From: Opitutia bacterium UBA4654 | Lineage (GTDB): Bacteria > Bacteroidota > Bacteroidia > Bacteroidales > Bacteroidaceae | Direction: 5' to 3' | Length of the DNA stretch: 45,217 bases | NCBI GenBank assembly: GCA_963658045.1 | Contig: CAVKOT010000001.1 | Coordinates: 1 to 45,217 of the forward strand | Part shown: piece by piece, positions 1 through 45,217 of the stretch | Position numbering within the stretch: position 1 is the first letter of the stretch | Layout: every line of letters starts with the position of its first letter | Position numbers and translations under genes: made by a program | Notes under the pieces: model-generated | The model's database searches: none | Seen by the model: the letters and a program-made list of their open reading frames with translations, nothing else | What the model was told of the DNA's origin: nothing

Positions 1-52
1 TACTGCAAAGGTACGGAATTATTTTTAATTAGTGCGCTCTAAACGCCTATAC

Positions 53-1078
53 CTACTCACCAATTTCCGCGAAATCAGAAATCACGGCATTATCATATAC
101 TTCCGCATCTCCATATACCTGACAAGAATCACGCAATTCAGCACAACCTGTTATTTTGGAATTCTCAAACGTTCTTGAAAAACCGCCAATACTACACCCT
201 GCCTTACCATTACCAATGACTATCGAATTGCCATAAACCCTGGCATAATCGGTGACTCTAACATCCCCATCTATCAAGCACCCTCCATATATACGCGCGT
301 TTCCCGATATATTAGCACACCCTGTGACCACAGCATGCCCAAAGCAATGTACATTACCTCCAACCACAGCCTTGCCAGTCACTTTTGCCACACCACTTAT
401 TCGGGCATAACCACCAATTCGCACGCCACCATAAAGTTTTGCATTGCCACACACTTGCGCAACATCAGCAATCTCAGCGCATCCATAAACTTCTGCGCTA
501 TCACACACAATGGCATAACCACGAATAATTGCATCTCCGTGCACGCGACCCTCATCCACGACTCTGGCATATTCACATATCTGAGCATTTGCATAAACAT
601 CAGCGTTTCCATGCACACGCGCATAACCACTTACATGTGCCATTCCATGAATGGATGCCGTATCATACACGCATACATCCCCATATTCATCGCAAGAACA
701 ACGTCCATTCACCTTGGCCTCATCATATATTTCTGCCTCGCCAAATACTTGTGCACGGCCTGAAACCTGCGCTCGGTCGCGCACAACTGCATTTCCATAA
801 ACTTGCGCTTGGTCATATACTTTTGCCTCACCGCTTATACTCGCCTCATCTGACACACAAGCCCCACCGTACACGCGAGCATTTCCCGACACTTTAGCAT
901 TTCCATATACACAAGAGTCATCGAAGACCCAGGCCTTTTCGCTTAGGTTACTGGTGCTTTCGACAAAGCCCCCCACGCTACCCCTTTTTGCATAAGCGAA
1001 TGTGGCCATACACTTAATTCTATGAAGGACATGTCCCTCCACAATCTTTGTTTCGTCAGTTAGAATATAACTATCCAC
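53..1078 (-). CDS. Hexapeptide-repeat left-handed beta-helix protein (YdcK-like architecture), function unknown
   Basis: 341-aa ORF. After a ~55-aa head (YILTDETKIVEGHVLHRIK...GSVGGFVES) the protein is an essentially unbroken run of 6-residue repeats [GD]-x-A-x-[VI]-x (GNAKVS GNARVY GGACVS DEASIS GEAKVY DQAQVY GNAVVR ...). Head plus repeats resemble E. coli YdcK-type LbH proteins as I recall them. Confidence 0.7.
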   Translation of the reverse strand: MDSYILTDETKIVEGHVLHRIKCMATFAYAKRGSVGGFVESTSNLSEKAWVFDDSCVYGNAKVSGNARVYGGACVSDEASISGEAKVYDQAQVYGNAVVRDRAQVSGRAQVFGEAEIYDEAKVNGRCSCDEYGDVCVYDTASIHGMAHVSGYARVHGNADVYANAQICEYARVVDEGRVHGDAIIRGYAIVCDSAEVYGCAEIADVAQVCGNAKLYGGVRIGGYARISGVAKVTGKAVVGGNVHCFGHAVVTGCANISGNARIYGGCLIDGDVRVTDYARVYGNSIVIGNGKAGCSIGGFSRTFENSKITGCAELRDSCQVYGDAEVYDNAVISDFAEIGE

Positions 1079-1705
1079 TTTGTGTTCTCGTAATTTGTCA
1101 CTGCGGTAAACCGCATTTGTTATTATTGTTCAAAACACGCAAAAGGTCAATGTACATAACCTTTCTGTTATTTTAGGACGAATAGTGAACATATGCCCTA
1201 CGCCAACATCTCGGTCTGTATGACACCCAGTCCCCTTGGACAGTTCTCGGGCCATGCACGAAACGGGGTCACAGCGATTATACACATAGCCACTTACCCG
1301 GCTTGGACTTACCCCAGTTGCCTAACAGGCATGCCAATCATAGCAAGTACATCACGGTTGATGCCCCAGTGTGTGAACAGGCATATGGGAGAGGGCCTGC
1401 CCATAAGCGAATTCGCAAGACAATAAGCAGAACATACCATATGATAGTACCAATTCAGTAAAAAAGATACTTCATGATTTGAAATGACTTTCATATCGAC
1501 CACGCAATTAAATTATACCCTACAAATATACCCTTATCTTTTTGCATAACAAAACCATTTGGCATATTTGTTCCGAAAAGCATAAGACACAAATACCATA
1601 GATGTTCCAACTCAAAGGAAGAGCAAGGCAACAAGGGACATGAAGAGAAGCACCTTTCCAACCGCATTTGAAACAGCCGCCAGACTCCTGGCAAGGAACT
1701 CCCTC

Positions 1706-1799
1706 ACCGTCCAGCCCAAGGCTGGACGGTAGGAGAAGTTAACTTACCTTGCAAAGTCAGTATGCTTTCTTGCACCGTCCAGCCTTGGGCTGGACGGTG
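1706..1799. repeat. Pair of inverted copies of an 11-12 bp-stem hairpin (ACCGTCCAGCC-CAA-GGCTGGACGGT and its reverse complement)
   Basis: Hairpin 1 is at 1706-1730 and hairpin 2 at 1773-1799. Copy 2 is the exact reverse complement of copy 1 (loop CAA versus TTG). The flanks are also partly inverted (CTCCCTC / GAGGAG). Confidence 0.6.
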
Positions 1800-1886
1800 G
1801 AGGAGTGTTTCCGCCCCTGCCACCCTTGCTTCTTCATGCGCCTGGCAAGTACACTCCCTTCTCCACGGCAAGCATCATCCGTGTAT

Positions 1887-1952
1887 AAAATGGCCTTTAT
1901 TTGGCTACAGGATACCATTTCGGGGCACACGTAGCCAAATAAAGGCCATTTT
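1887..1952. repeat. Perfect 22-bp inverted repeat with a 22-nt spacer (A-tract / T-tract flanked, bidirectional-terminator-like)
   Basis: AAAATGGCCTTTATTTGGCTAC (1887-1908) and GTAGCCAAATAAAGGCCATTTT (1931-1952) are exact reverse complements. Confidence 0.7.
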
Positions 1953-2121
1953 GTATGCAGGCCGCTGGAAAAGCAATGAGTACTCCAGCATATTCCCATG
2001 TCAAGTCACACTGGAGGACTTGTTTACCTAAACAGGAAGTCCCAGCCACGCAGATGCACACAGCGAGGCCCGCATGCGCAATTTCATGGTGCATTATTGC
2101 ACACATCTCGCATAATCGTCC

Positions 2122-2129
2122 TACCTTTG
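2122..2129 (+). promoter_or_regulatory. Bacteroidota -7 promoter box (TACCTTTG)
   Basis: Matches TAnnTTTG, 38 nt upstream of the ATG at 2167. Confidence 0.5.
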
Positions 2130-2166
2130 CAGCCCGAAACGATATACACAAAGAAAGGATAGCATT

Positions 2167-2604
2167 ATGAGAAGAGTAATGAGCGTGCTTGTGTGCCTGC
2201 TGATGGCAGTAGCCAGCGTCATGGCGCAGAGTGACAAGATTGTGGGCAACTACCAGGTGGAACGCAATGGCGTGACGAGCAAGGTGAGGGTGTTCAAGCA
2301 TGAGGATGGCTACCGCGCACAGGTGACCTGGGTGAACAACCTGAAGAAGGAGGACGGCAGCCTGCGCACCGACGAGAAGAACCCCGACAAGAGCAAGCGA
2401 GGCGTGCGCGCCGACCAGATAGTGCTCATCGACAAGGTGACCTACGATGCCAAGGACAACGTGTGGACGGGCGGCAAAATCTATGACCCCACCAAGGGCA
2501 AGACCTATAAGGTGAAGTTGTGGTTTGACAGTGACAAGGTGCTCAAGATGCGCGGCTACATCGGTCCGCTCTATGACACCAGCACCTGGAAGAAGATTGA
2601 CTGA
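2167..2604 (+). CDS. DUF2147 domain-containing secreted protein
   Basis: 145 aa with a signal peptide (MRRVMSVLVCLLMAVASVMAQ). The motifs DEKNPDKSKR, GGKIYDPTKGKTYK and MRGYIG are characteristic of DUF2147 as I recall it. Confidence 0.8.
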   Translation: MRRVMSVLVCLLMAVASVMAQSDKIVGNYQVERNGVTSKVRVFKHEDGYRAQVTWVNNLKKEDGSLRTDEKNPDKSKRGVRADQIVLIDKVTYDAKDNVWTGGKIYDPTKGKTYKVKLWFDSDKVLKMRGYIGPLYDTSTWKKID

Positions 2605-2623
2605 ACGCATCCAGTTCTATATG

Positions 2624-2677
2624 GTGAAGGCCCAGACTGTTTGGCGCAGCCTGGGCCTTCACTGTATAGTTGTTTTT
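2624..2677 (+). terminator. Rho-independent terminator after the DUF2147 gene
   Basis: A perfect 12-bp stem, GTGAAGGCCCAG (2624-2635) / CTGGGCCTTCAC (2651-2662), is followed by TGTATAGTTGTTTTT. Confidence 0.6.
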
Positions 2678-2807
2678 GGCTTTCGTGGACAGCAATAAAT
2701 GAAAAGGAAAACCTACCAGGCATAAAGGACAGTCCCCTGTGATTCCCACAATACAATCCCTTATCTGCAATCCAAGACAGCACAAACAAAAAACGCTATA
2801 ATCCATA

Positions 2808-3548
2808 TTATAACAACTGATAGTTATATGCGTAAGTTATTGCCTCAACCATATTTCGAACCCTTAGTCGCTTGAATAACTTCTGCTTACATGTTTTGAT
2901 GGCATCCTTTGATTTACAGAGTTCAGAGGCGATATCCGGCACGGTAAGTCCTTGGCTTGCAAGAAAGATAATCTTACGTTCCATTTCCTTCAAAGCCACA
3001 CAACTACGCCTCGTCCATAAACGATTTCGGATATCATATTCATAGTATGCACTTTCTGAACTTTTCTTCATTCGAACATATCCAGAAGTATGTGCCGAAG
3101 ACTTGGACATCGCACACAGAACAAGACATGGCCTCCCAAACTCATCCACGTCAAGTGTTGTGAAAATATGATGAATCAGATGAGATTTCCCATTACTTGG
3201 ATTTTGAACACGAAAATCACAATGAAGAGAGAAGTCTGTCCTCTCTTCAAGCGGAAAATGCTGAAGCAAACCTAGACAAGCCTCACCTAACCCCCGAACC
3301 AGCCCCAAATCCTCCCATACAACACACCTTTCATAAAAGGAATACCCACTTTCTGCGACATCTTTCGCAGAACATCCGCACAAAAAATCAAAACTTCCAG
3401 ACACAAACGAAAACGTTTCTCTAACAAGATCTATTAGTATGATGCCTCGGCATGTACATCTTGAAAATGCCATTAGGGCCTTCACAAACGCATCCCGACG
3501 ACAGGACTCTAGCAAAGGAATGTCCTTCATCTGAAAATTATCGTACAT
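2808..3548 (-). CDS. LuxR/GerE-family HTH transcriptional regulator with an unassigned N-terminal sensor-like domain
   Basis: 246 aa. The C-terminal ~60 aa (ERKIIFLASQGLTVPDIASELCKSKDAIKTCKQKLFKRLRVRNMVEAITYA) form a LuxR-type HTH. It starts 11 nt downstream of the rSAM gene on the same strand. Confidence 0.8.
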   Translation of the reverse strand: MYDNFQMKDIPLLESCRRDAFVKALMAFSRCTCRGIILIDLVRETFSFVSGSFDFLCGCSAKDVAESGYSFYERCVVWEDLGLVRGLGEACLGLLQHFPLEERTDFSLHCDFRVQNPSNGKSHLIHHIFTTLDVDEFGRPCLVLCAMSKSSAHTSGYVRMKKSSESAYYEYDIRNRLWTRRSCVALKEMERKIIFLASQGLTVPDIASELCKSKDAIKTCKQKLFKRLRVRNMVEAITYAYNYQLL

Positions 3549-3558
3549 ATTTTTCTAC

Positions 3559-5115
3559 TCAATATTTCATTTCCGAACAGATTTCTGGCGCGAACTCACA
3601 TCTGGGGTCAGGATAGTCCCAGTTATCCCTGCCATACGCCTGTATCACTTTAACCACGCACTTCCGCTTATTCTCCTGACAAAAATCCAGCACTTTGCAT
3701 GATGAGCAACGACTTTCCTTGCGCGCGCCAAGCGTATGATTGTAAATAGACAGGGCTTTCGAGGAATTCCACACTTCACTTATGGATTGCTGGCGAAGGT
3801 CACCAATAAGGAATTGGGGATTCCAGTACATCAGTTCACAAATGCTCACCTTACCATCAGGAAGTACAAACATGCTGCTCAGTAATGCTCCGCACGCGCC
3901 ACCCTTAAAGCACTTCTCGTCACGCCCACCTTTATATACAGAATAATCCAACGCATTGTCACTAAGAAACAAAGTGAAGCAAGCCTTGGGCATTATCTGT
4001 TCCTGTACAAACGAGCGCAAGTTCTCTATAGAAGTTCTGTCCGCCTTTACTGAGACAAAAGAATCGGGAGTATAAAGAGAAAGTTCGGGCACACGAATTT
4101 CCCAGTAAGACAAATTCCTCAACGTGCCAATGTAAACAAACAAGTCGGACATCGTTTGTGTGTTGCAGTTATACTTTGTCAGGATGGTATCTATCTGTAT
4201 TTGGAAACCATATTTCTCCAGCAAGCCAATTGTCTTCTTCATCTGTTCCACATATCCCGACTTACTTCCGATAATCTGTGCGAGAACCTTGTCATCAAGA
4301 GAGTCAAGGGAAATCTGCACTACATTGTCATATCCCGTTTCCTTCAATGCCTTTATTTGTGACTCTGCCAAAGGCACCTTTGTGGATATATAACTGGGCA
4401 TCAGTTCGCAGTCCACGAGTTTCTTGATTATTTTTGCCCAGTCCCTGTGACAAAACACCTCTCCACCGATAATGTCAATGTGAGACATGTCCATTGCCCA
4501 TGCCTCATCAATGATACGGAATATCTCCTCGGTGGACAATGGCTTGTAACTTGTCTTCCGGTCTGCATAACAGTACCTGCAATTCGTCATGCACCGTGAA
4601 GTCAACATCAAAGTCATTGAGTGAGGACCTTTTAGTAAACGCCCTGCTTCCAAATTGAGTTCACGACAGGAGAAATTAACGCCTTCATTCCTGTTCCCCA
4701 AATACGCAATCTTTACCTTTTCATAAGGAAGCAGCACATTCTTCGGAAAGGAGATTCTTGTGTTTCCAAACTCTGTATATACAGCCTCTTCATTCTCTAT
4801 ATATTGTCCAATCATCTTATCAACCTGGGCAGGAGACAAATGAAATTTGGACTTCAAATCCTCATAATGCCAGGACATTGGATATGGTTTGACAAAAGAA
4901 AAGAGAATCTGTGCCTGTACAGGATGGACATAACTCACCCATCCCTTTGCACTATATGGTTGTACCCTATTAGTGGAATACAAAATCATCCTGTGGACAT
5001 CATTTTTGAAATAGTAGTCCGGGTTCAAAATATAAATCTGCGTATCAACCATTACCTTACTTACTAAATATTGAGAAAAGGGTGCCCCATAATAAATATG
5101 GGACACCCATACCAC
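3559..5115 (-). CDS. Radical SAM / SPASM-domain peptide maturase (alternative start at 5052, MVDTQIYILNPDYYF)
   Basis: The CX3CX2C motif occurs in LTSRCMTNCRYCYADR. The Cys-rich C-terminus (CFKGGAC ... CSSCKVLDFC...C ... CEFAPEIC) is SPASM-like. A ~150-aa N-terminal extension precedes the rSAM core and is a candidate leader-recognition domain. The gene lies immediately downstream of the small GG-leader ORF. Confidence 0.9.
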   Translation of the reverse strand: MVWVSHIYYGAPFSQYLVSKVMVDTQIYILNPDYYFKNDVHRMILYSTNRVQPYSAKGWVSYVHPVQAQILFSFVKPYPMSWHYEDLKSKFHLSPAQVDKMIGQYIENEEAVYTEFGNTRISFPKNVLLPYEKVKIAYLGNRNEGVNFSCRELNLEAGRLLKGPHSMTLMLTSRCMTNCRYCYADRKTSYKPLSTEEIFRIIDEAWAMDMSHIDIIGGEVFCHRDWAKIIKKLVDCELMPSYISTKVPLAESQIKALKETGYDNVVQISLDSLDDKVLAQIIGSKSGYVEQMKKTIGLLEKYGFQIQIDTILTKYNCNTQTMSDLFVYIGTLRNLSYWEIRVPELSLYTPDSFVSVKADRTSIENLRSFVQEQIMPKACFTLFLSDNALDYSVYKGGRDEKCFKGGACGALLSSMFVLPDGKVSICELMYWNPQFLIGDLRQQSISEVWNSSKALSIYNHTLGARKESRCSSCKVLDFCQENKRKCVVKVIQAYGRDNWDYPDPRCEFAPEICSEMKY

Positions 5116-5131
5116 TGTCCAGAACGTGGCA

Positions 5132-5347
5132 TCAAGGATTCTTCCCTGAATCAGGCTTAGGTTTCAGTGGCTTTGTACCAATAGCTTCCGTCCCATTGCA
5201 GATGACAAGGGCTGGTGTTCCATTGCATGAAATCGCAGGAGAACCATTACATACAATATCTCCTTCTGAACTTCCGCCTTTCACCTCCATCAATTCCATG
5301 ATATCAAGCGGTTCACCAAAGGCGAGAAGAGTCTTTTTTGTATCCAT
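5132..5347 (-). CDS. RiPP precursor peptide, double-glycine leader, core with three CNG[ST] repeats
   Basis: 71 aa. The leader is MDTKKTLLAFGEPLDIMELMEVKGG (L..EL..VKGG). The core is SSEGDIV-CNGSPAIS-CNGTPALVI-CNGTEAIG-TKPLKPKPDSGKNP. It is 16 nt upstream of the rSAM ORF, and a C39 ABC exporter is in the locus. Confidence 0.75.
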   Translation of the reverse strand: MDTKKTLLAFGEPLDIMELMEVKGGSSEGDIVCNGSPAISCNGTPALVICNGTEAIGTKPLKPKPDSGKNP

Positions 5348-5508
5348 AACGCCTATACTATATTAGTTTCTGCTTCCATGTCAGCGTGTCAGCGTGCGCT
5401 CCTTTTATACAGTATGGTCTGTGAAGCCTGTGATTCGCCTGTCACATTCTTCCCTCCCCTGCTGAGGCGAAAGCCCTACAAATTGTGGAGCACAACAGAG
5501 AAGCATCA

Positions 5509-5516
5509 CAAAATTA
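5509..5516 (-). promoter_or_regulatory. Candidate -7 box (TAATTTTG on the minus strand) for the precursor-rSAM-LuxR operon
   Basis: This is the only TAnnTTTG match on the minus strand in the 5348-5719 intergenic region. It implies a ~150-nt leader. Confidence 0.3.
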
Positions 5517-5652
5517 AAAAGTTTCCAAATTACCACGGCAAGAGAAGGCCGACTTTTCATCACACATTATGTTTTTTCACCCTTTTGGGTGTTATTACAA
5601 AATCTTCTCCACAAACAACACATTTCACAACCATAATACGCAAAAGATACCT

Positions 5653-5660
5653 TAACTTTG
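5653..5660 (+). promoter_or_regulatory. Bacteroidota -7 promoter box (TAACTTTG) for the OMP-ABC operon
   Basis: TAnnTTTG match 60 nt upstream of the ATG at 5720. Confidence 0.45.
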
Positions 5661-5719
5661 CTGCACATTTCTCCCAAAACAGGATTGGGTCACACTGCAA
5701 CAATAATAAATGAGCGAAA

Positions 5720-8041
5720 ATGGGAAAAAAAAGAAACCTTCTTTTAATTATATTCACTTGCGCAACGCTATTCGCCCAAGGCCAGAACCTCAAGGGCAGA
5801 GTAAGCGCAGAGGACGGAAAGCCCCTGGAGTATGTGAGTGTGGCCCTGCTGTCAGCCAAGGACTCCACCGTGATTACGGGCTGTGCCACACAGGCCGACG
5901 GAACGTGGACGATAATGGCAGACGGCAGCAAGGGCGTGCTGCTGAAGGTGAGCATGATGGGATATGAGACACGGTACTTTCAGGAGCCATTCCCCAAGAA
6001 CATCACTCTGAAGGAGAACGCCTCGACCATGAAGGAGGCACAGGTGACAGGGACACGCAAGTATGTCAAGGCCAACCCGCGGGGCTTTACCGTGCAGATG
6101 GAGGGAAACCCGCTGGGCCAACTGCCCTCGTCACTGGACGCGCTCAGGGAGATGCCGCTGATAGAGGGCACGGGAACAAACCTCACGGTACTGGGACGCG
6201 AGGGTACGCCTGTCATATACATTGAGCACCGGAAGGTGCAGGACATGACGGAGGTGCAGACTCTGAACCCATCCGAAATCAAGAGTGTGGAGATTATCAC
6301 CCACCCCGGCCCGAAATATGGCAAGGAGGTGACATCGGTCATCATCATCCATCTCAAGCGCAAAAGCCCCGGGCTGGCAGGATATGTGTCGGGCACAGGC
6401 TCGGTGGCAGAGAGGCTCTCGGGCTATGCCTACACCAATCTGTCATACACCTTCCTCAATGGGACAAGCCTCTATGCTGATGCCAATGGGAGCAGCAGCG
6501 GATACAAGATGAAGAATTCATTCTCAGACAAATATGCGCCAGAGAATGTCTCATCATCAACCAGCGGGACAAACGTGGGACGCAGCAAGAACTTCGATGT
6601 GACCGCAGGCGGAAGCCATGACTTCAAGAAAGGGCACTCCGTGGGAGCCAGGTACTCCTACACCCGCACGCCCTCGTCCATCGCGACGGTCAGTGCTCAC
6701 AACCTATCGACCAACAGCCTGGCCACCACGCTGATGGACACGCACACACGCACCAGCATGCAGAGCTGGAGACACTATGCCAATGCCTACTCTTACCTGA
6801 AACTGAGCAAACCGCTCTCGCTCACCATCAATGCCGACTACCTGCGGGGCAACTCGCCCACACACACGGCCATCACGGAACAGGCTGACGAGGATGAGCC
6901 CTGGCTGATGAGCACCAGCAACCTGAAGGACTACAAGATGGCTGCGGCAAAGGCCGACCTGGACGGCACCTGGAAAAGGTGGACACTACAGACGGGAGTG
7001 GAATACTCCTACACCCGGAACAACCTGGACTTCACAGGCACGGCAAGCAACGGCATCAAGCCCTTCCAGTCATCAGAGGACCAGGAACAGCAGAACCTGT
7101 ATGCCGTGTATGGCACTGCCACCTGCCAGATGAACGAGCACTGGGCATTCACGGGCGGGCTCAGGTGCGAGGTGACGGACTTTGACTACCACAGAAACCA
7201 CGAGAGGCAGGATGGGCTATCAAAGAACTACGCCGACTGGCTGCCCGAACTGGGGATAAACTATATGCACAAGGGCATGACGCTGGGACTCACCTACAAC
7301 AGCACGGCCTACCGCCCCACCTACAGCGACCTCAACAACAACTACACCTACATCACGCACACGTCCTGGGCCACAGGAAACCCGCTGCTGAAGAGCAACA
7401 TCATCAGAAACCTGGAGGCAAGCCTCGCGTGGAAGCAGACATACGTGTCACTCACCTACTGCCGACGCTTCAGGAACTTCCAGACCATATACCGATACCT
7501 GCCCGAAAGCCAGGTGAACCTGCGCCAGAACATCAACCTGCCTGGCTTCAATGACTTCCGGCTGGTAGTGTCACAGAGTTTCGATGTGAAGTGGTGGCAT
7601 CCATCCCTACAGGGCCTGCTGATGCTGGAGGACCTGGAGTATGGCGAGGAGGGGTGGAAACGCTCTTATAAGAAACCCTTCTTCCAGTTGACCACCAAGA
7701 ACCGCATAGACCTCCCCTGGAAGATATATGCCTGGGTGGGAGCCACCTGGAGGGGACGTGGCAATGTGACCACCGTCTATTATGACAGGCACAACTTCTC
7801 GGCCTACCTGCAGATGAGCAAGAGCATCAAGGACTGGAGCCTGTCAATGACCGTCAACGACTTCACCCACACCAACCGCCTCAGATACCGGATCGACTCC
7901 AATGGTGTAGCCTACGCCAGCAGCCAGAAGGGCGGCATCTGCATGCTCCAACTCTCGGCCACCTATATGTTCAACTATAAGAACAAGAGGGAGTACAAGG
8001 GCAAGGGCGCAGCCAGCAATGAGTTGAACCGTCTGAACTAA
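5720..8041 (+). CDS. Outer-membrane beta-barrel protein, TonB-dependent-receptor-like (CarboxypepD_reg N-domain plus plug-like region plus barrel)
   Basis: 773 aa with a signal peptide. The N-terminus (LKGRVSAEDGKPLEYVSVALLSAKDSTVITGCATQADGTW) is typical of the carboxypeptidase-regulatory-like domain. A long region of beta-strand-like alternating Y/T/S-rich sequence follows. The gene ends 12 nt before the ABC exporter. Confidence 0.8.
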   Translation: MGKKRNLLLIIFTCATLFAQGQNLKGRVSAEDGKPLEYVSVALLSAKDSTVITGCATQADGTWTIMADGSKGVLLKVSMMGYETRYFQEPFPKNITLKENASTMKEAQVTGTRKYVKANPRGFTVQMEGNPLGQLPSSLDALREMPLIEGTGTNLTVLGREGTPVIYIEHRKVQDMTEVQTLNPSEIKSVEIITHPGPKYGKEVTSVIIIHLKRKSPGLAGYVSGTGSVAERLSGYAYTNLSYTFLNGTSLYADANGSSSGYKMKNSFSDKYAPENVSSSTSGTNVGRSKNFDVTAGGSHDFKKGHSVGARYSYTRTPSSIATVSAHNLSTNSLATTLMDTHTRTSMQSWRHYANAYSYLKLSKPLSLTINADYLRGNSPTHTAITEQADEDEPWLMSTSNLKDYKMAAAKADLDGTWKRWTLQTGVEYSYTRNNLDFTGTASNGIKPFQSSEDQEQQNLYAVYGTATCQMNEHWAFTGGLRCEVTDFDYHRNHERQDGLSKNYADWLPELGINYMHKGMTLGLTYNSTAYRPTYSDLNNNYTYITHTSWATGNPLLKSNIIRNLEASLAWKQTYVSLTYCRRFRNFQTIYRYLPESQVNLRQNINLPGFNDFRLVVSQSFDVKWWHPSLQGLLMLEDLEYGEEGWKRSYKKPFFQLTTKNRIDLPWKIYAWVGATWRGRGNVTTVYYDRHNFSAYLQMSKSIKDWSLSMTVNDFTHTNRLRYRIDSNGVAYASSQKGGICMLQLSATYMFNYKNKREYKGKGAASNELNRLN

Positions 8042-8053
8042 GCGACGGGACTT

Positions 8054-10273
8054 ATGCCACTCCTAATGCCAGCATTCCCCTTCTGCCCACAGCATGACAG
8101 CATGCAGTGTGGGGCTGCCTGCCTGCAGATGCTGTGCCTGTACTATGGCAGGCGATATACGCTGGAGTACCTGAGTAACGCCTGCGCAGCAACCAGCGAG
8201 GGGGTCTCCCTCTATGGGTTGATGTCAGTGGCAGGACAGTTAGGCTTTGACACCCGGTGTGTGAAAGCGACGCTGGAAGAGGTGTCCCAGGCCACACTAC
8301 CCTGTATCCTGCACTGGAACCAAAATCACTTTGTGGTCCTGTACAGAATCAAGAAAGGCCACAAGTTCTACATCGCCGACCCTGGCAAGGGACTTATGAC
8401 CTACGACACCGAGGACTTTCTGAGCCATTGGGCCAGCATCCCGAACGTTGACAGACAGGAGTCCAGAGGCATCGCCATGCTGTTGCTACCCACCCGGGAT
8501 TTCTACAGCCAGGCAGAAGGACAAGGCAAGGCAGGGGGTGAGACACACTCCTTCCGCTTCCTGTTTGGATACATACACCGGTACAGAGGCTATTTCGGAC
8601 ATATTGCCCTGGGGCTGACCGTTGGCATAGGCATACAGTTGGCCTTGCCACTTCTCACCCAGTCCATTGTGGACGTGGGCATCAAGAACCAGGACATAGG
8701 TTTTGTCTGGCTAATCCTGCTGGGGCAGTTTGTACTCACCCTCAGTGGCACCATCTTCGACTTCATACGTCGCTGGCTCCTGCTGCACATCAGCCTGCGC
8801 ATCGACCTCTCGCTGGTGAGTGACTTCTTCATCAAGTTGCTCAGTCTGCCCATGCCTTTCTTCGACACCAAGCAGATGGGTGATCTGATACAGCGTATGG
8901 GTGACCATGACCGCGTGAATAACTTCCTCACCCAGCAAACCCTAAGCATCACCTTCTCAGCACTCACATTCTCGGTATTCTCGTCACTGCTGCTCTACTA
9001 TAGCGGCATGGTGTTCCTCATATTCCTGCTGGGCAGCATCCTCTATGCCTGCTGGATGACCCTCTTCATGCACCGGCGCAAAGTGCTGGACTATGAGTTT
9101 TTTGAGAAGCAGGCCGTATGCAGCAACAAGACCTATGAACTCATCACCTCCATGCAGGAGATAAAGCTCCAGGGCGGAGAAAACCAGCATCGCTGGGACT
9201 GGGAAGACACCCGGGTCGAACTCTCGACAGTGCAGACCAAGTCGCTGAAACTGCAACAGACACAGGAGGCGGGCAACGTCTTCATCAATGAGGTGAAGAA
9301 CATGCTACTCACAGTGGTGGCCGCCACAGCGGTAATCAACGGCCACATGACCCTGGGCATGATGCTGGCAGTGCAATATATCATAGGACAACTGAATGCT
9401 CCCGTGGAACAACTGATGTCCTTCCTGTATTCTGTCCAGGATGTCAGCATCAGCCTGGAACGCATCAACGAGATTCACCGCATGGACGGCGAGGACAGTG
9501 AACAGGGGTTGCAAACGTCTGTGGCCGACGAAAGCCAGGGCATCACGCTGCAAAATGTGTCATTCAGGTATGACAAGTTTGCACAGCACGACATCATTGA
9601 CCAGGTGAGCATCCACATCCCCAAAGGCAAGGTGACTGCCATTGTGGGGGCGTCGGGAAGCGGGAAAAGCACGCTGGTAAAGCTCATGCTGGGCTACTAC
9701 CCCACCAGGGAGGGCACGATAAGCATAGGCGGAACAGACATCAGACAGCTCAACAAGGAGTGGTGGCGGCACCAGTGCGGGGTAGTCATGCAGGATGGTG
9801 CCATCTTCTCTGACACCATAGCCAGGAATATTGCCGTGGGAGAGGGAGAGATTGACAGGCAGCGACTGATGGAGGTCACCGAGATGGCCTGCATCAAAGA
9901 GCATATTGTGTCACTGCCACTGAAGTTTGGCACAAAGATAGGGCGTGACGGAATGGGGCTCAGCCAGGGACAGCGGCAGCGCATTCTCATCGCCCGCGCT
10001 GCCTATCATAACCCCCAATACATCTTCCTTGACGAGGCCACTAACTCGCTCGATGCCAACAACGAGCGCAGGATAGTAGAGAACCTGGACACCTTCTATA
10101 AGGGGAAGACGGTGGTCATCGTGGCTCACCGCCTAAGCACCGTAAGGAACGCCGACCAAATAATCGTGCTTGAGCAAGGCAGAGTGGCCGAGGCCGGCAC
10201 GCACAAGGAGCTCACCCAAAAGCGTGGAGCATACTATCAACTGGTAAAGAACCAACTGGAACTGGGCAACTGA
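8054..10273 (+). CDS. Peptidase C39 domain-containing ABC transporter (double-glycine leader peptide processing/export)
   Basis: 739 aa. The N-terminus FPFCPQHDSMQCGAACLQMLCLYYGRRYTLEYL carries the C39 catalytic Cys context. Six TM segments follow. Walker A is GASGSGKST, the ABC signature is LSQGQRQR and Walker B is IFLDEATN. Confidence 0.92.
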   Translation: MPLLMPAFPFCPQHDSMQCGAACLQMLCLYYGRRYTLEYLSNACAATSEGVSLYGLMSVAGQLGFDTRCVKATLEEVSQATLPCILHWNQNHFVVLYRIKKGHKFYIADPGKGLMTYDTEDFLSHWASIPNVDRQESRGIAMLLLPTRDFYSQAEGQGKAGGETHSFRFLFGYIHRYRGYFGHIALGLTVGIGIQLALPLLTQSIVDVGIKNQDIGFVWLILLGQFVLTLSGTIFDFIRRWLLLHISLRIDLSLVSDFFIKLLSLPMPFFDTKQMGDLIQRMGDHDRVNNFLTQQTLSITFSALTFSVFSSLLLYYSGMVFLIFLLGSILYACWMTLFMHRRKVLDYEFFEKQAVCSNKTYELITSMQEIKLQGGENQHRWDWEDTRVELSTVQTKSLKLQQTQEAGNVFINEVKNMLLTVVAATAVINGHMTLGMMLAVQYIIGQLNAPVEQLMSFLYSVQDVSISLERINEIHRMDGEDSEQGLQTSVADESQGITLQNVSFRYDKFAQHDIIDQVSIHIPKGKVTAIVGASGSGKSTLVKLMLGYYPTREGTISIGGTDIRQLNKEWWRHQCGVVMQDGAIFSDTIARNIAVGEGEIDRQRLMEVTEMACIKEHIVSLPLKFGTKIGRDGMGLSQGQRQRILIARAAYHNPQYIFLDEATNSLDANNERRIVENLDTFYKGKTVVIVAHRLSTVRNADQIIVLEQGRVAEAGTHKELTQKRGAYYQLVKNQLELGN

Positions 10274-10274
10274 C

Positions 10275-10451
10275 ATGAACAGAGAAACACATCCAAGAGA
10301 GGGGCAGGATAACCTGGACTTGCGCAGCGAGAAGGCCCGCCGCTTTATCAGACAGAAGCCCTCCCGCCTGGTGCTCATGGGCACCTGGGCCATGACATTG
10401 GTCATCCTGGCACTGTCGCTGGCCTTCTATGCCATGCGCTTCAGGCTGTGA
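10275..10451 (+). pseudogene. 58-codon ORF resembling only the N-terminal TM anchor of a HlyD-family periplasmic adaptor (probable truncated remnant)
   Basis: The ATG is 1 nt after the ABC stop. The translation is MNRETHPREGQDNLDLRSEKARRFIRQKPSRLVLMGTWAMTLVILALSLAFYAMRFRL. The motif L-x-LRSE...P...G followed by a single TM helix matches the start of Bacteroidota HlyD adaptors as I recall them. The ORF then stops, 42 nt before the convergent xth gene. Confidence 0.45.
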
Positions 10452-10493
10452 GCCAGGAGGAAAGCATGCCTGCCCGATTGAACTGGCATCCCC

Positions 10494-11246
10494 TTACTCC
10501 AGCACCAGCTCCACAGGGCAGTGGTCGCTGCCCATGACATCCGTCAGGATGTTGGCCTCACGCACCCGGGGAAGCATGCGCTGCGAGACGAGGAAGTAGT
10601 CGATGCGCCAGCCAGTGTTCTTCTCGCGGGCATGGAAGCGGTAGCTCCACCAGGAGTAGATGCCCTCCTGGGTGGGATGCAGGTGACGGAAGGTGTCGGC
10701 GAAGCCCGCCTCCAGCAGCGTGGTCATCTTGGCACGCTCCTCGTCGGTGAAGCCTGCGTTCTGGCGGTTGGTCTTGGGATTCTTGAGGTCAATCTCCTCA
10801 TGTGCCACATTCATGTCACCACACACCACCACGGGCTTTTTCCTGTCCAGGGCCATGAGGTAGGCCCGGAAGTCATCCTCCCAGCGCATGCGGTAGTCCA
10901 GCCGGCGCAGTCCGTCCTGGCTGTTGGGGGTATAGACACACACGAGGTGGAAGTCCTCCATCTCCAGCGTGATGACCCTGCCCTCATGGTCATGCTCGTC
11001 GATGCCCATGCCATAGGTGACAGCGATGGGCTCAAGGCGGCTGTAGATGGCCGTCCCGCTGTAGCCCTTCCGGTCGGCATAGTTCCACCAGGAGTGGTAG
11101 CCAGGGAACTCCAGGTCAAGTTGCCCCGCCTGCATCTTGGTCTCCTGCAGGCAGAAGAAGTCAGCGTCAAGCGACTGGAAGACTTCACGGAAGTTCTTCC
11201 CCACCACGGCCCGCAGGCCATTCACATTCCAACTTATCAGTTTCAT
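10494..11246 (-). CDS. xth: Exodeoxyribonuclease III
   Basis: 250 aa. [33 protein letters not shown] and SDHCPV are hallmarks of the EEP-family Xth/APE1 nucleases. Confidence 0.95.
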
Positions 11247-11252
11247 GTTTCC

Positions 11253-11404
11253 TTGAGGTTTTGAGGTTATAAGGTTTTGAGGTTATAAGGTTGTATGCTT
11301 CCTGGTCTTCGGACTTTCGCCCATACAGCTGTACGAGTCACAGCCATAGGGCTCCTTTCCCCAAAAGACCTAAAAACCTCACAACCCTAAAACCTCATAA
11401 CCTT
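11253..11404 (-). repeat. Leader cassette of xth: (AGGTTnnn)x4 - 80-nt spacer - (AACCTnnn)x5 - ATG (read on the minus strand)
   Basis: On the plus strand there are 8-bp-period units TTGAGGTT TTGAGGTT ATAAGGTT TTGAGGTT ATAAGGTT (11253-11292) and AAAACCTC ACAACCCT AAAACCTC ATAACCTT (11373-11404). On the minus strand the AACCT array ends 6 nt before the xth ATG. Confidence 0.7.
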
Positions 11405-11408
11405 AGTA

Positions 11409-11416
11409 CAAAGATA
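11409..11416 (-). promoter_or_regulatory. Bacteroidota -7 promoter box (TATCTTTG on the minus strand) for xth
   Basis: The plus strand reads CAAAGATA. It sits immediately upstream of the repeat cassette, so the whole cassette would be 5' UTR. Confidence 0.45.
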
Positions 11417-11555
11417 GCCATTCCTGCCGACCTGGCAAAGTTCTGGGCCCGGCACAATGACTTTTCGGTGCAATCACTTTGCCAGGAGCACAAGTTTTCC
11501 TACCTTCGCACAGATTTGCGGTGCTGTCACCCTTGGACAGGTGAGGGCACGCTGA

Positions 11556-12503
11556 ATGCCACTAAGACAAGGACTCATGAACATCATACTGAAACTGCTG
11601 CGCGCACTCGCCGACCTGCCATCGAGCATGAGGCGCACCCCACACCCACGCCTCATCATGACCCTGCTGGTGAAGAACGAGGCCGACGTGCTGGAGCAGA
11701 ACATCCTCTTCCACAAGGCCATGGGCGTGGACGGGTTCATCATCACCGACAATGCGTCCACCGACTCCACCCCCGCCATCATCGAGAAATATGTGCGGCG
11801 GGGATGGGTGCTGGAGAGCATCCACGAGCCTGCCAGCGGATATGAGCAGAAGAGGTGGGTGGACCGCATGGTGTGGATGGCCAAGACGCGCTACCGGGCC
11901 GACTGGGTCATCAATGCCGATGCCGATGAGTTCTGGTTCCCAGCCACTGGCAACCTGAAGTCAGAGCCCTCGGTGACGCATGCCAATGTGCTGGCCGCCG
12001 AGGTGCGGAACGTCTGTCCCGAGGAGGGGAAGCCCTACCAGGAATGGACATGCACCATACGCGAGGTGCCCGACCTGCAGGAATATGGCCTCTCACCCTA
12101 CAGTATCTTCTCACGGCATTACAAGAAGGTGATGCACCGCACGGATGGCTACCTGCAAATCTCCATGGGCAACCACAAGGTGACGATGCTGCCACACCGC
12201 GAGAGGCGCAGCGGGATTGTGGTCTATCACTACCCCATGCGTGGACGCGAGCACTTCATGCACAAGATGATAAACGGTGGAAAGCAACTGGAGACCCACC
12301 GGGGAAAGCATGGCGGGCGGCACTGGCGCTACTTCTATGCGCTCTACCAGGAGGGCAGGCTCAGCGAGGAGTATGACCGGGTGGTGGGGCTGAACTGCCG
12401 CCAGCGTCTCCTGAGGGACGGCTACATTGTGAGGGACAATCGGCTGGGACGGCTCTTTGCCCCACAGACAGCCTCTGACATCCCAGGAGCAGACAGGCCG
12501 TAA
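11556..12503 (+). CDS. Glycosyltransferase family 2-like protein (alternative start at 11577)
   Basis: 315 aa. LIMTLLVKNEADVLEQNILFHKAMGVDGFIITDNASTDSTPAIIEKY followed by ADADEFW is a GT-A/GT2-like (Glyco_tranf_2_4-type) signature. Confidence 0.7.
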   Translation: MPLRQGLMNIILKLLRALADLPSSMRRTPHPRLIMTLLVKNEADVLEQNILFHKAMGVDGFIITDNASTDSTPAIIEKYVRRGWVLESIHEPASGYEQKRWVDRMVWMAKTRYRADWVINADADEFWFPATGNLKSEPSVTHANVLAAEVRNVCPEEGKPYQEWTCTIREVPDLQEYGLSPYSIFSRHYKKVMHRTDGYLQISMGNHKVTMLPHRERRSGIVVYHYPMRGREHFMHKMINGGKQLETHRGKHGGRHWRYFYALYQEGRLSEEYDRVVGLNCRQRLLRDGYIVRDNRLGRLFAPQTASDIPGADRP

Positions 12504-12918
12504 CGACACGCCCACTCCTTTCGACATTGAGCGGCATTTCCCCATAGCATTTCTATATGTGGCATCAAGGCCAGGAAGGACTGAGTTGGAAGGAATAGTT
12601 GGGAGCGACAAGCGGATGGGATAAGACAGCCCAGCGAGCACGAGGAAGAGTTTTTGCCGAAGGCAGGTTTTTGTTCTGCTGGCTCCTGGCACGAAGCGTC
12701 AGGGGGATGGACGGGAGGGACTTCAGAGCCAGCCAAGGTGTTTTCCCTGTTTTGGTCAAGGAGCCCCGGAAAAAAGGCAGTAATACTGCGATGGCCAAGC
12801 AAGCGCCTTGCGAGACCCAAGTAAGTACTACTGCGACGGCAAAGTAAGCACCTTGCGTTTGATTTCCTAAAAGATTTCAATTTCCAGCACTTGCCTTTGC
12901 CATATCGGGGGAAACATG

Positions 12919-12926
12919 TAACTTTG
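12919..12926 (+). promoter_or_regulatory. Bacteroidota -7 promoter box (TAACTTTG) for the etfBA-acd operon
   Basis: TAnnTTTG match 56 nt upstream of the etfB ATG. Confidence 0.5.
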
Positions 12927-12981
12927 CACGGTTTTACCATAAATGTGCAATTCATTACATACATCATATAATATATAAAGT

Positions 12982-13869
12982 ATGAGCTTAAAGATTGTAG
13001 TACTTGCCAAGCAAGTGCCCGACACGCGCAACGTGGGTCCCGATGCCATGACTCCTGAAGGCACCGTGAACCGCAGCGCACTGCCTGCCATCTTCAATCC
13101 CGAGGATTTGAACGCGCTGGAGCAGGCCCTCAGACTGAAAGACCAGAACCCCGGAACCACAGTGACTGTCATCACCATGGGCCCCGGACGCGCAGCAGAA
13201 GTCATCCGCGAGGCCATGTACCGTGGTGCCGACGATGGCTACCTGCTTACTGACCGTGCCTTTGCCGGTGCCGACACGCTGGCCACCAGTTATGCCCTGG
13301 CCACTGCCATCAAGCATGTGCAGCCCGATGTGGACCTCATCATCGGCGGCCGACAGGCCATCGACGGCGACACAGCACAGGTGGGCCCCCAGGTGGCAGA
13401 GAAGCTGGGACTGAACCAGATTACCTACACCGAGGAGATTCTCGCCTGTGAGAACGGGACCATACGCGTGAAGCGTCACATCGATGGTGGCGTGGAGACG
13501 GTGGAGAGTGCCCTCCCCTGCGTGCTCACGGTGAACGGGAGCGCGGCTCCCTGTCGCCCACGCAACGTGAAGCGGGTGATGAAGTACAAGCGTGCCAAGG
13601 CTCCCATGGAACTGCCACAGGGCACCACATGGGCCGACCAGCCCTATGCAGCACAGTATGACCAGAAGCCCTACCTGAAACTGGGGCAACTCAACTGTGC
13701 CGACGTGAATGCCGACCTGCAGCAGTGCGGACTGGCAGGATCGCCCACCAAGGTGAAGAACGTGGAGAACATCGTGTTCAAGGCCAAGGAGAGCAAGGTG
13801 CTCACTGGCAGCGACGAGGACATTAACGCACTGGTACAGGAACTCCTGGCCAACCACACTATCGGATAA
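12982..13869 (+). CDS. etfB: Electron transfer flavoprotein subunit beta
   Basis: 295 aa. The N-terminus MSLKIVVLAKQVPDT is the classical EtfB start. It is followed by etfA. Confidence 0.93.
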   Translation: MSLKIVVLAKQVPDTRNVGPDAMTPEGTVNRSALPAIFNPEDLNALEQALRLKDQNPGTTVTVITMGPGRAAEVIREAMYRGADDGYLLTDRAFAGADTLATSYALATAIKHVQPDVDLIIGGRQAIDGDTAQVGPQVAEKLGLNQITYTEEILACENGTIRVKRHIDGGVETVESALPCVLTVNGSAAPCRPRNVKRVMKYKRAKAPMELPQGTTWADQPYAAQYDQKPYLKLGQLNCADVNADLQQCGLAGSPTKVKNVENIVFKAKESKVLTGSDEDINALVQELLANHTIG

Positions 13870-13887
13870 AGAGGAGGAAAGGACACT

Positions 13888-14910
13888 ATGAACAACGTAT
13901 TCGTATATTGCGAGATAGAGGGCACCAAGGTGGCCGAGGTGAGCCAGGAACTGCTCACCAAGGGGCGCAAACTGGCCGACACACTGGGCGTGCAACTGGA
14001 GGCCATAGCCGCAGGAAGCGGTATCACAGGAGAGGTAGAGAAGCAAATCCTGCCCTATGGGGTGGACCGCCTGCACATCTTCGATGCTCCCGGACTGGCT
14101 CCCTACACCTCAAAGCCCCACACGGCTGTGCTGGTGAACCTGTTCAGGCAGGAGCAGCCACAGATATGCCTGATGGGTGCCGATGTGGTGGGACGTGACC
14201 TGGGCCCGCGCGTGAGCTCGGCCCTGCACAGCGGACTGACTGCCGACTGCACAGCCCTGGAGATTGGCCCCCATGATGACAAGAAACTGGGCAAGCACTA
14301 TGACAACCTGCTCTACCAGATTCGTCCTGCCTTTGGCGGCAACATCGTGGCCACCATCGTCAACCCCGAGAACCGCCCCCAGATGGCCACTGTGCGCAGT
14401 GGCGTGATGAAGGCCGAGGTGCTGGACGACAACTACCAGGGCGAGGTCATCATCGAGGATGTGGCCAAGTATGTGCCCGAGGCTGAGTATGTGACCCACG
14501 TGCTGGACCGCCATGTGGAGGCCGCAAAGAACAACCTGAAGGGTGCTCCCATCATCGTGGCCGGCGGCTATGGCGTGGGCTCACGCGAGGGATTTGGCCT
14601 GCTCTACGAACTGGCTCATGTCCTGCATGCCGAGGTGGGCGCAAGCCGTGCGGCTGTGGATGCGGGCTTCTGTGACCATGACCTGCAGATCGGGCAGACG
14701 GGAGTGACCGTGCGCCCCAAGGTATATATCGCCTGTGGCATCAGTGGAGCCATCCAGCATGTGGCCGGCATGAAGGAGAGCGGCATCATCATCAGCATCA
14801 ACAATGACGAGAACGCGCCCATCAACCAGATAGCCGACTATGTCATCAATGGCACGGTGGAGGAAGTGTTGCCCAAACTGATTAAGTATTACAAACAGAA
14901 TAGCAAGTAA
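13888..14910 (+). CDS. etfA: Electron transfer flavoprotein subunit alpha
   Basis: 340 aa. The C-terminal FAD-binding region (IVAGGYGVGS..., QIGQTGVTVRPKVYIACGISGAIQHVAGM) is typical of EtfA. Confidence 0.93.
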   Translation: MNNVFVYCEIEGTKVAEVSQELLTKGRKLADTLGVQLEAIAAGSGITGEVEKQILPYGVDRLHIFDAPGLAPYTSKPHTAVLVNLFRQEQPQICLMGADVVGRDLGPRVSSALHSGLTADCTALEIGPHDDKKLGKHYDNLLYQIRPAFGGNIVATIVNPENRPQMATVRSGVMKAEVLDDNYQGEVIIEDVAKYVPEAEYVTHVLDRHVEAAKNNLKGAPIIVAGGYGVGSREGFGLLYELAHVLHAEVGASRAAVDAGFCDHDLQIGQTGVTVRPKVYIACGISGAIQHVAGMKESGIIISINNDENAPINQIADYVINGTVEEVLPKLIKYYKQNSK

Positions 14911-15015
14911 GGTTTAATACAGGTTATAAGGTTTTTAGGTTATTAGGCCGTGAGGTTTCGCAGGAGACACACGTCCAGAACCTTAAAACCTTAAAACCTC
15001 AGAACCTCAAAACCT
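14910..15015 (+). repeat. Intercistronic cassette (AGGTTnnn)x6 - 21-nt spacer - (AACCTnnn)x5 - ATG upstream of the acyl-CoA dehydrogenase gene
   Basis: AGGTT (one AGGCC variant) occurs at 14910, 14921, 14929, 14937, 14945 and 14953. AACCT occurs at 14979, 14987, 14995, 15003 and 15011, an exact 8-bp period. The array ends 7 nt (15016-15022) before the ATG at 15023. The last two units (AACCTCAAAACCTCAA) are identical to those upstream of xth. Confidence 0.7.
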
Positions 15016-15022
15016 CAAAGAA

Positions 15023-16738
15023 ATGGCAAACTACTATAGCGACAGGAAAGAGATAAAGTTTGAGCTGGAGAACAGTCCGCTCATGGAGCGCATCGTGGAA
15101 CTCAAGGAGCGCGCCTACGAGGACAAGGACCAGTATGACGAGGCACCGCAGGACTATGCGGATGCCATGGACAATTATGACCGCGTGCTGGATGTGGTGG
15201 GCGACATCACAGCCAACGTGATAGCGCCCAACGCCGAGGATGTGGATGCCGAGGGGCCTCACTGCGAGAACGGACGTGTGCGCTACGCCAGCAAGACCTA
15301 CGAGAACCTGGGCACCATGGTCCAGGCCGGCATGAACGGAATGACCATGCCACGCCGCTACGGCGGGCTTAACCTGCCCGTGACTGTATATACAGCCGCC
15401 AATGAGATTGTGTCTGCCGGTGATGCAGGCTTCCAGAACATCTGGTCGCTGCAGGACTGCATCGAGACGCTCTTCTGCTTCGGCAGCGAGGAGCAGCGCA
15501 AGAAGTATATCCCCCGCGTGTGTGCCGGGGAGACCATGTCAATGGACCTCACCGAGCCCGACGCTGGCTCGGACCTGCAGAGTGTGATGCTCAAGGCCAC
15601 CTATGACGAGGAGAACCAGTGCTGGAGGCTGAATGGCTCGAAGCGTTTCATCACCAATGGTGACTCTGACATCCACCTGGTGCTGGCGCGCTCGGAGGCT
15701 GGCACACGCGACGGACGCGGCCTGAGCATGTTCATCTATGACAAGCGTGACGGCGGAGTGGATGTGCGCCGCATCGAGAACAAGTTGGGCATCCATGGCT
15801 CACCAACGTGTGAGTTGGTGTATAAGAACGCCAAGTGCGAGATTTGCGGTGACCGCAAACTGGGCCTCATCAAGTATGTGATGTCACTGATGAACGGCGC
15901 ACGACTGGGCATAGCAGCCCAGAGTGTGGGCCTGTCACAGGCAGCCTATGACGAGGCTGTGGCCTATGCACGCGACCGCAAGCAGTTTGGGCGCGCCATT
16001 ATCGAGTTCCCCGCTGTGGCCGAGATGATAAGCAACATCAAGGCCAAGCTGGACGCTGGACGTGCCCTGCTCTACCAGACAGCACGCTATGTGGATATCT
16101 ACAAGGCACTGGAGGACATCGCACGTGACCGCAAGCTCACGCCCGAGGAGCGTGCCGAGATGAAGAAGTACAGCAAGCTGGCCGATGCCTTCACTCCCCT
16201 GGCCAAGGGCATGAACAGCGAGTATGCCAACCAGAACGGCTATGACTGCATCCAGGTGCACGGCGGCAGCGGCTTCATGCTGGAGTATGCCTGCCAGCGC
16301 ATCTACCGCGACGCACGCATCACCAGCATCTATGAGGGCACGACCCAGCTGCAGACGGTGGCTGCCATCCGCTATGTGACCAATGGATTCTACTCCTCAG
16401 TCATCGAGGACTACGCCCAGATGCCCGTGGCTCCCGAACTGGAGGATGTCAAGGCACGCGTGGCAGAGATGGCCGGGAAGTTCAACGCCAGCGTGGCCCT
16501 GGTCAAGGAGGCCGAGAGCCAGGAGGTGCATGACCTGTGCGCACGCCACCTCTATGAGATGGCTGCCGACGTGATCATGTGCCAACTGCTCATGCAGAAC
16601 GCCACCAAGGCACCCGAGCTCTTCGCCCGCTCACTGCAAGTGTTTGCCAACCATGCCGAGGCAGAGGTGGCCAGGCACTCGACACTGGTGGAGCGCATGG
16701 GCAGCACAAGCCAGGTCGAGAACTACCGCCAGGCCTGA
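15023..16738 (+). CDS. Acyl-CoA dehydrogenase family protein (long form with C-terminal extension)
   Basis: 571 aa. The acyl-CoA dehydrogenase middle and C-terminal signatures are present (LTEPDAGSDL, RFITNG, QVHGGSGF, IYEGT). It is adjacent to etfBA. Confidence 0.92.
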   Translation: MANYYSDRKEIKFELENSPLMERIVELKERAYEDKDQYDEAPQDYADAMDNYDRVLDVVGDITANVIAPNAEDVDAEGPHCENGRVRYASKTYENLGTMVQAGMNGMTMPRRYGGLNLPVTVYTAANEIVSAGDAGFQNIWSLQDCIETLFCFGSEEQRKKYIPRVCAGETMSMDLTEPDAGSDLQSVMLKATYDEENQCWRLNGSKRFITNGDSDIHLVLARSEAGTRDGRGLSMFIYDKRDGGVDVRRIENKLGIHGSPTCELVYKNAKCEICGDRKLGLIKYVMSLMNGARLGIAAQSVGLSQAAYDEAVAYARDRKQFGRAIIEFPAVAEMISNIKAKLDAGRALLYQTARYVDIYKALEDIARDRKLTPEERAEMKKYSKLADAFTPLAKGMNSEYANQNGYDCIQVHGGSGFMLEYACQRIYRDARITSIYEGTTQLQTVAAIRYVTNGFYSSVIEDYAQMPVAPELEDVKARVAEMAGKFNASVALVKEAESQEVHDLCARHLYEMAADVIMCQLLMQNATKAPELFARSLQVFANHAEAEVARHSTLVERMGSTSQVENYRQA

Positions 16739-16766
16739 TGCAGCAGGTCTGACAACAGGACACACA

Positions 16767-16802
16767 GACAAAGGGGAGCCCCTCAGAAGGTTCCCCTTTG
16801 TC
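16767..16802 (+). terminator. Strong hairpin after the acyl-CoA dehydrogenase gene (no clear U-tract)
   Basis: GACAAAGGGGAGCC (16767-16780) pairs with GGTTCCCCTTTGTC (16789-16802), including one G-U pair, with an 8-nt loop. The downstream sequence is ATATCC, so this is not a canonical intrinsic terminator. Confidence 0.35.
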
Positions 16803-16993
16803 ATATCCGCCCGCCCTGTCACCCCCTCCCCCACTGGCATTGAGCCCACAGGACACGGCTCGCCATGCCCGCTTGTCCCACCCAGGACAGCAGGCGTGAA
16901 AGGATATTAAAACTATAAGGAAAAGGCCTGGAAGATTAAACCACACGACCGGGTGGGAGTCAGACTTTCGGACACAAGAACATCACGACACCA

Positions 16994-19900
16994 ATGGAAA
17001 GAAGAATCATGCTGGCAGCGATGATGCTGCTCATGCCACTGCTGGCTCTCGCACAGCGCGTCACGCTCACCGGCACCGTCACCGACGCAGCCGACGGGAG
17101 CCCGTTGCCAGGCACCTCGGTGGTGCTGCTGAGCCAGAAGGACAGCGCACAGGTGACAGGCATCTCCACCGACGAGAACGGCAAGTTCCGCATGCCCGCC
17201 GTGAAGGCAGGCAAGTACATCATGCGTCTCACCTTTGTGGGATACGTCACCCAGTGGAAGGACATCACGCTGGAGAAGGGCAAGAAGGAGGTCAGCCTGG
17301 GCACCCTCGCCATGAAGGAGAACGCCAGCATGATGAAGGAGGCCGAGGTGGTGTCGTCAGTGGCACAGGTGGAGATGAAGGCCGACACCTTCATCTACAA
17401 CGCCGACACCTACAAGTTGCCCGAGGGCTCGGCGCTGGAGGAACTGGTGAAGAAGCTCCCCGGTGCGGAGGTGAGTGATGACGGAACCATCAAGATCAAC
17501 GGAAAGACTGTGTCCAAGGTGATGGTCGAGGGCAAGGAGTTCTTTGACAACGACACCAAGATGGCCATGAAGAACCTGCCCACCAAGATGGTGAAGAAGA
17601 TAAAGGCATACGACAAGAAGAGTGACTACACGCGCATCACGGGCATCGACGACGGCGAGGAGGAGACGGTGCTTGACCTCACAGTCAAGAAGGAGATGAA
17701 GGAGGGCTGGATAGCCAACATCGACCTGGGCTATGGCACCGAGGACCGATACACGGGCAAGGCCAACGTGAACCGCTTCCTGGACCACTCGCAGTTCTCG
17801 CTCATCCTGAGCCGGAACAATGTCAATGACAACGGATTTGGCTGGGGAGGACCGCGCTGGGGAGGTGGCGGAGGCATCACCACCAGCACCATGGCGGGAG
17901 CAAACTTCTGGTGGGACAACGGCAAGCCGGACTACTCGGCCGGACTCTTCAAGGCGGGAGGCAACATACGCTACAGCCACTCGAAGAGCAACTCGCTGTC
18001 GAAGTCCAACAGCCAGACTTTCCTTGACGAGGTGCACTCCACCTTCAGCAACCAGATGAACCAGAGCCTGAGCACAAGCAGCAACGTGAACGTGGGGCTG
18101 CGCCTGGAGTGGATGCCCGACAGCATGACCAACCTCTTCTTCCGTCCCAGTTTCTCGCACTCGCAGTCGAGCCGCAGGGGCTACAGCCAGAGTGTGACCT
18201 TCAACGATGACCCCTATGCCACCTACAACGGAGTCACCATGACCGACCCGCTCACGCAGTACAACCTGGAGGAGAACCGCATGATACGCGACAGCATAGC
18301 CGTCAACGACAATGTGCGCAGCAGCATGTCAGACAGCCACAGCAACAGCGTCGAGGGCCGTCTGCAGGTCAACCGCAGGCTGCACAAAGCAGGACGCAAC
18401 GTGACACTCAACCTGGGCGGATCCTACCAGGACAGCCAGAGCGAGTCGTTCAGCCGCTCGGTCATCAACTATTACCAGCGCGGGGACAATGACTTCACCA
18501 ACCAGTACATCACCTCGCCCAGCGTGTCCTATAACTTCCGCACGCGTCTGAGCTACACCGAGCCCATCATAGGCGCGCTCAACCTGCAGATGAGCTACCA
18601 GTTCCAGTACCGCTACAGCGACAACGACCGCAGCATGTACAGCATCGACAGCCTGCTCACCAAGTTCGGTGGCTACTACACCCAGGAGCAACTCTACCTG
18701 GGCTACATCCCCGGGCTGGACTCTCTCAACTACTGCTACAATGCCCAGAACAGCCAGTATGCCACCTACCGGGAGTACAACCACGAGGCCAACCTCATGT
18801 TCCGATACAATAAGGGAGAGAGCCGTCTCAACTTCGGCGTGAGCCTGCAGCCGCAGACCACCCACATGGACTACGCGCGCAACCTGCTGGACACCACCGT
18901 CGTGCGCCACACGTTCAACTGGGCACCCAGGGTGGATTACCGCTGGAAGATAAGCAACACCAGCGAACTGCGGGCGCGGTTCAACGGCTGGATGAACCAG
19001 CCCAGCATGACCAATCTGCTGGAGGTGACCGACAGCAGCGACCCGCTGAACATCAGCACGGGCAACAGTGGACTGCGCAGCAGCTGGCAAAACAACCTGG
19101 ACCTCTTCTACAATGCCTATGTGTCAGAGAAGCAACGCGGGTGGATGGTCAACGCGCGCTATAACCAGACGCGCAACAGCATCAGCAGTGCCACCATCTA
19201 CAACACAGAGTCGGGTGCCCGATACACGCGTCCCATGAACATCAACGGCAACTGGAACGCGGGAGGAGCCATCATGTTCAACACGGCCATGGGCAGGAAG
19301 AAGTACTTCAACGTGCACACCTTCACCAACCTCAACTACAGCAACAATGTGGGTTACCTGAGCAGTAACAGCGACGGAGCAGACTGGGGCAACATCTATC
19401 TGCCTAACGGAAGCGTGAACATGGACTACATCTTCAGCAACACACCCCTGCAGAAGGCCACCACCAAGACGACCAACGTGAACGAGAACGTGCGTCTGAA
19501 CTTCCGCAATGACCTGCTGGAGGTGGGTGTGAATGGTGGTGTGAACTACCAGCACGCACGCTCGGCCCTACAGAGGAACGCCAACATGGACAACTGGAGT
19601 TTCAACTATGGAGGCAACCTCACCATCAACGCGCCCTGGGGCACCAGTCTCAGCACCGACATCGGCGAGCAGTGCCGCCGTGGCTATGAGGACGCGAGCA
19701 TGAACACAAACGAGTTGATATGGAACGCGCAGGTAAGCCAGTCGTTCCTCAAGAACAAGGCGGCCACCATCAGTGTGCAGTGGTACGACATCCTGAGGGA
19801 GCGCAGCAGCATCAGCCGCGCCATCAGCGCGACCATGCGAAGCGACTCCTGGACCAACGCCATACACTCCTATGTGATGGTACACCTCATCTACAAACTC

Positions 19901-20002
19901 AACCTCATGGGCAGCCGGGGCGCACGCATGCAAGGCTTCGGCGGACACGGAGGCCCTGGTGGCGGCCCTGGTGGCCCAGGGAGAGGGCCAGGACACTTCT
20001 GA
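16994..20002 (+). CDS. Outer-membrane beta-barrel protein, TonB-dependent-receptor-like (CarboxypepD_reg N-domain), with a Gly/Pro-rich C-terminal tail
   Basis: 1002 aa with a signal peptide. The N-terminus is VTLTGTVTDAADGSPLPGTSVVLLSQKDSAQVTGISTDENGKF. A plug-like region (ALEELVKKLPGAEVSDDGTIKINGK) and a long barrel follow. The protein ends ...GFGGHGGPGGGPGGPGRGPGHF. Confidence 0.85.
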   Translation: MERRIMLAAMMLLMPLLALAQRVTLTGTVTDAADGSPLPGTSVVLLSQKDSAQVTGISTDENGKFRMPAVKAGKYIMRLTFVGYVTQWKDITLEKGKKEVSLGTLAMKENASMMKEAEVVSSVAQVEMKADTFIYNADTYKLPEGSALEELVKKLPGAEVSDDGTIKINGKTVSKVMVEGKEFFDNDTKMAMKNLPTKMVKKIKAYDKKSDYTRITGIDDGEEETVLDLTVKKEMKEGWIANIDLGYGTEDRYTGKANVNRFLDHSQFSLILSRNNVNDNGFGWGGPRWGGGGGITTSTMAGANFWWDNGKPDYSAGLFKAGGNIRYSHSKSNSLSKSNSQTFLDEVHSTFSNQMNQSLSTSSNVNVGLRLEWMPDSMTNLFFRPSFSHSQSSRRGYSQSVTFNDDPYATYNGVTMTDPLTQYNLEENRMIRDSIAVNDNVRSSMSDSHSNSVEGRLQVNRRLHKAGRNVTLNLGGSYQDSQSESFSRSVINYYQRGDNDFTNQYITSPSVSYNFRTRLSYTEPIIGALNLQMSYQFQYRYSDNDRSMYSIDSLLTKFGGYYTQEQLYLGYIPGLDSLNYCYNAQNSQYATYREYNHEANLMFRYNKGESRLNFGVSLQPQTTHMDYARNLLDTTVVRHTFNWAPRVDYRWKISNTSELRARFNGWMNQPSMTNLLEVTDSSDPLNISTGNSGLRSSWQNNLDLFYNAYVSEKQRGWMVNARYNQTRNSISSATIYNTESGARYTRPMNINGNWNAGGAIMFNTAMGRKKYFNVHTFTNLNYSNNVGYLSSNSDGADWGNIYLPNGSVNMDYIFSNTPLQKATTKTTNVNENVRLNFRNDLLEVGVNGGVNYQHARSALQRNANMDNWSFNYGGNLTINAPWGTSLSTDIGEQCRRGYEDASMNTNELIWNAQVSQSFLKNKAATISVQWYDILRERSSISRAISATMRSDSWTNAIHSYVMVHLIYKLNLMGSRGARMQGFGGHGGPGGGPGGPGRGPGHF

Positions 20003-20015
20003 GCACCAAGCCATG

Positions 20016-20101
20016 CATGCCCCTGCGATGCTACGCGCATGCCCCTGCGATGGCACATGCATGCCCCTGCGACGAACAACGCAGGGGCATGCATTTTTTG
20101 T
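20016..20101 (+). terminator. Composite terminator: 3 direct GCATGCCCCTGCG arms at a 22-bp period plus an inverted arm plus a T-run
   Basis: The direct arms start at 20016, 20038 and 20060. The inverted arm CGCAGGGGCATGC is at 20081-20093, followed by ATTTTTTG. Arm 3 and the inverted arm form a 13-bp stem with an 8-nt loop. Confidence 0.75.
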
Positions 20102-20134
20102 GCATCACATTGCGGGCAATCCAGCGAATTGTTG

Positions 20135-20142
20135 TAAGTTTG
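20135..20142 (+). promoter_or_regulatory. Bacteroidota -7 promoter box (TAAGTTTG)
   Basis: TAnnTTTG match. It would place the long hairpin at 20268-20393 and the HTH gene on one plus-strand transcript. Confidence 0.4.
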
Positions 20143-20267
20143 CACAAGAGATAATCCAACGGACAGGAAGCCATGATGGCCCCTGCCTATTCACCCACCC
20201 AAAAGAATCAGAACAGACAGATAACAGAGACAACTCATAACAGATACAGAACTTAGGTCATCCTTTT

Positions 20268-20393
20268 CTCCAAATCCGAAACCGCCAATTGAAGTAAACG
20301 AGAATAAGTGTGCAGAGAGTTCGCGTCCGCAAGGGCGTGAACTGATTGTGCTTATTCGTTTACGCGGTTACTTGGCGGTACCTGGATTTGGAG
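20268..20393 (+). ncRNA. Candidate structured RNA / leader element: ~126-nt extended imperfect hairpin with an apical GCAA tetraloop
   Basis: Paired blocks are CTCCAAATCC/GGATTTGGAG (20268-77 / 20384-93), ACCGCCAA/TTGGCGGT (20281-88 / 20372-79), GTAAACGA(G)AATAAG/CTTATTCGTTTAC (20294-308 / 20351-63) and GUUCGCGUCC-GCAA-GGGCGUGAAC (20319-20342). The apical stem has two G-U pairs that exist only on the plus strand. Confidence 0.4.
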
Positions 20394-20429
20394 TAAGTGA
20401 GCAACCAGTTCCGCTCTTCTTTTTTTCCC

Positions 20430-20657
20430 ATGCAACACATCGGTCAACTCATATCAGAGGAACTCCTGCGCCAGGAGCGCACGCCAGCCTGGCTGGCGGC
20501 CCACCTGGGCTGTGACCGCACCAACGCCTACAAGATACTCAAGAGAAGCAGCATCGACACTGCGCTCCTGGCACGCATCAGCAGGGTGCTCAAGCATGAT
20601 TTCTTCCACGACCTGTCAGCATCGCTCTTCTGTCGTGACAAACTGGCCACAGAGTGA
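20430..20657 (+). CDS. Small helix-turn-helix (XRE-like) DNA-binding protein
   Basis: 75 aa from MQHIGQLISEELLRQERTPAWLAAHLGCDRTNAYKILKRSSID. The ORF-track start at 20397 adds an implausible FRSSFFP extension across a T-run. Confidence 0.6.
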   Translation: MQHIGQLISEELLRQERTPAWLAAHLGCDRTNAYKILKRSSIDTALLARISRVLKHDFFHDLSASLFCRDKLATE

Positions 20658-20704
20658 AGCCAAGCCGGCCACAGGAGGCCACAGGCCTGACAAGCATTTC
20701 GCAC

Positions 20705-20712
20705 TACATTTG
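20705..20712 (+). promoter_or_regulatory. Bacteroidota -7 promoter box (TACATTTG)
   Basis: TAnnTTTG match 38 nt upstream of the ATG at 20750. Confidence 0.45.
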
Positions 20713-20749
20713 CAGCATGACAAGTACATCTAACAACAAATCGTAAATC

Positions 20750-21238
20750 ATGCTAAGAAAATTCCTCCTACTATGTGCCCTGGCTTCCTGTGCAGGTGTC
20801 TCCGCACAAAAGGTCTTAAAGGCAGGCACGCTCATCCCGCTTGCCTTCAATGAGAAAGTAACCAGCAAGAGCAACTCAGCAAACATCACCGTAGCACAAG
20901 ACGTGAAGGTGGACGGGGTGACAGTCATCGCGGCGGGCACCCCCGTGCAGAACCAAGTGACAGGCACCAAGAAGCGTGGCTGCGGACGTCCAGGCTCTGT
21001 GTCGGTGACTTTCCTCTCCACCACAGCCACCAATGGCGAGGTGGTGCGCCTGATGGGGCAACCGCTGGTCAAGGAAGGGGTAAGCAAGAAGGGAAAGGCC
21101 ATAGGCCTGGGAGTGGGCCTGGGCATCTTCATGTGGCCATGTCTGGGCTGCCTGGCCATCAAGGGTGGTGAGGCAGAGATACCCGCAGGCACCATCGTGC
21201 AGAATATGATGACGAACAATGAGGTGAGCGTCAAGTAA
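20750..21238 (+). CDS. Hypothetical lipoprotein / membrane-associated protein
   Basis: 162 aa. It has a signal peptide with a lipobox-like LASC (MLRKFLLLCALASCAG) and a hydrophobic segment AIGLGVGLGIFMWPCLGCLAI. I recognise no family. Confidence 0.55.
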   Translation: MLRKFLLLCALASCAGVSAQKVLKAGTLIPLAFNEKVTSKSNSANITVAQDVKVDGVTVIAAGTPVQNQVTGTKKRGCGRPGSVSVTFLSTTATNGEVVRLMGQPLVKEGVSKKGKAIGLGVGLGIFMWPCLGCLAIKGGEAEIPAGTIVQNMMTNNEVSVK

Positions 21239-21262
21239 CACCTCATCCTGGCCAACAACAGA

Positions 21263-21312
21263 CTCGCCCTGCCAGATGCCGCAAGCGCATCCTGCAGGGC
21301 GAGATTATGTTA
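21263..21312. terminator. Hairpin between convergent genes (candidate bidirectional terminator)
   Basis: CTCGCCCTGC (21263-72) pairs with GCAGGGCGAG (21294-303), with an inner GATGC/GCATC stem. ATTATGTTAT follows. Confidence 0.45.
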
Positions 21313-21394
21313 TCACAATATCAATTTTTTCCATCCATCACTAAAGAGTCGCACGCCTGGCACATGATAGCGGCGAGGTGTGCAAGATGGCTCT

Positions 21395-21928
21395 TTACTG
21401 GAAGAATGAGAAGTTGACGCTGCCATAGGCACGGTGCTCCACGAAGCGTGGATGCTGCGAGAAGTCGTTGTGCTTGCCATGCTCGAGCACGAAGAGGCCG
21501 CCTTCGTTGAGCAGGTTGCAGTCAAGCACGATGTCGGGCAACTGCGGCAGTTGCTCCAGGGCGTATGGCGGGTCGGCAAAGATGAAGTCAAACCGATCAC
21601 GACAGCGCGCCAAGTAGCGGAACACGTCAGCACGCACGGGAAATGCCTCCCTGGCCTGCAACTTGTCAATAAAGCCACAGATGAAGCTGAAGTGCAGCGG
21701 ATCCTGCTCCACCGACACCACATGCCCGCAGCCACGGCTCAGCAACTCAAGCGTGATGCTGCCCGTGCCCGAGAAAAGGTCGAGTGCCGAGGGAGCCTCA
21801 TCGAAGTCGATGTAGCCCTGCAGGACATTGAACAGGTTTTCCTTGGCGAAGTCCGTCGTGGGGCGTGCCTTGAAGGTGCGGGGGATGTCGAAGCGTCGTC
21901 CCTTGTATTTTCCAGTGATTACGCGCAT
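21395..21928 (-). CDS. rsmD: 16S rRNA (guanine966-N2)-methyltransferase RsmD
   Basis: The start is chosen at MRVITGKYKGRRF. RPTTDFAKENLFNVL, LDLFSGTGSITLE and ADPPY are RsmD hallmarks. The ORF-track N-terminal extension overlaps the upstream gene. Confidence 0.88.
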   Translation of the reverse strand: MRVITGKYKGRRFDIPRTFKARPTTDFAKENLFNVLQGYIDFDEAPSALDLFSGTGSITLELLSRGCGHVVSVEQDPLHFSFICGFIDKLQAREAFPVRADVFRYLARCRDRFDFIFADPPYALEQLPQLPDIVLDCNLLNEGGLFVLEHGKHNDFSQHPRFVEHRAYGSVNFSFFQ

Positions 21929-22689
21929 GTTTCTACGTTGAGTATATAGTTCGTGAGTTCCTGCCGCAGCGACTCCGATGCCCCAGTGAGCAGGCAGGGA
22001 GTCTTCTGTGCGTCCAGCCCCAGGTTGCGCCACGCGGCCATCAGGAAATAGATGCGGTCGGCATCATTGAGTGCTGGGTAGGTGCAGGCGAAGCGAAGTT
22101 GCCCGCCCGTGAGCAGGCACAGGTGCAATGTGCTGTCCTCTACGCGCGCATACATCCTGGGCTCCGCGTCCCTCTGCTTGCGGTCAGCCTCGGCCGCCTG
22201 GGCCACCACCTGTCCTGCCCTGCCCTGCAGCTCGGCCTGGGGATAGAGGTCGGTCACGGCCTGGGCCATCGGCTGGCTCAGGGAGAAGAGTTCGATGACA
22301 TCCATGCCGGGGAGTATTCTGTGACGTATGTCGGCATTGCTCACCCGCGCGCTGGAGAACGTGAGCCTGTAGAGCGAGGGCACATCCGAGCGGCGGAAGA
22401 GTTCGACAGGCACATAGGTCGAGGGGGCGTGCGACACCACCTCCACCTGGGTGTAGGTGTGCGAGGTGACACGCCCGTCCTGCAGGGCAGCCCTCAGCGC
22501 AGCCGCCCGGGCCAGGCTGTCCGCCCCGGGCATGGGCTGTCCCGCCTGCCACACCTGCCGTCCCGAGGAGTCGCTGACAGAGACAGAAAATCCATCCACG
22601 AGGACGTGGATGGACAGTCTGTATGTGGTCTGGGGGCTATTACTCCCAGTTGCCTGCATTATTGTTCCAGTTTGAGCCAGCGTCGCCAA
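21919..22689 (-). CDS. Conserved hypothetical protein (DUF3822-like, usual rsmD neighbour in Bacteroidota; alternative start at 22659)
   Basis: 256 aa, overlapping the rsmD start by 10 nt. The family assignment is from memory of the synteny and of the YRLSI..DGFS motif, and is not verified. Confidence 0.55.
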   Translation of the reverse strand: MATLAQTGTIMQATGSNSPQTTYRLSIHVLVDGFSVSVSDSSGRQVWQAGQPMPGADSLARAAALRAALQDGRVTSHTYTQVEVVSHAPSTYVPVELFRRSDVPSLYRLTFSSARVSNADIRHRILPGMDVIELFSLSQPMAQAVTDLYPQAELQGRAGQVVAQAAEADRKQRDAEPRMYARVEDSTLHLCLLTGGQLRFACTYPALNDADRIYFLMAAWRNLGLDAQKTPCLLTGASESLRQELTNYILNVETCA

Positions 22690-23335
22690 TCTTCAAGCCA
22701 GCGTATGCACCCTTGGCATCAGCCTCCTCGGCGCGGTTATAGATGAGTCGCTTGCCAGCCTTGCCCATCCCCTTGAGGAAGCAGCTGTCGGGAGCGTTGC
22801 ACTCCATCACCTGCATGATAACTTGCGAATTGGTTGATTGATAAGGTCTCGCATCCAATTCAAACTTCTGTCCATTTGAATAGGGAATATAAGGAAGTGA
22901 GTCTGGCACAAAGTCATCCCCATACAGTGAATCTCGAAGTGACACCCATACTGTATCTCTACGGAAGTGTTCCAGACCATTTGCTGCGATGGCAGCCTGG
23001 TTGCCGCTATTGACGATAGCAGCAGCTGTGGCTTCTGTCAACCCTTTGTCCATTTGGGCTTCTGTCAAGTCTCCCAACTTCTTTACAATAGGCAGCCTTC
23101 CATTACGGACAAAGTCTACCAACTCCTGCCAATCTCCACAATACACCCCATCGTGCTGCTTTTTGTACTCCTCCTCCGCCTTGCGGATGTCGATGAGCCG
23201 CGCCTTCACGACCGCCTCACGCTGAGCAACCTCCTTGTCAAACCCAATCGTGTCGGAGATGCTATGCCAGCAGATGAACAGCAGCAAAGCAGCACACACG
23301 CCCAGGATAAGATTTACAATCTTCTTCTGCTTCAT
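22640..23335 (-). CDS. Hypothetical membrane-anchored protein
   Basis: 231 aa with an N-terminal TM anchor (IVNLILGVCAALLLFICW). Its codon usage is consistent with the neighbours and it has a -7 box upstream. Confidence 0.6.
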   Translation of the reverse strand: MKQKKIVNLILGVCAALLLFICWHSISDTIGFDKEVAQREAVVKARLIDIRKAEEEYKKQHDGVYCGDWQELVDFVRNGRLPIVKKLGDLTEAQMDKGLTEATAAAIVNSGNQAAIAANGLEHFRRDTVWVSLRDSLYGDDFVPDSLPYIPYSNGQKFELDARPYQSTNSQVIMQVMECNAPDSCFLKGMGKAGKRLIYNRAEEADAKGAYAGLKIGDAGSNWNNNAGNWE

Positions 23336-23371
23336 GTCGTATTTTGTTTTTTATTTCGTATATTCGCATTA

Positions 23372-23379
23372 CAAAAGTA
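23372..23379 (-). promoter_or_regulatory. Bacteroidota -7 promoter box (TACTTTTG on the minus strand)
   Basis: The plus strand reads CAAAAGTA, 37-44 nt upstream of the ATG at 23335. Confidence 0.45.
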
Positions 23380-23429
23380 GAATAAATAATCCACATACAA
23401 GGTCTCCTTGGAGATTTTTCTGCAATAGA

Positions 23430-24881
23430 ATGCCATTTACAGAGGATTTGGAGGGGTTGGTGCGCGCACATTTCACGCACGAACCTACAGAATGCCAGCA
23501 AAAAGCCATCATGGCGTGGGCTGAGTTTATGTTGAGCAGGGAGGCTGACGCGGCCTTCCTGCTGAGGGGGTATGCGGGCACGGGCAAGACCTCGCTCGTG
23601 GCGGCCATGGTGCAGACGCTCACCCAGCTGAAGCAGCCTGTCATGCTGCTGGCACCCACGGGGCGGGCGGCAAAGGTCTTCGCACAATATGCCGGGATGC
23701 CGGCCTACACCATCCACAGGAAGATTTACCGCCAGAGGGCACTCACCGACCCTGGCACCTTCCAGCCTGGCGTCAACCTGCACAAGCACATGACCTTCAT
23801 TGTCGATGAGGCATCAATGGTCTCCAATGCGGGAGGGGACGGTGGTGTGTCCTTCGGCACAGGCCGCCTGCTGGACGACCTCATCCACTATGTCTATTCC
23901 TGCGAGGGATGCAGGCTCATGCTCGTGGGCGACTCGGCACAGCTTCCCCCCGTGGGCACCGACGAGAGTCCCGCGCTTGACCAGGGTGTGCTGGCCAGCT
24001 ACGGACTGCGGGTGTGGCAGGCGCAGATGACGGAGGTGGTGCGCCAGGCGGGCAACTCGGGCATACTGTGGAACGCGACCATGCTGAGGCACATGCTGGC
24101 CAGGGCCGACGGGGGCATTGGCTTCCCACGCTTCCGCCTGCGGGGCATGCCCGACATACAGGTGGTGACTGGCGAGGAGTTGATAGAGTCGCTGGAGAGC
24201 AGTTATAGCCGCTGCGGCACGGACGACACGATGGTGGTGACCAGGAGCAACAAGCGGGCGGGCATCTTCAACCAGGGCATCCGCGCGCGCATATTATATA
24301 TGGAAGAGGAACTGGGCGGGGGTGACCAGGTGATGATAGCCCGGAACAACTACTTCTGGACTGAGCGGGAGGCATCTGCCTCGCCAGGGAAGGAGCAGCA
24401 GATGCCGTTCATCGCCAATGGGGACACGGCCATCGTGCGCCGCGTGCACAACGAGCGGAGGCTCTATGGCTTCCGCTTTGCGGATGCCACGCTCACCTTT
24501 CCCGACTACAGCAACCGCGAGATGGAGGTGACGGTGCTGCTGGACACGCTCATGAGCGAGTCCCCGGCACTCACGCGACAGCAGCAGGAGGCCCTGTTCC
24601 AGGCCGTGTGGGCCGACTATCCCGAGATTGGGGACAAGCGCGAGCGGATGAAGAGGCTGCGTGCCGACCCTTACTTCAATGCCTTGCAAATCAAGTATTC
24701 CTATGCTGTCACCTGTCACAAGGCACAGGGCGGGCAGTGGAGCCACGTCTATATCGACCAGGGATACCTCACCGAGGAGATGCTCACTCCCGACTATCTG
24801 CGCTGGCTCTACACCGCGCTGACACGTGCCACCGAGCGTGTGTTCCTCATCAACTGGCCAAAGCGGCAGGTGGAGGAGTAG
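23430..24881 (+). CDS. ATP-dependent RecD-like (SF1) DNA helicase
   Basis: The start is chosen at MPFTEDLEGL (ATG 23430). Walker A is GYAGTGKTS, and FIVDEASM and the C-terminal YAVTCHKAQGGQW..V motif are typical of RecD/TraA-type helicases. The ORF-track start at 23235 overlaps the divergent gene. Confidence 0.85.
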   Translation: MPFTEDLEGLVRAHFTHEPTECQQKAIMAWAEFMLSREADAAFLLRGYAGTGKTSLVAAMVQTLTQLKQPVMLLAPTGRAAKVFAQYAGMPAYTIHRKIYRQRALTDPGTFQPGVNLHKHMTFIVDEASMVSNAGGDGGVSFGTGRLLDDLIHYVYSCEGCRLMLVGDSAQLPPVGTDESPALDQGVLASYGLRVWQAQMTEVVRQAGNSGILWNATMLRHMLARADGGIGFPRFRLRGMPDIQVVTGEELIESLESSYSRCGTDDTMVVTRSNKRAGIFNQGIRARILYMEEELGGGDQVMIARNNYFWTEREASASPGKEQQMPFIANGDTAIVRRVHNERRLYGFRFADATLTFPDYSNREMEVTVLLDTLMSESPALTRQQQEALFQAVWADYPEIGDKRERMKRLRADPYFNALQIKYSYAVTCHKAQGGQWSHVYIDQGYLTEEMLTPDYLRWLYTALTRATERVFLINWPKRQVEE

Positions 24882-24910
24882 CACGTGCATCCAGCCACTG
24901 CCGTAATGCG

Positions 24911-26185
24911 TCACCGCAACAGCCACTTCCATGCGGGAAGGATGCGGATGGGATGTCCATCCACGTCTATCTCCTCCTCATGGTCACGCGTGATGACCAA
25001 GCCCTCGTATTCGGGAAAAGCCCTCATGAACCTGGCCAACGCACCCAGTTCACGCTCGCGGGTGGCAACATCGTCCATGCTGTAACTCACCTGTATGGCC
25101 ATTTTGGCCATTGGGACACAGAAATCAACCTCCACTCCCTTGCTGTAGTAATAAAGCGCAGGTTCTTCCTCTGTCCCCCGGTATCTGCGGTTCAGTTCCA
25201 CCGCCACGACGTTCTCCAGCAACTTGGTCTCTCCCTGCGACAGGAAAAGGTTGAGGATGCCATTGTCGGCCACATACCTCTTCTGTAGGACAGAACGCTC
25301 AGTCACAGGGGAAACAAGGTTGGGAACGGAGAAAAACAGATAGGCATCCTGCATATACCCCAGATAGTCCTTGAGCGCAGGCATACTGATGGTGTCTCCA
25401 GTTGACTTGACCATGTGCTGCATGCGTGTAAGTGAGGTGGGCTGCATCACGCTGTCGGCCAGTTTCCGGGCCAGGAATCTGAATACGCGCGGATTGCGTA
25501 TGCTGTTGCGCTCCACGATGTCTCCCAGGAGTATCTTTTGATAAAGGGCATTCATGTACTCGCGCTTGTCCGACTGTTCAAACGACTCTGCAATGCCTCC
25601 CTGATAAAGATACGTGGCAAACAGGCGCGCCACCCACGACCTGGACTCCGGGCTGTACTCCCAATTCCTGTCCAGTGTCACCTGGTGATAATCGAGGTAC
25701 TCCCGAAAGGAGAACGGGAACACCTCACGTGGGATATACCTACCACCCAGTGTGGAGGCCATCTCGTGGCTGAGCATTTTGGCGTTGCTTCCTGTAATCA
25801 TCACACGGTATTGTGAGTCGGCCAGGCGGCGGGCAAACTTTTCCCAGCCCTCCACGTTCTGTATCTCGTCCAGGTAGATGTATGGCCTCCGGCCTGGATA
25901 CAGTTCCATGTAAGCGTCAAGCACAATACCCAGTTCCTCTGCCTGGATATAAGCAAGACGCTCGTCCTCAAAGTTGACATACAGCATATCCTGGGCTGTC
26001 ATCTCCCCCGCCTTTATCCGGTCCTGGATGTCCTGGTAGAGGAGATACGACTTGCCTGCCCGCCTCAGTCCCACAAGCACATAATTAGTTCCCGTTCCGA
26101 ACTTCATATCCCTGTGCGTCAATGAATAGGCAGGAATTGCCTCCTGTTTCTCGATAATGATGCTCTTGATAATCTGTTTGTCCAT
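24911..26185 (-). CDS. AAA+ ATPase with a DUF4143-type C-terminal domain
   Basis: The start is chosen at MDKQIIKS (ATG 26185), supported by a -7 box at 26213-26220. Walker A is GLRRAGKS and Walker B is IYLDEIQ. The overall layout is COG1373-like. Confidence 0.85.
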   Translation of the reverse strand: MDKQIIKSIIIEKQEAIPAYSLTHRDMKFGTGTNYVLVGLRRAGKSYLLYQDIQDRIKAGEMTAQDMLYVNFEDERLAYIQAEELGIVLDAYMELYPGRRPYIYLDEIQNVEGWEKFARRLADSQYRVMITGSNAKMLSHEMASTLGGRYIPREVFPFSFREYLDYHQVTLDRNWEYSPESRSWVARLFATYLYQGGIAESFEQSDKREYMNALYQKILLGDIVERNSIRNPRVFRFLARKLADSVMQPTSLTRMQHMVKSTGDTISMPALKDYLGYMQDAYLFFSVPNLVSPVTERSVLQKRYVADNGILNLFLSQGETKLLENVVAVELNRRYRGTEEEPALYYYSKGVEVDFCVPMAKMAIQVSYSMDDVATRERELGALARFMRAFPEYEGLVITRDHEEEIDVDGHPIRILPAWKWLLR

Positions 26186-26212
26186 TTTGTCGTCCTCTGC
26201 AACTATACTTTG

Positions 26213-26220
26213 CAAAAATA
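26213..26220 (-). promoter_or_regulatory. Bacteroidota -7 promoter box (TATTTTTG on the minus strand)
   Basis: The plus strand reads CAAAAATA, 28-35 nt upstream of the ATG at 26185. It is embedded in three copies of GCAA(A)CTATACTTT. Confidence 0.45.
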
Positions 26221-26330
26221 GCAACTTTTCTGCAAGTATAGTTTCATTCTATTGCGAAAAGTTGCAAACTATACTTTACGTCTCTCTCAAAATGCCCGCT
26301 GAAAGCTACGCATCAAAGCAGAGAGGACAT

Positions 26331-26672
26331 TCAAGAACCTTCGTGCTTCGGGGAGAAAGGCACGCCAAAGGCAGGGTAAACCTCCACCCCACACCTGTCA
26401 ATGTGACTTCTAAACTCGGAATTCTGCAAACGGCCGTAGAGACAGAAGTCAAACTCGTAGGGCAACAGGAGGTCTTCCACCTCGTTTCTCAAGCCCAGAA
26501 TGTCGTCGAGTGTGGCCCCCTTACCCACCAGGGCTATATCCACATCAGAGAAAGGCTTGCTGGTTCCCTTGGTGCGCGAGCCAAAGAGAACCGCCTTCTC
26601 AATGTGCGGGAAGTGGGCCAGTACCTCCCGTAATTGTCTCCACACCTCCTCACCGATTCCGTATCTTGCCAT
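26331..26672 (-). CDS. Nucleotidyltransferase (MNT-type, HI0073-like) - antitoxin partner of the HEPN protein
   Basis: 113 aa. LFGSRTKGTSKPFSDVDIAL is the minimal nucleotidyltransferase G[SG]-x9-12-DxD signature. Confidence 0.85.
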   Translation of the reverse strand: MARYGIGEEVWRQLREVLAHFPHIEKAVLFGSRTKGTSKPFSDVDIALVGKGATLDDILGLRNEVEDLLLPYEFDFCLYGRLQNSEFRSHIDRCGVEVYPAFGVPFSPKHEGS

Positions 26673-26691
26673 GTCCTGGGGGCGAAAAGGG

Positions 26692-27135
26692 TCAGCGGGA
26701 GAGCCCAGTGTCCTTCAAAGAGTTCATCCTTTTGCTGAACTTGTCAAAGACGGGCAGGTAACTCCCTATGATCCGGCTTAACACGTCATTGAACTCATCC
26801 TCGTCATAACAATGCGAGGTGAGGTTGCGTGAGGAGATGGTGTCCATCCATGCCGCATCCTCAACAAGCCCCATCTGCAGGGCCTTGCGTATGGCATCCC
26901 TGGAGCCCAGCACATCGGTGTAGCCCTGATACTCCTCATAGTCCTTCATCACCTTCCAGGCCAACTCCTGGGTATATTCAAAACGCTGCACCAGTCCCTC
27001 CTTCAGCAGGTCGTCCACCTCGCTGTCGGCACGCCCCTGTTCCTGCACAATCCTGGCCGCACTACGCAGCCGCGCCAGTGCCTTGTCGTAATTGCTGAGC
27101 CGCTGTACCCAGCGAACATCTTGAGTCTGTGCCAT
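26692..27135 (-). CDS. HEPN-domain protein, HI0074-family nucleotidyltransferase substrate-binding subunit (toxin partner)
   Basis: 147 aa. FEYTQELAWKVMKDY and SRNLTSH (an Rx4-6H-like HEPN motif) are present. It lies 19 nt upstream of the MNT gene. Confidence 0.85.
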   Translation of the reverse strand: MAQTQDVRWVQRLSNYDKALARLRSAARIVQEQGRADSEVDDLLKEGLVQRFEYTQELAWKVMKDYEEYQGYTDVLGSRDAIRKALQMGLVEDAAWMDTISSRNLTSHCYDEDEFNDVLSRIIGSYLPVFDKFSKRMNSLKDTGLSR

Positions 27136-27148
27136 GCTTCTTTTTGCA

Positions 27149-27156
27149 CAAAGTTA
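27149..27156 (-). promoter_or_regulatory. Bacteroidota -7 promoter box (TAACTTTG on the minus strand) for the HEPN-MNT operon
   Basis: The plus strand reads CAAAGTTA, 14 nt upstream of the ATG at 27135, implying a near-leaderless mRNA. Confidence 0.45.
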
Positions 27157-27270
27157 AGCCAAATCCACGAATACACATCACTTTCTCCATCATATATCTA
27201 CGACTAAGCCCTATTGAGCCACCTTTCTGAGCCGTGGAATGCATTTCGTCCTCTGGCTGTCTGCGAAGAA

Positions 27271-27418
27271 GAGGGCACGCCAAAACACTGGCAATGCGCC
27301 CCGAAGGGGCAAAAGCGTTCACATCTTATGCTTTTGCCCCTTCAGGGCGTGCCTGGCAATGTGCCTGGATTAACCCAGGACGTTGTCCTGGGCTATGTGC
27401 TTTTGGGGCTTTCAGCCC
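27271..27418. repeat. REP/MITE-like multi-hairpin intergenic element
   Basis: A 20-bp inverted repeat, CGCCCCGAAGGGGCAAAAGC (27297-316) / GCTTTTGCCCCTTCAGGGCG (27330-349), has one mismatch. There are overlapping alternative hairpins CCTGG..CCAGG (27364-79) and CCCAGGAC-GTT-GTCCTGGG (27374-92), plus GGGC-TTTCA-GCCC (27406-18). GGCAATG(C/T)GCC is duplicated. Confidence 0.4.
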
Positions 27419-27474
27419 GCATTATCTGTATCTTGACACATTTCTTCTCGTTAGTTTTATGGTCTGCACATTTG

Positions 27475-28161
27475 TCACAAGTCCTCGCCATTGGCGTGGT
27501 TGTACTCGTTGTCGTAGTACATGGCTATGCTGTATTCGCCATTAGACTCACAAATAGTAAACCACACAGGTTTCTTGCGAAGATATTCTAAAGTCAAAGC
27601 GTAAGTGATTGACTGAACATCCTTTTGCATCTCCTCCGTAGGATTTTCCAGTTGCTCTGCGGTGTACTTTTTCAGCAACTCCTCTCTCATTCTTTGTTGG
27701 ATGGCAAGCGTGTCCACCTGCTCAGTATTTGGTTGCTGGTAGAATACCGCTTGATAACTCTTTTTATGCACCAACATCTCGAATGAGATACGTTCCTCAT
27801 CAGATAGAGTGTAGTCTCCCAAGGAAACATACCGTTTGTTCTCCTCAAACTGACGCACCAGGTTGTTATACCTTATCTTTATGTCAGCCTCACTACGGCC
27901 TTTCGCATCACACAAATAAATACGATAAACCTTGTTGTTGTTCGTAACGATAAACACATGCACACTCACCCCATTAAACTCCCCCTCCAGGAAGTCATAG
28001 CCCGGCAGTTTGGTCGGGGTAAACCCTTTAGCGATAAGTTTCCGGCGCATCTCCGCCTTGGTTCCATCCACAGGGATGCCCAGGAATTTCGTCACATCCC
28101 GCTGCGCCATAGCCGAGAGCACTGTGGCCGCCACGACCAGCAACATAAAAATCTTTTTCAT
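27475..28161 (-). CDS. Hypothetical secreted protein
   Basis: 228 aa with a signal peptide (MKKIFMLLVVAATVLSAMAQ). Its GC (~42% in a spot count) is lower than that of the flanking core genes. I recognise no family. Confidence 0.6.
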   Translation of the reverse strand: MKKIFMLLVVAATVLSAMAQRDVTKFLGIPVDGTKAEMRRKLIAKGFTPTKLPGYDFLEGEFNGVSVHVFIVTNNNKVYRIYLCDAKGRSEADIKIRYNNLVRQFEENKRYVSLGDYTLSDEERISFEMLVHKKSYQAVFYQQPNTEQVDTLAIQQRMREELLKKYTAEQLENPTEEMQKDVQSITYALTLEYLRKKPVWFTICESNGEYSIAMYYDNEYNHANGEDL

Positions 28162-28220
28162 AATCTATCTCCTTTCTTTTAGGTTCATTCTTCCCTGGAG
28201 CATAGACTATATCACGCGCG

Positions 28221-28434
28221 GAACGCAAAAGGGGGCGCAAGCCCCTTACTGCGTTCTGCGAGGTAGCGTAGGAATGAAACCTCTTCTCCTGCCAAATAAG
28301 TGCCCACGCCCCCATGGGGGCTGTGCATCGCTTATTATGGCAGGAGGGGGGCTTCCACGCATACAGGAATCCCTTACCTATTATCCTTGGTCCTTATTTC
28401 ACTTAAAGTTTCCTACGCTTTCAGCAGAACGCGA
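28221..28434 (+). ncRNA. Candidate structured RNA / MITE-like element with mutually exclusive pairings
   Basis: Hairpin A (28221-28256) is GAACGCA..GGGGC-GCAA-GCCCC..TGCGTTC with a plus-strand-only G-U pair. Hairpin B is at 28286-28346 (CTCCTGCCAAATAAG ... CTTATTATGGCAGGAG around CCCCCATGGGGG). A long-range inverted repeat joins GCGTTCTGC..AGCGTAGGAA (28251-28274) with TTCCTACGCT..GCAGAACGC (28411-28433) and competes with hairpin A for TGCGTTC. Confidence 0.3.
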
Positions 28435-28668
28435 GATAATAGCCAATGCTTTCTTCTTTATCAATAAGACTTGTGCGGTCAGGCGCACTTTCGTGGTCTT
28501 TCCGCCTCAAAGTTACGGCTTTTTGGCTAACGCGAGGGGTGCTCCGGAAGAATTTTCGGAAAAAGTTGTCCTGGCGTGTCACCTTTCGTGCGGCAGATGC
28601 GTTATTATAGATAGTGAGCAGGCTCAAGAAAACGGAATTATAAATCAAGAAAGACTGGAGAGAAGATT

Positions 28669-29112
28669 ATGAGTGGAGTAGTTGCAGGAATAGTGATAGT
28701 GACAGGATGTTGTGTGGTGCTGCCCATCGCGGTGGTGTCGATGGTCATGAGATACAAGACACACGAGGCCAACAAGCGTGCGGAGATTGTGCTGGCGGCT
28801 CTGGAGAAGAACCCAGGCGTGAACGTAGAGGAGGTCATGCACAGCATGAGCGCGACAAGGAAGAGCGTGAAGGAACGCCTCTTCCAGAGGTTGACGTACG
28901 GACTCGTATGCCTGGCTGTGGGGCTGGGGATGCTGGGCTACATGGCCATACAGACCCTGGAGTCGGGATGGAACGACAACATGGGCTCCCTCGTGCTGGG
29001 TGGCTGTATCGCGCTTGCGGTGGGACTGGCCTTCATCATCGCCTTCCTGATGGGCAAGCGCATGTTTGCCCACGAACTGGAGACAGAGGGACAGCGGGCC
29101 AACCTGGACTGA
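28669..29112 (+). CDS. Small integral membrane protein, first gene of the ECF sigma operon
   Basis: 147 aa with 3 predicted TM helices. It ends 12 nt before the sigma factor gene. Confidence 0.6.
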   Translation: MSGVVAGIVIVTGCCVVLPIAVVSMVMRYKTHEANKRAEIVLAALEKNPGVNVEEVMHSMSATRKSVKERLFQRLTYGLVCLAVGLGMLGYMAIQTLESGWNDNMGSLVLGGCIALAVGLAFIIAFLMGKRMFAHELETEGQRANLD

Positions 29113-29124
29113 GCGGGGGAACTG

Positions 29125-29604
29125 ATGGACAGAGAGGAGTTCACCCGACTGGTGCGCAAGGAGCAGGAGCCGCTGCGGCGGGTCCTGCTGGCCCTGTGCC
29201 TGGGCGACCGCATGCTGGCCGATGACCTGGCCCAGGAGACGCTGGTGAAGGCGTACCTGTCCTGCAGTGGCTACCATGACGAGGGGCGGTTTGCGGCATG
29301 GCTCTACAGGATAGCCTACCGCACGCTGCTCGACCACAAGCGTGGTCTGCGCCCCGCCACCGCGCTCGATGCGGCACACGAGGTGGCGGGCGAGGGCGGC
29401 AGTGACAGTGCCTTCCGCTACGAGGCACTGTATGCGGCACTGGGCACGCTGCCCGGGAACGAGCGCACGGCCATCCTGCTCTTTTACATAAAGGGATACC
29501 AGGCAAGGGAGATAGCGGACATCATGGAGTGCAGCGAGGACGCGGTGAGGAAGCAACTGCAGAGGGGCCGCGAGCATCTGAGACTAAAACTGGGTAAGGA
29601 ATGA
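29125..29604 (+). CDS. RNA polymerase ECF-type sigma-70 factor
   Basis: 159 aa. Region 2 is DDLAQETLVKAY...FAAWLYRIAYRTLLDHKR. Region 4 is ERTAILLFYIKGYQAREIADIMECSEDAVRKQLQRGR. Confidence 0.88.
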   Translation: MDREEFTRLVRKEQEPLRRVLLALCLGDRMLADDLAQETLVKAYLSCSGYHDEGRFAAWLYRIAYRTLLDHKRGLRPATALDAAHEVAGEGGSDSAFRYEALYAALGTLPGNERTAILLFYIKGYQAREIADIMECSEDAVRKQLQRGREHLRLKLGKE

Positions 29605-30017
29605 TGAAGAAGGACACTACACTGGAGGAGATTTTTGCCGGCTTCCAGCCCGACCTGGGCGACGGGAGTGAGTTCATGGCTGCGCTGGATCGCAAACTGG
29701 AGGCTGTGGAGTATGTCAGGAAGGTGCAGGAGGCACAGGTGCGCCGCTACCGCATGATGATGGTGGCCGCACTGGTGGTGGGGCTGGTGCTGGGCAGCGG
29801 GCTGACGGCCGCCGTGCTCCTGCTGCCCGACAGCGTGCCCTCGCTCACCTGGATGCTGCCGGGACTCACGATGGTCATCCCCGCCGAGGCCGTACGCCTG
29901 GCTGCCATCTGCGTGGCAGGCACCCTGCTGGGCCTTGCCAACATGGTGGGCGTATGTGCCGCAGCACCCTCCCCGGACTCCCTGTGGGGAGGGGCAAAGG
30001 CCATGGGCCGACATTAG
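29601..30017 (+). CDS. Putative anti-sigma factor / membrane protein
   Basis: 138 aa. Its ATG overlaps the sigma stop codon (ATGA). It has a single central TM region (MMMVAALVVGLVLGSGLTAAVLLL). Confidence 0.55.
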   Translation: MMKKDTTLEEIFAGFQPDLGDGSEFMAALDRKLEAVEYVRKVQEAQVRRYRMMMVAALVVGLVLGSGLTAAVLLLPDSVPSLTWMLPGLTMVIPAEAVRLAAICVAGTLLGLANMVGVCAAAPSPDSLWGGAKAMGRH

Positions 30018-30038
30018 GGGCAAGGTGTGCCCGAAAAC

Positions 30039-30124
30039 GCATGCCCCTGCATAGGGCTGCACATGCCCCTGCAAAGACAAACGCATGCCCCTGCATTGAT
30101 GAATGCAGGGGCATGCGTTTTTTC
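30039..30124 (+). terminator. Composite terminator: 3 direct (G/A)CATGCCCCTGCA arms at a 22-bp period plus an inverted arm plus a T-run
   Basis: The arms start at 30039, 30061 and 30083. The inverted arm TGCAGGGGCATGCG is at 30104-30117, followed by TTTTTTC. Confidence 0.75.
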
Positions 30125-30206
30125 GTGTACCACAGTGGTGGCACCTGTTCCATCTGTATCTGTCCCTCCCCTCGTGTGGCGGAGGAGGGGCTACGGCCAG
30201 GCTTCC

Positions 30207-32822
30207 TTAGGCCGTGAGCAACTCCACCAACTTATCCACAGCCTGTGTCAGTCCCTCGGCATTGCGTCCACCCGCCGTGGCGAAGTGGGGCTGTCCGCCG
30301 CCACCGCCCTGGATGAGTTTGGCAGCCTCGCGTATGCTCTTGCCCACATGCACGCCAGCGGCCACGGCCTCGTCCGATGCCGCTGCGGTGAGCAGGGGCT
30401 TGCCGTCGTTCATCGAGCCAAGCACCACGATGCTGCCCGGCAGTTCGGCACGGATCTGGAAGGCCATGTCCTTGACAAACTCGGCCGGCAGGGGCACGAT
30501 GCCCTTCACCACCTTCAGCCCGTTCACCTCCTTGGCCTGTGCGAGCAACTGCTGCTTCATCTGTGCGGCCTTGTCCTTCATCAGCCCGCTCAGCTCGCTG
30601 TGCAACTCGCTGTTCTCGGCCAGCGTCTTCTGCACGGCAGCCTTCAGGTCGGGCGCGTTGTTGAAGATGGTGCGCAACTCGGCGGCTGTGTCTATCATGC
30701 TGTAGAGCAGGTTCTCCACCTGCACGCCCGTGATGGCCTCCACACGGCGCACTCCGGCAGCCACGCTGCTCTCGCTCAGTATCTTGAACATGCCCAGGCG
30801 GCCAGTGCTGGCAGCGTGGCATCCGCCACACAGCTCCACGCTCTTGCCGAACTGCACGACGCGCACCCTGTCGCCATACTTCTCGCCGAAGAGGGCGATG
30901 GCCCCCAGTTTCCGGGCCTCCTCGATGGGCACATCGCGGTGGTCCTGCAGGGGGATGTCCTCGCGGATGCGTGCATTGACGATTTGCTCGACCTTGCGCA
31001 GTTCCTCGGGAGTCACCCTCTGGAAGTGCGAGAAGTCAAATCGGAGTCCCTCGGGAGTGACCAGCGAGCCCTTCTGCTCCACATGGTCGCCCAGCACCTC
31101 GCGCAGTGCCTGGTCCAGCAGGTGCGTGCAGGTGTGGTTGGCCTCGCTGGCGTGACGCCAGTCGGTATCGACACAGGCCATGAAGTCGGCCTTGGGATTC
31201 TGGGGAATCTGCCTGGTGATGTGCACGGGCAGGTTGTTCTCGCGCTTGGTGTCGATGACCTCGATGGTCTCACCCTCGCTCACGAGCACGCCCCGGTCGC
31301 CCACCTGTCCGCCCATCTCGGCATAGAAGGGGGTCTTGTCAAGCACTATCTGATAGAAAGTCTGCTTCTTCTGTGTCACGCGGCGATAGCGCAGGATGTG
31401 GCACTCATGCTCGGTGTAGTCCCATCCCACAAAGGTGGTCTCGCCCGGCTGCACCTCCACCCAGTCGTCATTCTCCACGGCGGCGGCGTTGCGGGCACGC
31501 TCCTTCTGCTTCTGCATCTCGGCGTTGAAGCCCTCCTCATCCACGGTGAGCCCGTTCTCGTGGCAGATGAGTTCGGTGAGGTCGAGGGGGAATCCGTAGG
31601 TGTCAAACAGGGTGAAGGCCTTCTCGCCCGAGATTACGGTGCTCCCGGCAGCCTTGGTCTCCTGCATCACACCGTCCAGGAGGCGTATGCCAGTCTCCAG
31701 TGTGCGCAGGAAACTGTCCTCCTCCTCCTTCATCACCTTCGAGATGAGTGTCTTCTGCGCCTCCAGTTCGGGATAGGTGGCACCCATCTCACGGATGAGC
31801 ACAGGCAGCAGGCGGTACATGAAGGCCTCCTTCTGTCCCAGGAACGTGTAGGCATAGCGCACGGCACGGCGCAGGATGCGGCGGATGACATATCCGGCCT
31901 TGGCATTGCTGGGCAACTGCCCGTCGGCGATGCTGAAGGCGATGGTGCGCAGGTGGTCGGCCACCACGCGCATGGCCACGTCGGTCTCCTCCTTCTCGCC
32001 ATAGCGGTAGCCGCTCATGTCGCTGATGGCCTGGATGATGGGCTGGAACACATCGGTGTCATAGTTGGAGTGCTTGCCCTGGATGACGCGCACCAGTCGC
32101 TCGAAGCCCATGCCCGTGTCGATGACGTTCATCGAGAGGGGCTCCAGATGGCCGTCGGCCTTGCGCTCATACTGCATGAAGACGATGTTCCATATCTCGA
32201 TGACCTGTGGGTCGTCCTTGTTCACCAGGTCGCGGCCGGGGATGCCCTTGCGCTCCTCGGGCAGGCGGTTGTCGATGTGTATCTCCGAGCAGGGGCCACA
32301 TGGGCCCGTGTCGCCCATCTCCCAGAAGTTGTCGTGCTTGTTGCCATTGATGATGTGGTCAGCCGGCACATGCTTGAGCCAGTAGCGGGCGGCCTCGTCG
32401 TCACGCTCCAGTCCCTCCTCCTTGCTGCCCTCGAACACGGTCACATACAGGTCGTCGGGATTCATCTTGAGCACGTCCACCAGATACTCCCAGGCCATGT
32501 CGATGGCCCCTTCCTTGAAGTAGTCGCCGAATGACCAGTTACCCAGCATCTCAAACATGGTGTGGTGATAGGTGTCATGTCCCACCTCCTCCAGGTCATT
32601 GTGCTTTCCGCTCACGCGCAGGCACTTTTGGCTGTCGGCACGCCGGCGGGGCTCAGGGCTGCGTGTGCCCAGTATGATGTCCTTCCACTGGTTCATGCCT
32701 GCGTTGGTGAACATCAGTGTGGGGTCGTCCTTGATAACCATAGGGGCAGAGGGCACTATGGTGTGCCCCTTGGACTCGAAGTATTTCAGAAACGAGTCAC
32801 GTATTTCGTTTGCTGTCATCAT
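30207..32822 (-). CDS. alaS: Alanine--tRNA ligase
   Basis: 871 aa. The N-terminus [35 protein letters not shown], the editing-domain HxxxH/CGG motifs (HTCTHLL ... CGGCHA) and the C-terminal DHHA1 GGGG motif are all present. Confidence 0.97.
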
Positions 32823-32862
32823 GAATATTGTTTATTCGGATAATCTCTGTGAAAAACAGTTG

Positions 32863-32870
32863 CAAAGGTA
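32863..32870 (-). promoter_or_regulatory. Bacteroidota -7 promoter box (TACCTTTG on the minus strand) for alaS
   Basis: The plus strand reads CAAAGGTA, 41-48 nt upstream of the alaS ATG. Confidence 0.5.
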
Positions 32871-32882
32871 ATTTGTTTTGCG

Positions 32883-32890
32883 TATTTTTG
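32883..32890 (+). promoter_or_regulatory. Bacteroidota -7 promoter box (TATTTTTG) for the MerR-family gene
   Basis: TAnnTTTG match 40 nt upstream of the ATG at 32930. It is divergent from the alaS promoter. Confidence 0.45.
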
Positions 32891-32929
32891 CAAAGGATTT
32901 CAGATATAAAAAGGGCTTCCCCACCGATT

Positions 32930-33274
32930 ATGGCACTCAACAAAGTCAAGGATCTCAAGAAGTACTTCTCCATCAACGAGGTGGCGACGCAATTTGGCGT
33001 GGCCGAGTCTGTGCTGAGATTTTGGGAGAAGGAGTTCCCCAACATACGTCCGCGCAAGACACAGCGCAACGTGAGACAATACACACGCGAGGACATCGAG
33101 GAGGTGCGCACGGTATATACCCTGCTGAAGGTGCGCGGCATGAAGATTGCGGCCGCACGCGAAATGCTGGCGAAGAACAAGAAGGGGGCCTCGGACATGG
33201 CCACAGTGCTGAACAAACTGGAATCCATCAAGGCGGAACTGCTGGACATCAGCCGGGAACTGGCCGAACTGTAG
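32930..33274 (+). CDS. MerR-family transcriptional regulator
   Basis: The start is chosen at MALNKVKDLKKYFSINEVATQFGVAESVLRFWEKEF (MerR HTH). It is 114 aa with a coiled-coil C-terminus. Confidence 0.8.
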   Translation: MALNKVKDLKKYFSINEVATQFGVAESVLRFWEKEFPNIRPRKTQRNVRQYTREDIEEVRTVYTLLKVRGMKIAAAREMLAKNKKGASDMATVLNKLESIKAELLDISRELAEL

Positions 33275-33445
33275 GAGTCCCGTCCTGCCTCACCAAGATG
33301 GGAGATGAATTGCGGGCCCAAGCCTCATCACACCAAGAAAGCACTACCGCGCCATCCACCACAAAAAAGCACAAGGAAAAGACGGGAATTTCTTTCCCCT
33401 TAGGGGAGATGGGGAGGGGGCTTGTCCCTGCCTCTCCCCTACCCC

Positions 33446-35695
33446 TCAGAAGCGCACCACATCCTCTATCTCGGGGATGCGCTTGAGGTCGCGGCAGATG
33501 TCCTGCACGTCACTCACGTCATGCACACCCAGGCGTATCTCGCACTCGAAGATGCCGTCATGCGTATCTACATTCAGGTGCTGGATGTTGACATTGAGCT
33601 GTTGTGAGAGCACGCCAGTTATCTGGTGCAGCACGCCCACGTGGTCGATGCCGTTGACATGGATGGTCGCGGGGAAGAAGAGTTTCTTGTGCGTGTCCCA
33701 GGTGGCCGCCAGGATGTGGTTACCGTCACTGGCCTTGAGCTTGGCGGCTATCTCACACTGCCGCTTGTGGATGGTGATGTTGGTCTTCCCGTCGAAATAT
33801 CCCAGCACATCGTCACCGGGGATGGGATGGCAATGGTTGCAGATGGTATAGCGTCCGATGGTCTCCTCGTTGAGTATCAGTGGCTTCTTCTTGTCGATGA
33901 CCAGCGGCACGGGCTCCTCCTGCGGCTTGGGAGCGGCCGCGTTGTCATGGTGGCGCATGAAGAAGTTCAAGTACCTGCTCCAGCCCGTCCGGTCAGGATT
34001 CTTGCCATGCAGGACGGCCACATCGGCATCGCCCAGTGCAACGAGTCCCCCTCCCAGTGCCGAGAAGAAGTCGTCACGGGTGGAGAAGTTGTGGAAACTG
34101 CGCAACTTGTCGATGTTGACACTGCTGGCCTCCAGGTCACGCTCACGCAGGAACTCGCCCAGTGCCTCCTCGCCCTGCTTCTGCTTCTCACGCTCCTCGC
34201 GGCGCAGCACAGCCTGTATCTTCCCCTTGGCCTTGGCCGTGGTGACGAAATCCATCCACTCGCGTGCCACCTTCTGGCTCTTCGAGGTGAGTATCTCCAC
34301 CTGGTCACCACTCTGCAGCACATAGCTGATGGGCTCCAGTTTGTGGTTGACCTTGGCCCCGATGCAGTGTGTGCCCAGGAACGTATGTATGGTGAAGGCA
34401 AAGTCCAGCACGGTGCTGTCGGCCGGCATTGTCTTAAAGTCGCCCTTGGGAGTGACCACAAATATCTCGCTCGCGTAGAGGTTGAGCTTGATGGTGTCCA
34501 GGAAGTCGATGGCGTTAGGCTGGGGGTCGTCCAGTATCTCCTTGATGGTCTGCAGCCACTTGTCCAGTTCGTTCTCACTGTCCTCTGAGGTCTTGCTGCC
34601 CTCCTTGTACTTCCAGTGGGCAGCGAATCCCTGTTCGGCCATCTCGTCCATGCGCTGGCTGCGTATCTGCACCTCGATCCACTGCCCCGTGTGACTCATC
34701 AGCGTGGTGTGCAGAGCCTGGTAGCCATTGGCCTTGGGATGGGAGAGCCAGTCGCGGAAACGCTCTGGGTGGGGCTTGTAGATGCTGCTGGCGATGGCAT
34801 ATATCTGGAAGCACTCGGCTATCTCATCCTGCACGCCGTCGTTCTGGAACACGATGCGCACGGCCAATATGTCATATATCTCGTCAAAGGTGATGTGCTT
34901 GTTCTGCATCTTCATCCAGATGCTGTAGGGCGACTTGATGCGTGCCTTGATCTCATATTTAAGCCCCGTGGCATCGAGACGCTCCCTGATGGGAGCCGTA
35001 AACTGGTCAAAGATGGTGGTCAGATGCCCCTGCATGTCGGCCAGTTTCTGCTTGATGTCGCGGTACTCCTCGGGATGCTCATACTTAAAACTGAGATCCT
35101 CCAGTTCCTCCTTTATCTTGTTCAGGCCAAGGCGGTTGGCCAGCGGGGCATAGATATAGAGTGTCTCGCCCGCTATCTTGTACTGCTTGTTGGGCAGTTG
35201 GCTGCCCAGCGTGCGCATGTTGTGCAGGCGGTCTGATATCTTGATGAGTATCACACGTATGTCGTCACTCATCGTGAGCAGCAGTTTCTTGAAGGACTCT
35301 GCCTGTGCCGAAGCCTTGTCGCCGAAGATGCCACCCGAGATCTTGGTCAGTCCGTCCGTAATCTGTGCTATCTTGGGACCGAAGATGTTCTCGATGTCCT
35401 CCACGGTGTAGTCCGTGTCCTCCACCACATCATGGAGCAGCGCGGCACAGATGCTCGTGCTGCCCAGCCCTATCTCCTCGCAGGCAATCTGCGCCACGGC
35501 GATGGGGTGCATGATGTAGGGCTCGCCCGAGAGGCGGCGCACCCCCTTGTGGGCCTGCCGTGCGAAGTTGAAGGCCTTCTCGATAATGTCCGTATGCTTG
35601 CGGTGCCGCGACTGCAGGTAGGTGTCGATGAGGTGCTTGTAGGCCGCCTCCACCATGCGTGCGTCTTCCTGTTCTCTGCTTGTCATCTGCTCCAT
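33446..35695 (-). CDS. spoT: Bifunctional (p)ppGpp synthetase/hydrolase, RelA/SpoT family
   Basis: 749 aa. It has the HD hydrolase motif (HDVVEDT), the synthetase domain (YKPHPERFRDWLSHPKANGYQALHT), a TGS domain and a C-terminal ACT domain. Confidence 0.93.
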   Translation of the reverse strand: MEQMTSREQEDARMVEAAYKHLIDTYLQSRHRKHTDIIEKAFNFARQAHKGVRRLSGEPYIMHPIAVAQIACEEIGLGSTSICAALLHDVVEDTDYTVEDIENIFGPKIAQITDGLTKISGGIFGDKASAQAESFKKLLLTMSDDIRVILIKISDRLHNMRTLGSQLPNKQYKIAGETLYIYAPLANRLGLNKIKEELEDLSFKYEHPEEYRDIKQKLADMQGHLTTIFDQFTAPIRERLDATGLKYEIKARIKSPYSIWMKMQNKHITFDEIYDILAVRIVFQNDGVQDEIAECFQIYAIASSIYKPHPERFRDWLSHPKANGYQALHTTLMSHTGQWIEVQIRSQRMDEMAEQGFAAHWKYKEGSKTSEDSENELDKWLQTIKEILDDPQPNAIDFLDTIKLNLYASEIFVVTPKGDFKTMPADSTVLDFAFTIHTFLGTHCIGAKVNHKLEPISYVLQSGDQVEILTSKSQKVAREWMDFVTTAKAKGKIQAVLRREEREKQKQGEEALGEFLRERDLEASSVNIDKLRSFHNFSTRDDFFSALGGGLVALGDADVAVLHGKNPDRTGWSRYLNFFMRHHDNAAAPKPQEEPVPLVIDKKKPLILNEETIGRYTICNHCHPIPGDDVLGYFDGKTNITIHKRQCEIAAKLKASDGNHILAATWDTHKKLFFPATIHVNGIDHVGVLHQITGVLSQQLNVNIQHLNVDTHDGIFECEIRLGVHDVSDVQDICRDLKRIPEIEDVVRF

Positions 35696-35730
35696 AACTT
35701 CCGCCTTTAGAGGTTCTGTATATTATGGTA

Positions 35731-35755
35731 GTGCGCGCATGTGCGCGCACCTTTT
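35731..35755. other. GC-rich 8-bp hairpin (GTGCGCGC-ATGT-GCGCGCAC) followed by CTTTT on the plus strand
   Basis: It lies between the mltD-like stop and the relA/spoT start, both on the minus strand. The U-tract is on the wrong strand for those genes, so it is either an imperfect terminator or an operator-like palindrome. Confidence 0.3.
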
Positions 35756-35785
35756 ATGATTCTGTCACTCACTGCGCGGTGCGCC

Positions 35786-37066
35786 TCACTTGACCCTGAT
35801 GCGCTGTCCGGGCTTGATGCGCGTGCTGCGCATGCCGTTGAGCCGCTTGATCTTGTCAACCGTGGTATGGTTTCTCTTGGCTATGGCACCCAGCGTGTCA
35901 CCCCTGCGCACCTTCACGGTCTGTGTCCTGGCCTGGCGCGTGGCACGCGGCTTGGGCTCAGGCACAGCCACCTCCACAACGTTCTTCACCTCCTCAGGCT
36001 GCGCATAGATGCTGTCTCCGGCCTCGATGAAGGCGTTCACCTTGTCACCCGGCATGCGCAGGATGCAGGGGCTCGCCTCGCCCGGTATCAGACTGGTGCG
36101 GTACTGGGGGTTGAGTGCCTTGAGCTCGTCATGCCCGATGCCGCACGCCTGCTCGATGCGCTCCATGCGCACGTTGCGTGTCACGACCAGGGTGTCAGTG
36201 GCCTGCGGCAGCGTGGTGTTCACGGGGCAGATGTTGTGGTCGCAGTAATAGTTCATGATGTAATTGGCTGCGATGAAGGCCGGCACGTAGCCCTGTGTCT
36301 CGCGTGGCAGGTAAGAATAGATGCTCCAGTAGTCCTTCACTCCGCCCGCACGCTTGATGGCCTTGCTCACATTGTTGGGCCCGCAGTTGTAACTGGCTAT
36401 CACGAGTGTCCAGTCACCGAAGATGTCATACAGGTCCTTGAGGTAGCGGGCGGCCGCGTAACTGGCCTTCACCGGGTCGCGACGCTCATCGACCAGGCTG
36501 GTCACCTCCAGCCCATACTGCTTGCCAGTGGTCACCATGAACTGCCAGAGGCCTGCGGCCCCCACGCGACTCGTGGCACCGGGGTTGAGCGCGCTCTCGA
36601 TCACTGGCAGGTATTTCAGTTCGAGCGGCACCTGGTAACTCTCCAGCGCGTCCTCAAAGATGGGTGCATAGAAGTTGAGAGCCCCCAGCATCACGCTCAC
36701 CGAGCGGCGCAGGCGGCCTCCGTACTGGTCAATGTACTTCCTCACGACGTCATTATAGGGCATGGCCACCACATTGGGCAGGCGGCGCAGGCGCGACTGG
36801 TAAATCTCGGGAGTGTAGGTCACCACCTCGCCCGTAGTGTGGCAATCCTCGTCAAACGACAGGTTGTTGCGCACAGCCCAGCTCTGCAGCAGGCTGTCCA
36901 TCTCCTGGGTCTGCATGCCCTCGGGCAGCACCAGCGAGTCATCATCCCCGGTGGCGGTGCTGTCTGTGGCCGCCTCCTGGGCATGGGCCTGCGCGTTGCA
37001 GGCCATCAGAAAGGTCGCCGCGAGAGCGGCCCTGTGCAATATGCTTCTTATTCGTCTCATTGTCAT
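35786..37066 (-). CDS. mltD: Lytic murein transglycosylase (SLT domain) with a C-terminal LysM domain, MltD-like
   Basis: 426 aa with a signal peptide. The SLT motifs are ESALNP...AGLWQFM...Y. The LysM domain is VKVRRGDTLGAIAKRNHTTVDKIKRLNGM...IKPGQRIRV. Confidence 0.85.
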   Translation of the reverse strand: MTMRRIRSILHRAALAATFLMACNAQAHAQEAATDSTATGDDDSLVLPEGMQTQEMDSLLQSWAVRNNLSFDEDCHTTGEVVTYTPEIYQSRLRRLPNVVAMPYNDVVRKYIDQYGGRLRRSVSVMLGALNFYAPIFEDALESYQVPLELKYLPVIESALNPGATSRVGAAGLWQFMVTTGKQYGLEVTSLVDERRDPVKASYAAARYLKDLYDIFGDWTLVIASYNCGPNNVSKAIKRAGGVKDYWSIYSYLPRETQGYVPAFIAANYIMNYYCDHNICPVNTTLPQATDTLVVTRNVRMERIEQACGIGHDELKALNPQYRTSLIPGEASPCILRMPGDKVNAFIEAGDSIYAQPEEVKNVVEVAVPEPKPRATRQARTQTVKVRRGDTLGAIAKRNHTTVDKIKRLNGMRSTRIKPGQRIRVK

Positions 37067-37077
37067 TCCTTTGTCCT

Positions 37078-37815
37078 TTAGAAGTTCAGACTGACACTCA
37101 GTGCAGGCACGCGCTGCCTGCCACGCCCCTCCATGAGGTAAGTGTCCATCACCCCTGGCTCGAGATGCAGGCTGAGGTCCTCGCTGATGTCAAACGAGGA
37201 GAGTTCCGCATCCACATAGGCATCCACCACCGAGAGCAGATACACACCCGCGAAGGCGAATATGCTCATGTCCCTGAAGCGGCGGAAGTGGTTCTTCTTG
37301 TTCTTGAAAATCTCCTTGAAGCGGTCTTCCTTGCCCGTGATGTCATATCCCATGGGGAGCATCTTCTCGTAACTCTTGGTGTTTGGGTCGCTGTCCATGA
37401 TGTCAAGATAGGCCTGCGAGTAGTCCTTCAGCATCTGGTTGTTCCAGGTGAGGGCGTATGCGCAGCCCAGGTATCCGCCATAGATGATGGGCAACTTCCA
37501 GTACTTGCGGTTGTAGATCTGCCCCCCGCCGGGAAACACCAGGGCAAGCCACATGGCACGGATGGGGTCGGGCCTGAACTGTGCAGGCTTTCCGTGGGCC
37601 AGGGCCTTGCGCATCAGGCTGTCGGTCACGGCAGCCATGGCGGCGGTGTCAAGGGGCAGCCCCTCGGCAGCGGCAGCCTGGCCCAGGGTGTCGGCAGCAG
37701 CGGCCACGCTGTCCTGCCTCGCCTGGGCATGCAGCGCGGCGGCCACGCTCCAGCAGATGATGGCCAGCCACACGGCCAGCCTCCTGCTCCCGGATATGTG
37801 CCCGTGCCGTGTCAA
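37078..37815 (-). CDS. DUF5683 domain-containing membrane protein (start uncertain; the ORF opens with TTG overlapping the parB stop)
   Basis: 245 aa. ALVFPGGGQIYNRKYWKLPIIYGGY is typical of DUF5683 as I recall it. This is the conserved position downstream of parB in Bacteroidales. Confidence 0.7.
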   Translation of the reverse strand: MTRHGHISGSRRLAVWLAIICWSVAAALHAQARQDSVAAAADTLGQAAAAEGLPLDTAAMAAVTDSLMRKALAHGKPAQFRPDPIRAMWLALVFPGGGQIYNRKYWKLPIIYGGYLGCAYALTWNNQMLKDYSQAYLDIMDSDPNTKSYEKMLPMGYDITGKEDRFKEIFKNKKNHFRRFRDMSIFAFAGVYLLSVVDAYVDAELSSFDISEDLSLHLEPGVMDTYLMEGRGRQRVPALSVSLNF

Positions 37816-38714
37816 CTCTTCAGTCGGTCAAATATCTCCATGATGCGCTCCAGTTCGGCCTCGTTGGCAAAGGGGATGCTTATCTTCCCCCGGCCCTTCT
37901 CGGAGCAGGTCATCTGCACCTTCGTGCGGAAGAAGGTGCTCAGGCTGTCACGCAGGACATTGTACTCGGTGCTCAGCGTGGAGCCCTTCTGACGGATGCG
38001 TTTCCCGTCCTTCGACTTCACGGTCCCGCCTGCCGAGAGTTCCTTGACCATCTCCTCCACGCGGCGCACGCTCAGTCCGTGGGCCACCATCTCCTCGAAG
38101 ACGTGCAGCTGAGCCTTGGGGTCATCCAGCGCCAGCAGGGCGCGCGCGTGTCCCATGTCAATCTGCCGTTCCTTGAGAGCCACCTGTATGATGGCGGGCA
38201 ACTTGAGCAGGCGCAGGTAGTTGGTCACCGTGGCGCGGTTCTTGCCCACCTTCTCGCTCAGTTGCTCCTGCGTGAGTCCATACTGCTCTATCAGATGCTG
38301 GTAGGCCAGCGCCACCTCCATGGCCGTGAGGTCCTGCCGCTGGATGTTCTCCACGAGTGCCATCTCCATCATGTTCTCGTCATCCACCGTGCGGATATAG
38401 GCAGGCACACGCGTGAGCCCCGCCATCTGGCAGGCCCTCCACCTGCGCTCTCCCGCGATGATGGTGTAGAATCCGTCGCCCGTGTCACGCAGCGTGATGG
38501 GCTGCACGATGCCTATCTGCGCGATGCTGTCGGCCAGTTCGCGCAGGCTCTCCTCGTTGAATTCCCGGCGTGGCTGGTCGGGATTGGGCCTGATGAGCAT
38601 CACATCGACCTCGCCTATGCTCGACGATCCGCCAGTGCTCACCTCGCTGTTGTCCAGCAGGGCGTCCAGGCCACGGCCCAGCGCAGGGCCGCCATATTTC
38701 TTACGTATAGTCAT
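37812..38714 (-). CDS. parB: Chromosome partitioning protein ParB
   Basis: 300 aa. The ParB box GLDALL, IRPNPDQPRREF, the GERRWRA arginine patch and the HTH are present. Confidence 0.93.
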   Translation of the reverse strand: MTIRKKYGGPALGRGLDALLDNSEVSTGGSSSIGEVDVMLIRPNPDQPRREFNEESLRELADSIAQIGIVQPITLRDTGDGFYTIIAGERRWRACQMAGLTRVPAYIRTVDDENMMEMALVENIQRQDLTAMEVALAYQHLIEQYGLTQEQLSEKVGKNRATVTNYLRLLKLPAIIQVALKERQIDMGHARALLALDDPKAQLHVFEEMVAHGLSVRRVEEMVKELSAGGTVKSKDGKRIRQKGSTLSTEYNVLRDSLSTFFRTKVQMTCSEKGRGKISIPFANEAELERIMEIFDRLKS

Positions 38715-38726
38715 GTGTGTCGCTTT

Positions 38727-39494
38727 TTAAGACTCGTTCTTGCTGATAACCTCCTCGGCCAGGCTCACATAGGCCTTCGCCCCGGCCGAGTCGGCGTCAT
38801 ACAGGATGGCGGGCATGCCATGTCCAGGGGCCTCGCTCAGCTTCACGTTGCGCTGTATCACGGTCTGGAACACCAGGTCGCGGAAGTGCCGGCGCACCTC
38901 GTCCCGCACCTGGTTGGCCAGGCGCAGGCGGCCGTCATACATGGTCAGCAGGAAACCCTCGATCTCCAGTTCATGGTTCAGTCGTGACTTCACAATCTTG
39001 ATTGTGTTGAGCAGTTGGCTGATACCCTCCAGGGCGAAGTACTCGCACTGCACGGGTATGATCACGCTCTGGGCCGCCGTGAGGGCGTTGACCGTGATGA
39101 GCCCCAGGCTGGGGCTGCAGTCGATGAGGATGTAGTCATAGTCCTGGCGTATGTCGGCCAGCAGCCGCTTGAGCACGGTCTCGCGCGAGCGCATCTTGAG
39201 CATCTCGATCTCCGCACCCACCAGGTCCACGTGTGAGGGGATAATGTCCAGCCCCTCGATGTCGGTCGTGTAGATGGTCTCGCGTATGGACATCTGCCCC
39301 GTCAAGGCGTTGTAGATGGTGCTGTCCACCTGCTTACTATCGACCCCCAGCCCGCTGGAGGCATTGGCCTGCGGGTCGGCGTCTATCAGCAAGACCTTCT
39401 TCTCCATGGTGGCCAGCGATGCGGCCAGGTTCATGCTGGTGGTGGTCTTACCCACTCCACCCTTCTGATTGGCTACTGCAATAATCTTGCTCAT
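38727..39494 (-). CDS. parA: Chromosome partitioning ATPase ParA/Soj
   Basis: 255 aa with the deviant Walker A, KGGVGKTT. It is directly upstream of parB. Confidence 0.95.
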
Positions 39495-39528
39495 TCGGTA
39501 TGTCCCTGTTTATGTTGTTTCACGGGTG

Positions 39529-39536
39529 CAAAGTTA
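39529..39536 (-). promoter_or_regulatory. Bacteroidota -7 promoter box (TAACTTTG on the minus strand) for parAB
   Basis: The plus strand reads CAAAGTTA, 35-42 nt upstream of the parA ATG. Confidence 0.5.
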
Positions 39537-39586
39537 TGCCATTTGGGGCGAATATGTCCCAGGCAGGGGGACAGAATGCAGAAAGT

Positions 39587-39615
39587 TGTGGATAACTCCC
39601 CCCTTTTGTGGATAA
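39587..39615 (-). promoter_or_regulatory. Two perfect DnaA boxes (TTATCCACA on the minus strand) in direct orientation, 20 bp apart
   Basis: TGTGGATAA occurs at 39587-39595 and 39607-39615. Each is part of a 16-nt direct repeat, TTGTGGATAACTCCCC, in the parA/surE divergent intergenic region. Confidence 0.55.
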
Positions 39616-39707
39616 CTCCCCGCCACGCCAGCCGTGTCCGGCACATCCATTTGCCGTGCGAAGATAAGATTTTCTTTCCATTCCTCAGACACCTTGCCCG
39701 AATTTCG

Positions 39708-39715
39708 TACCTTTG
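39708..39715 (+). promoter_or_regulatory. Bacteroidota -7 promoter box (TACCTTTG) for surE-lpxB
   Basis: TAnnTTTG match 23 nt upstream of the ATG at 39738. Confidence 0.5.
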
Positions 39716-39737
39716 CACAGCAAAAAACGCTGGAATT

Positions 39738-40499
39738 ATGGCAGAAAGACCACTCATACTCATCTCCAACGACGATGGTGCCGAGGCACAGGGCATCGGC
39801 GTGCTCACGTCCCTGCTGCTCCCCCTGGGCGACGTCGTGGTCGTGGCTCCCGACGGACCACGCTCCGGCTCGGCCTGCTCCATCACCGTGACCGCACCCG
39901 TGGGCCTGACCCTGCTGGAGCGCACCGCAGGGCTCACACGGTGGACATGCAGCGGCACACCCACCGACTGTGTGAAGCTGGCCCTGGAGCATGTGGTGGA
40001 GCGCAGGCCCGCACTCATGGTGTCGGGCATCAACCACGGCGACAACGCCTCGGTCAACGTGCACTACAGCGGCACGATGGGGGCGGTGCTGGAGGGGTGC
40101 ATGAAGGGACTGCCCGCCATAGGATTTAGCCTGCGCACCCGCGACAGGGAGTGTGACTTCACCCCCTATGGGGCCGCCATCGTGCGCATCGCGCGCCATG
40201 TGCTGGAGAGCGGACTGCCACAGGACACCTGCCTCAACGTCAACTTCCCCCAGGTGGAGCGGCTGCGCGGACTGCGCGTGTGCCGCATGGCACGGGGCAA
40301 GTGGGGCGAGGAGTGGCAGCCGGCAAGCGAGCCGGGCACCTTCAGGCTCACGGGACAGTACACCTGCCTTGAGCCCGAGGCCACCGACACCGACTGGTGG
40401 GCACTCAACCACGCGATGGGGGCCGTGGTGCCCCTGCGCACCGACATGACCGACAGTGGCTGCATGGCGGCCCTGAAAACTCTGGAAGAACAATCATGA
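39738..40499 (+). CDS. surE: 5'/3'-nucleotidase SurE
   Basis: The start is chosen at MAERPLILISNDDGAEAQGI (SurE N-terminal DDG motif). GINHGDN is also present. Confidence 0.93.
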   Translation: MAERPLILISNDDGAEAQGIGVLTSLLLPLGDVVVVAPDGPRSGSACSITVTAPVGLTLLERTAGLTRWTCSGTPTDCVKLALEHVVERRPALMVSGINHGDNASVNVHYSGTMGAVLEGCMKGLPAIGFSLRTRDRECDFTPYGAAIVRIARHVLESGLPQDTCLNVNFPQVERLRGLRVCRMARGKWGEEWQPASEPGTFRLTGQYTCLEPEATDTDWWALNHAMGAVVPLRTDMTDSGCMAALKTLEEQS

Positions 40500-41665
40500 G
40501 ATACTATCTGATAGCAGGCGAGGCCAGTGGCGACCTGCACGCGAGCCACCTGATGGCCGAGCTCAGGGCACAGGACCCCCAGGCCGAGTTCCGTGGCATA
40601 GGGGGAGACCTGATGCAGGACGAGGGTGCCACACTGGTGCGCCACTACCGCGACCTGGCCTACATGGGCATCCTGCCGGTGCTCATGCACCTGGGCACCA
40701 TACTGGGGGGCATGAGGGAGTGCCGTGCCGACATCCTGCAATGGCATCCCGATGCGGTCATCCTGGTCGATTACCCAGGCTTCAACCTGCGCATGGCGAA
40801 ATTCGTCCATACACACACGCGCATACCTGTCATCTATTACATCTCGCCCAAGATATGGGCGTGGAAGGAGCACCGCATACATGACATACGCCGCTATGTG
40901 GATATGATGCTGAGCATCCTGCCCTTCGAGGTGGATTTCTATGAGCGCAGGCACCACTACCCCATCCACTATGTGGGCAATCCCACGGTGGACGAGGTGG
41001 ATGCCTACCTGCACGAGCACCCCGCTGACGAGGCCGCCTTCCGCCAGGACAACGGACTGGACGGCCGCCCCGTGATAGCCCTGCTGGCAGGCAGCCGCAG
41101 GCAGGAGATCAGCGGCAACCTGCCGCGCATGGTGAGTGCGGCACTGGGCATGGGCACGGACTACCAGATGGCCGTGGCTGCCGCGCCAGGCATCCCCGAT
41201 GACTTCTACCATGAGGTGCTGGCCAGCCAGTATCACCGACTGACCGCCGAGCGGAGGCTGACGGTGCTGCGTGACCAGACTTACCGACTGCTGCAGCACA
41301 GCACAGCGGCACTGGTGACCAGCGGGACGGCCACGCTGGAGACGGCCCTGCTGCGCGTGCCACAGGTGGTGTGCTACCACATGTGGGCGGGACGGCTGGC
41401 CTCGGTGGCCCGCAGGCTGGTGCTGAAGATTCCCTTCATCTCGCTGGTCAACCTGGTGGCGGGCGAGGAGGTGGTGCCCGAACTGGTGGCCGAACAGATG
41501 AACGTGCCCAACGTGGAGCGGCACCTGCGGGCCCTGCTGCCTGGCGGCCCCGCACGCGAGGCGCAGCTGGAGGGCTACCAGCGCATGGCGGAGAGGCTGG
41601 GCCAGCCCGGCGCACCCGCCCATGCCGCCGCGCTCATCATCCAGAGGCTGCGGGGAGAGGGATAA
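40496..41665 (+). CDS. lpxB: Lipid-A-disaccharide synthase
   Basis: The start is chosen at MRYYLIAGEASGDLHASHLM, with its ATG overlapping the surE stop (ATGA). It is 389 aa with a typical LpxB N-terminus and the SGTATLE motif. Confidence 0.93.
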   Translation: MRYYLIAGEASGDLHASHLMAELRAQDPQAEFRGIGGDLMQDEGATLVRHYRDLAYMGILPVLMHLGTILGGMRECRADILQWHPDAVILVDYPGFNLRMAKFVHTHTRIPVIYYISPKIWAWKEHRIHDIRRYVDMMLSILPFEVDFYERRHHYPIHYVGNPTVDEVDAYLHEHPADEAAFRQDNGLDGRPVIALLAGSRRQEISGNLPRMVSAALGMGTDYQMAVAAAPGIPDDFYHEVLASQYHRLTAERRLTVLRDQTYRLLQHSTAALVTSGTATLETALLRVPQVVCYHMWAGRLASVARRLVLKIPFISLVNLVAGEEVVPELVAEQMNVPNVERHLRALLPGGPAREAQLEGYQRMAERLGQPGAPAHAAALIIQRLRGEG

Positions 41666-42055
41666 TTTCGAATTAGGAATTTTGAATTAAGAATTGGCGA
41701 GCTGTCACTCTGGTGGCGGCTCGCTTTGTATGGGGGTGATGGGATGGAGGATAATTTTGAATTAAGAATTTTGAATTAAGAACTGGCGAGCTGTCACCAT
41801 GGTGGCGGCTCGCTTTGTATGGGGGTGATGGGATGGGGGATAATTTTGAATTAAGAATTTTGAATTAAGAACTGGCGAGCTGTCACTCTGGTGGCGGCTC
41901 GCTTTGTATGGGGGTGATGGGATGGAGGATAATTTTGAATTAAGAATTTTGAATTAAGAACTGGCGAGCTGTCACCATGGTGGCGGCTCGCTTTGTATGG
42001 GGGTGATGGGATGGGGGATAATTTTGAACCAGGAATTTTGAATTAAGAATTAACC
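41661..42055 (+). repeat. Tandem repeat, 89-bp unit x 4 plus a partial fifth (A-B-A-B variant order, i.e. a 178-bp higher-order unit)
   Basis: Units start at 41661, 41750, 41839, 41928 and 42017. Each contains GATAATTTTGAATTAAGAATTTTGAATTAAGAA, a 12-bp hairpin and TTTGTATGGGGGTGATGGGATGG. The first unit overlaps the lpxB stop codon. Confidence 0.9.
41697..41731 (+). terminator. Terminator-like hairpin within the 89-bp unit (repeated at 41786, 41875 and 41964)
   Basis: GCGAGCUGUCAC-[UCUG or CAUG]-GUGGCGGCUCGC is followed by UUUGUAU. The 12-bp stem has two G-U pairs that are valid only on the plus strand. The A/B variant differences fall in the loop. Confidence 0.6.
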
Positions 42056-42113
42056 CTCACAGACTTCTTACAACGGCTCTTGCCTCACAAGGAGGCAAGG
42101 CGCACTCACAAAC

Positions 42114-42198
42114 GCATGCCCCTGCATCGCCCTTTGCATGCCCCTGCGCAGACCATCGCATGCCGCTGCATGCGCCTATGCAGCGGCATGCGTTTTTT
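42114..42198 (+). terminator. Composite terminator: 3 direct GCATGCC(C/G)CTGC arms at a 22-bp period plus an inverted arm plus a T-run
   Basis: The arms start at 42114, 42136 and 42158. The inverted arm TGCAGCGGCATGCG is at 42179-42192, followed by TTTTTTC. Arm 3 (GCATGCCGCTGCA) and the inverted arm carry a compensatory C>G / G>C change relative to the other two loci. Confidence 0.75.
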
Positions 42199-42398
42199 CT
42201 GCCATCCACCCAGCCCACAAAAGATACGCAAGTTCATCGGTAATCAGTCCACCCTGGAGGGTTAAGTTGTCCCTGTTTCTGATAGCCGCAAAAAGGCACG
42301 CAAAGCCATTGGCAACCGCCCCTCGCCTCGGAGAGACGGGGGAAGTGGGCCGGCAGGAGAGGGAGACCCGGACCTGGGGAGGAAGTCCCGGCTGGGCA

Positions 42399-42436
42399 AG
42401 AAAAAAGGTGCTGCGAGACTCACGCCCCACAGCACC
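42399..42436 (-). terminator. Rho-independent terminator of the T9SS repeat-protein gene
   Basis: On the minus strand, GGTGCTG-(16 nt)-CAGCACC is followed by TTTTTTCTTG. It lies 27 nt downstream of the stop codon at 42463-42465. Confidence 0.6.
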
Positions 42437-42462
42437 CACTTGCACTACACTAAAAATTTGAC

Positions 42463-45217
42463 TTACTTTACCATAATTTTCTTAGTGCTTCCGTTAACAA
42501 ATCGTATGATGTAAACATTACCTTTCTCCACGCGGCTCACTCGCTTGCCCGAGAGGGTGTATATCTGACTGATGTTCTCAGCCCCCTCGATGCCCTCGAT
42601 GCCTGTGTCGATGTCCTTCTGTGCCTTGCGGGCGTCCTCCAGCATCTGGCTGATGGCAGCCTCGATGTCGGCCTTGGGAGCCAGCACAGCCTCCAGTTCA
42701 GCAGTCAGCGTGCCGTCGGCCTTCTTGGCCTCGATGCTCTCGCCCAGGGCGGCCACCTGTGCCTCGATAGCAGCCTTGGCCTCTGTCACCAGGGTAGAGT
42801 CCTTCACATCGGGGCAGAAGGTCTCGATGGCCTCCATGGCGGCCTCCAGTTTCTGGTTCAGTCCGGCCAGCACCTCGGTGGCCTGGGCGTAGGCAGCGTT
42901 CAGGGCCTGCTCGGTCTCAAACTTATCCTGGGCGGCCTTTGCGTCCTCTGCCAACTTGGCGATGGTCTCGTTGGCTGTAGCCACCAGGGCGGCGTTCTTC
43001 TCCTTGTCAGCCACAGAAGTGCCAGCGGCATAGGAAGCCTCAGCGGCATCCTTGGCAGCCTTCACAGCAGCCTCGGCAGCAGCCTGTGCCTCGGCCATAG
43101 CAGCCTTCACACTTTCATCGTACTCGGCCATGCCAGCCACGGCTGCGTCATAGGCGGCCTGGGCGGCCTCAACGGCCTTCACATCCTCAGCGTACTGGGC
43201 AGCATTGGCCTCGGCAGCGGCCTTGTCGGCCTCGAACTTATCCTGAGCGGCCTTAGCGTCCTCTGCCAATTTGGCGATGGTCTCGTTGGCTGTAGCCACC
43301 AGGGCGGCGTTCTTCTCCTTGTCGGCCACAGAAGTGCCAGCGGCATAGGAAGCCTCAGCGGCATCCTTGGCAGCCTTCACAGCAGCCTCGGCAGCAGCCT
43401 GTGCCTCGGCCATAGCAGCCTTCACACTCTCGTCGTACTCGGCCATGCCAGCCACGGCAGCATCATAGGCAGCCTGGGCGGCCTCAACAGCCTTCACGTC
43501 CTCGGCATACTGGGCAGCGTTGGCAGCCTCTGCGGCGATATTGTCATCAATCTCCTTCTGAGCCTTCTTGGCAGCCTCCACCATCTGGCTGATGGCAGCC
43601 TCGATGCCAGCCTTGGGAGCCAGCACAGTCTCAAGTTCTGCAGTCAGGGTACCGTCAGCCTTCTTGGCCTCGATACTCTTGCCGAGGTCGGCAATCTGAG
43701 CCTCGATGGCGGCCTTCGCGTCTGTCACGAGTGAAGAATCCTTCACAGCAGGACAGGTCTCGGCAATCTCTGCAACAGCCTTCTCCATAGTTCCGTTCAA
43801 TCCGGCCAGTGCCTCGGTAGCCTGGGCATAGGCAGCGTTGAGAGCCTGCTCGGTCTCAAAGTCGGCCTGGGCCTTCTTAGCAGCCTCCACCAGTTTGTTG
43901 ATGGCGGTATTGGCAGCAGCCACCAGGGTGGCGTTCTTCTCCTTGTCGGCCACTGAGGTGCCAGCGGCAAATGATGCCTCGGCAGACTCCTTGGCAGCCT
44001 TCACGGCAGCCTCGGCAGCAGCCTGGGCCTCGGCCATGGCAGCCTTCACACTCTCGTCGTACTCGGCCATGCCAGTCACGGCAGCCTCATAGGCAGCCTG
44101 AATGGTCTCGATGGCACCCATATCCTTATTATACTGTGCGGTGTTGGCTGCATCGCGGTCAGCCAGGAACTTATCCTGGGCAGCCTTTGCATCGGCAGCA
44201 ACCTTGGCGATTACCGTCTGAGCCTTCTCCACCAGGGCAGCGTTCTTGGCTGCATCAGCCACCGAAGTGCCAGCGGCAAACGAAGCCTCTATCTGCACCT
44301 TGGCCACATTGACCTCAGCCTGCGCGTTGGCGATGGCCGTCTGCATGGCACTGCTCACCGACTCGTCATACTCGGCAATAACAGCCGTGATAGAGTCGAG
44401 GGCTGCCTGAGCTGCGCTGAGAGCCTCCACGTCCTTGGCATTCTGGGCAGCGTTGGCCTCGGCGGCAGCCTTCTCGGCCAGGAACTTGTCCTGTGCGGCC
44501 TTTGCATCGGCGGCCAGTTTGGTAATGGCGGTGTTGGCCTCAGCCACCAGGGCAGCGTTGGCCTCGGCATCAGCCACCGAGGTGCCAGCCTTGAATGAGG
44601 TCTCCACAGCCTCCTGGGCAACCTTCACAGCAGTCTCAGCAGCCGTCTGCGCCTCGGCCATAGCAGCCTTCACGCTCTCGTCGTACTCGGCCATGCCAGC
44701 CACGGCTGTGTCATAGGCAGCCTGGGCTGCTTCAACAGCCTTCACGTCCTCGGCATACTGGGCAGCATTGGCAGCCTGTTGGTCAGCAATGAACTGCTCC
44801 TGTGCCTTCTGGGCGGTCTCTACCCAAGCGGTGATAGCAGCCACAATGTCGGCCTGGGGAGCCAGCACGGTCTCCAGGTCGGCAACCAGTGTGCCGTCAG
44901 CCTTCTTGGCCTCGATACTCTCGCCCAGGGCGGCTATCTGAGCCTCAATGGCAGCCTGGACATCCGTGACCACCGCGCTGTCCTTCACCGCAGGACAAGT
45001 CTCGGCAACCTTGGCAACAGCCTTGTCCATGTTGTCCCTCAAGACAGCCAGCACCTCAGTAGCCTGGGCATAGGCAGCACTCAGGGCCTGCTCGGACTCA
45101 TAGTCAGTCTGAGCCTTCCTGGCTGTCTCTACCATCGCGGTGATAGCAGCCTCGATATCGCCCTGGGGAGCAACCACATTATTATAATTGGAAGCCAGAG
45201 TCTCATCGTCATAAGCC
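42463..45217 (-). CDS. Alanine-rich modular surface protein with a T9SS-type C-terminal sorting tail (5' end outside the window)
   Basis: The ORF stays open to the window edge (the GTG at 45177 is internal, with no stop upstream). There are about 8 modules of ~105 aa in two types. The C-terminus IYTLSGKRVSRVEKGNVYIIRFVNGSTKKIMVK resembles Por/T9SS CTD terminal strands. Confidence 0.85.
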   Translation of the reverse strand, partial: AYDDETLASNYNNVVAPQGDIEAAITAMVETARKAQTDYESEQALSAAYAQATEVLAVLRDNMDKAVAKVAETCPAVKDSAVVTDVQAAIEAQIAALGESIEAKKADGTLVADLETVLAPQADIVAAITAWVETAQKAQEQFIADQQAANAAQYAEDVKAVEAAQAAYDTAVAGMAEYDESVKAAMAEAQTAAETAVKVAQEAVETSFKAGTSVADAEANAALVAEANTAITKLAADAKAAQDKFLAEKAAAEANAAQNAKDVEALSAAQAALDSITAVIAEYDESVSSAMQTAIANAQAEVNVAKVQIEASFAAGTSVADAAKNAALVEKAQTVIAKVAADAKAAQDKFLADRDAANTAQYNKDMGAIETIQAAYEAAVTGMAEYDESVKAAMAEAQAAAEAAVKAAKESAEASFAAGTSVADKEKNATLVAAANTAINKLVEAAKKAQADFETEQALNAAYAQATEALAGLNGTMEKAVAEIAETCPAVKDSSLVTDAKAAIEAQIADLGKSIEAKKADGTLTAELETVLAPKAGIEAAISQMVEAAKKAQKEIDDNIAAEAANAAQYAEDVKAVEAAQAAYDAAVAGMAEYDESVKAAMAEAQAAAEAAVKAAKDAAEASYAAGTSVADKEKNAALVATANETIAKLAEDAKAAQDKFEADKAAAEANAAQYAEDVKAVEAAQAAYDAAVAGMAEYDESVKAAMAEAQAAAEAAVKAAKDAAEASYAAGTSVADKEKNAALVATANETIAKLAEDAKAAQDKFETEQALNAAYAQATEVLAGLNQKLEAAMEAIETFCPDVKDSTLVTEAKAAIEAQVAALGESIEAKKADGTLTAELEAVLAPKADIEAAISQMLEDARKAQKDIDTGIEGIEGAENISQIYTLSGKRVSRVEKGNVYIIRFVNGSTKKIMVK
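42916..43545 (-). repeat. Tandem 315-bp (105-codon) intragenic duplication
   Basis: 42916-43209 and 43231-43524 encode an identical 98-aa block (ANAAQYAEDV...AAQDKFE). They differ at about 15 nucleotide positions. Confidence 0.9.

Follow-up and report, generated by a model that had tools for sequence, protein, structure and literature searches.

A candidate five-gene cassette for a radical SAM-modified peptide with a TonB-type outer-membrane barrel in gut Bacteroidales

The region between positions 2808 and 10451 of the window, i.e. the whole stretch of 45,217 nucleotides analysed here, contains six open reading frames, and ORF translation together with domain scans accounts for every gene in it. 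The minus strand encodes a precursor peptide (5132-5347), a radical SAM (rSAM)/SPASM peptide maturase (3559-5052) and a LuxR-type solo regulator (2808-3548). Divergently oriented on the plus strand are genes for a TonB-dependent-transporter-like outer-membrane protein (5720-8041), a peptidase-containing ABC transporter (PCAT; 8054-10273) and a mini-adaptor of 58 residues (10275-10451). The coordinates and strands that a sequence-only reading had given for these six frames are borne out by the ORF translation, and their domains by the profile scans. All six are full length and keep every invariant residue and catalytic motif.

The precursor has 71 residues. Its leader, residues 1-25 (5273-5347, minus strand), ends in the double glycine of MELMEVKGG, for which the family consensus is LDxxELMEVKGG, while the core, residues 26-71 (5135-5272, minus strand), reads SSEGDIV-CNGSPAIS-CNGTPALVI-CNGTEAIGT-KPLKPKPDSGKNP. 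The three CNG[ST] units described earlier are thus present in the window and, as had been stated, fit none of the known RiPP patterns, but they do not hold as a family motif: the 41 distinct cores of homologous precursors carry 2-6 repeats of C-x4-[A/S]-[G/V/A], of which CNG[ST]xA[IL] is the window's own form. Both the sequence and the Cys number of the cores are hypervariable, and Cys is the sole core residue that is invariant across the family. Of 70 Cys-to-Cys intervals, 61 measure 7-9 residues; 81 of 111 units have A/S at position +5 after Cys, and small or aliphatic residues are conserved at +4 to +7. Trp is absent from all cores and eight of them, including that of the window, contain no aromatic residue at all, which together with the regular Cys spacing argues against aromatic C-C cross-links. 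In an NCBIfam scan the window precursor matched no family at E<=10; of three homologous precursors, one likewise matched none and two gave sub-threshold matches only, the best to TIGR03949.

The maturase gene most likely starts at ATG 5052, giving a protein of 497 residues. The frame and the domains previously placed at 5115-3559 stand, but the GTG at 5115, which would give 518 residues, is disfavoured as the start by the homologues and by two gene callers. With ATG 5052 the gene follows the precursor after a gap of 79 nt, comparable with the 43-208 nt in homologous loci. The protein contains a Radical_SAM (PF04055, E 1.9e-20) and a SPASM domain (PF13186, E 1.9e-11). C154, C158 and C161 of the CX3CX2C cluster motif (CMTNCRYC) are invariant in 30 homologues, as are seven further cysteines in the SPASM region (387, 405, 449, 452, 458, 465 and 485), which fit two auxiliary clusters; seven SPASM cysteines are likewise counted in the thioether-forming CteB, QhpD and Tte1186 in an earlier survey (PMC10352776). 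In the AlphaFold2 (AF2) model (pLDDT 89) the N-terminal domain consists of beta strands followed by three helices. The best Foldseek matches are SuiB, PqqE, SkfB and CteB, and the match with SuiB spans the full length, including its RiPP recognition element (RRE), suggesting that the N-terminal domain is an RRE-like peptide-recognition domain. The enzyme is closer to these recognition-domain peptide maturases than to anaerobic sulfatase maturases. No NCBIfam model reaches its cut-off (best PqqE, 77 bits versus 381), and PDB sequence and profile searches return distant SPASM/rSAM relatives only. As the solved SPASM enzymes all lie at about the same distance from it, homology leaves the reaction type of the enzyme unfixed.

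The precursor and barrel genes are separated by a divergent promoter region with 41% GC (5348-5719). It holds two predicted TAnnTTTG boxes of the Bacteroidota -7 type, one at 5509-5516 on the minus strand facing the precursor and one at 5653-5660 on the plus strand facing the barrel gene, both consensus matches only. A 111-codon ORF within this region (5378-5713) was weighed as a possible immunity gene but discarded, as it is of low complexity, has no homologue and overlaps the promoter region; only its ends (5366/5418 onwards, or 5378-5399) align with DNA of the related loci L101-L104. No immunity gene is visible at the locus. The regulator carries a GerE/LuxR helix-turn-helix (HTH) domain at residues 190-240 (26.4 bits versus a cut-off of 23.5, PF00196), with neither a receiver domain nor a transmembrane segment. 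Its N-terminal domain of ~170 residues has no family assignment, and the PDB matches (VpsT, VraR, NarL) span the HTH only. Homologous regulators adjoin the cassette in eight loci, and the window regulator shares only 33% identity with its positional counterpart in the syntenic relative L103. Between the convergent DUF2147 and LuxR genes, an inverted-repeat search located a 23-nt inverted repeat (2617-2669), probably a two-way terminator.

On the plus strand, the PCAT combines Peptidase_C39 (PF03412, E 4.7e-34), ABC_membrane (PF00664) and ABC_tran (PF00005) domains. The C39 motifs (QHDSMQCGAAC, NHFVVL, IADPG), Walker A, the ABC signature and Walker B are intact, and the identity with the PCATs of other cassettes is 60-68%. 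With TIGR01193 it scores 379 bits, below the cut-off of 524, so its membership is at the domain level only. The 58-codon frame behind it had been called an HlyD-like stub; it is neither a degenerate remnant nor truncated locally, but a conserved small protein, present in 13 of 18 lineages. It has no family match of its own. An alignment identifies it as the part of an HlyD-type membrane fusion protein (MFP) of Bacteroidota that comprises the cytoplasmic N-terminal motif, (I/L)ELRSEKxRxxxGxxPxxLxRxG, and the single transmembrane helix. Absent from it are the periplasmic lipoyl, alpha-hairpin and beta-barrel domains, and with them the parts that would dock TolC. Its homologues fall into size classes of 58-79 and 157-193 residues, the latter retaining one beta-barrel domain (the 157-residue form matches PF26002, Beta-barrel_AprE). 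With the L103 protein it shares 81% identity at a dN/dS of 0.26. Full-length MFPs (407-422 residues) are confined to distant loci. That such an MFP and the barrel exclude each other was considered and dropped, since L003 has both and L096 and L088 carry an unassigned 380-residue protein behind the PCAT.

The outer-membrane protein shows CarboxypepD_reg, OMP_b-brl_3 (PF14905; E 1.1e-46) and TonB_dep_Rec_b-barrel (E 2.3e-12) domains, as in Oar-type proteins. A signal peptide is followed by the carboxypeptidase-regulatory-like domain (residues 22-97), the sequence MKEAQVTG, a plug (116-212) and a barrel (218-751), the latter two as delimited in the AF2 model (pLDDT 83). Foldseek matches this model with FepA/PfeA (E 5e-20), and profile comparison matches both plug and barrel of PfeA and the plug only of Cir; the Pfam Plug model (PF07715) gives no match at E<=0.01. 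As modelled, the protein has the TonB-dependent transporter (TBDT) fold, a 22-strand barrel closed by an N-terminal plug. A TonB-box-like motif, L/M-x-E-[VA]-[VQ]-V, is conserved before the plug in the cassette barrels, with MKEAQVTG of the window being a weaker match.

The arrangement recurs widely. Homologue clusters numbered more than 324, at 40-66% identity, and context counts were based on 30 non-redundant lineages. The genes typically run from the GG-leader precursor through rSAM, TonB-type barrel (PF14905) and C39 ABC exporter to the mini-adaptor, with intergenic gaps of 2-61 nt in most loci. The precursor type lies upstream of the rSAM gene in all 30 lineages, an association far beyond chance; the barrel directly downstream is found in 26 of 28 and the PCAT in 20 of 22. 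This upholds the earlier description of a make-process-export-regulate locus for a ribosomal peptide, as well as the expected conservation of the small frame next to homologues. Pairing with a TonB-type barrel had been called unusual; in this family it is the norm, and there are precedents: Bacteroidota peptide loci with PF14905 barrels, or with an outer-membrane protein and a PCAT and no MFP, have been reported (PMC8939145, PMC10352776). The cassette layout is already known from genome surveys. The searchable literature yielded no characterised product for any family member. The cassette sometimes adjoins conjugative-transposon genes.

Taken together, we consider it reasonably probable that the locus belongs, as an intact representative, to an uncharacterised rSAM-modified RiPP family of gut Bacteroidales that acts in five steps. 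The rSAM/SPASM enzyme would use its N-terminal recognition domain to bind the conserved leader (LDIMELMEVKGG) of the precursor, and would then act on all three C-x4-A-[I/L] units, most likely closing a thioether ring between the sulfur of Cys and a carbon in a residue that lies a few positions further on (-2 Da for each Cys and -6 Da overall). The C39 domain would cut after Gly25 and the transporter move the 46-residue core over the inner membrane, with the 58-residue membrane anchor serving as its accessory. The TonB-type barrel may carry the peptide over the outer membrane, and the regulator may control the two divergent promoters. The product could be a bacteriocin or a signal.

For the barrel, outward transport is favoured, in a two-step route like that of Oar/PopC of Myxococcus. 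Export has been predicted for PF14905 proteins of Bacteroidetes peptide loci (PMC8939145), and Oar, a TBDT bearing an equivalent N-terminal domain, provides a precedent (PMC6434023). With the adaptor reduced and no TolC-type gene in the cassette, some outer-membrane exit is still needed. In 26 of 28 lineages the barrel gene also sits between the rSAM and PCAT genes, separated from them by very short gaps, and the cassette lacks an inner-membrane importer, a periplasmic binding protein and a membrane sensor. Conversely, the peptide might exit elsewhere, and the barrel be an importer or receptor that takes up the peptide or a peptide-metal complex again, for signalling or as a public good, or a resistant receptor allele. 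Resistant receptor alleles are kept beside toxin genes in the BSAP loci of Bacteroidales. The fold with its plug and conserved TonB-box-like motif would suit such a function, and nearly all TBDTs characterised so far are importers, Oar excepted. In L101 and L102 the barrel gene is intact and under purifying selection (dN/dS 0.13) despite the loss of the rSAM, precursor, PCAT and mini-adaptor genes, which fits a barrel role independent of export and resembles non-producers that keep a receptor. Between cassettes the barrel also diverges fastest (22-61% identity, versus 60-68% for the PCAT and 46-65% for the rSAM), as surface receptors do. Against a metallophore, however, the cores are hypervariable in sequence and Cys number. 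On balance, we regard uptake through the barrel as possible but doubtful.

Concerning the chemistry, a Cys thioether is the most likely product; both the reaction type and the ring positions are deduced, and the earlier statement that the product class is not assignable still holds. A different rSAM reaction, such as epimerisation at the conserved Ala, Val or Ile positions, conversion of Cys to thiooxazole, formylglycine or a similar group, or C-methylation, appears rather unlikely. It would be compatible with an enzyme equidistant from PqqE, SuiB, SkfB, CteB, MoaA and anSME, with the resemblance of this enzyme to SbtM, a thio(seleno)oxazole maturase that it matches over the full length but weakly (E 3.1e-12), and with the conserved small or aliphatic core residues at +4 to +7. 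These points are opposed by the regularly spaced Cys as the only invariant core residue and by the seven-Cys SPASM pattern, which fits known thioether formers (PMC10352776). In addition, the NCBIfam scan detected no known epimerase or methylase signature in the enzyme.

In one respect the window departs from all other loci: the module of LuxR, rSAM, precursor and promoter region (2666-5781) is inverted and strongly diverged beside the conserved export genes. Its GC content is 0.34-0.46 versus 0.56-0.60 in the flanks, and its GC3 0.35-0.49 versus 0.73-0.83. In blastn comparisons with L103 the flanks are 85-86% identical and the rSAM gene 69%, in reversed orientation. Over 7275 nt spanning both junctions, the independent Logan assembly L012 matches the window with 100% identity, so the gene arrangement is no mis-assembly. 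Judging from composition and alignment, recombination with a lower-GC allele replaced or inverted the half that serves biosynthesis and regulation; inverted repeats at the module borders are only short, imperfect pairs of chance quality. This rearrangement, the nonsense codon in the rSAM gene and the split barrel gene of the syntenic relatives L103/L104, and the deletions in L101/L102 could indicate a decaying relic that has lost expression in this lineage. Given the complete reading frames and motifs, the promoter-like boxes (consensus matches) facing both operons and dN/dS values of 0.12-0.26 for PCAT, barrel and mini-adaptor, we judge decay improbable, although the pseudogenised copies in close relatives mean that expression of the window locus is not assured.

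Membership of the GG-Bacteroidales rSAM system (TIGR04148/04149/04150), proposed in the sequence-only reading, is very improbable despite the shared phylum, GG leader and SPASM rSAM, as the enzyme stays below all NCBIfam cut-offs (TIGR04148 being outside its best 25 matches, all <=77 bits, in a release-20 scan that lacked a TIGR04148 positive control), the precursor matches no family at E<=10, TIGR04149 and TIGR04139 included, no second rSAM-like protein that could be the pseudo-rSAM partner is encoded at 2808-10451, and none of eight more distant Bacteroidales rSAM relatives reaches a curated NCBIfam model.

Bacteroidales are major members of the gut microbiota, and the searchable literature holds no radical SAM-modified peptide of gut Bacteroidales with known structure or role. 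The cassette occurs widely in gut metagenomes from humans and animals, and its fast variation is as expected of competition or signalling molecules. Two novelties are possible, though less likely than not: a TonB-energised two-step peptide export that replaces the MFP-TolC route, and an rSAM enzyme with a new ring topology. If true, a PCAT, a vestigial adaptor anchor and a PF14905 barrel would form a previously uncharacterised export route over the Bacteroidota outer membrane, and the precedent of Oar/PopC, so far a single one, would come to cover an entire class of such loci; rings that link Cys with a small residue some five positions further on in tandem C-x4-[A/S] units would define a new thioether subclass. 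The five genes provide a compact test system for a question raised in the literature, how leader-cleaved peptides of Bacteroidota pass the outer membrane where a full MFP or TolC is not encoded.

Closest among known systems are the rSAM-only RiPP clusters of Bacteroidales described from sequence alone by Fernandez-Cantos et al. 2023 (PMC10352776), which share the GG-leader precursor, SPASM rSAM and C39 exporter, contain an outer-membrane protein gene and have no full-length MFP; this rSAM family, the C-x4-[A/S] repeat cores and the conserved mini-adaptor are not described in that report. The GG-Bacteroidales system, with its TIGR04148 maturase and TIGR04149 precursor, is alike in Bacteroidales host, GG leader and SPASM maturase, but has a pseudo-rSAM partner (TIGR04150), and its family models are unmatched by the window locus.

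CteB (SCIFF/ranthipeptides), SkfB and AlbA (sactipeptides) and PapB (freyrasin) resemble the window enzyme in the order of RRE, rSAM and SPASM/twitch domains, the seven-Cys SPASM pattern, and Cys-containing cores with repeated short Cys units, to which the CX3D repeats of freyrasin are akin. In structural alignments the identity with these thioether maturases is just 13-18%; in the window family, small or aliphatic residues (A/S, G/V/A) serve as the conserved partners of Cys in place of Asp, Asn or Thr, and, unlike those systems, the host is Gram-negative with an outer-membrane component.

In colicin V and class II microcin export (CvaB PCAT, CvaA MFP, TolC) a C39 PCAT likewise cleaves a GG leader in a Gram-negative cell; here, by contrast, the MFP is shrunk to a membrane anchor and the operon encodes a TonB-type barrel and no TolC. 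Oar of Myxococcus xanthus (PMC6434023) is likewise a TBDT with a CarboxypepD_reg extension, a plug and a TonB box, and transports PopC outward from the periplasm on a two-step route, the direction that is proposed for the window barrel. It differs in having a Pfam-recognisable Plug domain and no linked ABC exporter, and in its cargo, a 50-kDa protease, whereas that of the window barrel would be a peptide of ~4.5 kDa.

The six ORFs named in the sequence-only reading stand with their coordinates and strands, and Pfam and NCBIfam scans back each assignment. On the minus strand lie a LuxR regulator (2808-3548) with a C-terminal GerE/LuxR helix-turn-helix and without a receiver domain, a radical SAM (rSAM) enzyme first read as 3559-5115, with Radical_SAM and SPASM domains and the motif CMTNCRYC, and a 71-aa precursor peptide with a double-glycine leader (5132-5347). 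The plus strand carries an outer-membrane barrel (5720-8041; CarboxypepD_reg and OMP_b-brl_3, PF14905, E 1.1e-46, with a weaker TonB_dep_Rec_b-barrel match), a C39 peptidase-containing ABC transporter (PCAT; 8054-10273) and a 58-aa ORF (10275-10451) with no family match in Pfam or NCBIfam. The divergent intergenic region holds two TAnnTTTG boxes, one towards each operon. The odd gene order is real, being the same in the independent Logan assembly L012 (100% identity over 7275 nt, spanning window 26-7300). Outside the locus the contig is ordinary chromosome, and the alanyl-tRNA synthetase, with 90-91% identity to named MAG proteins, places the uncultured host in Bacteroidaceae near Paraprevotella.

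More than 324 clusters of rSAM homologues were found at 40-66% identity, the named organisms being Muribaculaceae or Muribaculum. Loci from the genome scan carry the titles Prevotella, Bacteroides, Muribaculaceae, Lentimicrobiaceae, Bacteroidaceae and Bacteroidales. We collected 100 further loci with a relative of the rSAM enzyme or of the barrel protein; 70 of these with an rSAM of at least 600 bits (family HMM) collapsed to 30 lineages at 90% identity. A precursor with a GG leader lies upstream of the rSAM gene in 30/30 lineages, a PF14905 barrel gene directly follows it on the same strand in 26/28, and next in order come the PCAT (20/22) and a homologue of the 58-aa ORF (13/18). The canonical cassette therefore runs precursor, rSAM, barrel, PCAT and mini-ORF in one direction, and the pairing with the barrel, earlier called unusual, is the rule in the family. 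The rSAM and barrel genes are separated by 2-61 nt at most loci, with overlapping ORFs in a few; at one locus (L044) two tandem barrel genes stand between rSAM and PCAT. The canonical cassette of L017/L018 (1-7070) adjoins CTnDOT-type conjugation genes (TraJ, TraM, TraO, TraQ, primase, lysozyme), an arrangement that points to spread via conjugative transposons, and the locus of another copy also has a DDE transposase gene.

A related genome (L103/L104) shares the window's neighbourhood (DUF2147, LuxR, precursor, rSAM, barrel, PCAT, 58-aa ORF, xth, GT92) and, unlike the window, has the canonical order. Between the window and L103 the flanking genes DUF2147, xth and GT92 are 90-95% identical at the amino acid level (dS about 0.27) and PCAT, barrel and mini-ORF 78-86% (dS 0.45-0.68), while the rSAM, in reversed orientation, reaches 70% with saturated dS and the LuxR protein 33%, with dS not computable. 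Segment 2666-5781 has a GC of 0.34-0.46 against 0.56-0.60 around it, and a GC3 of 0.35-0.49 against 0.73-0.83. Recombination with a lower-GC allele has therefore replaced and inverted the half of the locus that serves regulation and biosynthesis. In L103 (8478-12306) and L104 the rSAM gene is interrupted by a nonsense codon (TGC to TGA), and the barrel gene, too, is split. L101 (8667-12586) and L102 have this neighbourhood as well and are oriented as the window, and clean deletions remove most of the rSAM gene with the precursor, and the PCAT with the mini-ORF; their barrel gene is intact (86% identity, dN/dS 0.13). A separate low-GC stretch (1-2000, GC 0.40-0.52) encodes a YdcK-like beta-solenoid protein of 341 aa (53-1078, minus strand), whose GC3 of 0.35 lies well under that of the host; the stretch was therefore probably acquired separately as well.

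The window also holds several repeats. An intergenic array at 41660-42049 consists of 4.4 copies of an 89-nt unit (95% matches), each with a TAATTTTG box of the Bacteroidota -7 type, an internal 14-nt duplication (AATTTTGAATTAAG) and a hairpin-like GC-rich segment GGCGAGCTGTCACCATGGTGGCGGCTCGC. It ends shortly before one of three short arrays of 22-nt period (20015-20072, 30035-30095, 42113-42176) with the common core GCATGCCCCTGC, which look like a dispersed REP-like element; two of the three lie close behind long ORFs, among them a 1002-aa barrel ORF ending at 20002. Five tandem copies of TTGAGGTT at 11253-11292 and five of its reverse complement AACCTCAA at 14979-15019, 3.7 kb off, flank the GT92-etfB-etfA block just upstream of the GT92 and acyl-CoA dehydrogenase genes, and may be regulator binding sites. 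Within ORF 42463-45177 (minus strand; 904 aa, no Pfam match) a 315-nt unit is repeated twice (42904-43524, 94% matches).

The consensus of the leaders that go with 41 distinct precursor cores reads L-D-V-x-E-L-M-E-V-K-G-G. Each core has 2-6 Cys, spaced by 7-9 residues in 61/70 intervals; position +5 from Cys is A/S in 81/111 units, position +2 G/V/F and position -2 V/I. None of the 41 contains Trp, and eight, the window core among them, have no aromatic residue; Pro-rich C-terminal tails recur. The window's CNGSPAIS, CNGTPALVI and CNGTEAIGT are a local version of the family unit C-x4-[A/S]-[G/V/A]. Conservation in the family does not extend to the Asn that follows Cys, so this residue is not a general acceptor. 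Some cassettes carry a second precursor that is longer (97-99 aa), as in L013 (873-1166) and L103 (7722-8021); Lys/Arg-rich linkers separate its five or six Cys units. Membership in the GG-Bacteroidales set (TIGR04148-04150), proposed earlier, is unsupported: the rSAM falls below every curated model, the window precursor has no NCBIfam match even at E<=10, and the locus has no pseudo-rSAM gene. Of three related precursors scanned alongside, one gave no match and two only sub-threshold matches. More distant Bacteroidales rSAM relatives likewise match no curated model, so the negative for TIGR04148 comes without a positive control for its presence in the library.

Two sources give the rSAM 497 aa with an ATG start at 5052, and all homologues have that length, so translation probably does not begin at the upstream GTG (5115). 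Invariant in thirty homologues are the three Cys of the rSAM cluster and seven further Cys with SPASM-type spacing (C-x12-G-x4-C, next C-x2-C-x5-C-x6-C and finally one more C). In the confident AlphaFold model (pLDDT 89) the N-terminal domain consists of beta strands and then three helices, an architecture seen in peptide-recognition elements. The model's top structural matches are SuiB, PqqE, SkfB and CteB; anSME ranks below. The grouping with sulfatase maturases that would have refuted the sequence-only reading does not appear. All matches from PDB sequence and profile searches are distant (E about 1e-10 to 1e-12), and no NCBIfam model reached its cut-off, the best being PqqE with 77 bits against 381. 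The reaction cannot be read from homology. Thioether formation is favoured because Cys is the sole invariant core residue and because the seven-Cys SPASM count matches that given for CteB, QhpD and Tte1186 in PMC10352776; another chemistry is possible.

In the barrel protein model (pLDDT 83) a signal peptide precedes an N-terminal extension that folds as a beta-sandwich (22-97), and a low-confidence linker leads on to the plug (116-212) and a large barrel (218-751). Foldseek groups it with FepA, PfeA, PirA and Cir (E about 1e-19), and a family profile matches PfeA over plug and barrel, and a SusC homologue over its N-terminal extension and plug. A TonB-box-like L-x-E-V-V-V, MKEAQVTG in the window, is conserved between extension and plug. 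The protein thus resembles an Oar-type TonB-dependent transporter (TBDT). An unrelated second CarboxypepD_reg and OMP_b-brl_3 protein (16994-20002, plus strand, 1002 aa) follows the etf and acyl-CoA dehydrogenase genes, so in this genome PF14905 barrels also occur outside peptide loci. The 58-aa ORF aligns with small ORFs at the equivalent position of other cassettes, sharing (I/L)ELRSEKxRxxxGxxPxxLxRxG and a single TM helix after it. Its homologues fall into two size classes, 58-79 aa and 157-193 aa, a 157-aa member matching the HlyD/AprE beta-barrel domain; full-length adaptors (407-422 aa) occur only in distant loci. Compared with its counterpart in the syntenic L103, it shows 81% identity and a dN/dS of 0.26. 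It is a conserved, reduced adaptor, no longer able to reach or dock a TolC-type channel.

In the best supported account, the rSAM would modify the three Cys units, guided by the leader; the PCAT would cleave after Gly25 and, with the membrane anchor, carry the peptide over the inner membrane; the TonB-type barrel would provide passage across the outer membrane, and the LuxR solo would exert control. The weakest link in this account is the direction in which the barrel transports. Export, to which we give close to an even chance, is favoured by the barrel gene's place in the operon, by the reduction of the adaptor and by the lack of a TolC gene. A role as importer or receptor, which we rate as less likely, is supported by three points: TBDTs import by default, the barrel diverges fast (22-61% identity against 60-68% for PCAT), and the non-producers L101/L102 keep its gene. 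It is also possible that the locus is a silent relic.

In the literature searched we found no description of this enzyme and precursor family with its C-x4-[A/S] repeat cores, of the conserved vestigial adaptor or of the module swap in the window, and no characterised product of the family. Systems of this kind, in which a Bacteroidales PCAT exports a peptide modified by a SPASM rSAM enzyme, are already known from genome mining, and PMC10352776 describes Bacteroidales clusters with PCAT and OMP, without MFP. PF14905 proteins have been listed with Bacteroidetes graspetide loci, where a role in export was predicted (PMC8939145), and Oar/PopC is the sole experimental precedent for export via such a transporter (PMC6434023).

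Follow-up and report, generated by a model that had tools for sequence, protein, structure and literature searches.

Sactipeptide and ranthipeptide gene clusters (subtilosin/AlbA, SkfB, thermocellin/CteB, freyrasin/PapB, NxxC/NxxcB and StsB) place a small Cys-rich precursor gene beside a maturase that combines an RRE, a radical-SAM (rSAM) core and a SPASM domain with seven cysteines. Double-glycine (GG) leader bacteriocins and microcins carry the leader consensus L-12/E-8/L-7/V-4/GG and are exported by a C39-peptidase ABC transporter (PCAT) with Cys, His and Asp catalytic residues. In Bacteroidetes, the GG-Bacteroidales system defined by the NCBIfam model TIGR04149 likewise joins a GG-leader peptide to a radical SAM enzyme. 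Methanobactin and siderophore loci combine a maker, an exporter and a receptor that resembles the TonB-dependent transporters (TBDTs). A further cluster, Phocaeicola vulgatus ‘BGC2’, is described by genome mining only (Fernandez-Cantos et al. 2023, PMC10352776).

We identified a five-gene cluster that resembles each of these systems in part within a 45,217-nucleotide stretch of Bacteroidales DNA (hereafter, the window). A RiPP precursor gene of 71 codons (5132–5347, minus strand) was assigned from its translation and from homologous small ORFs upstream of rSAM homologues. The gene for a 497-aa peptide maturase (3559–5052, minus strand) starts 79 nt downstream of the precursor gene on the same strand. 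It is followed, again on the same strand, by a gene for a 246-aa GerE/LuxR-type HTH regulator (2808–3548) whose N-terminal domain is unassigned; the regulator was assigned from a domain match and from orthologues beside related clusters (adjoining them in L085, L002, L004, L008 and L086). Genes for a TBDT-like outer-membrane protein (OMP; 5720–8041, plus strand) and a PCAT (8054–10273, plus strand) are transcribed divergently from these three. The order precursor, rSAM, TBDT-like OMP, PCAT is kept in about 20 of 28 clade loci, and the window has the same genes in a divergent arrangement. Our preferred explanation, which we hold with somewhat better than even confidence, is that the small ORF is the precursor of an rSAM-modified RiPP with one thioether per repeat unit, export through the C39 transporter and possible re-uptake.

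The whole translation of the precursor gene, MDTKKTLLAFGEPLDIMELMEVKGGSSEGDIVCNGSPAISCNGTPALVICNGTEAIGTKPLKPKPDSGKNP, divides into a leader, MDTKKTLLAFGEPLDIMELMEVKGG (residues 1–25, 5273–5347, minus strand), and a core, SSEGDIVCNGSPAISCNGTPALVICNGTEAIGTKPLKPKPDSGKNP (residues 26–71, 5135–5272, minus strand), which is followed by the stop codon. The core contains three Cys-headed repeats, starting on the minus strand at 5251, 5227 and 5200, and a Pro-rich tail, TKPLKPKPDSGKNP. A sequence-only reading of this DNA had reported Cys33, Cys41 and Cys50, each followed by N-G-[ST]; the translation agrees exactly, and the strand, which had been left unstated, is minus. We defined GG leaders as 15–30 residues long, with hydrophobic residues at -12, -7 and -4, an acidic residue at -8 and Gly-Gly at -2/-1. 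The window leader fits this consensus, with L14 (-12), E18 (-8), L19 (-7), V22 (-4) and G24 and G25 (-2/-1), and E18, V22, K23 and the GG pair are conserved at 90% or more in an alignment of clade leaders. No second precursor was found in the window.

The PCAT was assigned from its Pfam domains (Peptidase_C39, 117 bits, with ABC_membrane and ABC_tran) and from its orthologues in clade loci. C39 catalytic residues are in place in the motifs MQCGAAC (Cys), NHFVVLY (His) and IADPGKG (Asp), and orthologues that are 52–75% identical lie downstream of the rSAM gene in most clade loci. Leader and exporter thus match those of GG-leader bacteriocins and microcins. The window cluster differs from these systems in having a dedicated rSAM maturase and in lacking both an MFP/TolC partner and a recognisable immunity gene.

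The maturase matches the Pfam models for Radical_SAM (74 bits) and SPASM (PF13186, 44.5 bits). Its SAM-cluster motif CX3CX2C reads CMTNCRYC, and C154, C158 and C161 are invariant in 21 of 21 sequences. Exactly seven SPASM cysteines are invariant across the same sequences (C387, C405, C449, C452, C458, C465 and C485). Their spacing is C387-x12-G400-x4-C405, C449-x2-C452-x5-C458-x6-C465 and C485, in which the final x6 stands against a canonical x3. The sole additional Cys, C381, is present in 11 of the 21 sequences. Seven is the canonical SPASM number, and as no eighth cysteine is invariant, an auxiliary cluster may have one open site. Such a site, on auxiliary cluster I, is ligated in CteB by the Cys of the substrate.

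An AF2 model of the maturase (pLDDT 87) places three strands and three helices within residues 1–85, ahead of the rSAM barrel, in an RRE-like layout. The model's best Foldseek matches are full-length SuiB, SkfB, PqqE and CteB, then anSME and TigE; SuiB, SkfB and CteB bear an RRE. A search for the PqqD Pfam model in the maturase gave no match even at E<=10.

At the sequence level, the maturase is about equally distant from thioether, C–C and other SPASM enzymes. Its PDB profile matches are all distant (MoaA, PqqE, SkfB, SuiB and anSME). It also falls below every cutoff of the curated NCBIfam models, the best being PqqE with 77 bits against 381. CteB-type ranthisynthases are not sequence matches at E<=1e-3, and the fold match to CteB (TMq 0.44) is weaker than those to SuiB, SkfB and PqqE. 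Although its predicted architecture resembles that of the sactipeptide and ranthipeptide enzymes, the maturase is not a sequence member of their families.

The precursor, too, departs from these families. The cysteines of freyrasin-type (PapB) substrates lie in Cys-X3-Asp/Glu motifs, while position +4 in the window is Pro, Pro and Glu and in the clade mostly Gly, Ser, Ala or Pro. NxxC-type (NxxcB) substrates have Asn at -3, where the window has Asp, Ala and Leu; here Asn directly follows each Cys. In place of a Cys-X3-Asp, NxxC or nested hairpin pattern, the repeat is 8–10 residues long with a small-small-aliphatic end. The sequence-only reading had called the periodicity unlike that of known thioether RiPPs, and it does differ from the freyrasin, NxxC and hairpin-type sactipeptide patterns. 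We know of no characterised thioether RiPP with the repeat design of the window. That each repeat is self-contained points to local rings, like those of freyrasin. Further differences from sactipeptides and ranthipeptides are the Gram-negative Bacteroidales host, the double-glycine leader, the Pro-rich tail and the TBDT-like gene. Judged from its predicted enzyme and core, the window peptide nevertheless falls within the radical-SAM/SPASM Cys-peptide kind.

Among the Bacteroidetes systems, TIGR04149 matches the leaders of 5 of 23 clade precursors weakly (best E 0.0048). The window peptide has no match at E<=10, and the maturase, with PqqE as its best model, has no TIGR04148-type model among its best 25 matches. 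No pseudo-rSAM partner was seen among ORFs of at least 120 aa in positions 1–12000 of the window. The precursor of BGC2 (...LDLNELMDVQGG IDDKELSKCGLGCYTGG...; PMC10352776) is identical to an ORF that we find upstream of an rSAM homologue in locus L036, and BGC2 shares the GG leader, PCAT and OMP with the window cluster. BGC2 represents a sister subfamily, with an rSAM enzyme about 34% identical, a single CGLGC[YF] motif in the core, and MFP and TPR proteins present.

The TBDT-like OMP (PF13620, PF00593 and PF14905) was assigned from these domains, from fold matches and from synteny. It comprises a carboxypeptidase-regulatory-like N-terminal domain, a TonB-box-like EAQVTG box, a plug-like region and a beta-barrel. 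An AF2 model (pLDDT 80) contains a mixed alpha/beta region at residues 115–215 before the barrel, and its best Foldseek matches, over about 700–790 columns, are the full-length TonB-dependent transporters FepA, PfeA, Cir, FoxA and PhuR. Sequence searches returned no Pfam Plug match and no PDB match, and the fold comparison alone was informative.

Searching with the OMP also led to two contigs, L109 and L110, from near relatives; their flanks are 82–94% identical to the window at the DNA level. Both lack window positions 3726–5365, with the entire precursor gene and the first 440 or so codons of the rSAM gene, and positions 8097–10498, with everything in the PCAT gene from its codon 15 on. Between the two deletions, the OMP is intact (87% identity). 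The rSAM remnant in L109 consists of the last 57 codons only. A third contig (L111) is without the rSAM and precursor genes and matches the PCAT in two frames. The deletions are precise (L109 7430–7604 and 10354–10423; L110; L111), and GerE in L109 appears frameshifted. The joint loss in L109 and L110 links the precursor and rSAM genes with the PCAT. That the TBDT-like gene is retained after loss of the makers hints at a role in uptake, as seen in two or three lineages. A receptor kept after loss of biosynthesis (L109/L110) is, with the joint presence of maker, exporter and TBDT-like receptor, what the cluster has in common with methanobactin and siderophore loci; it contains no MbnBC-type enzyme, and the analogy is one of layout only.

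The receptor-like gene bears on an alternative in which the rSAM enzyme modifies Cys without forming a thioether, yielding a thiooxazole-type heterocycle or an oxidised Cys, and the product is a peptide for metal binding or signalling that re-enters the cell via the TBDT-like receptor, on the model of methanobactin or siderophore loci. This alternative would fit the full TBDT-like fold, the conservation of the gene between the rSAM and PCAT genes, and its intact retention in relatives without precursor, rSAM and PCAT, although that retention rests on two or three lineages. Enzyme similarity is also compatible with it: across the full rSAM+SPASM region the thio(seleno)oxazole maturase SbtM scores 46 bits, on a par with StsB (45 bits) and AlbA (42 bits), and anSME is among both the sequence and the fold matches. 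The core, however, is without His or other typical metal ligands. Moreover, Cys-rich SPASM substrates most commonly end up with a thioether (PMC10288494). We consider a non-thioether modification unlikely, while giving it real weight.

We identified 1035 proteins of the maturase family at E<=1e-10, distributed across Bacteroidales. Loci were recovered from genomes (80, nearly all Bacteroidales), from metagenomes (23) and from the contigs of the closest enzymes (4). The closest maturase relatives, 59–66% identical, came from the protein search and its contigs, and a metagenome scan with the maturase returned no relative closer than 51%. Core type follows enzyme subfamily. Enzymes with 41–66% identity to the window maturase are accompanied by cores with 2–6 Cys spaced 8–10 residues apart, those with 34–39% identity by cores with a single CGLGC[YF] motif, and those with about 29–36% identity by other multi-Cys types. 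Across these core types (Cys-x7-9 repeats, CGLGC[YF] and other multi-Cys), the one shared feature is Cys.

Within the clade, cores consist of 2–6 Cys-headed units of 8–10 residues, each with a small-small-aliphatic segment after the Cys. Conservation in these units follows C-[TSN]-[VGA]-x-[GSPA]-[SA]-[GA]-[VI], and a stricter form, C-x(2,4)-[SGAPT][AG][VIL], occurs in 49 of 76 repeats, compared with 5.2 +/- 2.1 in shuffled cores. A variable number of repeats (2–6) is what would be expected of an iterative enzyme that acts once per repeat. The proposal in the sequence-only reading of an iterative, Cys-centred maturase gains support from this context, in which Cys is universal and repeat number modular. 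Odd Cys counts are frequent (9 of 25 cores have three), and this speaks against simple disulfide pairing. The conserved aliphatic residue lies anywhere from +4 to +7 relative to its Cys, and because there is an aliphatic residue ahead of the first Cys as well, the direction of any link is ambiguous.

Several observations on these loci concern neighbouring genes. First, the two loci with the closest enzymes contain, ahead of the main precursor, a second and longer GG-leader ORF of 93–97 aa whose multi-Cys core is rich in Lys and Arg (L002, 5145–5426; L082, 873–1166); it is without counterpart in the window. Second, upstream of the precursor (L003, L006, L007, L013, L014, L015, L021 and L010), many Prevotella, Segatella and Bacteroides loci encode a secreted protein of about 117–125 aa ending in ...G.Y.......Y.G.F.I, and some also carry a 111–118-aa LuxR-type HTH protein; neither is present in the window. 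Finally, distant archaeal rSAM homologues with 27–28% identity (L078 and L080; Methanothrix / Methanotrichaceae) are preceded by pairs of 64–67-aa peptides that end in CEKGC(S/T)TCTSCSSCS and have no GG leader.

The regularity of the aliphatic segment raises a second alternative, namely that the enzyme acts on aliphatic or small residues (by L-to-D epimerisation as in epipeptides, or by a C–C link) and that Cys remains free or in a disulfide. There is precedent in radical SAM peptide epimerases such as EpeE, and, Cys apart, nothing in the repeats is as regular as the [AG][VIL] dipeptide. Sister-subfamily cores (CGLGC[YF], CFCHNTSSC, CWSCRSDCKTC) nevertheless lack this dipeptide and always contain Cys. 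The frequent odd Cys numbers and the potentially open auxiliary-cluster site left by seven SPASM cysteines also count against this alternative, and we regard it as improbable.

Asn-Gly, the pair that follows each Cys in the window, had been proposed in the sequence-only reading as a possible acceptor or recognition turn, and conservation of C-N-G-[ST] had been set as a check. The comparison does not bear this out. The motif occurs in none of the other repeats at 24 related loci and is absent from all six frames of every other fetched locus. Homologous loci had been expected to retain both the CNG motif and the small ORF. For the ORF, a regular expression for GG/GA-leader small ORFs upstream of rSAM genes returned at least one candidate in 64 of 83 loci scanned, a few of them evident false positives. 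The closest relative of the same architecture, L085, has the core CKATPAIA-CSGSPAIVL-CTTGQAIK-PSKPDPGEKPDL, with no Asn-Gly. Other cores read CFLKSAVK-CSNGPAVVN-CSGVPAL-PTEPKPGDKV (L002), CIFKAAVK-CEGETPAVVT-CSGAPA-TPTKPNPGDKA (L082) and CPVFSSAVK-CAVEGSGVFV-CSVQGSGVV-PPKDPNPGEKF (L083). Position +1 is Thr, Ser or Asn in 42 of 59 non-first repeats, and also Pro, Ala, Glu or Lys.

A version of the thioether chemistry in which Cys-Asn beta-thioethers form, or Asn-Gly serves as a turn, would have some precedent: NxxcB and SycC chemistry is known to use the C-beta of Asn as acceptor (PMC10989515), and Asn is among the residues preferred at +1. Against it, the known Asn acceptors lie three residues before Cys instead of directly after it, the tolerance of Pro, Ala, Glu and Lys at +1 is hard to accommodate, and Asn-Gly is missing from every related core, including those beside enzymes 59–66% identical. 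We give it very little credence. On the evidence of the aligned cores, the Asn-Gly of the window appears to be a lineage-specific filling of loosely constrained +1/+2 positions ([TSN][VGA]), not an acceptor, and CNG[ST] is peculiar to the window genome among the loci compared.

Spontaneous deamidation and the formation of isoaspartate happen most readily at Asn-Gly pairs. The peptide contains three such pairs (N34-G35, N42-G43 and N51-G52; 5189–5251), and their deamidation could diversify or age the mature product. The cationic tail, suggested in the earlier reading to target the mature peptide to the membrane or envelope, is conserved as a Pro-rich sequence instead. Most clade cores end Pro-rich, with tail net charges from -5 to +3, of which the window tail is an extreme; the window core as a whole has a net charge of 0.

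Codon usage is consistent with translation of the peptide. All three CNG[ST] tetrapeptides among 90,430 six-frame residues of the 45-kb window lie in the precursor, which indicates that the repeat motif is not due to chance. Identical repeat residues are encoded by differing synonymous codons (TGT/TGC/TGC, GGT/GGA/GGG, CCT/CCA and GCG/GCC/GCT), and the best DNA-level repeat is 73% over 22 nt. Recent DNA duplication as the origin of the repeats is ruled out by these two observations, and the repeats appear from their codons to be maintained at the protein level. Comparison with the closest precursor, L085, reveals synonymous differences at 19 of 41 identical residues, a pattern that selection on a translated gene would be expected to leave. 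The same 71-aa ORF was annotated on a Logan contig by an independent gene caller.

Database searches with the peptide yielded little: Pfam and NCBIfam models gave zero matches, and a set of 5.8 billion proteins returned only the peptide itself, because small ORFs are poorly represented there. That lack of family matches and the single database copy would suit a chance frame or an unmodified class II-type bacteriocin beside an unrelated rSAM gene, a reading that is barely credible given the synonymous-codon pattern, the recurrence of leader ORFs beside rSAM homologues in dozens of loci, the joint deletion of precursor and rSAM in L109 and L110, and the RRE-like domain of the enzyme. The 71-aa ORF is a genuine RiPP precursor.

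The arrangement of the locus suggests how its genes may be regulated. Between the precursor stop and the rSAM start lies a hairpin with a U-run (5080–5108, minus strand) that has a 12-bp stem with 7 GC, a folding energy of -30.1 kcal/mol and a z of -4.2. Hairpins of unrelated sequence are equally placed in L002, L083, L012, L003 and L015 and, in weaker form, in L082. The hairpin is probably a partial (leaky) terminator or an mRNA-stabilising element that sets the precursor-to-enzyme ratio. The divergent intergenic (promoter) region (5348–5719) contains a sigma-70-like match (5384–5357, minus strand) and a perfect tandem repeat, TGTCAGCG TGTCAGCG, at 5379–5394, 32 nt upstream of the precursor ATG. 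This tandem overlaps the -35 element of the sigma-70-like match, persists in altered form at the L109 deletion junction, and could be a regulator site. Farther upstream, about 160 nt from the precursor start, is TAATTTTG (5509–5516, minus strand), which we take to be a fit to the Bacteroides -7 promoter motif TAnnTTTG.

The cluster is also divided by GC content at third codon positions (GC3), with precursor (0.35), rSAM (0.49) and GerE (0.37) on one side and OMP (0.77) and PCAT (0.73) on the other. The five genes downstream of the PCAT (10494–20002) range from 0.74 to 0.86, and the DUF2147 gene on the other side has 0.83. A YdcK-like beta-solenoid repeat protein of 341 aa (53–1078, minus strand) has a GC3 of 0.35, equal to that of the low-GC precursor/rSAM cassette. 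Simple recent horizontal transfer is insufficient to account for this cassette, because all five cluster genes diverge about equally between loci and L085 shows the same GC3 split.

According to the predicted domains and the clade comparison, the neighbouring rSAM enzyme most likely cross-links the precursor at its three cysteines, and the reaction is most likely one thioether per repeat. In the mechanism that we propose, the RRE-like domain would dock the leader and the maturase would act once per Cys-headed unit. Within the conserved [SA]-[AG]-[VIL] segment (here P/E-A-I/L), 4–7 residues after the Cys, one residue would lose a hydrogen to the enzyme and become bonded to the sulfur of that Cys, which the first auxiliary cluster would hold in place. 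The outcome would be three small thioether rings in tandem, with a mass change of -6 Da. The C39 domain would then cut after Gly25, and the ABC exporter would move the 46-residue product over the inner membrane. For the TBDT-like protein, re-uptake of the product (or of a complex) seems more likely than export. The GerE regulator may govern expression of the operon, and the hairpin downstream of the precursor would keep precursor mRNA in excess over enzyme mRNA. Small acceptors (Gly/Ala) have a precedent in the Cys-Gly sactionines of StsA (PMC10288494).

Several findings weaken this explanation. The maturase falls below all NCBIfam cutoffs, CteB is not a sequence match and the Cys-to-aliphatic offset is variable. 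The absence of an MFP or TolC-type gene from the cluster also counts against it, at the step of the outer-membrane route.

Large and associated with the gut, this family is unexplored, and its receptor-like component is unusual. It is abundant in dominant gut Bacteroidales, including Segatella copri, Bacteroides, Phocaeicola, Parabacteroides and Muribaculaceae. The literature searched yielded no experimental work on the maturase family and no isolated product. With three nearly identical repeats, the window peptide would serve conveniently as a test substrate, though it is unrepresentative in its Asn-Gly. If the bond type were solved for a single member, the chemistry of a thousand or more clusters would be defined. 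Tentatively, and as a possibility that we would not count on, the family may constitute a Bacteroidales RiPP class with its own rSAM/SPASM lineage, combining a string of small Cys-anchored rings or a non-thioether Cys modification with a polyproline-like tail, in clusters centred on a TBDT-like receptor in place of an MFP/TolC export duct, whose product is a re-imported signal or metal carrier and not a bacteriocin. If this is true, strains of the L109/L110 type would be natural non-producers that are still able to take up the product as a shareable good. Whether the TBDT-like gene imports the product would tell whether these peptides are weapons, signals or shared gut resources.

Follow-up and report, generated by a model that had tools for sequence, protein, structure and literature searches.

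The cassette that precedes xth in the DNA analysed here (a stretch of 45,217 nt, hereafter the window, to whose positions all coordinates refer) is probably a gene-less copy of a hairpin-forming insertion element with arms made of tandem octamers, belonging to the same family as cassettes that carry a PF05635 gene; we put the probability of this reading at about 0.7. The element is repeated in the genome, it is inserted, its polarity is fixed and it lies directly against gene ends. Some 30 copies, all inserted recently, are present and a gene-specific switch is not needed to account for them, the element in front of xth being an ordinary member of an unusual and barely described family. Ever since the cyanobacterial STRR were described, arrays of 7-8-nt tandem units have been noted beside bacterial genes, and they are one puzzle; the PF05635 protein of rRNA intervening sequences is a second. 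The link between both puzzles is made concrete by one genome in which a single full cassette coexists with about 30 empty ones that have the same arms. In addition, filled and empty sites in sister species provide clean junctions at which insertion that spares the genes on both sides can be studied. The warning for annotation is that AGGTT/AACCT arrays are not to be read as gene-specific leaders.

Two octamer-armed copies in the window

Direct reading of the minus strand confirmed the order of parts that had been described for copy 1, from promoter box through AGGTT array, spacer and AACCT array to the ATG (Table 1). The 5′ arm is composed of three exact AGGTT units together with AGGGTT and AGGTC variants. 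The -7 box of the original prediction is credible: of the five congeners compared, four (genomes G002, G007, G011 and G016) have a conserved TAtcTTTG ahead of xth. Together with the TTTG further upstream, the box forms what we take to be the Bacteroides promoter consensus. The GGUC-UUCG-GACU mini-hairpin placed in the spacer turned out to be a reading of the plus strand, the minus strand having AGUC-CGAA-GACC, and in the predicted fold these letters belong to the extended main stem and do not form a separate hairpin.

Table 1. Parts of the two copies and the xth gene, in window positions
Feature	Positions	Strand	Basis
TTTG of -33 type in the putative Bacteroidota promoter ahead of xth; 19 nt before the -7 box	11436..11439	-	Read directly
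-7 box, TATCTTTG	11409..11416	-	Read directly; TAtcTTTG also upstream of xth in G002, G016, G011, G007
Copy 1, 5′ arm, AGGTT-type octamer array (AAGGTTAT, GAGGTTTT, AGGGTTGT, GAGGTTTT, TAGGTC)	11367..11404	-	Read directly, pattern scan
Copy 1, non-repeat centre, 74 nt, with its own inner stem	11293..11366	-	Predicted fold
Copy 1, 3′ arm, five exact AACCT octamers at 8-nt spacing	11256..11292	-	Read directly, pattern scan
Copy 1, A-rich tail CAAGGAAAC, nine bases between the last AACCT unit and the ATG	11247..11255	-	Read directly; predicted mostly unpaired
xth, exodeoxyribonuclease III, 250-aa ORF, ATG at 11246	10494..11246	-	TIGR00633 E = 1.2e-99, PF03372
Copy 2, 5′ arm, AGGTT units starting on the last base of the etfA stop	14910..14960	+	Read directly, array scan
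Copy 2, 3′ arm, five AACCT octamers (14979-15015) and tail CAAAGAA, up to the acd ATG	14979..15022	+	Read directly, array scan

A second cassette had been noted in front of an unrelated gene, and this observation stands. Copy 2 fills the gap between etfA and an acyl-CoA dehydrogenase gene (acd). It begins on the last A of the etfA stop (14908-14910), which is the first base of its first AGGTT, and extends up to the acd ATG at 15023. The last 16 nt of the AACCT arrays of the two copies are identical (AACCTCAAAACCTCAA). The window contains 9 matches to the three-unit pattern when one mismatch is allowed, as compared with 0.00 for 100 shuffled versions, and the predicted RNA folds of copies 1 and 2 beat those of shuffled sequences (z = -6.7 and z = -5.0, respectively). 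A search of positions 10000-16000 with the Rfam covariance models gave 0 matches at E ≤ 1.

Placement, polarity and insertion of the arrays

The assembly of the window's own genome (G000) amounts to 2.9 Mb at 57% GC and is 93.6% complete; gene ends were taken from a crude codon-usage gene caller written for this analysis. We found 39 AGGTT/AACCT arrays in 31 clusters (loci), none of the 39 lying inside a called gene, and the genes that neighbour the 31 loci are functionally unrelated. Thirty-one arrays are located ≤15 nt from a gene end, 21 as AGGTT after a stop and 10 as AACCT before a start, and the reversed arrangement is absent (0). Among the 37 arrays with two called neighbours, 30 are within 15 nt of the end of a coding sequence, against 7.9 expected when each array is placed at random inside its own intergenic region, and none of 100,000 simulations reached 30. 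Genome-wide, the motif is thus far from randomly placed with respect to start codons and strand, in keeping with the original prediction. Its interpretation as a start-codon leader is not supported, the arrays being as regular after stops as before starts.

The arrays show further regularities. AACCT arrays end 7-14 nt before start codons, and a TAA or TGA stop codon forms part of the first unit in several G000 cases. Arm length ranges from 3 to 17 units across copies, five units being the commonest; several arrays have no partner arm and many others form inverted pairs. A 24-nt companion module (AACCT-GAAAGCGAAGCG-ACCT), which keeps the 8-nt phase, is embedded in many arrays and has about 30 intergenic copies. 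In a 395-kb sample of genome G012, 38 of 39 arrays are non-coding, and those lying ≤30 nt from a gene end comprise 10 AGGTT-after-stop and 6 AACCT-before-start cases versus 2 and 0 in the reversed arrangement. G012 belongs to the same genus as G000, yet this sample has 49% GC as compared with 57%.

When the tandem arrays of G000 are sorted by period, those of period 7 (62/71) and period 8 (91/99) are mostly intergenic, and periods 6, 9 and 12 are mostly coding. The period-7/8 unit families in G000 are AACCT-N3, AACCG-N3, AATTATG, AAGAATT and AAATTGT. The AACCG-N3 octamers form a sister family about as abundant as that of AACCT (for example on contigs C2, 8623-8652, C12, 14868-14905, and C17, 15667-15718), and on contigs C4 and C24 AACCG-N3 arrays pair with AGGTT arms. 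On contig C152 (5521-6115), a composite unit of about 132 nt, which contains an AGGTT array, companion modules and AACCT units, is present as four tandem repeats between two genes.

The comparison of filled and empty sites provides evidence of insertion. All five G000 array sites tested are empty in G002, the nearest species found. At etfA-acd, the sequence is TAAagcaccATG in G002, the acyl-CoA dehydrogenase of which is 95% identical, and TAAtATG in G011; in at least nine congeners the distance from stop to start is 1-12 nt. The same junction holds a different AGGTT/AACCT element in G009, a hairpin of a different octamer in G045, and a small gene between other octamer arms in G001, G007 and G017. 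Altogether, the fillings in congeners (loci L081-L105) comprise at least four elements, namely AGGTT/AACCT, a hairpin of the ATGCATAA type, and PF05635 genes flanked by arms of either GTAGTTAA or GAAGTTAA. Since etfA-acd is empty in at least nine species and has at least four different fillings in others, it is a recurrent insertion spot.

In front of xth, the TAtcTTTG box is kept in G002, G007, G011 and G016 and no AACCT array is present (a single AACCT in G016); in G007 and G011 the box lies 24 nt before the xth ATG. As an element of about 160 nt is found between box and ATG in G000, it should form nearly the whole xth 5′ UTR. In G012, six AACCT units directly precede the xth ATG, with almost no 5′ arm, and 0 of 80 more distant xth loci have an AACCT array. 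The other sites compared are a 35-nt plain spacer (C269 site) and an 11-nt gap (C55 site) in G002, as well as the frdA-frdB junction, which reads TAAtcacATG in G002 and has 2-5 nt in G002, G016, G011 and G007. Three filled/empty site pairs showed neither a target-site duplication nor a conserved terminus. These comparisons do not support a switch dedicated to xth and acd: both copies are absent at the orthologous G002 sites and are part of a 31-locus family beside unrelated genes.

The four-unit pattern is patchy within the genus, with 41 matches in G000, 429 in G012 and 30 in G014; the 21 other congeners have few matches or lack them altogether, and 16 genomes of other families of the order gave 0. 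On a shorter scale, faecal-metagenome contigs of relatives that are about 90-95% identical have one extra octamer (AACCTCAT) at 11390, and in contigs about 95% identical positions 14914-14978 of copy 2 are swapped for 67 other letters, the 3′ arm still aligning. In other, unrelated Bacteroidales, three xth loci (L004, L006 and L007) have 8-nt arrays (CTAAATCC, AATTCATA) just upstream of xth or beside its promoter.

Association with PF05635 gene cassettes

G000 has two PF05635 (23S-rRNA-IVS / Avd-like) genes, on contigs C246 and C133. The C246 gene (PF05635 E = 2e-38, with a TIGR02436 match) is flanked by four AGGTT and five AACCT units, and the cassette is inserted between frdA, encoding the flavoprotein of fumarate reductase, and frdB, encoding its iron-sulfur protein. 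The C133 gene has arms of ATTTACA and TTGTAAAT, a unit that is also found in gene-less arrays. In G000 and five congeners, 18 of 23 PF05635 genes have inverted 8-mers common to both 110-nt flanks; in one, the common 8-mers are mainly direct. The unit sequence tracks the relatedness of the proteins, even across loci. Indeed, the proteins of L110 and L115 are 73% identical and their units are GAAGTTAA and GGAGTTAA, and those of L107, L121 and L125, which are 56-65% identical, all have ATTTAC-type units.

Five genomes from four other genera have homologues of the C246 protein that are 49-63% identical, each of them at the frdA-frdB junction (loci L182-L187, 6 of the 151 genomes of the family). 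The closest one (63% identity, in G191, which belongs to another genus) has AGGTT/AACCT arms, and the more distant ones have arms of AAGTTT, AAGTTC or TTGACRAG, in a stepwise shift from AAGGTT.

Neither window copy has a PF05635 gene between its arms, and C246, with the same unit sequence, has one. As both copies are gene-less and their centres are devoid of any PF05635 remnant, we filed them as the empty form of the cassette family. When the 23 PF05635 proteins served as tblastn queries on all gene-less elements, no match rose above chance level, and the centres of gene-less copies have no similarity to one another. In view of these spacers having no recognisable PF05635 remnant, descent of the gene-less copies from full cassettes by deletion lacks support. 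The distribution of arms and arrays is not fully concordant either: G012 has its 429 pattern matches, but AACCT arms are absent from all three PF05635 genes detected there; there are 23 matches in G191, with AGGTT arms, and 22 in G109, which has other arms at frdAB. Across these genomes, the association between arm type and dispersed arrays is thus only suggestive.

Among the papers searched, none ties octamer arrays to PF05635, and the only one to name this family deals with diversity-generating retroelements. A second kind of small gene, with like packaging, was observed on contig C28 (11981-12415), where a PF13366 (GxxExxY / PDDEXK_3) gene lies between inverted arms of ACACGGA-type units.

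From these data, the following course can be proposed. The element, whose inverted arms are tandem octamers (AGGTT-NNN in the 5′ arm, AACCT-NNN in the 3′ arm), would have inserted into a short non-coding gap at a gene end, from the -7 box to the ATG at xth and from the etfA stop to the next ATG for copy 2, and it ends the upstream reading frame. Full-size cassettes, such as that at frdA-frdB, have the gene for the PF05635 four-helix bundle in the loop between identical arms. The element would be transcribed as the xth 5′ UTR or, for copy 2, as intercistronic RNA, and a long imperfect double-stranded stem would form while the short A-rich initiation region stays free. The insertion may be tolerated because the stem folds on itself and leaves this region free. 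The stem is a plausible substrate for RNase III, as in rRNA intervening sequences, and the RNase III gene (rnc) is present in G000. The arrays presumably gain and lose 8-nt units.

More speculatively, the arrays may be RNA or single-stranded DNA sites for an oligomeric Avd-like PF05635 protein. Both together would then be a transposase-free mobile system that sets hairpins exactly at stop/start junctions, with the hairpin removed from the RNA or tolerated in it, and with gene-less copies, such as that at xth, mobilised in trans. We regard this extension as doubtful. If it applied, removal or tolerance of the hairpin would make the insertion silent, in effect an 'intervening sequence' of mRNAs. 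Avd is a pentamer, which can be set beside the five units of the commonest arm.

Predicted folds, alternatives and known systems

In the predicted folds of both copies the AGGTT and AACCT arrays pair, which supports the arm pairing put forward in the original prediction. The sequestration of the start site by the distal array, derived from this pairing, is predicted for positions -21 to about -60 but not for -20 to -1, which are predicted to be unpaired with a probability of about 0.65. For positions -40 to -21 the predicted unpaired probability is about 0.1 with the 5′ arm and about 0.7 without it; the accessibility of the start codon is predicted to be equal with and without this arm, and copy 2 behaves alike. 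A thermometer, for which a weak hairpin would have to mask the AUG or the ribosome-binding region and open at 37-42 °C, does not fit, as the stem, at about -70 kcal/mol, is far too stable, the region from -20 to -1 is predicted to be mostly open and predicted access to the AUG is arm-independent. Of 17 elements, 11 have a sense fold whose stability exceeds that of the antisense fold; the difference is not significant and thus gives no support for selection at the RNA level. Translational coupling by unwinding of the stem was considered and rejected, the initiation region being already open in the predicted folds.

A true cis-regulatory leader, in which the AACCU array would be a G-free landing zone or the site of an RNA-binding protein and translation would be tuned by AGGUU pairing or by its unwinding by a ribosome terminating upstream, is unlikely. 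It would agree with the strict polarity and the short distance from AACCT arrays to starts, with the pairing of the arrays and with the predicted opening of -40 to -21 upon removal of the 5′ arm; moreover, a post-transcriptional role has been proposed for TAACTGA heptamers just upstream of starts (PMC4679880). Nonetheless, the elements are missing at the orthologous sites of the nearest species, their neighbour genes are functionally unrelated, stop-abutting arrays are about twice as numerous as start-abutting ones and several have no partner arm. In addition, the region from -20 to -1 and the AUG are predicted to be equally accessible whether or not the arm is present, and physiological temperature would not suffice to melt so stable a stem.

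Movement of a classical MITE or REP-type element by a transposase or RAYT encoded elsewhere in the genome is a very improbable explanation, although the copies are dispersed, palindromic, intergenic, lineage-specific and insertion-polymorphic, and REPINs (PMC3116915) are a precedent for mobile hairpin doublets. No PF01797 (Y1 transposase / RAYT) match was found in the 93.6%-complete genome, on which ground RAYT-driven spread was rejected; no target-site duplication was seen at filled/empty site pairs, the arms, with their variable number of units (3-17), differ from fixed terminal inverted repeats, and the copies have unrelated centres. Retro-mobility was rejected as well, no PF00078 reverse transcriptase being found in G000. 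We give the least credit, next to none, to local microsatellites that replication slippage would have created separately at every junction, without any transfer from site to site. That unit number varies, with one 8-nt indel between strains, and that period-7 and -8 arrays are generally intergenic would be expected from slippage, but the same units occur at about 30 loci with the same 5′-to-3′ polarity, many arrays form inverted pairs and the companion module recurs in its intergenic copies.

An insertion element with octamer arms, the reading that we prefer, can be compared with several known systems. Intervening sequences (IVS) occur in the 23S rRNA of Leptospira as well as in that of Coxiella burnetii. 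In the latter, IVS are excised by RNase III and, as for the elements studied here, they are inserted hairpins whose loop holds a PF05635 (S23p) gene or is empty (PMC4990558). Each of the two has a patchy distribution among lineages and is considered selfish. They differ in location, as the 23S rRNA IVS sits in an rRNA helix and the window copies lie ahead of xth, in its 5′ UTR, and between etfA and acd, with arms that are octamer arrays. Correia elements (NEMIS) of Neisseria are also short hairpin-forming insertions, co-transcribed with their neighbours and with stems cut by RNase III; their terminal inverted repeats are fixed, a TA target is duplicated, and they possess neither tandem-unit arms nor a PF05635 gene.

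The heptamers of the cyanobacterial STRR are another kind of short-unit array. In Xanthomonas and Nostoc, according to Rehm et al. 2015 (PMC4692102), arrays of GGGAATC and GGGGAYT heptamers, respectively, are about 90% intergenic, and those of Xanthomonas often form convergent pairs that lie 28 nt on average from the neighbouring ORF. Like the arrays described here, they are made of short units and are tandem, intergenic, arranged in inverted pairs and close to ORFs; in contrast to our octamers, their units are G-rich heptamers that were studied as quadruplex formers. A text search of that paper gave no four-helix protein, and the passages covered here contain no comparison of filled versus empty sites. 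TAACTGA heptamers occur as direct repeats upstream of starts in Beggiatoaceae, Cyanobacteria and some Bacteroidetes (MacGregor 2015, PMC4679880). They share with the present arrays a position a few nucleotides from starts or overlapping upstream stops, stop codons in several frames, strain specificity and indels in one-unit steps, but they are mostly direct, have no inverted partner and were interpreted as regulator sites. REP, BIME and REPIN sequences (PMC3116915) resemble the present elements in being palindromic, intergenic and numerous and in spreading inside a genome; each REP is one short palindrome and is associated with a RAYT, while arrays are found here and no RAYT was detected.

Other tandem repeats were observed in the window. 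At 41660-42049, an 89-nt unit is repeated 4.4 times and each unit contains AATTTTG / AATTAAG heptamers; the heptamer families AAGAATT and AAAATTC, as found there, build about 20 other intergenic arrays in the genome. Finally, three arrays with a 22-nt period (20015-20072, 30035-30095 and 42113-42176) have the common core GCATGCCCCTGC.
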